Virus record (IMG/VR): IMGVR_UViG_3300024257_000004
DNA length: 21,022 nucleotides
From: a virus
Lineage: Duplodnaviria; Heunggongvirae; Uroviricota; Caudoviricetes; Schitoviridae
Direction: 5' to 3' (one strand)
Below the pieces are notes generated by a model. The model was not told where the DNA came from, ran no database searches, and saw nothing but the letters and a program-made list of their open reading frames with translations. The position numbers and the translations under genes are program-made. This document shows, piece after piece, positions 1-21,022 of the stretch. How positions within the stretch are numbered: position 1 is the stretch's first letter; every line of letters starts with the position of its first letter.

Positions 1-1
1 A

Positions 2-148
2 TATGGAGGATACCGCTCGTTCACGTGGCTAGAAGGAACGGCTGATGGCACCCTTCTAGTTAAGACGTTTATCTATACTTTCAATGCTGGAGGTACAGGC
101 AGCAAGAAGGCTATAGACTTTAAAATTCAGCGTTTTGGTCAGAGCTAG
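2..148 (+). CDS. 3' end of a gene running in from the left edge; likely virion/tail structural protein
   Basis: Open frame from base 2 to TAG at 146-148: YGGYRSFTWLEGTADGTLLVKTFIYTFNAGGTGSKKAIDFKIQRFGQS*. Beta-strand-like composition, same strand as the virion cluster. Function is inferred from context only. Confidence 0.6.
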   Translation, partial: YGGYRSFTWLEGTADGTLLVKTFIYTFNAGGTGSKKAIDFKIQRFGQS

Positions 149-158
149 AAGAGTCATA

Positions 159-203
159 CTAAGCAAAGCTAAAACTTGTTTACGCTAGTATAGACTGTAT
201 AAC
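159..203 (+). promoter_or_regulatory. Putative host-sigma70 late promoter (CTAAGC-N21-TAGTAT; TATAAC nearby)
   Basis: CTAAGC at 159-164, TAGTAT at 186-191, TATAAC at 198-203; AAGGA RBS 7 nt before ATG 228. A TAAGC core recurs in four + strand spacers. Confidence 0.35.
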
Positions 204-227
204 TATTAATAATAAAAGGAAAAATAA

Positions 228-1094
228 ATGAGTACAGAAATAAACATAACAATGGATACAGAATTAGATATTATATCTAAATATAAAGAGTTAGTGAGTA
301 GTTCACTAGATGGGTCAAGTATATACATCAGAACCAAGGAAACTTTACAGGAGATGCTAGATAAAGGTGAGATAACAGAAGATGAGAAATCAACGGCACT
401 AGCTAGCATACTTGGTTCTATAAACAACGGGATATTAAGTTCATCAATGAGTATGGCACTGCAATGGAGTACGGCCGAGAAAGAACTACTACTTAAGAAG
501 AAAGAGCTAGAGAAGCAGTTAGAAGTTATGGAAGAAGACATAGATTTGAAGGAAGCTCAGACTGAAAAAGTTAAGTACGACAATTATACTACACAGGCAA
601 CTAGTTTACGAACTAATGGTTCATTCACAACAGTTAATGGTGAAGTGGTAAGCCTATCAGATTCTGGTAGTAAGTATGAAGAAATTCAACTAATAAAAGC
701 TAAGACTATATCAGAAAACGCTAACAGAGAATTGATTGACGGTAAGAAAAGAGAAGTAAATACTAGTATCCACAAGATAATTGCAGATACATATGTGAAC
801 TACGGAACATTCAACGGCTATACAATTAGTGATAGCGGAATAACTGGGGTAGTTCCTGGAACTACGCACAATACACTAAGTGATAAACAAGGCGCTATAG
901 CTCAAGAGCAAATCAAAGGTTATGCGTACAACGCATGGTCAAACGCTGCAAGTGGACTAGGTGCTACAATTGGTACTGCATTAACTACTGAGAGTGATAT
1001 ATTCGGAGGAACTGAAAGTTACCCAGATATCCTAGGAGATTGGGCTACTATAGTTAAAAAACTAAAAGATGTACAAGTAAACGCTAGTGTGTAA
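228..1094 (+). CDS. Virion structural protein, putative N4 gp54 counterpart (288 aa)
   Basis: AAGGA RBS; coiled-coil segment LLLKKKELEKQLEVMEEDIDLKEAQ; C-terminal AQEQIKGY segment; no Cys. Size and position four genes upstream of the vRNAP match N4 gp54. Confidence 0.6.
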   Translation: MSTEINITMDTELDIISKYKELVSSSLDGSSIYIRTKETLQEMLDKGEITEDEKSTALASILGSINNGILSSSMSMALQWSTAEKELLLKKKELEKQLEVMEEDIDLKEAQTEKVKYDNYTTQATSLRTNGSFTTVNGEVVSLSDSGSKYEEIQLIKAKTISENANRELIDGKKREVNTSIHKIIADTYVNYGTFNGYTISDSGITGVVPGTTHNTLSDKQGAIAQEQIKGYAYNAWSNAASGLGATIGTALTTESDIFGGTESYPDILGDWATIVKKLKDVQVNASV

Positions 1095-1096
1095 AC

Positions 1097-2884
1097 ATGA
1101 AGGATCCACAAACTAACCTGATGCAGAATGCTGTATCAGGGTACTTAACCTCACTCGGATTCAAAAGAAAGTTCCTCAGACTATGGGGAACTAAAACCAT
1201 TGATGGAGTAGAAGTACTCAACGATAGAAAATACTGGTATCCGAAAACACACCTAGAGACTAACGAAAAGTTATTCAGACTACTGAAGCAATACAAAAGC
1301 CTCAGCGAGGAAAACCCAGAAGGAATAACTAGTGCATGGCTAAGTATAAATCCAGATAAGATTACTGTATCACACGATGGGTCTCTGACAGCTAGTGAAA
1401 ATACATTACTAGACGAGAACATGGTTCAGGTAATAAATCACACACTAGATATAAATGAAGATTATGAATTCATAATTACAATCAAATCAGATCAATATCC
1501 AGCATTAGCTACTAGACCAGATGATGAATCAAACGCAGATATGATGACTAGAATATCGGAAGAATTACACACTAATTATGAGAATGTATTTGAGAGCTGT
1601 CAGGTAGATGGGGATGACGATACACTAGAAAGTAGATTGATAAGTAAGTACGTGTTGTTTGATGATGCCGATACGTTCGAGGTAATAATTACTGGAGTTG
1701 ATGAGGTAGCAACTACATTGTTGTATCCAAGTGGAACCACTAGGACTTGGGACAATTCAACTCCGGGTACATATATAGTAATATCGCATGCAGTAACGAT
1801 GAAAGTAATCAGGCGTAGTACTATATATAATACTAATAATATAATACTAAAGATGCTTGCTGCCAGTAATGCTAGAAATACAGCAGATTTACTAATAGTA
1901 CAAAATGCTTGGGTATTCGGAGACTTGCCAACTACTAATGATTTCTTCTACAAAGGATGCCTGCGAGCAAGTCTGTTTAGTACTAGTATGCTAAAGACAG
2001 CAGATTGCAATAGCTTGATTTCCGAAGTAATGGATAGTGGGTATAAAAAAAAGAAAGTTAAATGGTGGAAGAAGTTACTATTGATAATTATCATGGTTAT
2101 AATAGTAATTGTTGCATGTGCATATACTGGACCACAAGGATGTACTGCAGCTATGTCTCTAGCTGATGCCGCATTCGTTGCTACAGTAGTCGCAGTATCA
2201 ATGGCAGGATTATCGATGGCAATGCAAGCTTGGGGAGACGATACCGGAGCTGGGTTTGCAGCGAAGATGAGTAGTGTTGCTAGTAAGATATCGGCAGTAC
2301 TGGGCATAGCAAGTATCATTAGCAATATCATGTCCTCGATAACACAAGAAAGCCTGAGGCAAGAAGCTATCAAGGAAATAAGTCAAGAGGCATTAGCCGA
2401 GATGGGTACAGAACTTGCTGAGAGTACTATACAAGAAACAATGAAAGTAATGACAGGTCGAATGACTATATCAGGTGCATATGAAGCTGCCAAGAAATTG
2501 GTGACGAATATGATTAGTAAGACAACCGAGATTAGTTTACAAAATTTCTTCAAAATAGTAGATATAGGTTCGGGTATATACAGAAAAAATGAGCAGAAAG
2601 CCTACGACAAAAAAGTTAGCAGTGTGCAAGCAGAGATTGATGAACTAAAGGGAGAAGAGGACTTAACCGAGGCCCAAAGAATCAGTAATATACTTAATGA
2701 TATGGACCAACTCAGGGTTGCCCCTATCAACTCAGATCAAAGCAAGTACAACATAGATAAATTCTGCGAACCTGTAAAGGGTACATATACGCAAGGTAAA
2801 TTCGTATTAGGTCATCTAGGAACAGTAGGGAAAACAGTGAAAACTCCAATCAAAGTAGACACGTCAATGATTAAGTTCAGCTAA
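1097..2884 (+). CDS. Membrane-segment-containing virion/assembly protein, putative N4 gp53 counterpart (595 aa)
   Basis: Starts 2 nt after the previous stop. Basic stretch KKKKVKWWKK is followed by hydrophobic LLLIIIMVIIVIVACAY and two further hydrophobic Ala/Gly-rich helices. Position matches N4 gp53. Confidence 0.6.
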   Translation: MKDPQTNLMQNAVSGYLTSLGFKRKFLRLWGTKTIDGVEVLNDRKYWYPKTHLETNEKLFRLLKQYKSLSEENPEGITSAWLSINPDKITVSHDGSLTASENTLLDENMVQVINHTLDINEDYEFIITIKSDQYPALATRPDDESNADMMTRISEELHTNYENVFESCQVDGDDDTLESRLISKYVLFDDADTFEVIITGVDEVATTLLYPSGTTRTWDNSTPGTYIVISHAVTMKVIRRSTIYNTNNIILKMLAASNARNTADLLIVQNAWVFGDLPTTNDFFYKGCLRASLFSTSMLKTADCNSLISEVMDSGYKKKKVKWWKKLLLIIIMVIIVIVACAYTGPQGCTAAMSLADAAFVATVVAVSMAGLSMAMQAWGDDTGAGFAAKMSSVASKISAVLGIASIISNIMSSITQESLRQEAIKEISQEALAEMGTELAESTIQETMKVMTGRMTISGAYEAAKKLVTNMISKTTEISLQNFFKIVDIGSGIYRKNEQKAYDKKVSSVQAEIDELKGEEDLTEAQRISNILNDMDQLRVAPINSDQSKYNIDKFCEPVKGTYTQGKFVLGHLGTVGKTVKTPIKVDTSMIKFS

Positions 2885-2893
2885 AAGTTAGTA

Positions 2894-2927
2894 CTAAGCT
2901 AGTATTAGATGAAGTATAGTATAAAAT
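2894..2927 (+). promoter_or_regulatory. Putative promoter (CTAAGC-N22-TAAAAT)
   Basis: CTAAGC 2894-2899, TATAGT 2915-2920, TAAAAT 2922-2927 in an AT-rich spacer with stops in all three forward frames. Confidence 0.35.
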
Positions 2928-2933
2928 AAATAT

Positions 2934-2949
2934 ACCTAATCGATTAGGT
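2934..2949. repeat. Perfect 16-bp palindrome ACCTAATCGATTAGGT
   Basis: ACCTAATC (2934-2941) is the reverse complement of GATTAGGT (2942-2949). It lies just 5' of an AAGGA at 2955-2959. Confidence 0.9.
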
Positions 2950-2956
2950 GATATAA

Positions 2957-3136
2957 GGATACAAGACAGAGCAGTATGGTTACAAGTTGGGAAATTCCGT
3001 ATTTGGCGATACTGGCCCACAGCTAAATGACCCTGTAGCTAGTTTTTCTGGGATAAACTTTGGTTCTGCAGATACTCCGTATGAGCCTGATAAGTACGCA
3101 TACTCATTGGGAAATATTCTTAGAGGTCATATTTAG
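2957..3136 (+). CDS. Unannotated small ORF (59 sense codons; 49 aa if TTG 2987 is the start)
   Basis: Stop-free frame GYKTEQYGYKLGNSVFGDTGPQLNDPVASFSGINFGSADTPYEPDKYAYSLGNILRGHI* fills the gap between two promoter-like spacers. No ATG in frame; start unresolved. Confidence 0.45.
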   Translation, partial: GYKTEQYGYKLGNSVFGDTGPQLNDPVASFSGINFGSADTPYEPDKYAYSLGNILRGHI

Positions 3137-3138
3137 AA

Positions 3139-3176
3139 TTAAGCTAACCTCAAGGATAGTTTAGATAGGATATAAG
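3139..3176 (+). promoter_or_regulatory. Putative promoter (TTAAGC-N21-TAGGAT; TATAAG nearby)
   Basis: TTAAGC 3139-3144, TAGGAT 3166-3171, TATAAG 3171-3176; AAGGA RBS 7 nt before ATG 3202. Confidence 0.35.
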
Positions 3177-3201
3177 AAAATAGGTATATAAGGAAAGTGT
3201 T

Positions 3202-3660
3202 ATGGAAACTACAGGAACTGGGTTAGGCTTACCCTACTTAACAAAAGATAACCAAGCGGTATTTGACTTTTCCGCTATTGGCGGTACAAACGCTGTTTTA
3301 GCGAACGATAAGTACAATCAGCAGCTGAATCTACTAGAATCTGGGAAGATAGGCCAATCTACGTTTGACAATAACATCGGTATGTTAAATAAAGGTATTC
3401 AAGATGACTATCGAAACGGTATAGATTTTGGCAATACGTCTACGCCGGGGACTACTGGCGACGGGTTATTCGGCATAGGAACTAAAGACCAATGGACTAC
3501 AGGTTTAGGTGCTGCTAACTTAGGTATGAGTTTAGCTATGATGCCTGGTCAAATGAGTTACATGAAGAAGCAAGGGCAATTACTTGATCAACAGTTAGAT
3601 GCTAATAGAGAAGCTGTAGCTAGAAAGAAAAGTATCGAATCTGCATTTAGAGGAGCATAA
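3202..3660 (+). CDS. Small ejection (internal virion) protein, putative N4 gp52 counterpart (152 aa)
   Basis: Gly/Asn-rich N-half, hydrophobic GLGAANLGMSLAMM helix, then Q-rich coiled-coil end; no Cys. About 150 aa and two genes upstream of the vRNAP, as for N4 gp52. Confidence 0.65.
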   Translation: METTGTGLGLPYLTKDNQAVFDFSAIGGTNAVLANDKYNQQLNLLESGKIGQSTFDNNIGMLNKGIQDDYRNGIDFGNTSTPGTTGDGLFGIGTKDQWTTGLGAANLGMSLAMMPGQMSYMKKQGQLLDQQLDANREAVARKKSIESAFRGA

Positions 3661-3663
3661 ACT

Positions 3664-4860
3664 ATGAGTAAATACTTGAAATTCAGTAGTCCTGGTCAAC
3701 TTATGGATCCTACTGCGGCAGTTAGGGGTAGTTTATCGGACTTACAGGCTACGCTAATAGGTCAACAAGAACGTGATGATAAATTAGCAAAGGAAGCTGA
3801 AGCAAAACGAAGATGGGAAGCGTCGTACGGGTTGCAGAAAGCTACTGCAGGTAGGCAAGCTAAAGAGTTCACTGACGCACAGACAGCTAAGGCGCATCAA
3901 CTAGGTTTATCGCAAGCTATGAGTGGTATAGCCACGTCCGGTGATGTAGTAACAAATCAAAAAGCCATAGACGCAGCTAATGCATTTAACTTAGGTTTAA
4001 ATAAAGCTAATACAGAAGGTGAAGCCGCTTACGACAAAAGGATGAAGGACTTAGGTGATAAGATAAGCACAGCACTACTACCTACTACCCCAACTAAAAC
4101 TTCAGGATCTGGTATTTCGTATACTACGGAAGATGTAAAAGGTACTCAGTACGAAAAATACAAAGACCCTAAGACAGGTAAACGTTATTTACTGGATCCT
4201 AGCAGCCCTCTTGGTGAAATGGTCTACGGAGCACCTGAAGAAAGCGGTACCGTAGTATTAGATCCTATAGAGGTTAAGAAGAAAGCTCCTTCGGACTCAG
4301 AGATTGCTGACGCTATACTGAAAAGTAGTGGAGTAACTAAAGGTATGGAAGACACAGCATTAGCTGGATTCATTAAAGCTAAAGAACAAGCTGTACCTAC
4401 TGCTAAAACAGAAAGAAAACTTAGAACTGATAGTGACGAGTACAAAGCTGAAGTAGCTGATTCAATCAGAAACTACATGAAACAACATCCTGAATCTGCT
4501 ATTGAAGGTATGGCTGCACTTAATGCTATGAAAGATGCTGAATTTAAGTATGCCCCAGAACTACAGCTATCTAGGGATAAAGCTGCGTTAAAGAAGATAG
4601 CTGACATAGAAGATCACGAAAGAAAAATGATAAGAATAAAAGCTCAACAGGACAAAAGTAAAGGCGCTAACGCGTCAACTAAAATAAGTCAAATAATAGG
4701 TCAATCGGGTAACCCAGAGGACATCAAAAGTGTAATTGAGAAGTGGAAAGCTAGTGATAATAAAATTTCAGATAAGACTATACTTAACAGGTTATACGAA
4801 CTTGGCGCATCAGATATGAAAGAACTAGGCTGGTTTGACTTCGGTAAAAAAGATTTATAG
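3664..4860 (+). CDS. Ejection (internal virion) protein, putative N4 gp51 counterpart (398 aa)
   Basis: Ala/Lys/Glu-rich helical protein with no Cys, directly upstream of the vRNAP gene. No lysozyme/SLT motif recognised. Confidence 0.6.
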   Translation: MSKYLKFSSPGQLMDPTAAVRGSLSDLQATLIGQQERDDKLAKEAEAKRRWEASYGLQKATAGRQAKEFTDAQTAKAHQLGLSQAMSGIATSGDVVTNQKAIDAANAFNLGLNKANTEGEAAYDKRMKDLGDKISTALLPTTPTKTSGSGISYTTEDVKGTQYEKYKDPKTGKRYLLDPSSPLGEMVYGAPEESGTVVLDPIEVKKKAPSDSEIADAILKSSGVTKGMEDTALAGFIKAKEQAVPTAKTERKLRTDSDEYKAEVADSIRNYMKQHPESAIEGMAALNAMKDAEFKYAPELQLSRDKAALKKIADIEDHERKMIRIKAQQDKSKGANASTKISQIIGQSGNPEDIKSVIEKWKASDNKISDKTILNRLYELGASDMKELGWFDFGKKDL

Positions 4861-4867
4861 TAGCAGT

Positions 4868-4933
4868 TTAAAGTAAGCTTTAAGACTAAATTAGATAACA
4901 TAAGAGATAATAAGCAAAACTAACAACGTTAGT
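4868..4933 (+). promoter_or_regulatory. Leader of the vRNAP gene: two hairpins and a TAAGC motif before the RBS
   Basis: TTAAAG-TAAG-CTTTAA (4868-4883); ACTAAC-AAC-GTTAGT (4919-4933) directly abutting AAGGAG (4934-4939); GTAAGC 4873-4878 with TAACAT 17 nt downstream. Confidence 0.45.
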
Positions 4934-4949
4934 AAGGAGACTATCTCAT

Positions 4950-7900
4950 ATGACTACAGAAGAATTTTCAAAACTTACAGGGCAATACGTAGCCGGTAAT
5001 GTAAGTAGAATGGATACTAAATCAGCCGAAAAGAAAGCTAGACTACAACAAAAACATGATCAATCGTTATACGGTGTAACAGCTCAAGACGGTCAGTATT
5101 GGGATGATGCAGATTCGTCATCAGACTACAGACTACAAGGTGCTGATGCTCCTGAAATATACCATGAAATGACTCCTACTGGAGATACAAAAAATGTACG
5201 AAGTAAAGTATACCAACAAGTTGCTTACGAAAATCAAATACCGTTAGAAGACGCTGTAAGGATAGTAGACCAACAAGCAGAAGCTAGGGCTATTGACCAA
5301 GAGTACAGACAATCTCCACAATTCCAAATAGATAAACTAAATAATCCCAATGATCCATACTACCAAAGTCAAACACTAGGTGAAGGTATTGGACTTACAG
5401 GTAGAAACACCGGTGGATTAACGTCATTCGACGTATACCATGCTGGTGATGTAGCTACTAAAGCCGGTAGAGAAGATATACAAGCTGCTGACTGGGAAAA
5501 GTATAAAACAGGAGAAAAGGGCTACTTCGGTAGAGAACTACTGAATAATCCAGAGTATGTAAATAAGATGATTAGTGAAGGGTATATGGTACCGGGAGAA
5601 GCTGATGATCCAGTAGAATATGCTAAACAAAAAGAACTATACGATGTAGCAAAAGAGCAAAAGTTAGGTTTACACGGGCATGAGACAGTAGATCCAAGAG
5701 TAGCTCAAGCTATGCAGCAGACTAGTTACGCATACAGTAAAAGCCCTGAAGCAAAAGCCGAAAGAGCTAAACAAGCTGGTATTGAATACCAAAAAGCTAC
5801 ACAAGGTTGGCTTGAAGGTGCGGCTAAAGCTGCAGGTACAGGATTTGTAAAAGAATTAGCTGTAGACTTAGCTGATTGGGTTGGTGATACTACTAATATG
5901 TACGACATAGGTACTGAAGAAGAAAAAACTGAAATGGTTAATAAACTATTCAATTACGTTCCCGCTACTAGCCAAGAGACAGTTCAGCAAGTAGAAGGAC
6001 TGAATAACATCGCATGGGATAGTAACCAAGATATAACTACTAGACTAGCTGCTATAGGTAAATCGATAACACTAGCTGCCCAAGACGGAGAGATGCTAGG
6101 TAGTTCACTAGGTGTGTTAGCTGCATGGTTAATTCCAGGTATGGCACTTACTAAAGGCCACAAAGTCGGTAAAGTTATGACTAAGATAGATAAAGGCGTA
6201 GACGCAGGTAAACTATCACGAACTAAAGCGGCTGGTATGAAAACTAAGAAATTATTAGGTACTAAAGAAGGTGTCGGATATGGACTTAGACAACAATCAG
6301 GTATGATTACTGGTGCACTGGGTAATATAAATGACCAATATGAGACATTCGTAGAAAACAACAATGGAGTTGAACTACAAGGTGCAGACAAAGCTGAATG
6401 GTTTGCTAGATCGTTCGGTGTACAAATGTTCAATCAGAACTTAGATGCAATTACTGCGGTAAGTATTATGAAGTCTCCAGGAATGTTGCAAGCAGCTAAA
6501 CAAAGTATTAAAGACGTAAGTGAAAAAGCATTCGGTAAAGCCATAGTAGGTATGAGTGTTGGAGTCGGTAAAGCAATTGCTCAAATGCCTAAAGAAGCGG
6601 CTCAAGAGTATACTCAGGGTATGATGGAACTATATAATGAAAGATTCGGAGCTGAAGAGTTCAAAGATACGGATACATTTACTAAGTTCATCACTAATCC
6701 TGAATTCGCCAAAGAGAAGACAGTTGATGCACTACTAGGTGCCGGTGGATCACTACAATTCAGCGCTATGGGTGCTATTAGCCAGGCTTCAGGTAAAACT
6801 AAAGATGTTGTAACTGAAACTATGAAGTCTGAAAAAGATAAGTTAGTTGAAGTTGAAAAGGCTGAAGCTAAAGCTCAAGACAAAACTACAACTATGGCTA
6901 ATATTAAACTTCATAATGATACCTACACTAAAGCTATAAGCGATAACGATGTAACTAAAGCTTATAGTACTATACAAGCAATGGAAGCTGAAGTTAACAA
7001 ACTTGCAGTAAACGATGAGAAATCTGCAACAGCCCTGAAAACTATGCTAAACAGTAAGAAGGCTGAGATTAAAACTAAGATCCAAGAGCAGGTTAAGGCT
7101 GAGAAAAGTATGTCAAACAAAGAACTTGTTGCTCTTGGCGCTGGAATAGAAGATAAAAAGGCATTCCTACAAGCAACAGTGGACTCTAGTGATATAGCTA
7201 CGGATGAAGCGTTCATCAAACGAAAAGGTAAAGCATTAGGTGTAGCGCCTCATACTGTAGACAATATGATAGAGCAAGCTAAAGCGTTTAGTCACATGGA
7301 TAAAAGCTCCGATGAAGTTAAAGGATTTAAAGCTAAAATCGATAAAATTAAAAGTTACAAGGCTGCCGGCTATGTTGACCAAGCTCAAGCTGAAACTAGA
7401 GAACTTGAGATGCTATTTGGTAAACACGAAGAAAAAAGCGACGAGTTATCTGCCGGACTTACTGAGTTAGAGCAAAAAATTGATAAAGCTGTAAAACAGG
7501 GTATACCAAACACACTAAAAGGTAAAGAGTGGTCTGCTGAGTACTCTAAGAGGTTAACTGAAAAGTTAGAATTACCTCAGAAGAAAGTAATACATCACAA
7601 AGACGGTACTAATACGGAAGTAACTTATAAAGAAGTAGTTAATAAGTTATTACACAAGTACTCGCAAAGAGATATGAAAGATAAAACTACATTCTCAGAA
7701 GGTGCTTATGGTGATCAACAAAGTTACGAAAACGCTAAAAAAGGTATAAGAAGAGTTGCTGCGATTAATAATATCAAACTAAGTACAATAGCTGGGAAAA
7801 AAGATTCAGCTAAAATCAAAGAACTAAGAACGAAAGCTAAATCTACAGACGCTGAAAAGGAAGAGTTAAAGTCACTACGTAAGCATTCAACATTAGATAC

Positions 7901-10900
7901 TTACAATATCGATCAAGAAGCTATAACGGACTTAAAAAAGAAAATTGCCAGAGAAGAGAAGAAACTTAAAACTATTACTTACGTAAAAGACAATGGTCCT
8001 AAAGCAGAAAAAAGTAAGAGGTACTATATCAAGTGGGAAAAAGGTAAGGGTAGTTACTCTAGTGTAGACAAGAAAGCTGAACATACTAAAAAGATTAAAG
8101 CACTTAAAGATGAAATTGGTAGTTATGGTATTTCTAGTAGAAGCAGAGATAAAGGTGATGTAGAAGCTCTGTTAGGCAAAGTCGATTCAGACATCGCTAA
8201 AAGTACTAATGCGATAGCTAAGCTTGAGATTTCAATCGCCAAAGCTGAAAAAGCTCTGGAGGACGAGGACTACTCCGATATTGAAAAAGACTTGGTTAAC
8301 GATGATATCAAACTAGAACAAGGTGCAATAACTAAACAGAAAGCTCACATTAGTGAAGTTAAAGCCGCTCAAGCTAAAGTACTAGAAGGTAGGCTAGACT
8401 ACAACGAAATGACAGAATTAGATGCCGCTATGGTAGAAGGTATGATGCATTCTCCGAAAGTAGAGGCACAAGAACACTATGCTATATTCAAAGAATACGG
8501 AATTCACATGGGAGAAGACGTAAACGCTAATGAAGCACTAGAATCACTGAATAAAGCTGTAAATGACTCATTGAATGAAAGTAAAGACGCACTTAAAGAC
8601 TTAATTGGCGTAGAGAGTACTGAGAGTAAATTTACTAAATTAGAAGAAGGATTAAAAAAGGTAGACTTAGGTAAGAAACTGCAAAGCATTCACGATTCTA
8701 CTAAAGAGTTAGAGGTACTACGGTATGACTTAAGTACTACTACCGGTGAAAAAGCTAAAGCTGCTCTAGAGGCTAAGATTGACGCTGCTGCTAAGAAGAT
8801 TGAGGATACTAAAGCAGAGATTCAGAACACAGCTAATACTGAATCCATGTTGGATAATAGCTACGGTAAGTCGTTACTATCTGACGAAAAATTCGCTAGA
8901 AGAGTGACACAAACTGTTAAAAACATGAAAAAAGACGATGGTGACTACAGTTTCATGAATGCTGATCCAGACACGTACTTACAGACTGACGCAAAAAATG
9001 TATCTATGTCAATGTCGATTGATTTAGATGCAGAAGAAAACGCAGCGTTAAAAGACTACTCAGTTAAAAAGGCGGATAAGCTATTTAAAGAGATAAAAAC
9101 TAACGATTCTACAAGTACTGCAGCAGCTGTAGTGTCAAATAGTCAAGCATTTATATTCTTAAAAGATCCAGCTACTGACTTAATTATTAGCAAGGATGCA
9201 GATGGTAATCATAGCATAAACCCGAATGTAGCACTAACACTGAGTTTAGTAGGTGATGAGTTTATGAAGACAAGAGCTTCAGAGCTTATATTCAATACTT
9301 GGGAAGATACCAAGAATATTTGGGGTATGCCTGAAGGTACATCGTATAACTCGAAAGCTCATAGGATAACTAAGAGTGCCGGCGCTAACCTATCATTCGT
9401 GGCTAACGAGTTAGGTACTCAAGCTAGAAAGGCTCTAGGTATCAAGTTTAAAGAAGACGCTACTGAAGAAATGGTAGCAATGTTCGATGGATCGTTAGGG
9501 TATAAAGTACTACAAATGCAGATGGCAGAAGGTAGAATTAAACGACACACAGGTAAGGACAAAAATGCTACATCAGTAATTAAAGCTGAAGATGTTGCAA
9601 CCGCTATGAAAACATTTATGCCTGGAACTGCCGTTAAACAAACTCAAAACAGAATGATGGTTCAATTATCAGATAAAATGGTGAAAGATAATGGGTTAAA
9701 AAAACTACAAGGTAACCAAGAAATGGAAGCCCTGTTAGATACATTCGGTGCTAAACACAACGAAAAAGGCCCAAGATTTTCCCCAAGAACTACTAAAGAG
9801 CGTGAAAATAGGACGTTAGAGGCTAGAAGAACTCACGTAGTTAAGGATAACATAGGAGATAAAACAGTTACAGCGGTAGATAAACATGAGAATCTGGAAT
9901 ATAACCTAGATACAGAAGCTATCGACAAACTTATCCAACTAGAAGAAACTAATAAAAAAGCATTCAACGCAAGACTTGGTATTGTTGATTTAACACTACC
10001 GGAGTGGGCTGACGATAAGACATTAGATTCAGTAGATTCTCAAGATGCTGTAAATACAGAGAAACTGCGGGCTTGGGAAGACATAAAAGCATTAAGAGAA
10101 TCAATGAAAGGCAATAATGCTAAACCTAATACGCTGTACTTCAACTGGTTTATGGCTAAATCTGGAAGACTATTTATAGATTCAAATACCATTAACCCTC
10201 AAACTGAAAAACAAATCCAAAGATGGTTAATTACGGCTAAAGAACAAGAAGCAGAAATTGATATCAACAATGATAAGCAAGAAATGGAAGTGTTTAAAGT
10301 AGCTATATCACAAGGGCTAGGTATTGATATTGATAAGCAGGGGTACGAGAATTCTATAAAAGATGGTACAAAAATACTAAGTATGTCAGAAGAAGAACTT
10401 AATATTGCTGAAAAAACTATAATGAACGAAGGTAAGTACACTACTAAAGCGGGGTTAGTTATTAAATCAGAACATTTAGGCCATACAGTTGCTACACTAA
10501 ATAACATTAGAAAGTATAAAAATGCGAAAAATGGTAAATTCACTACTAACCAAGTACTAGAGCTGGATGGTATTACGAATGGGCTTATAGCTAAGTTACT
10601 ACAGATACCGTTAGCTGATATTAATAAAACTATAAAACACCTACGAAGAGGTGGAATTGTTATCGGAGTTACTGAGAAAATTGGATACTTAGACTACGTT
10701 GAGAATAAAGATGAAAAAGATTCATACCAAAATGTATCAGGGCAGTTAAAAGAGCCTAGCTACGAAGACTGGACAAAGCGAATGCCGAAACGGCTATTTA
10801 ATTCTATGACAGCTCTTATGCCTAAAATATTTAGTGAAGAAGACGCTAGTGAGATCACTAAAGAAGGTAGAGATATCGCTAAAGACCCTACTATGCACTT

Positions 10901-12689
10901 CCAGTTCGGAGCTACGCTTAGGTCAATTAAAGCTAATGTTGGTAATAAGATGTCGGATGGTTTTGCGGATAAAATGCTAGAAGCTGCTAACAGAATCGCT
11001 AATGGTAAAGATGTTACAGACTACCCTGCAGCGGACTTAGTTAAAGTATTAGCTTATCACACAGAAAAAAAGGACGCTAAAGTATTTGCCGCAAACTTAG
11101 CTAAACTACTAAAGACTAAAAGTTATGAAGAAATCTCATTTGCTACGCTTGGTATTAAGACATCAGAAGAGAACAAAGCTGGGCATATTACTACGACTAA
11201 GCCGACGTTACAACGTTACTTTAAAGAGTTTACAGAAGCTACGTACGGTGAGCAAGTTGCTGGTGTACTAAAAAATGAATTTGGTGATCTTGTTGAATCG
11301 AATAGAATTATCACTAATAATACAAAAACCCAGTACGCAGGGTTCAAGATAATACTAGAAGATAATATCGCACGAATAGAAGAAAACCAAGGTAAACCTA
11401 TTAGTTTAGCGCAAGAACGAGAACTGCTACAAGAGTTAGCTGATGCATTCCCTACAGTTGAGTCGCCATTTGGTGGGTTAATCGAGTTTATAGATAATAA
11501 ACTACAAAAGTCGGATGAAGCTAGTAAACTATCAATTCAAGCTGCAGTTAACAACAAAAAGTACAAAGGTAAATCTGACAGTAAGTCTAGTGTAACTCTG
11601 CAGATAGTCCTAAGAGATATAGAAGCCGCAGTTAGTTCTGGGGCTGTACTGCCAATTCACTTCACAGATGCTAGTGTTATGGCAGAAGTAATGAATGACT
11701 ACGGATTTACAGAAGTACATGATGCAAAAGTATTAGGAATTACTCAAGCAGTAGGAGCAACTAAAGCTTACAATAAGGGATTCATAGATATTGCAGCAAA
11801 CTACAACTTGTTAGAGAAATACCATGACTCGTTAGTTAAAACAATGAGTATGATGACTCAAGGTCAGATAGATAGAGTTAACGCTATGTTCGCCGCAAGT
11901 CAAACAGCTACGGAAAAAGAAGCTAACCCTAGAAAGAAGTACACGCCAACTAGGTTTAGTACGGATCAAGTACAAGAGTACAACGAAGCACTGGAAGAGG
12001 CAGGAATTAATCCAGAGAGTATACCAGACGTGGCTGAATTTAATAGACTAACAATGGAAGAGATACTAGAGCAAGGGCTGGAATACGCTAACGAAATTAC
12101 AAAAAGAAAACAAGAATTATTTGATAATGTAATACACGCTTCACAGATACCCCTAAATAAAGACTCTATAATGTCGTACAAAAAAGGTGACATAAAGGTT
12201 AACACGTGGGAAAACGGTCCTGCTGTGTTTAGTGTACTAGAAAATCCGGTAGAAATAGAACTACAAACAGAAATTCTAGAGACAAAAGCTGAAGTAACTG
12301 CGGATACGGTAGAAAGATGGACTAAACAAGCTAGAAAACACTTAGTTGATAACTCAGATTTATACCCGGTACTGTATAACTTAAAAACGGATGTAGTTAC
12401 AGGTGGTATCGATACAATATACGATAATATAGCAAGAACAATAGGTAAAGACTTAAGAGAATCGGCTACACAGGATATACTATTTGAAGGGATACTTGAA
12501 CCTAAGTTATCTGAAAAAGAAAGAACAGATGTAGTTAATGAAATAAGAGATCTTAGAAAGGCTATACACGACAGCAGAACTCCTAAAGGCAATACTCAGG
12601 AAGAAAGCGGTACAATCGATGCAGAAATGACAGGTGAGGAATTCACAGATGAAGAGAATGAGGTTTGTAATGATGGGGGAATTTGTTAA
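4950..12689 (+). CDS. N4-like virion-encapsidated RNA polymerase, N-terminal plus polymerase part (2579 aa)
   Basis: Single-subunit RNAP motifs in order: SGRLFIDSNTINPQ (R1740, nt 10167); motif A ELDGITNG (D1873, nt 10566; N4 DGVTNG); motif B RDIAKDPTMHFQFG (R1974/K1978; N4 RGIAKNPLTITIYG); LPIHFTDAS; motif C EVHDA (D2258, nt 11721). Long Cys-free N-terminal region with amphipathic and coiled-coil segments. Confidence 0.93.
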   Translation: MTTEEFSKLTGQYVAGNVSRMDTKSAEKKARLQQKHDQSLYGVTAQDGQYWDDADSSSDYRLQGADAPEIYHEMTPTGDTKNVRSKVYQQVAYENQIPLEDAVRIVDQQAEARAIDQEYRQSPQFQIDKLNNPNDPYYQSQTLGEGIGLTGRNTGGLTSFDVYHAGDVATKAGREDIQAADWEKYKTGEKGYFGRELLNNPEYVNKMISEGYMVPGEADDPVEYAKQKELYDVAKEQKLGLHGHETVDPRVAQAMQQTSYAYSKSPEAKAERAKQAGIEYQKATQGWLEGAAKAAGTGFVKELAVDLADWVGDTTNMYDIGTEEEKTEMVNKLFNYVPATSQETVQQVEGLNNIAWDSNQDITTRLAAIGKSITLAAQDGEMLGSSLGVLAAWLIPGMALTKGHKVGKVMTKIDKGVDAGKLSRTKAAGMKTKKLLGTKEGVGYGLRQQSGMITGALGNINDQYETFVENNNGVELQGADKAEWFARSFGVQMFNQNLDAITAVSIMKSPGMLQAAKQSIKDVSEKAFGKAIVGMSVGVGKAIAQMPKEAAQEYTQGMMELYNERFGAEEFKDTDTFTKFITNPEFAKEKTVDALLGAGGSLQFSAMGAISQASGKTKDVVTETMKSEKDKLVEVEKAEAKAQDKTTTMANIKLHNDTYTKAISDNDVTKAYSTIQAMEAEVNKLAVNDEKSATALKTMLNSKKAEIKTKIQEQVKAEKSMSNKELVALGAGIEDKKAFLQATVDSSDIATDEAFIKRKGKALGVAPHTVDNMIEQAKAFSHMDKSSDEVKGFKAKIDKIKSYKAAGYVDQAQAETRELEMLFGKHEEKSDELSAGLTELEQKIDKAVKQGIPNTLKGKEWSAEYSKRLTEKLELPQKKVIHHKDGTNTEVTYKEVVNKLLHKYSQRDMKDKTTFSEGAYGDQQSYENAKKGIRRVAAINNIKLSTIAGKKDSAKIKELRTKAKSTDAEKEELKSLRKHSTLDTYNIDQEAITDLKKKIAREEKKLKTITYVKDNGPKAEKSKRYYIKWEKGKGSYSSVDKKAEHTKKIKALKDEIGSYGISSRSRDKGDVEALLGKVDSDIAKSTNAIAKLEISIAKAEKALEDEDYSDIEKDLVNDDIKLEQGAITKQKAHISEVKAAQAKVLEGRLDYNEMTELDAAMVEGMMHSPKVEAQEHYAIFKEYGIHMGEDVNANEALESLNKAVNDSLNESKDALKDLIGVESTESKFTKLEEGLKKVDLGKKLQSIHDSTKELEVLRYDLSTTTGEKAKAALEAKIDAAAKKIEDTKAEIQNTANTESMLDNSYGKSLLSDEKFARRVTQTVKNMKKDDGDYSFMNADPDTYLQTDAKNVSMSMSIDLDAEENAALKDYSVKKADKLFKEIKTNDSTSTAAAVVSNSQAFIFLKDPATDLIISKDADGNHSINPNVALTLSLVGDEFMKTRASELIFNTWEDTKNIWGMPEGTSYNSKAHRITKSAGANLSFVANELGTQARKALGIKFKEDATEEMVAMFDGSLGYKVLQMQMAEGRIKRHTGKDKNATSVIKAEDVATAMKTFMPGTAVKQTQNRMMVQLSDKMVKDNGLKKLQGNQEMEALLDTFGAKHNEKGPRFSPRTTKERENRTLEARRTHVVKDNIGDKTVTAVDKHENLEYNLDTEAIDKLIQLEETNKKAFNARLGIVDLTLPEWADDKTLDSVDSQDAVNTEKLRAWEDIKALRESMKGNNAKPNTLYFNWFMAKSGRLFIDSNTINPQTEKQIQRWLITAKEQEAEIDINNDKQEMEVFKVAISQGLGIDIDKQGYENSIKDGTKILSMSEEELNIAEKTIMNEGKYTTKAGLVIKSEHLGHTVATLNNIRKYKNAKNGKFTTNQVLELDGITNGLIAKLLQIPLADINKTIKHLRRGGIVIGVTEKIGYLDYVENKDEKDSYQNVSGQLKEPSYEDWTKRMPKRLFNSMTALMPKIFSEEDASEITKEGRDIAKDPTMHFQFGATLRSIKANVGNKMSDGFADKMLEAANRIANGKDVTDYPAADLVKVLAYHTEKKDAKVFAANLAKLLKTKSYEEISFATLGIKTSEENKAGHITTTKPTLQRYFKEFTEATYGEQVAGVLKNEFGDLVESNRIITNNTKTQYAGFKIILEDNIARIEENQGKPISLAQERELLQELADAFPTVESPFGGLIEFIDNKLQKSDEASKLSIQAAVNNKKYKGKSDSKSSVTLQIVLRDIEAAVSSGAVLPIHFTDASVMAEVMNDYGFTEVHDAKVLGITQAVGATKAYNKGFIDIAANYNLLEKYHDSLVKTMSMMTQGQIDRVNAMFAASQTATEKEANPRKKYTPTRFSTDQVQEYNEALEEAGINPESIPDVAEFNRLTMEEILEQGLEYANEITKRKQELFDNVIHASQIPLNKDSIMSYKKGDIKVNTWENGPAVFSVLENPVEIELQTEILETKAEVTADTVERWTKQARKHLVDNSDLYPVLYNLKTDVVTGGIDTIYDNIARTIGKDLRESATQDILFEGILEPKLSEKERTDVVNEIRDLRKAIHDSRTPKGNTQEESGTIDAEMTGEEFTDEENEVCNDGGIC

Positions 12690-15600
12690 ATGATATGTCC
12701 AGTTAAAGGTATAAAGTTATCAATCAGAGACGTGATTGATAACGAAAAGAGCGTACAGAAAGCTAGAAATGTCATAACTAAACGAATTGACTTATTCTGG
12801 AGTGATTATGAAAAAACATCAGATAAGACTTACACCGCGGAAGCTGTAAGCACGTGGAAAAAAGAACAGTTCGACCTACTAATAAAAAAGAAGGGTATAG
12901 CCCCTCTTCCTAGTGAAAATTTGACTAAATACTCTATTGGGGATAGAAGAGTCAGAGCCAGTAAAACAGGTAAAACTGATAACACAGCTAGTATACTAAT
13001 GGTAGATAAGAATACTGACGGTACTATGAGCTTACTGACAATGACACACAAAACGGGAAAACTGACTAAAGTAGACTTAGATAGTAACTACAATAGCCCT
13101 AAAATGGATTATGATAAACAAGTAATTGACGGTATATACCAAACGGTCAGCAGCAAAGTTAAAGGAATCAGAAACCAACCTAATAAACAATTAGGTTCAG
13201 ATATTAGGGGTAAAGCCGCAGAACTAGAAGGCTATGCTCAAGAGTATGGTAATTTAACCAATGATCCAGAACAAGTTAAAGCCCTGGCAAAAGAACTAAA
13301 TAGAAAATCAGATGTGCAGGTTAGTGTGGAACATGAAGGTTGGTTAGTAGACGTAGTAGATATGTTTATTGGTAAAGACAAAAAGTTCTTACCGCAAAAT
13401 CTGCAAGTGTACCTTAATAAAAAAGGACCAAAGTCACTAGGTACGTTTGTCCCATACGCTGAAGAAAAAATCGGAGCAGGTATTTACATAACTGAAGGTA
13501 ACGAAGCTAGAGTTGCTGGTAACCAAATGGGGCCTATGGAGAAATACGTACATGAATTAATACATGGGGCTATGTACTATGGGCTAGAAAGTGGAGATCC
13601 TGAAGTTGCAGGGGCTAGAGAAAGGTTAGAAAAGCTATATCACAAAGTGGTTGATAAACTTGTATGGCAAGACTTGATGCCGAGCGGATCAGACTATGAC
13701 TATAAGGAAGAAAAGAAAATAGCAGTAGCTATGTTAAAACACATGAGGGAAACTGATGGTTTGCATGAGTTTATCACATACGGTCTGACAAATGAAAATA
13801 TGATTAAGAAGTTACAAACAGTAACTATGTATATAGATAAGTCCGTAAAAGCTAAGAATGTCTGGGAGGCACTTAGGTTTATGGCACAAGACTTAATTGA
13901 TATGATTATGAGTACTGTGCGAAAAGAAACAGTTAATACCACAGGGCATAAACTACTGATAAAATTAAGTATGGACATAGCTAAAGCTAATAATACGGCT
14001 GCTAAAACATATGCTACATTCACGATGGGGGAAAAAGCTGGGGAGTTTATTGATAAGCTGAATGGCGCAATTAATAACGTAACTGACAAGTTGAAAGAGA
14101 ACCAGTTAGACAAAGACTTGCCGAAGTTACCAGCAAACGCTACTAAGCTTGAAACAGCTAAGTGGTTAGCAGGCAACTTAAGTAAAATGGTAATGGATGA
14201 TAGAATGAGACCGCATTATGAAGCAGCACTTACAGCAGCTGGGCTAAAACCGGAAGGAATTACCCAACAGTTAATAAGAGCATTCAGTCAAGATGATAAC
14301 TTACAAAGAACTGTTGAGAGGCTTGGGTTACTGTCGATGGACATTGACGATAAACGATTCGCTATGGGGCAAGCTATAAGTTCAACAATTAGAAGTGCTT
14401 GGAAAGGCAAGCTAAGTAAGGCTGACAATGAATTAGTTACAGAAGTTTTACTGGATAATGATATTCAAGTTTTAGGTAATACAGGAAAAGGTATTAGTAA
14501 ATTATTCAGCAGTGATACTGAAGTAACTAAACAGATAGATAAGTACCGTAAAGTAATTATAGATAAAGCTGCCACTAAAGCAGACGCTAACTACTATTTA
14601 AATGAAGCAAAAGGACTGGCGAGATACTTATTAACACATAAAGCTAGTGAAATACAGCTACTGAATGCTAATAACATAGCACGGCAACTAGGTACAGCTA
14701 ATCAGGTAGATAAAGCTGATCCCGCTCTGGTAGAAGCTATTGACAAGTTAAGTTCATTAACGGCATTGAAGGATACAGATGCAGCTAAAAAAGATAGGAT
14801 TAAAGAACTGTTTGAGTCAGAGCCTGACGGTATACACACAGTACTGAACCTACATAAAGGGTTTGTAGCTGACACAAGAGAGAAGCTATTCTCTGATAAT
14901 GATATAAATTACATTAAAGGGTATACGAAAGAGATATTTGATGCTGATATAGATATTAAAGTAGCGAAAATTAGCGATAAGAAGGACATGATTGCGCAAG
15001 GGTACCAGTTTATAGCGCCACTAGTTAAATCAGAGTTGGATAATACTAGAGGGGAATTTGCTTTATATAGAAGTAACTTACACGCACTTCAAGGGTATAA
15101 TAAACAAGCGTTTAGAACTACCGATACTGCCGGAAAAGGTACTACTATTGCCGATATTCTGTATAAAACGAATTTAGATCCTAAGTTTGTTAAGATTAGA
15201 GAAAAAGCTATGATAGCTGAAATTAGCGGTAATGTGGAGACTGCTAGAAGTAAATGGTATGAAAGTGAATTTGACGAATTGCCGATAAGTAATATGGTAC
15301 CTGTGTATAACAAAGATGGTAAAGTTATCACATATAGGTACATGATGTCTAAAGCTGAGAAAAAGAATTTACTAGCTCAAGATACTAGGGCGAATTTGGT
15401 ATTAGGGCAGATGTACGCTAACAATATGGATAAGGTTTCTTCTGGGGAGATGAATAAAAAAGTAATTAATACAGTTCTTGAAGACATGGAAGATAACTAT
15501 ATTCCAGGTAAAACTTATGGTAAAAATGGTAAAGAGTACATCATGGTGGGTCCGGACGGCGTAGTTGATGACAAGTATAAAGAGATGTGGAGATTATTGC

Positions 15601-16757
15601 CTAGTGCAGCTAAACATAACTTAGAGCAGAAAGCTAAAGAACTATTAGAAGAAGATGAAACGTTTAAAGGTATTGCTGTACGGCGTGATTTAGTTAGGCA
15701 ATACTTCGGGGAAAGGGATTTTTCTATTGGAGATACTAGGCTTATGGGATTAAGCCCTAAAGTGATAAGACAAGCCGTAGTGTTAGCCGAACGAATATGG
15801 AAGAGTATAGTAGGTATAGCTAAAGCTAATATCGTAATTAAAACTCCGGCTGTACTGTTTGGTAATATTATAAGTAACTTGGTACTTAGTGTACAATTAG
15901 GTATGGATCCGTTGAGTGTACTAAAATTACAGTGGAGTGGGCTAAAAGACTTACAAGCCTACAAGAAAACTGAGGGTAAGTTAAATGAACTGGCTATTAA
16001 GATTAGTAGTAATAAGGCTCAAGGTAAGCCGTATAAAGCACTCGAAGCACAAGTTAAAGTGTATAAGAAAGAGTTAAATAGGAATCCTGCTCACGTATTA
16101 ATCAAAGAAGGGTTATTTAGTTCAATAGTAGAAGATGTTAACCCTGAAGATAGACGATCAAATGACCCTGTTGGTAGATGGATAGATAAGAAAACTGAAA
16201 ATTGGCCTGAAGTGGTTAAGCAGGGTACGAATTATCTGTATCTTACTGAAAGAACTGCTCCGTACCAAATGATGCTTACGGCTACGCAATATAGTGATTT
16301 TATTGCTAGATATGGGTTATACCACGGTACAAAAAAGAAACAAGAGCGTGCGATTGAAAGCAAGCATGGTAGAAAAACTACTCCTGCTGAAAGAAAAAAG
16401 CTTGAAGATAGTACATTAGAGTTAGTAACGAATGCGTTTATTAACTATAATACACTAGATAACAAGTATGTTAAATACGCGAATGACATGGGGTTAGTAA
16501 TGTTTACTAAATTCTTTGTCGGTATTCAGCAAGTACTTAAAAAAGGTTTAGCTGATAAGCCTGTTAATTTCATACTCGCGATGTTAGGACAAGTATTGTT
16601 ATTTGACGTTGAAGATATTACTGAACATTCAGTAATAACTAAAAACTATGAGGCAATACTTCATAACCCGTTAGAAATTATGCGAGAAGTGTATACTCCT
16701 TCGTCTATCGAGTTACTAAGCGTGCCTCATGATGTTATACAGAAACTAGCTGCATAA
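12690..16757 (+). CDS. Separately encoded C-terminal part of the N4-like vRNAP, with zincin-like HExxH motif (1355 aa)
   Basis: Starts at the base after the upstream TAA, same frame, with GGGGGA 9 nt upstream. YVHELIH (H288/E289/H292, nt 13551-13565) and HEFITYGLTN (E360) resemble the HELIH...EFMAWALTN segment I recall from the N4-type vRNAP C-terminal domain. Combined length 3934 aa versus about 3500 for N4 vRNAP. Confidence 0.8.
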   Translation: MICPVKGIKLSIRDVIDNEKSVQKARNVITKRIDLFWSDYEKTSDKTYTAEAVSTWKKEQFDLLIKKKGIAPLPSENLTKYSIGDRRVRASKTGKTDNTASILMVDKNTDGTMSLLTMTHKTGKLTKVDLDSNYNSPKMDYDKQVIDGIYQTVSSKVKGIRNQPNKQLGSDIRGKAAELEGYAQEYGNLTNDPEQVKALAKELNRKSDVQVSVEHEGWLVDVVDMFIGKDKKFLPQNLQVYLNKKGPKSLGTFVPYAEEKIGAGIYITEGNEARVAGNQMGPMEKYVHELIHGAMYYGLESGDPEVAGARERLEKLYHKVVDKLVWQDLMPSGSDYDYKEEKKIAVAMLKHMRETDGLHEFITYGLTNENMIKKLQTVTMYIDKSVKAKNVWEALRFMAQDLIDMIMSTVRKETVNTTGHKLLIKLSMDIAKANNTAAKTYATFTMGEKAGEFIDKLNGAINNVTDKLKENQLDKDLPKLPANATKLETAKWLAGNLSKMVMDDRMRPHYEAALTAAGLKPEGITQQLIRAFSQDDNLQRTVERLGLLSMDIDDKRFAMGQAISSTIRSAWKGKLSKADNELVTEVLLDNDIQVLGNTGKGISKLFSSDTEVTKQIDKYRKVIIDKAATKADANYYLNEAKGLARYLLTHKASEIQLLNANNIARQLGTANQVDKADPALVEAIDKLSSLTALKDTDAAKKDRIKELFESEPDGIHTVLNLHKGFVADTREKLFSDNDINYIKGYTKEIFDADIDIKVAKISDKKDMIAQGYQFIAPLVKSELDNTRGEFALYRSNLHALQGYNKQAFRTTDTAGKGTTIADILYKTNLDPKFVKIREKAMIAEISGNVETARSKWYESEFDELPISNMVPVYNKDGKVITYRYMMSKAEKKNLLAQDTRANLVLGQMYANNMDKVSSGEMNKKVINTVLEDMEDNYIPGKTYGKNGKEYIMVGPDGVVDDKYKEMWRLLPSAAKHNLEQKAKELLEEDETFKGIAVRRDLVRQYFGERDFSIGDTRLMGLSPKVIRQAVVLAERIWKSIVGIAKANIVIKTPAVLFGNIISNLVLSVQLGMDPLSVLKLQWSGLKDLQAYKKTEGKLNELAIKISSNKAQGKPYKALEAQVKVYKKELNRNPAHVLIKEGLFSSIVEDVNPEDRRSNDPVGRWIDKKTENWPEVVKQGTNYLYLTERTAPYQMMLTATQYSDFIARYGLYHGTKKKQERAIESKHGRKTTPAERKKLEDSTLELVTNAFINYNTLDNKYVKYANDMGLVMFTKFFVGIQQVLKKGLADKPVNFILAMLGQVLLFDVEDITEHSVITKNYEAILHNPLEIMREVYTPSSIELLSVPHDVIQKLAA

Positions 16758-16853
16758 TTTATAGTAGAAAGCTTCTGCTTCAATAGCGATGCTTTCTAAA
16801 TTCTTTTTGTGAGCTGCTGCAAATGCTTCAGCTTCGATTTGTAAGTTATTCAT
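16746..16853 (-). CDS. Unannotated 35-aa peptide with an IEAEAF repeat
   Basis: ATG at 16853 with AAGGA 6 nt upstream; MNNLQIEAEAFAAAHKKNLESIAIEAEAFYYKLCS*; TAG at 16746-16748 overlaps the vRNAP C-part 3' end by 12 nt. Confidence 0.6.
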   Translation of the reverse strand: MNNLQIEAEAFAAAHKKNLESIAIEAEAFYYKLCS

Positions 16854-16900
16854 AAAATTTCCTTTTGTATTATTAAGTTCCTGCATAATGCAGTGTCGTT

Positions 16901-17128
16901 TTACCACCAGCCAAAAAATTGACCTAAACCGTGGAACCAGCCTACAGGTGGTACAAGAGCTCCAGCTATAAGAAGTAAATACTTCTCAGTTTGAAAACAG
17001 TACACTAGGTGGTTAATAAATGGTGCTACTAGCAGTATAATACCCGCTATAACGCTTAGTATACCAACCACACCCTTATACGTGTACTTAAAATCAGACC
17101 ATTTACGTTTAATAGTTTCTCTAGTCAT
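16901..17128 (-). CDS. Small two-helix membrane protein (75 aa), function unknown
   Basis: Hydrophobic GVVGILSVIAGIILLVAPFI and YLLLIAGALVPPVGWFHG; start overlaps the upstream stop (TAATG at 17126-17130). Confidence 0.7.
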   Translation of the reverse strand: MTRETIKRKWSDFKYTYKGVVGILSVIAGIILLVAPFINHLVYCFQTEKYLLLIAGALVPPVGWFHGLGQFFGWW

Positions 17129-17454
17129 TATTTGCTACTAGTCTGTTCTTTTTCGAATAATTTCTGTCTAAGAAGATAACCTTCTAGCATCCATATCTTG
17201 TCTTTAGCATTAGTAAAAGCAATACCTTCACCAATTTCTTGGTCAAAGTTAGCTGGACTAGCGCATGCAGATTCACCTGTTACAGTGAAACCATTTACAA
17301 GGGTAACGCAACAAACAGTTAATATCCCATTAAATACGTGGTATTCAATTGATTTGATAGCGTTATCAATGTCGGCTGGAGACAGTCTAGGGGCATTAAG
17401 TCCCTTCCGTTGGATTAGACATTCAACTTCTTGGTCGTTTAGTGATTTAGCCAT
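17128..17454 (-). CDS. N4 gp49/Sf6 gp66-family protein (PF13876), candidate Acb4-type cyclic-nucleotide sponge (108 aa)
   Basis: LTVCCVTLVNGFTVTGESACASPANFDQEIGEGIAFTNAKDKIWMLEGYLLRQKL fits the family pattern NGFtVtGeSaC.spenFd.eiG..iA..nA..kiW.lEGYlL. Lies near the vRNAP on the opposite strand, as N4 gp49 does. Confidence 0.8.
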   Translation of the reverse strand: MAKSLNDQEVECLIQRKGLNAPRLSPADIDNAIKSIEYHVFNGILTVCCVTLVNGFTVTGESACASPANFDQEIGEGIAFTNAKDKIWMLEGYLLRQKLFEKEQTSSK

Positions 17455-17960
17455 TATGACCTCCTGTCTAGTATTGCTTGTAATTTAGGTTCAGGTGCAT
17501 ATAGAGACTCCCAATCTGCAGGTTTAGTAATCTTACCTTGCGAGTCTTTATTATTTCCCTTCATTTCATTAGCTGTATGAACTACTTGTAGTCCCTCAAC
17601 AATGTGCTCAGGAGTTAGTCCAAGCTTGTGTAGAGAACCAATGGCGAAGTAAAGCTGATCAAGATGTTTGTCAAATCTATCTACATCAGGGATATTTATA
17701 GGTACCTGCAATGCTCCTGACTCTGGCAATGAACATGAATTGATAATCAATCTAGACCATTCCTTTGCTGAAGTTTCTCCATTGAAGTCTGACCTAATTG
17801 AATTCTGTAAATCATATAGGTCGAACCCCTCGAGTGCTTCCTCAATAGGATATGCTGATTCGGTTGCATCATCATACGATCCGCGTGGGTATCCCCATAC
17901 AACTTCATTTAGCTTACAAATACCTTCGATTAATTCGAAGGCTTGCTTTTTATGCGTCAT
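17454..17960 (-). CDS. MazG-like / PRA-PH-like all-alpha nucleoside triphosphate pyrophosphohydrolase (168 aa)
   Basis: IEEALE, DKHLDQLYFAIGSLHKLG, VVHTANEMK and GKITKP match the EE..E / D..D..Y..G / V..sN.sK / GK..KP layout of DR2231-type MazG-like proteins. Confidence 0.7.
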   Translation of the reverse strand: MTHKKQAFELIEGICKLNEVVWGYPRGSYDDATESAYPIEEALEGFDLYDLQNSIRSDFNGETSAKEWSRLIINSCSLPESGALQVPINIPDVDRFDKHLDQLYFAIGSLHKLGLTPEHIVEGLQVVHTANEMKGNNKDSQGKITKPADWESLYAPEPKLQAILDRRS

Positions 17961-17962
17961 AA

Positions 17963-18454
17963 CTAGTCCCTATGCGCCATAGCAGCTAATTGCTGCAGTA
18001 AGGCAGGAGATACTGCGTAGTTACCCTCGATGATATCTTCCAGTGATGACCTAAGTGCTTCCTCTGCTAACTCATCGATAGTTAATCGGTCTAAGTCTAG
18101 ATTATCAGGCTCAGCATCGTCTAACTGCTCTATGTGGTCTATAAGGGATTGCAGGTTAAAGCTGGCTTCTTGTTCCTCATAGTCGTCCTCATCAGAACCG
18201 ACTGCAGCGTCAACTAAGTCCTCAACAGCTTCATCCACTAGTTGCTTACAGCAGTTGAATAGGTTATCACCTTCTTCTGGTACACCTTCAGTTATTACGT
18301 CACCATTGTAGTAGACTGTAATACAAGGTTCAGTACCTTCTTGGTCTAAGTCAATAGCTAATTCTCCACCGTCTAACACTGCATTGTCGCATACTAAATC
18401 AACGTATGCTCTAATCGCTGGGAAGTTAGTATCAATTTGTGCTTGCGTAAACAT
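17963..18454 (-). CDS. Highly acidic hypothetical protein (163 aa), candidate DNA mimic
   Basis: By hand count 42 Asp/Glu versus 5 Lys/Arg. Start overlaps the HU stop (TAATG at 18452-18456). Confidence 0.7.
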   Translation of the reverse strand: MFTQAQIDTNFPAIRAYVDLVCDNAVLDGGELAIDLDQEGTEPCITVYYNGDVITEGVPEEGDNLFNCCKQLVDEAVEDLVDAAVGSDEDDYEEQEASFNLQSLIDHIEQLDDAEPDNLDLDRLTIDELAEEALRSSLEDIIEGNYAVSPALLQQLAAMAHRD

Positions 18455-18726
18455 TACGCTGTTACCGCTTGCTTAAATGCTGATGCTGCTTTGAATTTAG
18501 GTACTCGTTTCTCTTGAGATTCCCAAGCCTTACCGTTCATAGTTCCTGATTTAGCTGCTTGCACATGTGGGTAAAATTTACCTAATCCGCTGATAACTAC
18601 TTCGTTACCTTCTGCAACTTCACCTGTTACCGTTCCAATTAAACACTCAACTACTCTCGTAGCTGCTGCTTTTGATTCGATATCATCTAATTCCGCGATT
18701 CTGTTAATTAATTCTGCTTTATTCAT
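18454..18726 (-). CDS. hup: HU-family DNA-binding protein (90 aa)
   Basis: MNKAELI N-terminus, GNEVVISGLGKF, KRVPKFKAASAFKQAV; AAGGAG RBS at 18736-18741. The usual R-G-R-N-P arm reads KSGTMNGK here. Confidence 0.92.
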   Translation of the reverse strand: MNKAELINRIAELDDIESKAAATRVVECLIGTVTGEVAEGNEVVISGLGKFYPHVQAAKSGTMNGKAWESQEKRVPKFKAASAFKQAVTA

Positions 18727-18756
18727 ATTTATATTCTCCTTTGGGTTAATGATCCC

Positions 18757-18762
18757 ATTATA
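18757..18762 (-). promoter_or_regulatory. Consensus -10 box TATAAT upstream of HU
   Basis: The + strand ATTATA at 18757-18762 reads TATAAT on the - strand, 30 nt upstream of the HU ATG. No TTGACA -35, as is common in Campylobacterota. Confidence 0.5.
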
Positions 18763-18774
18763 TGACGACTTATT

Positions 18775-18843
18775 GCTCTTGCTCTCCTAGGGGCGTTACT
18801 ACTAGTGTCCACGGCGAAAAAGTGTGGAATATCGCACAAGAGC
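18775..18843 (-). other. Non-coding element foldable as a three-stem RNA structure
   Basis: GCTCTTG (18775-81) pairs with CAAGAGC (18837-43), enclosing CTAG/CTAG (18787-90, 18802-05) and TCCAC/GTGGA (18808-12, 18824-28). GC-richer than its flanks, no ORF. Confidence 0.35.
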
Positions 18844-18852
18844 GGTGTGTGA

Positions 18853-19053
18853 TTAAGCTCCAGCCATTAGTTGACCGTAAATCAACTTCTGGTTACAAGC
18901 TATATTTGTATATGCTATACCGGCAGCTGACGTATTAGTTACTTTAGTGTAGTAATTACCAACTCGTTGCGCTTTAGGTGTTTTATCGTTTGCGGCGATT
19001 ACGCCGTTTTCACTCCAAGCTCTTCTATTCATATATTCTGGTAGTGATCCCAT
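18853..19053 (-). CDS. Hypothetical protein (66 aa)
   Basis: AAAGGAG RBS before the ATG; fills the gap after thyX; no family recognised. Confidence 0.6.
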   Translation of the reverse strand: MGSLPEYMNRRAWSENGVIAANDKTPKAQRVGNYYTKVTNTSAAGIAYTNIACNQKLIYGQLMAGA

Positions 19054-19074
19054 ATTGTCTCCTTTATTTAGTTA

Positions 19075-19785
19075 TTATTCTGACTCTGCGGCCATACATC
19101 CTTCGAAAAGGTACTTGTGATCCTCAGGTAAGGCATCGAATATAGCATTAGCTAAGTCTCTGATTTCCCATAATGCTGCTTTAGCTGAACGTAGTGCTAA
19201 GAAATTCTGTAAAGATCTAGCATTGATAGTCCAAGCTAACTCAGTCTTGTAGGACTCAGGTAAACAGTACTTAGCTTTGTCATTAGATACACCTATTGCT
19301 AATACAGTACGTAGTCCTTCTAGTGCTAAGCAGGATTGCTGATCTACTACCGAATCTCCAGTATAAACTAAATACTTACTAGCTCGTTCCATATCATATG
19401 ACGCAGTAAATCTATCATCAGAATACATTACAAAAGCATCCTCTTCTTTCAGTTCTTTGAGTGTGTAGCGAGTTGACTTCACACTAGGACTAGCTATTCT
19501 ATGTCTGGCTAGTTCTTGTAGTAATGCCCTAGACACCTCTGATATATCAAATGAGTATGAAATGTGCTCCAGTGTAGAGGCGTGCTTGAATTTGTTACCC
19601 ACACGTTCTATAAGTTCTCTGTCTTTAGGACCGCATACAACAACGCCATCTCTGTTTATGCTAGCAGGCCTATCGTCTATAAACGTATCCGATTTGTCTC
19701 CGCTAGCCCAACATTTACGAATAGCGTGTGAGGCTATATGTAATGGTGTGTGGTGTAATAATTGTACTGTTGGTTTATTACTCAT
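19075..19785 (-). CDS. thyX: FAD-dependent thymidylate synthase ThyX (236 aa)
   Basis: KHASTLEH, SRALLQELARHRIASPSVKSTRY (RHR-x7-S-x-R ThyX motif), WTINARSLQNFLALRS, WEIRDLA. Confidence 0.97.
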   Translation of the reverse strand: MSNKPTVQLLHHTPLHIASHAIRKCWASGDKSDTFIDDRPASINRDGVVVCGPKDRELIERVGNKFKHASTLEHISYSFDISEVSRALLQELARHRIASPSVKSTRYTLKELKEEDAFVMYSDDRFTASYDMERASKYLVYTGDSVVDQQSCLALEGLRTVLAIGVSNDKAKYCLPESYKTELAWTINARSLQNFLALRSAKAALWEIRDLANAIFDALPEDHKYLFEGCMAAESE

Positions 19786-19991
19786 GTAATTTCTCCTATT
19801 ATGTTTTGTTTAGTTTTAAGTGCCTCGATCTCAGCTCGAACAGTTATTATTTCTTGCCTAAATTCCATTCTAAGTTCATTGATAGCACTGCTAATTTTGG
19901 CATCAGTTGCTAGTCTCTGAGCTCTAAATTCTTTGCCAACCTTTTCTCCCATTTCTTTATAGTTTGGTAGTTGCTGGTTACCCAGTACCAT
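19782..19991 (-). CDS. Hypothetical coiled-coil protein (69 aa)
   Basis: Heptad-like ISSAINELRMEFRQEIITVRAEIEALK; ATGA overlap with the thyX start; 5' end overlaps the upstream gene by 14 nt. Confidence 0.6.
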   Translation of the reverse strand: MVLGNQQLPNYKEMGEKVGKEFRAQRLATDAKISSAINELRMEFRQEIITVRAEIEALKTKQNIIGEIT

Positions 19992-20325
19992 TTTGCTGTT
20001 CCATTTCTGCTATAAGAAACTCCACGTAGTGCTTGGCTTTACGGAGGTCTTCAAGTCCATTCTTATCTTTATACCTAGTTACATACTTTACTACGTTACC
20101 TTGGCAAAAACTAAGGTCATTAGCCATTATGTATTCCAACGGCTGTATACCTTTATTCTTGTAATGGTCACCTCCATGTTGAATGTCAAATGGGCTAGGT
20201 TTAGTAGGTTCCGGTTCATCTTTACATACATGAAGTAATCCGTCATAATGTGTTACACCGCACAGCGGGCATGTGTCCGATACTGGTGTGTACTCTGTTG
20301 TTATGTAATCGTATGGGCTTCCCAT
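19978..20325 (-). CDS. DUF3310 / T7 gp1.7-like nucleotide kinase with an N-terminal Cys/His motif (115 aa)
   Basis: GGDHYKNKGIQPLEYIMANDLSFCQGNVVKYVTRYKDKNGLEDLRKAKHYVEFLI is a typical DUF3310 core; N-terminal CPLC-x3-H-x5-H-x-C; TGATG overlap with the RNR gene. Confidence 0.8.
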   Translation of the reverse strand: MGSPYDYITTEYTPVSDTCPLCGVTHYDGLLHVCKDEPEPTKPSPFDIQHGGDHYKNKGIQPLEYIMANDLSFCQGNVVKYVTRYKDKNGLEDLRKAKHYVEFLIAEMEQQNGTG

Positions 20326-21022
20326 CAGTTATCCTTCTTATCAAATTTACTTAGGTCGTTTCTAACTTGACCAACTTGGTACGATACATTATCAATTTCT
20401 TGCAGTGCTGATGCTTTACCGTTAATGTTTCTGTATTCATCGAACCATTGTTCGATATCATTCTTCTGTACATTATAGATAGGTTCAAGTTTAAGTTCCT
20501 TAAGCCGTCTATCTGTCCAGTACTGAATGAAGTGATTACAGATTTCCTGGTTAAATCCAGGCACCGCACCATCTTCAAGTAGGTACTTAGCCCACTCCAT
20601 TTCACGTTCTGCTGTCTCCTTAGCCATGTTAGTAGCTAATTCCTTGAACCATCCTGAGTTAAACAGGTGTGCTGTAGTAGTTGACTTGCTTAGTCTACGC
20701 AGTGCTGTTGATCCAGTTGCTGTGTGTACAGACATCTCATCAGTAGCAATTTTAATCAGCAGTTGGCTAAAACCTTGTGCACAGTTATCGTACGCTTTAT
20801 TCAATGTCCATGAAGTAAAGAACGAGAACGGGAATTTGATACCTTCTAAGAAGAATACACCTAGTAGTAACTCAATTAGTAACTTTTGGTGTTCTTCTGA
20901 GTCCGTCCACCCCGATTTAACTGCTGATATAAATCTTTCAGCTAGATCAAGTTCAAGCTCGATACGTCCCATGATGTGAGGATCAGTGTAGATGATGTCC
21001 AGGAATTCTTGCGCTTTAGCAC
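20325..21022 (-). CDS. nrdB: Class I ribonucleotide reductase beta (R2) subunit, 5'-truncated by the window edge
   Basis: LEGIKFPFSF (EGIxF), IATDEMSVH, YWTDRRLKEL...PIY, C-terminal LQEIDNVSY. The frame stays open from the ORF-track ATG (20972) to the window end (AKAQEFLDIIYTDPHI-M), so the true start lies outside. Confidence 0.88.
   Translation of the reverse strand, partial: AKAQEFLDIIYTDPHIMGRIELELDLAERFISAVKSGWTDSEEHQKLLIELLLGVFFLEGIKFPFSFFTSWTLNKAYDNCAQGFSQLLIKIATDEMSVHTATGSTALRRLSKSTTTAHLFNSGWFKELATNMAKETAEREMEWAKYLLEDGAVPGFNQEICNHFIQYWTDRRLKELKLEPIYNVQKNDIEQWFDEYRNINGKASALQEIDNVSYQVGQVRNDLSKFDKKDN

What the first reader, a model, noticed from the sequence alone, without database searches (positions are those of the whole stretch)
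5082..5678. Interrupted thermonuclease (SNase)-like domain at the N-terminus of the virion RNA polymerase
Seen: DDADS..YRLQGADAPE (R61, D66, E69); then, after about 120 residues, KGYFGREL (R195), NKMISEGY and AKEQKLGLHG. Known: staphylococcal nuclease family members read DGDT..RL.G.DAPE, DKYGR.LA, N..LV..GLA and A+..+.GLW, with catalytic D21, R35, D40, E43 and R87. Inference: R35, D40, E43 and R87 equivalents are kept, a D21 equivalent is plausible (D55), and the D83 position is Gly. The phage may inject a Ca2+-dependent nuclease, or a nucleic-acid-binding derivative, fused to its RNAP, acting on host DNA or RNA or anchoring the genome during entry. I do not recall this domain in N4 vRNAP itself.
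Basis: partly seen in the sequence, partly recalled or inferred. Interest (0 to 1): 0.7.

Follow-up and report, generated by a model that had tools for sequence, protein, structure and literature searches.

The report
Nuclease head on injected phage polymerase
The giant RNA polymerase that this uncultured N4-like phage injects into its host begins with a genuine staphylococcal-nuclease-type domain, split by an extra helical insert and with every catalytic residue intact, so the phage probably delivers a ready-made nuclease with its polymerase, which has not been described for this phage group.

Summary
Residues 46-243 of the 2579-aa vRNAP piece (nt 5085-5678) are a thermonuclease (SNase, PF00565-type) OB-fold domain.

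- **Fold:** the AlphaFold2 model (pLDDT 85.8) matches staphylococcal nuclease best (Z 9.6, 113 residues). Only Tudor-SN and eTudor folds follow, and unrelated folds start at Z 3.7.
- **Sequence:** the family profile matches bona fide plasmid thermonucleases at 96.8% probability. With the insert columns removed this rises to 98.4% (E 6e-15), pairing R61/D66/E69/R195 with the family's R..D.PE and YGR residues.
- **Conservation:** these residues, plus D53 and D55, rank 1-9 of 290 columns across 25 relatives that are about 30% identical.
- **Insert:** it is about 83 aa (74-156), helical, and sits at the SNase omega-loop position. One relative lacks it.
- **Distribution:** the domain always heads the first vRNAP piece in an uncultured clade. 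It is absent from N4-like Pollock, from Alteromonas AD45-P3 and from 50,697 phage records.

Activity is inferred, not shown. The domain is acidic (pI 4.2-6.1, against 8.8-9.8 for the reference thermonucleases), and an active nuclease packed beside the genome would need restraint. The scan has noted SNase domains on ejected proteins of other phages before.

The parts
4933..4939 (+). Ribosome-binding site (TAAGGAG) of the vRNAP large-piece gene
   Evidence: Sequence read directly, 10 nt upstream of ATG 4950
4950..12689 (+). vRNAP large piece (2579 aa, P0001): SNase head, membrane-associated N-terminal region, T7-like polymerase core
   Evidence: phrog_2206 virion RNA polymerase, E 4.6e-67, residues 273-2406 on profile 111-1977 of 3406
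5085..5678 (+). SNase (thermonuclease)-fold domain, residues 46-243
   Evidence: AF2 model pLDDT 85.8. VIA Z 9.6 to 1sta_A over model 46-243. hhalign 96.8-98.4% to PF00565 thermonucleases
5085..5168 (+). N-terminal part of the SNase core (strands beta1-beta3, residues 46-73), carrying DDADS and R61-x4-D66-A-P-E69-x2-H72
   Evidence: Strands in the model. RLQGADAPE aligns to R..iDtPE of thermonucleases. These columns are invariant or nearly so
5103..5117 (+). DDADS motif (D53 and D55, matching SNase D19 and D21 of DGDT; Ca2+ site)
   Evidence: Present in every family member that covers it (24 of 24). The insert-less relative P0029 reads DDGDT, as canonical members do. SNase numbering is from memory
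5130..5165 (+). RLQGADAPEIYH: R61 (R35), D66 (D40), A67-P68 (T41-P42), E69 (E43), plus the family-specific invariant H72
   Evidence: hhalign pairing. Conservation ranks 9, 1, 2 and 11 of 290
5169..5417 (+). Helical insertion of 83 aa (residues 74-156) at the omega-loop position of SNase
   Evidence: Helices 85-95, 99-120, 123-131, 136-139 and 143-149 in the model. Length varies in relatives: about 62, about 80-100, or 13 aa in P0029. Removing these columns raises hhalign from 96.8% to 98.4%
5418..5678 (+). C-terminal part of the SNase core (alpha1, beta4, beta5, alpha2, alpha3; residues 157-243), with GYFGR195EL, EGY and AKEQKLGLHG
   Evidence: hhalign E 2.4e-10 against thermonucleases over residues 157-255. 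The secondary-structure order matches SNase
5520..5540 (+). GYFGREL: R195 (SNase R87), F193 (Y85 position), G191 (D83 position)
   Evidence: R195 is invariant in 25 of 25. Position 193 is Y or F in 25 of 25. Aligned to YGR of the thermonucleases
6093..6149 (+). Moderately hydrophobic helix (residues 382-400) with an acidic N-flank and a basic C-flank; candidate membrane anchor of the N-terminal region
   Evidence: Kyte-Doolittle 1.66. Flank net charge -2 and +6. It falls roughly where N4 gp50's predicted membrane-spanning helices 224-278 lie, given the phrog_2206 offset (PMC13434306)
12690..16757 (+). Second vRNAP piece (1355 aa, C-terminal domain), directly abutting the first
   Evidence: phrog_2206, E 4.6e-167, on profile 2333-3383. 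tblastn to N4-like vRNAPs
3664..4860 (+). Upstream 398-aa gene in the position of the N4 gp51-type ejection protein (context only)
   Evidence: The same gene order of about 160 aa, about 400-550 aa, then an SNase-headed piece occurs in relatives. No family hit. The gp51 assignment rests on position only

Best explanation
The first 245 residues of the injected virion RNA polymerase contain a true member of the staphylococcal nuclease (thermonuclease) superfamily. It is an OB-fold domain (residues 46-243) whose omega loop carries an 83-residue helical insertion. The Ca2+ ligands (D55, D66, the backbone of A67) and the catalytic residues (E69, R61, R195) are all in place and are the most conserved positions of the family. 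The domain is therefore most likely a working Ca2+-dependent phosphodiesterase or nuclease. It heads the N-terminal region, which in coliphage N4 associates with the membrane and is needed for early genome injection. It should therefore reach the cell envelope or cytoplasm at the very start of infection, before any phage gene is expressed, and cut nucleic acid at the entry site (host DNA or RNA, or competing DNA). Shown here: the fold, the homology, the residue conservation, the position at the N-terminus and the distribution. Inferred: catalytic activity, Ca2+ dependence, the substrate, and how the enzyme is kept from cutting the packaged genome (an unfolded pre-ejection state, the acidic surface, or the insert acting as a lid).
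For: - Fold: the model has pLDDT 85.8 and pTM 0.80, with the SNase order of elements b1-b3, a1, b4, b5, a2, a3.
- VIA against 48,161 PDB chains: 1sta_A staphylococcal nuclease Z 9.6, rmsd 3.1, 113 residues, model 46-243. Tudor-SN follows at 8.8, 8.6 and 8.1, then eTudor SN-like folds at 5.5-3.9. The first unrelated fold is at Z 3.7.
- Foldseek PDB: the top 50 are all SNase or SND1, probability about 0.9.
- BFVD: the top hit is a phage COG1525 thermonuclease, probability 0.96.
- ESM Atlas: the nearest clusters are all PF00565.
- hhalign of the 25-sequence family against five plasmid thermonucleases (each PF00565 at 44-74 bits): probability 96.8%, E 2.4e-10. With insert columns removed: 98.4%, E 5.8e-15 over 103 columns, pairing R61/D66/P68/E69 and R195 with the invariant R..D.PE and YGR.
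- Direct Pfam SNase hits in relatives: P0006 21.3 bits (cut-off 21), P0029 19.9 bits over profile 3-104 of 107, P0019 18.9 bits.
- The insert-less relative P0029 hits annotated thermonucleases by tblastn, E 1e-3.
- Catalytic columns rank 1, 2, 4, 7, 8 and 9 of 290 at 30% mean identity.
- The domain always heads the first vRNAP piece in conserved synteny.
- The N4 N-terminal region is membrane-associated and is ejected (PMC13434306, PMC13492108).
Against: - No activity data exist.
- The window's own protein gives no Pfam or PDB sequence hit on its own. The family HMM also fails to find SNase chains in the PDB. Foldseek E-values are only 0.1-0.4.
- The domain is acidic in all 25 relatives (pI 4.2-6.1), whereas the five reference thermonucleases have pI 8.8-9.8. 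This is unusual for a non-specific nucleic-acid enzyme.
- An aromatic residue after the GYA motif, present in all five references, is Gly216 here.
- An active nuclease packaged beside the genome is a hazard. [quoted passage not shown]
- Bacterial cytoplasmic free Ca2+ is far below what S. aureus nuclease needs (general knowledge).
Confidence: 0.62

Rival explanations
1. The domain has the SNase fold but does not act as a nuclease in vivo. It would serve as a binding or structural module of the ejection machinery, for example holding the leading end of the phage genome or docking onto the gp51-like tunnel protein. This would resemble the non-catalytic SN-like domains of Tudor-SN and extended Tudor proteins.
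For: - The surface is acidic (pI 4.2-6.1), unlike the basic reference thermonucleases.
- A conserved aromatic residue is replaced by Gly216.
- A large insert sits next to the active-site loop.
- A packaged active nuclease is hazardous to the genome (PMC7697877).
- The N4 N-terminal region is implicated in membrane association and early genome injection, not in nucleolysis (PMC13434306, PMC13492108).
- SN-like folds with inserted domains and no catalysis are among the structural matches.
Against: Binding-only SN-like domains lose the catalytic set. Here D53, D55, R61, D66, E69 and R195 are present in every sequence that covers them, and they are the top-ranked columns of a family at about 30% identity. 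That points to selection on chemistry rather than on fold alone.
Confidence: 0.2
2. The domain is an active SNase-type phosphodiesterase whose substrate is not bulk nucleic acid. The substrate would be a small nucleotide or an envelope phosphodiester, for example a signalling oligonucleotide or a phosphodiester-linked surface or periplasmic polymer met during penetration.
For: - The catalytic set is intact but the surface is acidic, which fits polyanionic DNA or RNA poorly.
- The base-pocket aromatic is lost.
- A family-specific invariant H72 and conserved R84/K86 in the insert lie next to the active site, suggesting a remodelled substrate site.
- The location on the envelope-crossing end of an ejection protein.
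Against: No SNase-fold enzyme with such a substrate is known to me (from memory). No direct evidence was obtained here. The closest sequence relatives are ordinary thermonucleases.
Confidence: 0.1
3. The resemblance is a chance collection of short motifs in an unrelated, mostly helical N-terminal region.
For: No direct Pfam or PDB sequence hit for the window's protein. Foldseek E-values are above 0.1.
Against: - Profile-profile probability of 98.4%, E 5.8e-15.
- VIA Z 9.6, with only SNase-type folds at the top.
- Atlas and BFVD neighbours are all SNase.
- A natural insert-less relative nearly reaches the Pfam cut-off over the whole SNase profile.
Confidence: 0.03

Closest known systems
Staphylococcal (micrococcal) nuclease / thermonuclease family, Pfam PF00565, COG1525 (e.g. 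PDB 1STA, 1STN; plasmid proteins WP_013008955.1, WP_213707345.1)
   Same: - OB-fold core with the same order of strands and helices.
- Equivalents of the DGDT, R-x4-D-T-P-E and Y-G-R motifs.
- GY(A) and AK..GLW motifs.
- Profile-profile probability of 96.8-98.4%.
   Different: - Fused to the N-terminus of a giant injected RNA polymerase instead of being a small secreted or lipoprotein enzyme.
- An 83-aa helical insertion at the omega loop.
- A shorter b1-b2 hairpin: 6 residues between the D55 and R61 equivalents, against 14 in S. aureus nuclease (numbering from memory).
- Acidic rather than basic.
- Gly216 in place of a conserved aromatic.
- An extra invariant His72.
- No signal peptide.
Coliphage N4 gp50 virion RNA polymerase, N-terminal domain (residues 1-~919; PMC13434306, PMC13492108)
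   Same: - The same protein family and gene neighbourhood.
- The N-terminal region precedes a hydrophobic, membrane-associating segment and a long linker to the polymerase core.
- It is ejected into the host at infection.
   Different: - The N4 N-terminal domain is described as two helical subdomains plus membrane-spanning helices, with no enzymatic domain.
- The phrog_2206 alignment starts only at residue 273 of this protein.
- No SNase signal in the first 500 residues of the N4-like Pollock vRNAP or the Alteromonas AD45-P3 vRNAP, nor in any of 50,697 phage records.
- Here the polymerase is also split into two genes.
Tudor-SN (SND1) and extended Tudor domains (PDB 2WAC, 3BDL, 4QMG)
   Same: An SN-like OB fold that tolerates a whole extra domain inserted into it. 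These are the second- to fourth-best structural matches, Z 8.1-8.8.
   Different: The inserted domain there is a Tudor barrel at a different point of the fold (from memory), and most such SN-like modules lack the catalytic residues. Here the insert is helical, sits at the omega loop, and the catalytic set is intact.
T7 gp16-type ejection proteins with an N-terminal enzymatic head (a lytic transglycosylase in T7)
   Same: The same logic: an enzyme domain on the leading end of a large internal protein that is ejected through the tail and spans or enters the envelope (general knowledge). Earlier unverified notes of this scan report SNase heads on a marine T7-like gp16 homologue and on a tape-measure protein.
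   Different: A different protein family and a different chemistry (glycosidic against phosphodiester bonds). No sequence relationship was tested here.
Engineered T4 particles carrying capsid-targeted staphylococcal nuclease (cited in PMC7697877)
   Same: An SNase-fold enzyme co-packaged with a phage genome inside the head.
   Different: That system is artificial and digests the packaged DNA. The natural domain here must be restrained until ejection, by an unknown means.

Membership tests
Staphylococcal nuclease / thermonuclease (PF00565) | SNase-type OB-fold: a five-stranded barrel plus three helices in the order b1-b3, a1, b4, b5, a2, a3 | tested here: met
   The AF2 model (pLDDT 85.8) shows that order of elements. 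VIA gives Z 9.6, rmsd 3.1, 113 of 137 residues to 1sta_A, with SNase-type folds only at the top. Foldseek PDB, BFVD and Atlas neighbours are all SNase. This rests on a predicted model, not an experimental structure.
Staphylococcal nuclease / thermonuclease (PF00565) | Sequence-profile homology to family members | tested here: met
   hhalign of the family against five PF00565 thermonucleases: 96.8% (E 2.4e-10), and 98.4% (E 5.8e-15) without the insert columns. Caveat: hmmscan of the window's own protein gives no PF00565 hit. Relatives score 21.3, 19.9 and 18.9 bits against a cut-off of 21.
Staphylococcal nuclease / thermonuclease (PF00565) | Ca2+-binding acidic residues (SNase D21, D40, T41 carbonyl) | tested here: met
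   D55 lies in DDADS. D66-A67 aligns to the D-T of D-T-P-E. D55 is present in 24 of 24 sequences and D66 in 25 of 25. SNase numbering is from memory.
Staphylococcal nuclease / thermonuclease (PF00565) | Catalytic E43, R35 and R87 equivalents | tested here: met
   E69, R61 and R195 are aligned by hhalign to the invariant E, R and R of the reference thermonucleases. They are present in every relative that covers them.
Staphylococcal nuclease / thermonuclease (PF00565) | Catalytic side chains converge on one site in three dimensions | not testable with these tools
   Model coordinates are not exposed. Only ranges of structural alignments are returned.
Staphylococcal nuclease / thermonuclease (PF00565) | Ca2+-dependent hydrolysis of DNA and RNA | not testable with these tools
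   This needs a biochemical assay.
N4-type virion RNA polymerase (gp50 family, phrog_2206) | Profile match to the vRNAP family, including the polymerase core | tested here: met
   phrog_2206 at E 4.6e-67 (large piece) and 4.6e-167 (second piece). tblastn to 473 phage records annotated as vRNAP.
N4-type virion RNA polymerase (gp50 family, phrog_2206) | Packaged in the virion and ejected into the host | not testable with these tools
   Inferred from homology and from conserved synteny with upstream ejection-protein-sized genes. No proteomics are available.

The most novel reading that the evidence does not exclude
The SNase head is a periplasm-facing, Ca2+-activated nuclease. It would be anchored at the phage's own entry pore by the single hydrophobic helix at residues 382-400, which has an acidic N-side and a basic C-side, fitting an N-out orientation. 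It would stay silent inside the capsid and be switched on only after ejection. Its task would be to destroy foreign DNA arriving in the periplasm (superinfecting phages, or transforming DNA), or to process the phage's own DNA end. This would make it the first enzymatic activity of a schitovirus ejectosome other than transcription. The helical omega-loop insert would act as the lid or switch.
Probability: 0.12. Interest if true: 0.8.

Novelty: new variant of a known kind. Interest (0 to 1): 0.58.

Why it matters
The N-terminal region of N4-type virion RNA polymerases is the least understood part of a much-studied enzyme. Two 2026 cryo-EM studies could not resolve it and assign it only membrane association and a role in early genome injection (PMC13434306, PMC13492108).

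This finding is a lineage in which that region starts with a recognisable enzyme whose active site is fully conserved. It gives a concrete, testable activity for the leading end of the ejected protein. It also suggests that ejection proteins are used as carriers for pre-made effector enzymes.

If the domain is active, it raises a clear mechanistic question: how is a nuclease stored beside 70-100 kb of DNA without cutting it? It also offers a natural example of a large domain inserted into the SNase omega loop. If it is inactive, it shows an SNase fold recruited as a structural part of a DNA-ejection machine while keeping its catalytic residues, which would itself need explaining.

Tried and rejected
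- hmmscan of residues 1-300, 40-245 and the whole protein against Pfam: no SNase hit.
- phmmer of residues 1-300 against PDB sequences: only a chance YdbL match, E 0.38.
- hmmsearch of the 7- and 25-sequence family profiles against PDB sequences: no SNase chain. The only hits were a weak FliA match (E 0.024) to the insert region and a spidroin match, both treated as chance.
- phmmer of relatives P0029 and P0006 against the PDB: nothing useful.
- PHROGs on residues 1-300: no family.
- tblastn of residues 1-300 and of relative P0019 against 50,697 phage records: no match.
- Foldseek against the PDB gave no E-value at or below 0.001, although every top row was SNase.
- Profile search for stand-alone homologues of 121-525 aa returned only fragments from short contigs, with no free-living SNase-like relative.
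- PF00565 search of the whole Alteromonas phage AD45-P3 genome: no match.
- Family and thermonuclease HMMs against the first 500 residues of the Pollock and AD45-P3 vRNAPs: negative scores.
- No whole genome is held for this window.
- Literature searches for thermonuclease or SNase together with N4-like, Schitoviridae or internal virion proteins found nothing.
- The idea that the helical insert is sigma-factor-like was dropped, because the structural matches to residues 82-165 are all weak and unrelated (Z 3.7 or less).
Full report
**Observation.** The window is part of a very divergent N4-like phage.
- ORF 4950-12689 (+, 2579 aa, P0001) matches the virion RNA polymerase family phrog_2206 over residues 273-2406 (E 4.6e-67). 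The abutting ORF 12690-16757 matches the C-terminal third of the same profile (E 4.6e-167).
- tblastn of the second piece finds 473 phage records. The best are the Alteromonas AD45 phages at 26% identity, followed by classical N4-like phages.
- The finding's coordinates 5082-5678 are residues 45-243 of P0001, and all quoted motifs are there.
- The start codon is backed by TAAGGAG 10 nt upstream and by relatives that begin with the same residues.

**Direct sequence searches fail.**
- The window's protein gives no Pfam hit to SNase, no PHROG for residues 1-300, no PDB sequence hit and no tblastn match in 50,697 phage records.
- A scan of 1.84 billion representative proteins found 27 clusters at E of 0.001 or better. 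In all but one weak hit (P0028, residues 503-558) the match lies within about the first 300 residues of the hit; some of these proteins are only short fragments.
- blastp shows that the longer ones also share the polymerase core with P0001.
- Genomic contexts available for four of them show the same gene order as here, and the SNase-headed protein is always the first vRNAP piece. That piece is 1018, 1514, 2510 or 3564 aa long, depending on where the lineage splits the gene.

**Family conservation.** In a 25-sequence alignment (A2, 30% mean column identity) only six columns are invariant, and three of them are D66, E69 and R195. D53, D55, S56, R61, G64, P68 and H72 are nearly invariant. Per-sequence tabulation shows D53, D55, R61, D66, E69 and R195 in every sequence that covers them. 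These columns rank 7, 8, 9, 1, 2 and 4 of 290.

**Fold.**
- AlphaFold2 on A2 gave mean pLDDT 85.8 and pTM 0.80. Strands lie in 42-66 and a block of helices in 85-149. After that come helix 159-172, strands 186-190 and 196-198, helix 201-209 and helix 221-236. With the block 74-156 as an insertion, this is the SNase order of elements.
- An all-against-representatives structural search put staphylococcal nuclease 1sta_A first (Z 9.6, rmsd 3.1, 113 of 137 residues, model 46-243). Tudor-SN structures followed at 8.8, 8.6 and 8.1, then extended-Tudor SN-like folds. The first unrelated fold came at Z 3.7.
- Foldseek against the PDB had no significant E-value, but its top 50 rows were all SNase or SND1, with probabilities near 0.9.
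- The best BFVD match was a phage COG1525 thermonuclease, probability 0.96.
- All family sets among the nearest ESM Atlas clusters were PF00565.

**Homology.**
- Three relatives touch the Pfam SNase model directly: P0006 at 21.3 bits (cut-off 21), P0029 at 19.9 bits over profile positions 3-104 of 107, and P0019 at 18.9 bits.
- P0029 naturally lacks the insert and reads DDGDT and RLPGIDTPE. By tblastn its best well-covered plasmid matches are annotated thermonucleases, E 1e-3.
- I fetched five of those, confirmed each as PF00565 (44-74 bits) and aligned them.
- hhalign of the phage family against them gave probability 96.8%, E 2.4e-10, for residues 157-255. With the insert columns removed it gave 98.4%, E 5.8e-15, over 103 columns. 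That alignment pairs R61-x4-D66-A-P-E69 with R-x4-D-T-P-E, and R195 with the Arg of YGR.
By my recollection of S. aureus nuclease numbering these are R35, D40, E43 and R87, with D53 and D55 as D19 and D21.

**The insert.** Relative to SNase the extra material is residues 74-156, which lies between the D-A-P-E strand and helix alpha1. That is the omega-loop position, which from memory is deletable in engineered S. aureus nuclease. The insert is about 62 aa in many relatives, about 80-100 aa in others and 13 aa in P0029, so it is a lineage-variable elaboration. It carries conserved R84, K86 and V106-D107. No convincing fold match for it was seen. A weak FliA sequence match (E 0.024) is probably chance.

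**Differences from ordinary thermonucleases.**
- The domain is acidic in all 25 relatives (pI 4.2-6.1), against 8.8-9.8 for the five references. Segments 1-200 and 201-400 of the protein are both acidic, and 401-1000 is basic.
- The aromatic residue that follows the GYA motif in all five references is Gly216 here.
- His72, three residues after the catalytic Glu, is invariant in the insert-bearing relatives (24 of 24; Tyr in insert-less P0029) but absent from the references.
- Gly at the position four residues before R195 is also seen in one bona fide reference, so it carries little weight.

**Context in the vRNAP.**
- The phrog_2206 alignment begins at residue 273, on profile position 111. The SNase head therefore replaces or extends the extreme N-terminus of N4-type enzymes.
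- The first 500 residues of the N4-like Pollock vRNAP and of the Alteromonas AD45-P3 vRNAP score negatively against both the phage-family HMM and the thermonuclease HMM. The AD45-P3 genome has no PF00565 match.
- Two 2026 structural papers describe the N4 N-terminal domain as unresolved and flexible. They report predicted helical subdomains, membrane-spanning helices at 224-278 and nanodisc incorporation. They propose roles in membrane tethering and early genome injection, and mention no nuclease.
- Here a moderately hydrophobic helix at 382-400 (Kyte-Doolittle 1.66) has an acidic N-flank and a strongly basic C-flank. Several relatives show the same pattern, though hydrophobicity is often below usual transmembrane thresholds.
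- This is compatible with an N-out anchor that would leave the SNase head on the periplasmic side, where Ca2+ is available. That is an inference of low confidence.

**Mechanism.** The best-supported reading is a catalytically competent SNase-type phosphodiesterase, delivered as the leading head of the ejected polymerase. The strict conservation of the whole catalytic set argues for chemistry rather than mere fold. Three points argue for caution:
- the acidic surface;
- the lost aromatic residue;
- the hazard of storing a nuclease with the genome. Staphylococcal nuclease artificially packaged into T4 heads cuts the encapsidated DNA.

[quoted passage not shown] None of these was tested. The rivals are a non-catalytic binding or docking module, and a phosphodiesterase with a non-nucleic-acid or small-nucleotide substrate.

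**Novelty.**
- Full-text searches found no paper that links thermonuclease or SNase with N4-like phages, Schitoviridae or internal virion proteins.
- Automatic UniProt names already flag SNase-like OB folds in large proteins of uncultured phages (row 6).
- Earlier unverified notes of this scan report SNase domains on a T7-like gp16 homologue, on a tape-measure protein and, not followed up, on another vRNAP.
- The theme of a nuclease riding on an ejected protein therefore seems to recur, and this is a well-supported instance in the vRNAP family. I class it as a new variant of known kinds: the SNase family, and the N4-type vRNAP.

Noticed in passing
window 4950-7030 (P0001 residues 1-693) compared with metagenomic protein P0002: P0002 is 99% identical over the first 300 residues and 91% over residues 1-693. 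It is only about 25% identical in the polymerase core, with no detectable similarity between residues 693 and 1612. The N-terminal module, SNase head included, therefore appears to have been exchanged by recombination between otherwise distant phages.
   Followed up: partly
window 12687-12692; L001 1564-13288; L008, L009, L010: The vRNAP is split into abutting genes here (2579 + 1355 aa). Relatives are split at different points: 2495 + 1409 aa in Alteromonas phage AD45-P3 (annotated there as a 'potential frameshift'), 1514 + 2466 aa, 1018 aa plus a further piece, and 3564 + 1259 aa. Another finding of this scan already covers the split.
   Followed up: partly
window 5163-5165 (His72) and 5199-5207 (R84-S85-K86): His72 is invariant in the insert-bearing relatives (24 of 24; Tyr in insert-less P0029), R84 is conserved in most and K86 in all 24 that cover them, and none has a counterpart in ordinary thermonucleases. 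They may be extra metal or substrate ligands of a remodelled active site.
   Followed up: no
window 5208-5450 (about residues 87-167, insert region): The family profile gives a weak sequence match to the flagellar sigma factor FliA, PDB 6pmi_F residues 95-177, E 0.024. No structural support was found, so it is probably chance. It is noted because the domain is fused to an RNA polymerase.
   Followed up: partly
window 6093-6270 (residues 382-440): A hydrophobic helix, MLGSSLGVLAAWLIPGMAL, is followed by a lysine-rich stretch with 8 K/R in 30 residues. It is preceded by about 400 acidic residues (pI about 4.6) and followed by about 600 basic residues (pI 8.5-9.3). This may be the counterpart of the N4 membrane-spanning helices.
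   Followed up: partly
protein P0008 residues 2860-3000 (locus L010): A 3564-aa SNase-headed relative has a weak DprA-like match, phrog_768 at E 1e-4, near its C-terminus and no phrog_2206 hit. blastp nevertheless shows the shared polymerase core.
   Followed up: no
window 19075-19785 (-) and 20325-20972 (-): A ThyX thymidylate synthase (PF02511, E 4e-41) and a ribonucleotide reductase small-subunit fragment (PF00268) lie on the opposite strand downstream of the vRNAP. This is ordinary nucleotide-metabolism cargo.
   Followed up: no

Follow-up and report, generated by a model that had tools for sequence, protein, structure and literature searches.

A natural phenylalanine at the motif B sugar-discrimination position of a predicted, highly divergent N4-type virion RNA polymerase from a marine phage

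Known T7-like and N4-type enzymes

T7 RNA polymerase (RNAP) is an 883-aa enzyme that recognises promoters in double-stranded DNA; it is not a virion component. The ring of its Y639 residue has a stacking role in the active site and closes the O-helix. The engineered variants T7 Y639F and N4 Y678F are standard tools for the production of 2′-modified RNA, and the Y678F variant of the N4 mini-vRNAP was reportedly found by Kazmierczak and co-workers in 2002 to lose discrimination. This loss in N4 is cited here second-hand, through PMC3715699. In T7, the Y639F substitution 'greatly reduces discrimination', yet discrimination 'is still substantial' (PMC4538805). Wild-type Syn5 RNAP, although it has the Tyr, is a poor discriminator (PMC4538805), implying that selectivity is a property of the whole site.

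The virion RNA polymerase (vRNAP) of N4 is one chain of 3500 aa with a Tyr at this position, Y678F being engineered. The Pseudomonas phages LUZ7, LIT1/PEV2, Ab09, Littlefix and phCDa belong to the Schitoviridae (Migulavirinae, Littlefixvirus, Shizishanvirus) and encode N4-type vRNAPs as single chains of about 3400 aa. The occurrence of Phe in place of the motif B Tyr was already remarked upon in the legend of Fig. S2 of Ceyssens et al. 2010 (PMC3715699), and the Phe-type vRNAP of LUZ7 was shown to perform ordinary early transcription in vivo from N4-like hairpin promoters (PMC9163698). A literature search found no sugar-selectivity assay of any natural Phe-type vRNAP. Finally, a vRNAP layout in two ORFs has been published for the Alteromonas AD45 phages (PMC3821669).

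Identity and fold of the polymerase

The window is the whole stretch of DNA that was analysed (21,022 nucleotides; IMG/VR record IMGVR_UViG_3300024257_000004), and all coordinates refer to it. The polymerase gene and the part of it that encodes the polymerase core are located as follows:

4950-12689, plus strand: ORF encoding the N-terminal domain and the polymerase core of the vRNAP (P0001), 2579 aa, from the ORF list and its translation
9087-12329, plus strand: polymerase core, residues 1380-2460, with a predicted T7-like single-subunit RNAP fold (AF2, Foldseek, VIA-align)

In a PHROG profile search, residues 273-2406 of P0001 matched phrog_2206, 'virion RNA polymerase' (E 4.6e-67), and tblastn returned annotated vRNAPs of Alteromonas, Vibrio, Pseudomonas and Salmonella phages. 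The best cultured match was to the Alteromonas phages vB_AmaP_AD45-P1 to P4, which are 23.8% identical over residues 1300-2465 and, like the phage studied here, have marine hosts. The closest protein among 1.8 billion representatives is 35% identical to P0001, and 591 representatives match it at E values up to 0.001. Close relatives were sought in IMG/VR, where there were none, and among JGI metagenome contigs, where none was confirmed. A Pfam search of P0001 gave no match, the family being reached through PHROGs, profiles and fold only. When the core was searched with phmmer against PDB sequences, the only matches were to calmodulin and were rejected as spurious.

Modelling of residues 1380-2460 by AF2 from an alignment of 98 sequences reached a pLDDT of 87 and a pTM of 0.87; N4-like sequences were part of this input, which may help the model. 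A single-sequence AF2 model had a pLDDT of 34 and was discarded. The best structural match of the core model was the N4 gp50 mini-vRNAP (PDB 2PO4, 3C2P, 3C3L, 3C46, 3Q22), with a Foldseek E of 3e-25 and a VIA-align Z of 26.9 over 848 residues aligned to 3c46_A. T7 RNAP elongation complexes, which share the fold, gave Z values of about 21-23 (one 22.9), and mitochondrial RNAPs were also among the best solved structural matches. The N4 mini-vRNAP shares the T/DxxGR, A, B and C motif set with P0001 at an identity of about 14%. Profile matches and model together indicate that P0001 is a highly divergent N4-type virion RNA polymerase of a marine phage.

Active-site motifs and the position of F1986

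The motifs expected of T7-like single-subunit RNAPs (T/DxxGR, A, B and C) are all present in P0001, in this order:

10158-10169, plus strand: T/DxxGR-type motif KSGR with R1740, invariant in 98 of 98 cores and paired with T7 WRGR by hhalign
10566-10568, plus strand: putative catalytic D1873 of motif A (LELDGITNG), invariant in 98 of 98 cores
10869-10910, plus strand: motif B / O-helix with R1974, K1978, M1982, F1986 and G1987, from the translation and alignments
10905-10907, plus strand: TTC codon of F1986, the counterpart of T7 Y639 / N4 Y678
11658-11669, plus strand: H2237-F-T-D2240 (PIHFTD), putative counterpart of T7 H784...D787
11718-11723, plus strand: H2257-D2258 of motif C (EVHDA), with the putative catalytic Asp; D in 98 of 98 cores, H in 89 of 98

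Motif B of P0001 reads RDIAKDPTMHFQFG (residues 1974-1987) and lies, colinear, between motif A and motif C. D1873 is aligned to N4 EADGVTNG and to T7 AFDGSCSG (D537), and H2257-D2258 corresponds to T7 IH811D812S. The catalytic Asp residues of motifs A and C, which the earlier note on this DNA had described as retained, are thus constant across all the cores compared. The column of H2237 holds His in 91 of the 98 aligned cores and that of D2240 holds Asp in all 98. T7 (NFVH784SQD787) has the identical H-x2-D spacing about 20-25 residues ahead of motif C, which agrees with the H784-like His that had been proposed in PIHFTD; this equivalence of H2237 and H784 rests on pattern and position, as the region is outside the reach of hhalign. 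P0001 has both active-site His, like T7, whereas N4 is without the H784-like His (TIGTGDG) and has F-D in motif C. N4 and its close relatives are odd at these two positions, H-x-x-D being found in 91 of the 98 cores, and the Phe-bearing Pseudomonas-phage clade keeps both His, as do P0001 and T7.

At the end of the O-helix, the Tyr expected in T7-like RNAPs is replaced in P0001 by a Phe, and the hydroxyl is absent. In a MAFFT alignment of 26 cores, RDIAKDPTMHFQFG is set against N4 RGIAKNPLTITIYG without a gap, and a profile comparison with N4 PDB chains gave the same motif B pairing. In addition, hhalign paired the motif gap-free with T7 RSVTKRSVMTLAYG, in an alignment (E 0.0043, with a low probability score of 7.9%) in which the T/DxxGR motif and motifs A and B are colinear. 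By this alignment, T7 R627, K631, M635, Y639 and G640 equal R1974, K1978, M1982, F1986 and G1987. The counterpart Tyr of N4, Y678 of the mini-vRNAP, has number 1675 in full-length gp50. In an HMM census of 169 homologues, the R and the K of motif B are invariant (169/169) and the residue at K+4 is a Met in 161. The gap-free alignment of F1986 to the N4 Tyr and the assignment of M1982 as the T7 M635 equivalent, both made in the earlier note, were therefore confirmed, and the former extends to T7. In the AF2 model, a helix spanning residues 1971-1985 is closed by F1986-G1987, as Y639-G640 close the O-helix of T7. Sequence alignments and model agree that F1986 is the true counterpart of T7 Y639 and N4 Y678. 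The pattern R-x3-K-x7-[YF]-G occurs a single time in P0001, where it is expected 0.03 times from composition and was found at least once in 2.9% of 5000 shuffles.

The TTC codon of F1986, reported previously with a recommendation that it be checked against sequencing data, follows from the translation and was unchanged in Logan contigs of four runs (X6, X10, X15 and X12); these are assembled contigs rather than raw reads, in which minor variants are invisible. There were zero differences at the codon across these contigs, which come from four seawater runs of four separate studies, one of them (X12) an RNA library. Because four independent runs give the identical codon, the Phe is no assembly or sequencing slip of the record and, within the limits of contig data, it is real in the population.

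Positions 10400-11400 of the window were matched in 20 seawater runs from 20 studies (2018-2025), at 36-100% of the sampled 31-letter words, with one further run at 12%. Seven of the matching seawater runs are metatranscriptomic libraries. These matches point to a widespread marine phage with little variation in the vRNAP gene.

Distribution and origin of the Phe

The census of 169 homologues comprised the best 150 of 591 representatives at 50% identity, the matches of the first search and N4. The column at F1986 holds Tyr in 164 proteins, Phe in five and no other residue, which suggests that the ring is constrained or required while the hydroxyl is dispensable and was lost at least twice. All of the best 150 of the 591 relatives of P0001 keep the Tyr, among them its nearest relatives, P0147 (...PLMIFGYGG) and P0148 (...PLMHFSYAS). 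The other four Phe proteins of the census are canonical enzymes of 3400-3660 aa.

Among cultured phages, the motif was read directly, and found to carry Tyr, in 15 besides N4 (JWAlpha, Ea9-2, C121, RHph_Y38, VBP32, V17, SP-076, Pollock, VCO139, EE36phi1, 2.130.O, pVa5, pVco-5, AD45-P4 and T7). Thus the best cultured match, AD45, keeps the Tyr (RNLFKYPFMTFNYASS) where P0001 has Phe. The genomes of LUZ7, LIT1, Ab09, Littlefix and phCDa have Phe instead, in the motif ...PLTA[ML]MFGS. About 89 phage records share the motif B fragment of this Pseudomonas clade, out of about 377 that match the N4 fragment. The N4 core, used as a query, retrieved close N4 relatives only (at least 74% identity) and brought no gain for the census. 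A survey of motif B for an FG clade, which had been suggested in the earlier note, therefore did reveal one, in Pseudomonas Schitoviridae. The rarity of the Phe implied in the same note does not stand, since the residue is fixed in a large clade of cultured Schitoviridae with these five phages and has been in print since 2010 (PMC3715699).

Like P0001, the vRNAPs of the LUZ7/LIT1 group are N4-type enzymes with a natural Phe and with the R, the K and the catalytic Asp residues intact. They are about 20% identical to the P0001 core, and their O-helix has A/M beside the Phe (..PLTAMMFGS) where P0001 has H/Q. In a tree of 98 cores, made with FastTree only, from columns other than motif B and with long branches, the change between Y and F is needed at least twice. 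P0001 sits in a clade of four rows with 99% support whose remaining members carry Tyr, and the Phe of the LUZ7/LIT1 group falls on a separate evolutionary origin. The tree thus indicates that the Phe of P0001 arose independently of that of the Pseudomonas-phage clade. A natural Phe at this site was already known; the novelty lies in a second, independent origin of the Y-to-F change, which P0001 adds from a very distant, uncultured marine clade. Having two origins makes possible a comparative test of P0001, LUZ7 and N4 with Y/F swaps.

Functional interpretation

The explanation that best joins these observations, and which is probably correct, is that P0001 acquired its Phe by an independent, natural Y-to-F change that is now fixed and is a working RNA polymerase with weaker discrimination of the 2′-OH. 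The earlier note's proposals that the enzyme may accept dNTPs or 2′-modified NTPs, make mixed transcripts or synthesise primers extrapolate from the engineered T7 and N4 mutants. P0001 would most likely still serve as the injected RNA polymerase of early genes. The NTP triphosphate would be bound by R1974 and K1978 and the metals by D1873 and D2258, and the ring of F1986 would go on stacking. The only loss would be that of the hydroxyl that hydrogen-bonds the 2′-OH, so that discrimination against 2′-deoxy and 2′-modified NTPs is probably lower, though not abolished, by analogy with T7 Y639F and N4 Y678F. Because cellular rNTPs greatly exceed dNTPs and other contacts such as H2237 remain, weaker discrimination would be tolerated in the cell. 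The present data show the identity of the residue, the homology, the independent origin and the precedent in functional phages; the reduced discrimination and its tolerance are inferred. As the Syn5 enzyme illustrates, selectivity is not set by the motif B residue alone, and the effect in P0001 could be smaller or larger.

A block of nucleotide-metabolism genes lies downstream of the vRNAP genes on the minus strand (17128-20972):

17128-17454, minus strand: phrog_322 protein (E 3.4e-49), function not assigned by the match
17454-17960, minus strand: MazG-like pyrophosphohydrolase
19075-19785, minus strand: thymidylate synthase (ThyX-type)
20325-20972, minus strand: small subunit of ribonucleotide reductase (RNR)

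Other readings of the Phe were considered. Because P0001 and N4 share only about 14-15% identity, and N4 is not reached directly by phmmer, it could be argued that another residue occupies the Y639 position, that TTC is erroneous or that the gene is decaying. Such an artefact has a probability close to nil, given that the R and K are invariant and their spacing gap-free under every alignment method, that the helix of the model stops at F1986, just as the O-helix stops at Y639, that the codon agrees across four independent assemblies and that the frame of 2579 codons is intact with all of the catalytic residues present. A different possibility is that H1983, Q1985 or H2237 takes over the contact with the 2′-OH, leaving selectivity as tight as in the Tyr enzymes. 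P0001 has T1981, H1983, Q1985 and F1986 where the clade consensus is F, T, N and Y, and H1983 stands one helical turn ahead of F1986, at a position where His is rare. However, in P0148 that same His accompanies a Tyr, which means that H1983 does not depend on the Phe; the corresponding residues of the Pseudomonas-phage Phe clade are Ala or Met. A scan for residues common to P0001 and the Phe clade and rare in the Tyr enzymes yielded nothing convincing near the active site, where the two Phe lineages have no convergent residue in common. Compensation of this kind is possible but unsupported, and we regard it as rather unlikely.

It is also conceivable that the relaxed selectivity is adaptive, the Phe having been selected for the use of dNTPs or modified NTPs, for example in mixed RNA/DNA products or replication primers. 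This reading is consistent with the much reduced discrimination of the engineered Y-to-F enzymes of T7 and, as cited, of N4, with the fact that the Phe is unique relative to the best 150 relatives and stable over several seawater data sets, and with the nearby genes of dNTP metabolism (ThyX-type thymidylate synthase, RNR small subunit and MazG-like protein). The lone Phe among the best 150 relatives could indeed reflect lineage-specific selection rather than neutrality. On the other hand, the LUZ7/LIT1-type phages share a fixed Phe and their vRNAP behaves as an ordinary early RNA polymerase, the two Phe lineages have no convergent accompanying substitutions in common, genes of dNTP metabolism are common among N4-like phages regardless of whether they have Y or F, and the sequence bears no sign of a priming role. 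Taken together, these points make an adaptive origin improbable. A bolder proposal starts from the independent loss of the hydroxyl in two or more unrelated vRNAP lineages and holds that P0001 is a naturally optimised polymerase tolerant of 2′-modified NTPs on single-stranded templates; we consider it highly improbable. If it were true, loose sugar selectivity would be useful to injected early polymerases, for instance where the nucleotide pools of the host are skewed or modified, or because transcripts or primers containing dNMPs resist host RNases.

Under the preferred reading, in which P0001 is an RNA polymerase of probably weaker discrimination, no new mechanism is revealed, and published mention of the natural substitution goes back to 2010. 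The Phe of P0001 is natural where that of T7 Y639F is engineered. Natural Phe-type vRNAPs offer a natural test of the degree of ribose discrimination that an early phage polymerase requires. They have also had time to adjust to the lost hydroxyl, so they could be better scaffolds.

Gene organisation around the polymerase

The gene that follows that of P0001, and the matched genes that precede it, are:

12690-16757, plus strand: vRNAP C-terminal domain gene, 1355 aa, matching phrog_2206 positions 2333-3383 of 3406 (E 4.6e-167)
228-1094, upstream of the vRNAP: phrog_22937 match
1097-2884, upstream of the vRNAP: phrog_25216 match

The TAA of the 2579-aa gene abuts the ATG of the 1355-aa gene (12684-12692). 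Since the ORF at 12690-16757 matches the C-terminal third of phrog_2206, the vRNAP is encoded in two genes, of 2579 aa and 1355 aa, and not as a single giant polypeptide of about 3500 aa such as that of N4. The AD45 vRNAP likewise consists of a polymerase-bearing ORF followed by a C-terminal ORF (PMC3821669). The two abutting ORFs place the enzyme with these wider split-vRNAP relatives rather than with the canonical gp50 of the Schitoviridae. Most of the best 150 of the 591 homologues of P0001 are 2000-2900 aa long, which suggests that the split is a trait of the whole clade.

Upstream of the vRNAP, no PHROG match was obtained for the ORFs at 3202-3660 and 3664-4860. Judged by position, the genes at 228-4860 could be counterparts of the N4 ejection proteins gp51-gp53.

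A lack of Cys is often cited as a correlate of virion-packaged, injected N4-type vRNAPs. The sole two Cys of P0001, residues 2573 and 2579, are within its last seven residues (12666-12686).

Follow-up and report, generated by a model that had tools for sequence, protein, structure and literature searches.

Why should a giant virion RNA polymerase (vRNAP) be encoded in two adjoining pieces, and why should the only cysteines of both pieces lie beside the break? These questions are raised by the window, the whole 21,022-nucleotide stretch of Schitoviridae DNA, from an uncultured marine N4-like phage, analysed here, and they touch on a wider one. In N4-like and crAss-like phages – the latter a group to which the most abundant human gut viruses belong – the ordered exit of 300–600 kDa of protein via a channel of ~35 Å is an open question. 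A first-pass annotation of the window had proposed an evolved two-chain vRNAP, made by translational coupling and rejoined through cysteine, either as a disulfide or around zinc.

Two genes, one break and three cysteines

The argument draws on the following features, all on the plus strand.

3202–4860, plus strand: two ORFs immediately before the vRNAP, 152 aa and 398 aa long, with 0 Cys in both
4950–12689, plus strand: piece A of the vRNAP, 2579 aa (ORF and translation); N-terminal domain and T7-like RNA polymerase domain, then a variable acidic tail of ~290 aa
12666–12668, plus strand: codon (TGT) of Cys2573 of piece A, the second tail cysteine
12675–12680, plus strand: GGGGGA, Shine-Dalgarno-like, 9 nt before the ATG of piece B
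12684–12686, plus strand: codon (TGT) of Cys2579 of piece A, its final residue and the proposed tail coupler
12687–12689, plus strand: TAA stop closing piece A, read from the sequence and the same in contigs of other seawater runs
12690–16757, plus strand: piece B of the vRNAP (1355 aa), the C-terminal domain, which has a flexible head and includes an HExxH domain of zincin-like type
12696–12698, plus strand: codon (TGT) of Cys3 of piece B, the proposed head coupler
13551–13565, plus strand: HELIH (H288–H292) of piece B, a zincin-like motif; context, outside the coupler

The C-terminus of piece A reads ...EEFTDEENEVCNDGGIC (...CNDGGIC) and is followed by the TAA; piece B opens MICPVKGIK..., with its ATG at the very next base and in the same frame as A. 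By residue count, the 3934 residues of A and B contain three cysteines only, namely A2573, A2579 and B3. The split, this count and the GGGGGA element had all been described in the first-pass annotation and were found where it placed them. Across 191 Schitoviridae, cysteine frequency is 0.00075% in the vRNAP vs 0.865% in the proteome (PMC11445570), and at the latter frequency ~34 cysteines would be expected in 3934 residues. Under random placement over the 3934 positions, all three would fall within 10 residues around the junction with a probability of 1.6e-8. The acidic tail and basic head that had also been pointed out are present in the window, where the last 25 residues of piece A carry a net charge of −9 and the head of piece B is weakly basic (+1 to +3 over 12–40 residues), but the pattern is not conserved, the mean head charge being ~0 in 123 relatives.

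Searches of phrog and Pfam gave no family match for the two upstream ORFs. Judged by where they lie and how long they are, the 152-aa and 398-aa products may correspond to gp52 and gp51 of N4, respectively, both ejection proteins; N4 gp52 (151 aa) and gp51 are Cys-free and follow the same gene order.

Homology in both halves indicates that A and B are two parts of an N4-type vRNAP. Against phrog_2206 (‘virion RNA polymerase’), piece A matches profile positions 111–1977 of 3406 (E 4.6e-67) and piece B positions 2333–3383 (E 4.6e-167), while tblastn found matches in 473 phage records annotated as vRNAP. Piece B also matches residues 2620–3449 of N4 gp50 (PDB 9pnq, 11gp) and has 1852 homologues in the representative library. 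Pfam held no family for either piece, and its vRNAP_dom_2 did not match piece A. In the tail alignment D2240 (‘VHDA’) is invariant and a ‘PIHxxD’ block is conserved, a pattern which we take to resemble polymerase motif C; H288, E289 and H292 of piece B are nearly invariant (alignment A1). Relative to full-length relatives, A is alignable to approximately residue 2290 and B from approximately residue 168, and the cut lies in the poorly conserved, flexible stretch which joins the polymerase and C-terminal domains of single-chain relatives. Residues 1–19 of piece B have pLDDT <50 in the AlphaFold2 model and the domain around HELIH has pLDDT >85; Cys3 is thereby predicted to lie on a disordered segment. 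The window vRNAP is neither a single polypeptide of ~3500 aa nor completely free of cysteine; away from the junction it lacks cysteine altogether, in keeping with the family. Its make-up is that of the AD45-like split vRNAPs, with the N-terminal and polymerase domains in one gene, the C-terminal domain in another, and cysteines confined to the facing termini.

The stop codon and the prevalence of split vRNAPs

An immediate concern is that the stop may come from faulty sequencing, mark a site of read-through or be a nonsense mutation of recent origin, with the cluster of cysteines a coincidence. One study describes split vRNAPs as rare, proposes read-through and joins the ORFs (PMC10654107), and the frame shared by A and B in the window fits such a reading. 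However, other seawater runs yielded contigs identical to the window over the stop (X9, 12452–12819, and X14, 12637–12964, from runs which possibly belong to one sampling campaign), and a record from a JGI contig holds an identical 1355-aa protein. Since contigs from other runs carry it, the stop is not the error of a single assembly. Nor can read-through be general, because relatives encode the pieces in different frames, with a 4-nt overlap or with as many as 28 nt between them. The placement figure given above argues against chance, as the first-pass annotation had argued against a random nonsense change. An artefact is already contradicted by these data, and we give it next to no credence.

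The frequency of the split points the same way. Of 152 C-terminal-domain cores placed on a tree (the nearest cluster representatives), 10 belong to full-length proteins; the other 142 lie in a different gene from the N-terminal domain, and 136 of these are free C-terminal pieces. Most of these representatives are split, which corrects the published view of split vRNAPs as rare and maybe read through. Split and unsplit states changed at least seven times on the tree. Across seven independent pairs, an N-terminal cysteine tracked the split state in five to seven and ran the opposite way in none (median p 0.03).

The TAA–ATG junction and the Shine-Dalgarno-like motif leave the translational coupling first proposed plausible in the window, and relatives have similar AGGA/GGAG motifs ahead of the second start codon at their junctions. 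Coupling is nonetheless not part of a general rule, because the spacing between pieces varies from −4 to +28 nt, the reading frame is not always shared, and gp47 of Bacteroides phage crAss001 is encoded on the strand opposite its presumed partner. The same variation, together with the use of both TGT and TGC, places the conservation at the protein level.

Terminal cysteines across relatives

We surveyed 141 separate C-terminal pieces, taken as 50%-identity cluster representatives. A cysteine lies within residues 1–6 in 124 of them (at position 3 in 91, 4 in 24 and 5 in 8), and 122 contain exactly one. In an alignment of 77 heads no columns but M1 and C3 are invariant, the first ~90 residues being otherwise unconserved; after likely Met removal, the mature position of the cysteine varies from 2 to 5. 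Upstream pieces from the homology search (P0161–P0167 and P0174) have cysteine only in the last 6 residues in 8/8 cases, and the tail cysteine is an invariant column in alignment A3. A second tail cysteine of the Cys2573 type is found in some relatives only, such as P0164 (...CVGENC). The split and terminal cysteines first seen in the window recur in related phages at 25–45% identity, where every chain break follows the pattern in over a hundred lineages, and 15 junctions have cysteine on both sides (the window, AD45-P1, L002, L003 (two), L005 (two), L008, L016, L018, L019, L020, L021 and phi14:2 (two)).

These counts bear on the zinc alternative, in which the terminal thiolates of both chains would jointly hold Zn, Cu or Fe. 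Such a site could form in the reducing cytoplasm and would solve the timing of assembly; the window offers three cysteines, and His or Glu stands beside the tail cysteine of some pieces (...KHCKQ, ...TKHC, ...KKECE, ...NGEC). In most relatives, however, there is one cysteine per terminus, as the single cysteine of 122 C-terminal pieces attests, and two thiolates are too few for stable Zn. Furthermore, no second ligand is conserved beside the sole invariant columns M1 and C3, the mature position of the cysteine varies, and we infer that two thiolates exposed to oxygenated seawater would in any case end up as a disulfide. A metal clasp, including the zinc link of the first-pass annotation, is in our view unlikely.

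Zinc clasps and zinc hooks proper need four conserved ligands, typically two Cys per partner, an arrangement lacking in most relatives. The second cysteine on the window tail is, for its part, a feature which sits awkwardly with a disulfide.

The cysteines also follow a polarity which suits a linear chain: first pieces carry one in the tail only, middle pieces one at each end, and last pieces one in the head only. Free-standing helicase and DprA-like inserts have cysteine at both ends. The helicase illustrates this in three settings. In L003 it is free, with cysteine at both ends; in P0039 it is fused to the C-terminal domain, with C4 the sole cysteine; and in P0161 it is fused to piece A, with C2867 the sole cysteine. 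No cysteine marks the boundary between helicase and neighbour in either fusion. In these sequences the cysteines follow chain breaks, not domains, and terminal pairs which track breaks lend support to the original idea of an evolved two-chain vRNAP rejoined through cysteine. Two apparent exceptions, P0022 and P0084, arose from wrongly called start codons: read from the correct start, they begin MSTC and MGC, and the tails upstream end ...NCRG and ...PCKD, respectively. This correction was a risky prediction of the cysteine rule, which passed. Most unsplit relatives are without any cysteine, N4 gp50 among them, and the PT15-A5 vRNAP (3495 aa) has 0 Cys; the ejected proteins of the family otherwise avoid this residue.

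Such polarity is hard to explain if each piece were tethered to another virion component, or formed A–A and B–B homodimers. With ~4 vRNAP copies per N4 virion (PMC13434306), like-with-like pairing is sterically possible, and P0155 (L017) has a head cysteine and no recognisable partner gene upstream, an observation which also speaks against a disulfide between neighbours. Fused-module boundaries without cysteine, and the Cys-free state of gp51 and gp52, neighbours in the N4 ejection operon, tell against other partners, which we regard as decidedly unlikely.

The split, the position of the cut, the placement and conservation of the cysteines, and their strict association with chain breaks are established in the present analysis. 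The AD45 split was published in 2013; in the literature, no paper was found which describes the cysteine rule.

A possible disulfide coupler

As to what the cysteines do, we think it fairly probable, judging from the sequences, that a head-to-tail interchain disulfide forms in virions after release, holds the unfolded pieces together as a single thread during ejection and is then reduced in the host cytoplasm. A and B would be made in similar amounts, in the window probably via coupled translation, and packaged together in the reducing cytoplasm; assembly in such a setting would require non-covalent co-packaging first, a point against the proposal. The head-to-tail disulfide would form between the two terminal thiols once lysis exposes them to oxygenated water. 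Because the cysteines lie 0–6 residues from the ends, the linked A–B product would stay thin and thread-like, with hardly any stub projecting to the side. Unfolding for the ~35 Å tail channel would abolish non-covalent contacts between domains, and the second piece would still be drawn along in order. In the reducing cytoplasm of the host the bond would open, and the pieces would refold and act separately. The same coupler would admit extra cargo as separate ‘carriages’ with cysteine at both ends, for example a Dda/PIF1-like helicase or a DprA-like protein.

Several observations are consistent with this proposal. Each chain offers a conserved, accessible cysteine, and the head segment is predicted to be disordered. 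A flexible linker connects the polymerase domain of N4 to its C-terminal domain, and in the accepted model the protein unfolds as it is ejected (PMC13434306). Disulfides between chains do occur in the virions of phages, for example at the tail and portal vertex of crAss001 (PMC10172136).

The cysteines could alternatively act after entry, as redox-sensing or regulatory thiols or as a non-covalent docking aid, the chains never being linked. The N4 C-terminal domain regulates the polymerase domain allosterically (PMC13434306), so that contact between the pieces would matter at this stage. There would be no need, however, for a regulatory thiol to lie on a disordered segment so close to a terminus (within six residues), nor to be restricted to chain breaks, those of unrelated helicase and DprA-like inserts included, and a role of this kind seems to us improbable.

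Cysteine is also the nucleophile in inteins and in reactions of the native-chemical-ligation type, for which a near-terminal position is suitable. The residues might then be handles for an enzyme- or auto-catalysed peptide ligation (trans-splicing-like) or another covalent bridge. We consider this highly improbable: no intein or other domain was found, Pfam being without a family for either piece; only 0–6 residues lie beyond the tail cysteine; the head cysteine is at 3–5, not 1; and AD45 virions contain two separate species, at 270 and 175 kDa, where a ligated product would be ~445 kDa (PMC3821669).

A split intein in particular does not fit the 0–6 residues after the tail cysteine, the 2–4 before the head cysteine and the want of a Pfam family. 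Split intein fragments comprise ~100 and 35 aa, with a terminal HN before the +1 Cys.

Beyond the interchain disulfide in a single vRNAP, we lean slightly towards a more general role for the terminal cysteines, namely as a modular coupler by which separately translated cargo would, within the virion after release, be oxidised head to tail into one covalent thread, then ejected in fixed order via the tail and uncoupled by reduction in the host. The cargo would, on a narrow balance, comprise polymerase pieces, helicases, DprA-like proteins and zincin-domain proteins, in N4-like and crAss-like phages alike. That the device arose or was kept in both groups is an extension which we favour marginally.

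If true, a terminal disulfide coupler would be a simple physical answer to the question of ordered exit, in that covalent continuity outlasts unfolding. It would explain why otherwise Cys-free proteins have cysteine at chain ends only, as well as how new cargo enzymes are added as separate genes, and would reverse the current reading of cysteine as the sign of a non-injected protein or an annotation error. The cultured phages AD45-P1 to P4, phi14:2 and crAss001 make the idea directly testable.

Comparison with known systems

N4 gp50 shares with the window homologous halves, the order N-terminal–polymerase–C-terminal and the avoidance of cysteine. The neighbourhoods are also alike, in that small genes for Cys-free proteins lie upstream and a member of the gp49 family adjoins the polymerase. 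As the first-pass annotation stated, gp50 is one 3500-aa chain with 0 Cys, whereas the window chain is cut between the polymerase and C-terminal domains, with cysteines at the cut ends; identity is only ~23%.

The closest cultured relative is Alteromonas phage vB_AmaP_AD45-P1 to P4 (ORF127 and ORF126; 26% identity). Its split site is equivalent, and its sole cysteines are C2493 (...SKHCKQ) and C4 (MTIC...). Unlike those of the window, its ORFs lie in different frames with a 7-nt gap, and there is one cysteine per side rather than two plus one. The AD45 stop was re-sequenced and PCR-verified, and polyacrylamide gels showed two polypeptides, at 270 and 175 kDa (Garcia-Heredia et al. 2013, PMC3821669). 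These two bands are neutral on a reducible link because the gel conditions are not stated in that report. The same authors counted the AD45 cysteines, left their terminal pairing unremarked and, contrary to the present proposal, took them as a sign of non-injection (PMC3821669).

The cysteine rule extends to crAss-like phages. In one of these, Cellulophaga phage phi14:2, gp67 ends ...NTIC, gp66 starts MAC and ends ...QECK, and gp65 starts MSC; the three have no cysteine beyond those near the ends, and according to the GenBank record they were found by MS/MS. BLASTP of piece B against phi14:2 gp65 gave no significant similarity. In crAss001, gp47 ends ...LRCNS, gp50 starts MSKRC and gp49 starts MAKKC; these end cysteines match as well, gp50 differing in that it has one internal cysteine and a tail cysteine 9 residues from the end. 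The crAss-like phages resemble the window in their virion-packaged, translocated giant proteins, the last piece of which has a zincin-like motif, as does piece B, but their polymerase is of the two-barrel DFDxD type, not T7-like. The crAss-like phages of the anoxic gut share the terminal cysteines, and oxidation is less obvious there, a point against a disulfide.

The T7-type proteins gp14, gp15 and gp16 are separately encoded and exit the capsid via the tail ahead of the DNA (PMC13434306). They resemble the window in that several ejected proteins are the products of separate genes. We know of no covalent head-to-tail linkage among them.

Diphtheria toxin and the clostridial neurotoxins offer a functional analogy only, with no homology. 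In these two-chain toxins a catalytic chain held by a single disulfide crosses a narrow channel unfolded and is freed by cytosolic reduction. The two chains arise from one, nicked by a protease, and the disulfide is not at the chain termini; in the window, the chains are encoded by separate genes and the cysteines are terminal.

The split polymerase gene and its cysteines

The N4-type virion RNA polymerase (vRNAP) of the window is encoded by two abutting, co-directional ORFs in an N4-like neighbourhood, with two small Cys-free ORFs upstream and a module facing the vRNAP genes downstream:

4950-12689, plus strand: piece A (P0001), 2579 aa, N-terminal and polymerase domains
12690-16757, plus strand: piece B (P0002), 1355 aa, C-terminal domain
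17128-20972, minus strand: N4 gp49-family protein (PF13876), HU-like DNA-binding protein, ThyX, DUF3310 protein, ribonucleotide reductase small subunit

Piece A ends ...EEFTDEENEVCNDGGIC and then TAA; the ATG of piece B is the very next base, in an unchanged frame, with GGGGGA lying 9 nt upstream of it. The first-pass annotation had noted that Cys is confined to this junction, and a residue count confirms it: the sole cysteines in 3934 residues are C2573 and C2579 of piece A, the latter its terminal residue, and C3 of piece B. About 34 would be expected at the Cys frequency of Schitoviridae proteomes, 0.865% (PMC11445570), and the probability that three randomly placed Cys all fall within ten junction residues is p = 1.6e-8. 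The replication and nucleotide metabolism proteins of the minus-strand module, unlike the ejection genes, contain 1-4% Cys.

Exact-match contigs from other seawater sequencing runs (X9, 12452-12819; X14, 12637-12964) span the stop codon, and a 1355-aa protein identical to piece B has also been recorded, from a JGI contig; the stop, and with it the split, is therefore genuine. The DNA of the window is present in seawater metagenomes. Sampled words of it also occur in an RNA-library run (X4), though with no contig over the stretch, and say nothing on expression. A proposed electrostatic pairing of an acidic tail with a basic head had to be abandoned: the last 25 residues of piece A carry a charge of -9 and the head of piece B is weakly basic, but the arrangement is not conserved among relatives.

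Position of the break

The two ORFs each match the profile phrog_2206 ('virion RNA polymerase'): piece A aligns with positions 111-1977 and piece B with 2333-3383 of its 3406. Piece B further matches residues 2620-3449 in the sequence of the solved N4 gp50 structures. In BLAST alignments with full-length relatives, piece A is conserved up to approximately residue 2290 and piece B from approximately residue 168, so that the cut falls inside a variable region of some 450 residues that separates the polymerase domain from the C-terminal domain. A flexible linker connects the two in N4, at residues 2102-2123, and is invisible in the structure (PMC13434306). The junction was located from the PHROG profile and from these BLAST alignments; it could not be placed on N4 residue numbers by structure, since a PDB sequence search with residues 1300-2579 of piece A gave no match, a Foldseek search of the PDB with the modelled head of piece B nothing significant, and a profile of heads against PDB sequences only noise. 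The first 260 residues of piece A matched no Pfam family even at E = 10.

AlphaFold2 modelling of residues 1-420 of piece B (77 homologues, mean pLDDT 78) predicts disorder at residues 1-19 and 65-87 and a well-folded HExxH domain starting near residue 180. Given the predicted disorder of residues 1-19, Cys3 would sit on a flexible leash. The zincin-like HExxH motif itself (window 13551-13565, H288-E-L-I-H292 of piece B) is nearly invariant in the 77 homologous C-terminal pieces, and the domain around it is modelled with confidence. Complex prediction with residues 2130-2579 of piece A and 1-420 of piece B returned no answer (score 0.00) and speaks neither for nor against linkage.

Cysteines at chain ends among relatives

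Neither a megablast search of GenBank phages with the junction region nor a scan of IMG/VR with the head of piece B found a match. An exhaustive HMMER search recovered 1852 homologues of piece B; the group to which the window belongs is very large. All metagenomic homologues of piece B examined at 25-44% identity start M-x-C, and at the junctions of relatives the preceding tail likewise carries Cys.

Tails and heads at chain breaks in relatives' loci
Locus; tail of upstream piece; head of downstream piece
L002; ...GCKK; MNC
L008; ...ICKTK; MAC
L019; ...NQCS; MAIC
L018; ...WTCK; MSSKC
L016; ...EGCV; MAGC
L003, first junction; ...GCKQ; MKC (897-aa Dda/PIF1-like helicase)
L003, second junction; ...KKECE (helicase end); MAC
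L005, first junction; ...NGEC; MAC (1125-aa DprA-like protein)
L005, second junction; ...QREC (DprA-like protein end); MAC

Cys counts were taken on the best 156 cluster representatives (50% identity) from the piece B search. Separately encoded pieces with the C-terminal domain (<1900 aa) made up 141 of these; 124 of the 141 have a Cys among residues 1-6, at position 3 in 91 of them, at 4 in 24 and at 5 in 8, and 122 of the 141 contain exactly one Cys. None of ten full-length representatives has an N-terminal Cys, and seven have no Cys whatever. An alignment of 77 heads shows only M1 and C3 as invariant columns, the first ~90 residues being otherwise unconserved. On the upstream side, in eight homologues every Cys lies among the final six residues, while no full-length protein from the same search has a terminal Cys; the 3495-aa vRNAP of PT15-A5 has none at all. 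Cys occurs near the ends of pieces where the vRNAP chain is broken.

Internal Cys was seen in some unbroken chains. The full-length vRNAPs P0114, P0141 and P0158 have a CxxxxC pair near residues 3250-3475 and no other Cys, internal and so unlike the chain-end residues, and in some other full-length relatives (P0169-P0173) 4-9 Cys are dispersed through the interior of the chain. In the 100-kb relative L019, the gene for the ribonucleotide reductase large subunit (17733-24074) lies in at least four pieces, broken by HNH and GIY-YIG homing-endonuclease genes.

Several observations put the rule of Cys at chain ends to the test. Of the 17 short representatives lacking an N-terminal Cys, most are truncated ORFs or were apparently called from a wrong start. 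Two full-length exceptions inspected, P0022 and P0084, have true starts a few codons upstream (MSTC... and MGC..., respectively), and the genes preceding them end ...NKNCRG and ...KTPCKD. The helicase carries Cys at both ends where it is free-standing (L003), only C4 where it is fused to the C-terminal domain (P0039, L016), and only C2867 where it is fused to piece A (P0161); because neither fused form has Cys at the fusion, the residues follow chain ends and not domain boundaries. Both TGT and TGC codons are used, intergenic distances range from -4 to +28 nt and frames vary, which places the conservation at the protein level. Stop-codon read-through, suggested elsewhere (PMC10654107), is ruled out as a general mechanism by the same differing frames and distances.

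On a quick, unrooted FastTree of 152 C-terminal-domain cores, the split state changed at least seven times, and the N-terminal Cys followed it in 5-7 of 7 independent pairs and ran opposite in none (median sign-test p 0.03); with such a tree, gain is not separable from loss. That the pattern is an artefact or due to chance can be excluded, given the same stop in other runs, the rule across relatives and the tests it has passed.

A few loci are less regular. An apparent Cys-free split in L011 was rejected, because the 'pieces' are cut off by scaffold gaps (runs of N). P0012 of L010 (2181 aa) has no Cys, and no upstream polymerase piece was called within the stretch examined. P0155 (L017, 9741-17311), a 2436-aa piece with the polymerase and C-terminal domains, has a MAC start, but no upstream gene bearing a terminal Cys was recognised; the genes that precede it resemble tail or fibre genes and have internal Cys. 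Its partner may be encoded elsewhere. At L018 4486-4497 there is one chain break flanked by no Cys, upstream or downstream; the ORF after it begins with GTG (VLTEEQ...), and a frameshift or assembly error seems likelier here than a genuine gene boundary.

Inserted modules

Some relatives carry further modules in the vRNAP gene string. The Dda/PIF1-like SF1 helicase is free at L003 7279-9972, fused to the C-terminal domain at L016 8270-14821 (P0039) and, in P0161, joined to the polymerase piece; its location would imply that it is packaged in the virion and injected. The polymerase and C-terminal pieces of L005 are separated by a 1125-aa protein (4890-8267) that combines DprA-like (phrog_768) and phrog_2072 regions; its only Cys are in its MAC start and ...REC end. 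A 73-aa Cys-free ORF (L016 8047-8268) separates the polymerase piece ending ...EGCV from the helicase-C-terminal-domain piece starting MAGC....

Proposed linkage of the chains

First pieces have tail Cys only, middle pieces both, and last pieces head Cys only. This polarity is as predicted by a linear chain and not by homodimers or anchoring to a third partner; pairing of each Cys with another virion component, or like with like, would leave it unexplained. A metal clasp between the chains, the zinc variant of the first-pass annotation, is possible but disfavoured and does not generalise: most lineages offer just two thiolates and no other conserved ligand. The simplest account of the pattern would be a head-to-tail interchain disulfide. 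The central proposal of that annotation, a two-chain vRNAP rejoined through its terminal Cys, is supported by strong comparative evidence drawn from sequence.

The otherwise general exclusion of Cys from these ejected proteins has been explained by their route across tail and periplasm (PMC3821669; PMC11445570), and N4 gp50 is thought to unfold subdomain by subdomain through a tail channel of ~35 A (PMC13434306). Beyond the conservation of Cys at chain ends, we infer each step of what follows. During unfolding of this kind, non-covalent contacts between pieces would be lost while a disulfide would survive; one Cys as close as possible to each broken end would give covalent continuity with almost no side stub, keeping the unfolded chain thread-like. 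The thiols would be oxidised after lysis, and the bond would be reduced by the host cytoplasm after entry, freeing the pieces. Lys is common beside the terminal Cys (...CKK, ...CKQ, MACK...) and may be expected to lower the thiol pKa, speeding both oxidation and reduction. The second tail Cys, C2573, might, speculatively, serve as a resolving thiol (compare ...CVGENC of P0164). Searches of AD45-P1, phi14:2 and PT15-A5 for an Erv1/ALR sulfhydryl oxidase (PF04777) gave no match, the control genomes being likewise silent.

Comparison with known systems

N4 gp50, a single chain of 3500 aa, has no Cys, nor do N4 gp51 and gp52. The closest cultured phages, Alteromonas phages AD45-P1 to -P4 (26% identity), have a vRNAP annotated as a 'potential frameshift' which is actually two ORFs in different frames, 7 nt apart, whose sole Cys are C2493 (...SKHCKQ-stop) and C4 (MTIC...). 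AD45 yields two separate bands of 270 and 175 kDa (gel conditions not stated), which argues against peptide ligation or intein-like chemistry joining the pieces; this alternative is further disfavoured in that no catalysing domain was found and the head Cys does not occupy position 1.

The split vRNAP of AD45 was published in 2013, its authors taking Cys as evidence against injection (PMC3821669), and Cys avoidance in Schitoviridae ejection proteins was published in 2002 and 2024. The paper on phage DEV noted six Cys in homologues of gp72 (N4 gp51-type), some near the ends of truncated predictions, and ascribed them to annotation or sequence errors. We found no paper on the terminal, paired placement of Cys or proposing a link, and the rule appears unreported.

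A comparable pattern is found in phages of a different order, the crAss-like phages. In Bacteroides phage crAss001, gp47, whose gene is on the opposite strand, ends ...LRCNS, gp50 opens with MSKRC and bears another Cys 9 residues before its C-terminus, and gp49 opens with MAKKC. Interchain disulfides are present in the crAss001 virion (PMC10172136), and the chemistry is therefore available inside phage particles. In Cellulophaga phage phi14:2, gp67 has a single Cys, at its very C-terminus (...NTIC); in the polymerase gp66, C3 (MAC...) and C2179 (...QECK) are the only two, and gp65 has C3 alone (MSC...). The last piece of this chain, gp65, is reported to have a zincin-like domain too, spaced from its MxC start much as in piece B. 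BLASTP of piece B with gp65 was not significant, and homology of the N4-type C-terminal domain with gp65 is thus not demonstrated. The three phi14:2 proteins, gp65-gp67, are virion components and pass into the host; some crAss-like phages have them fused as one protein.
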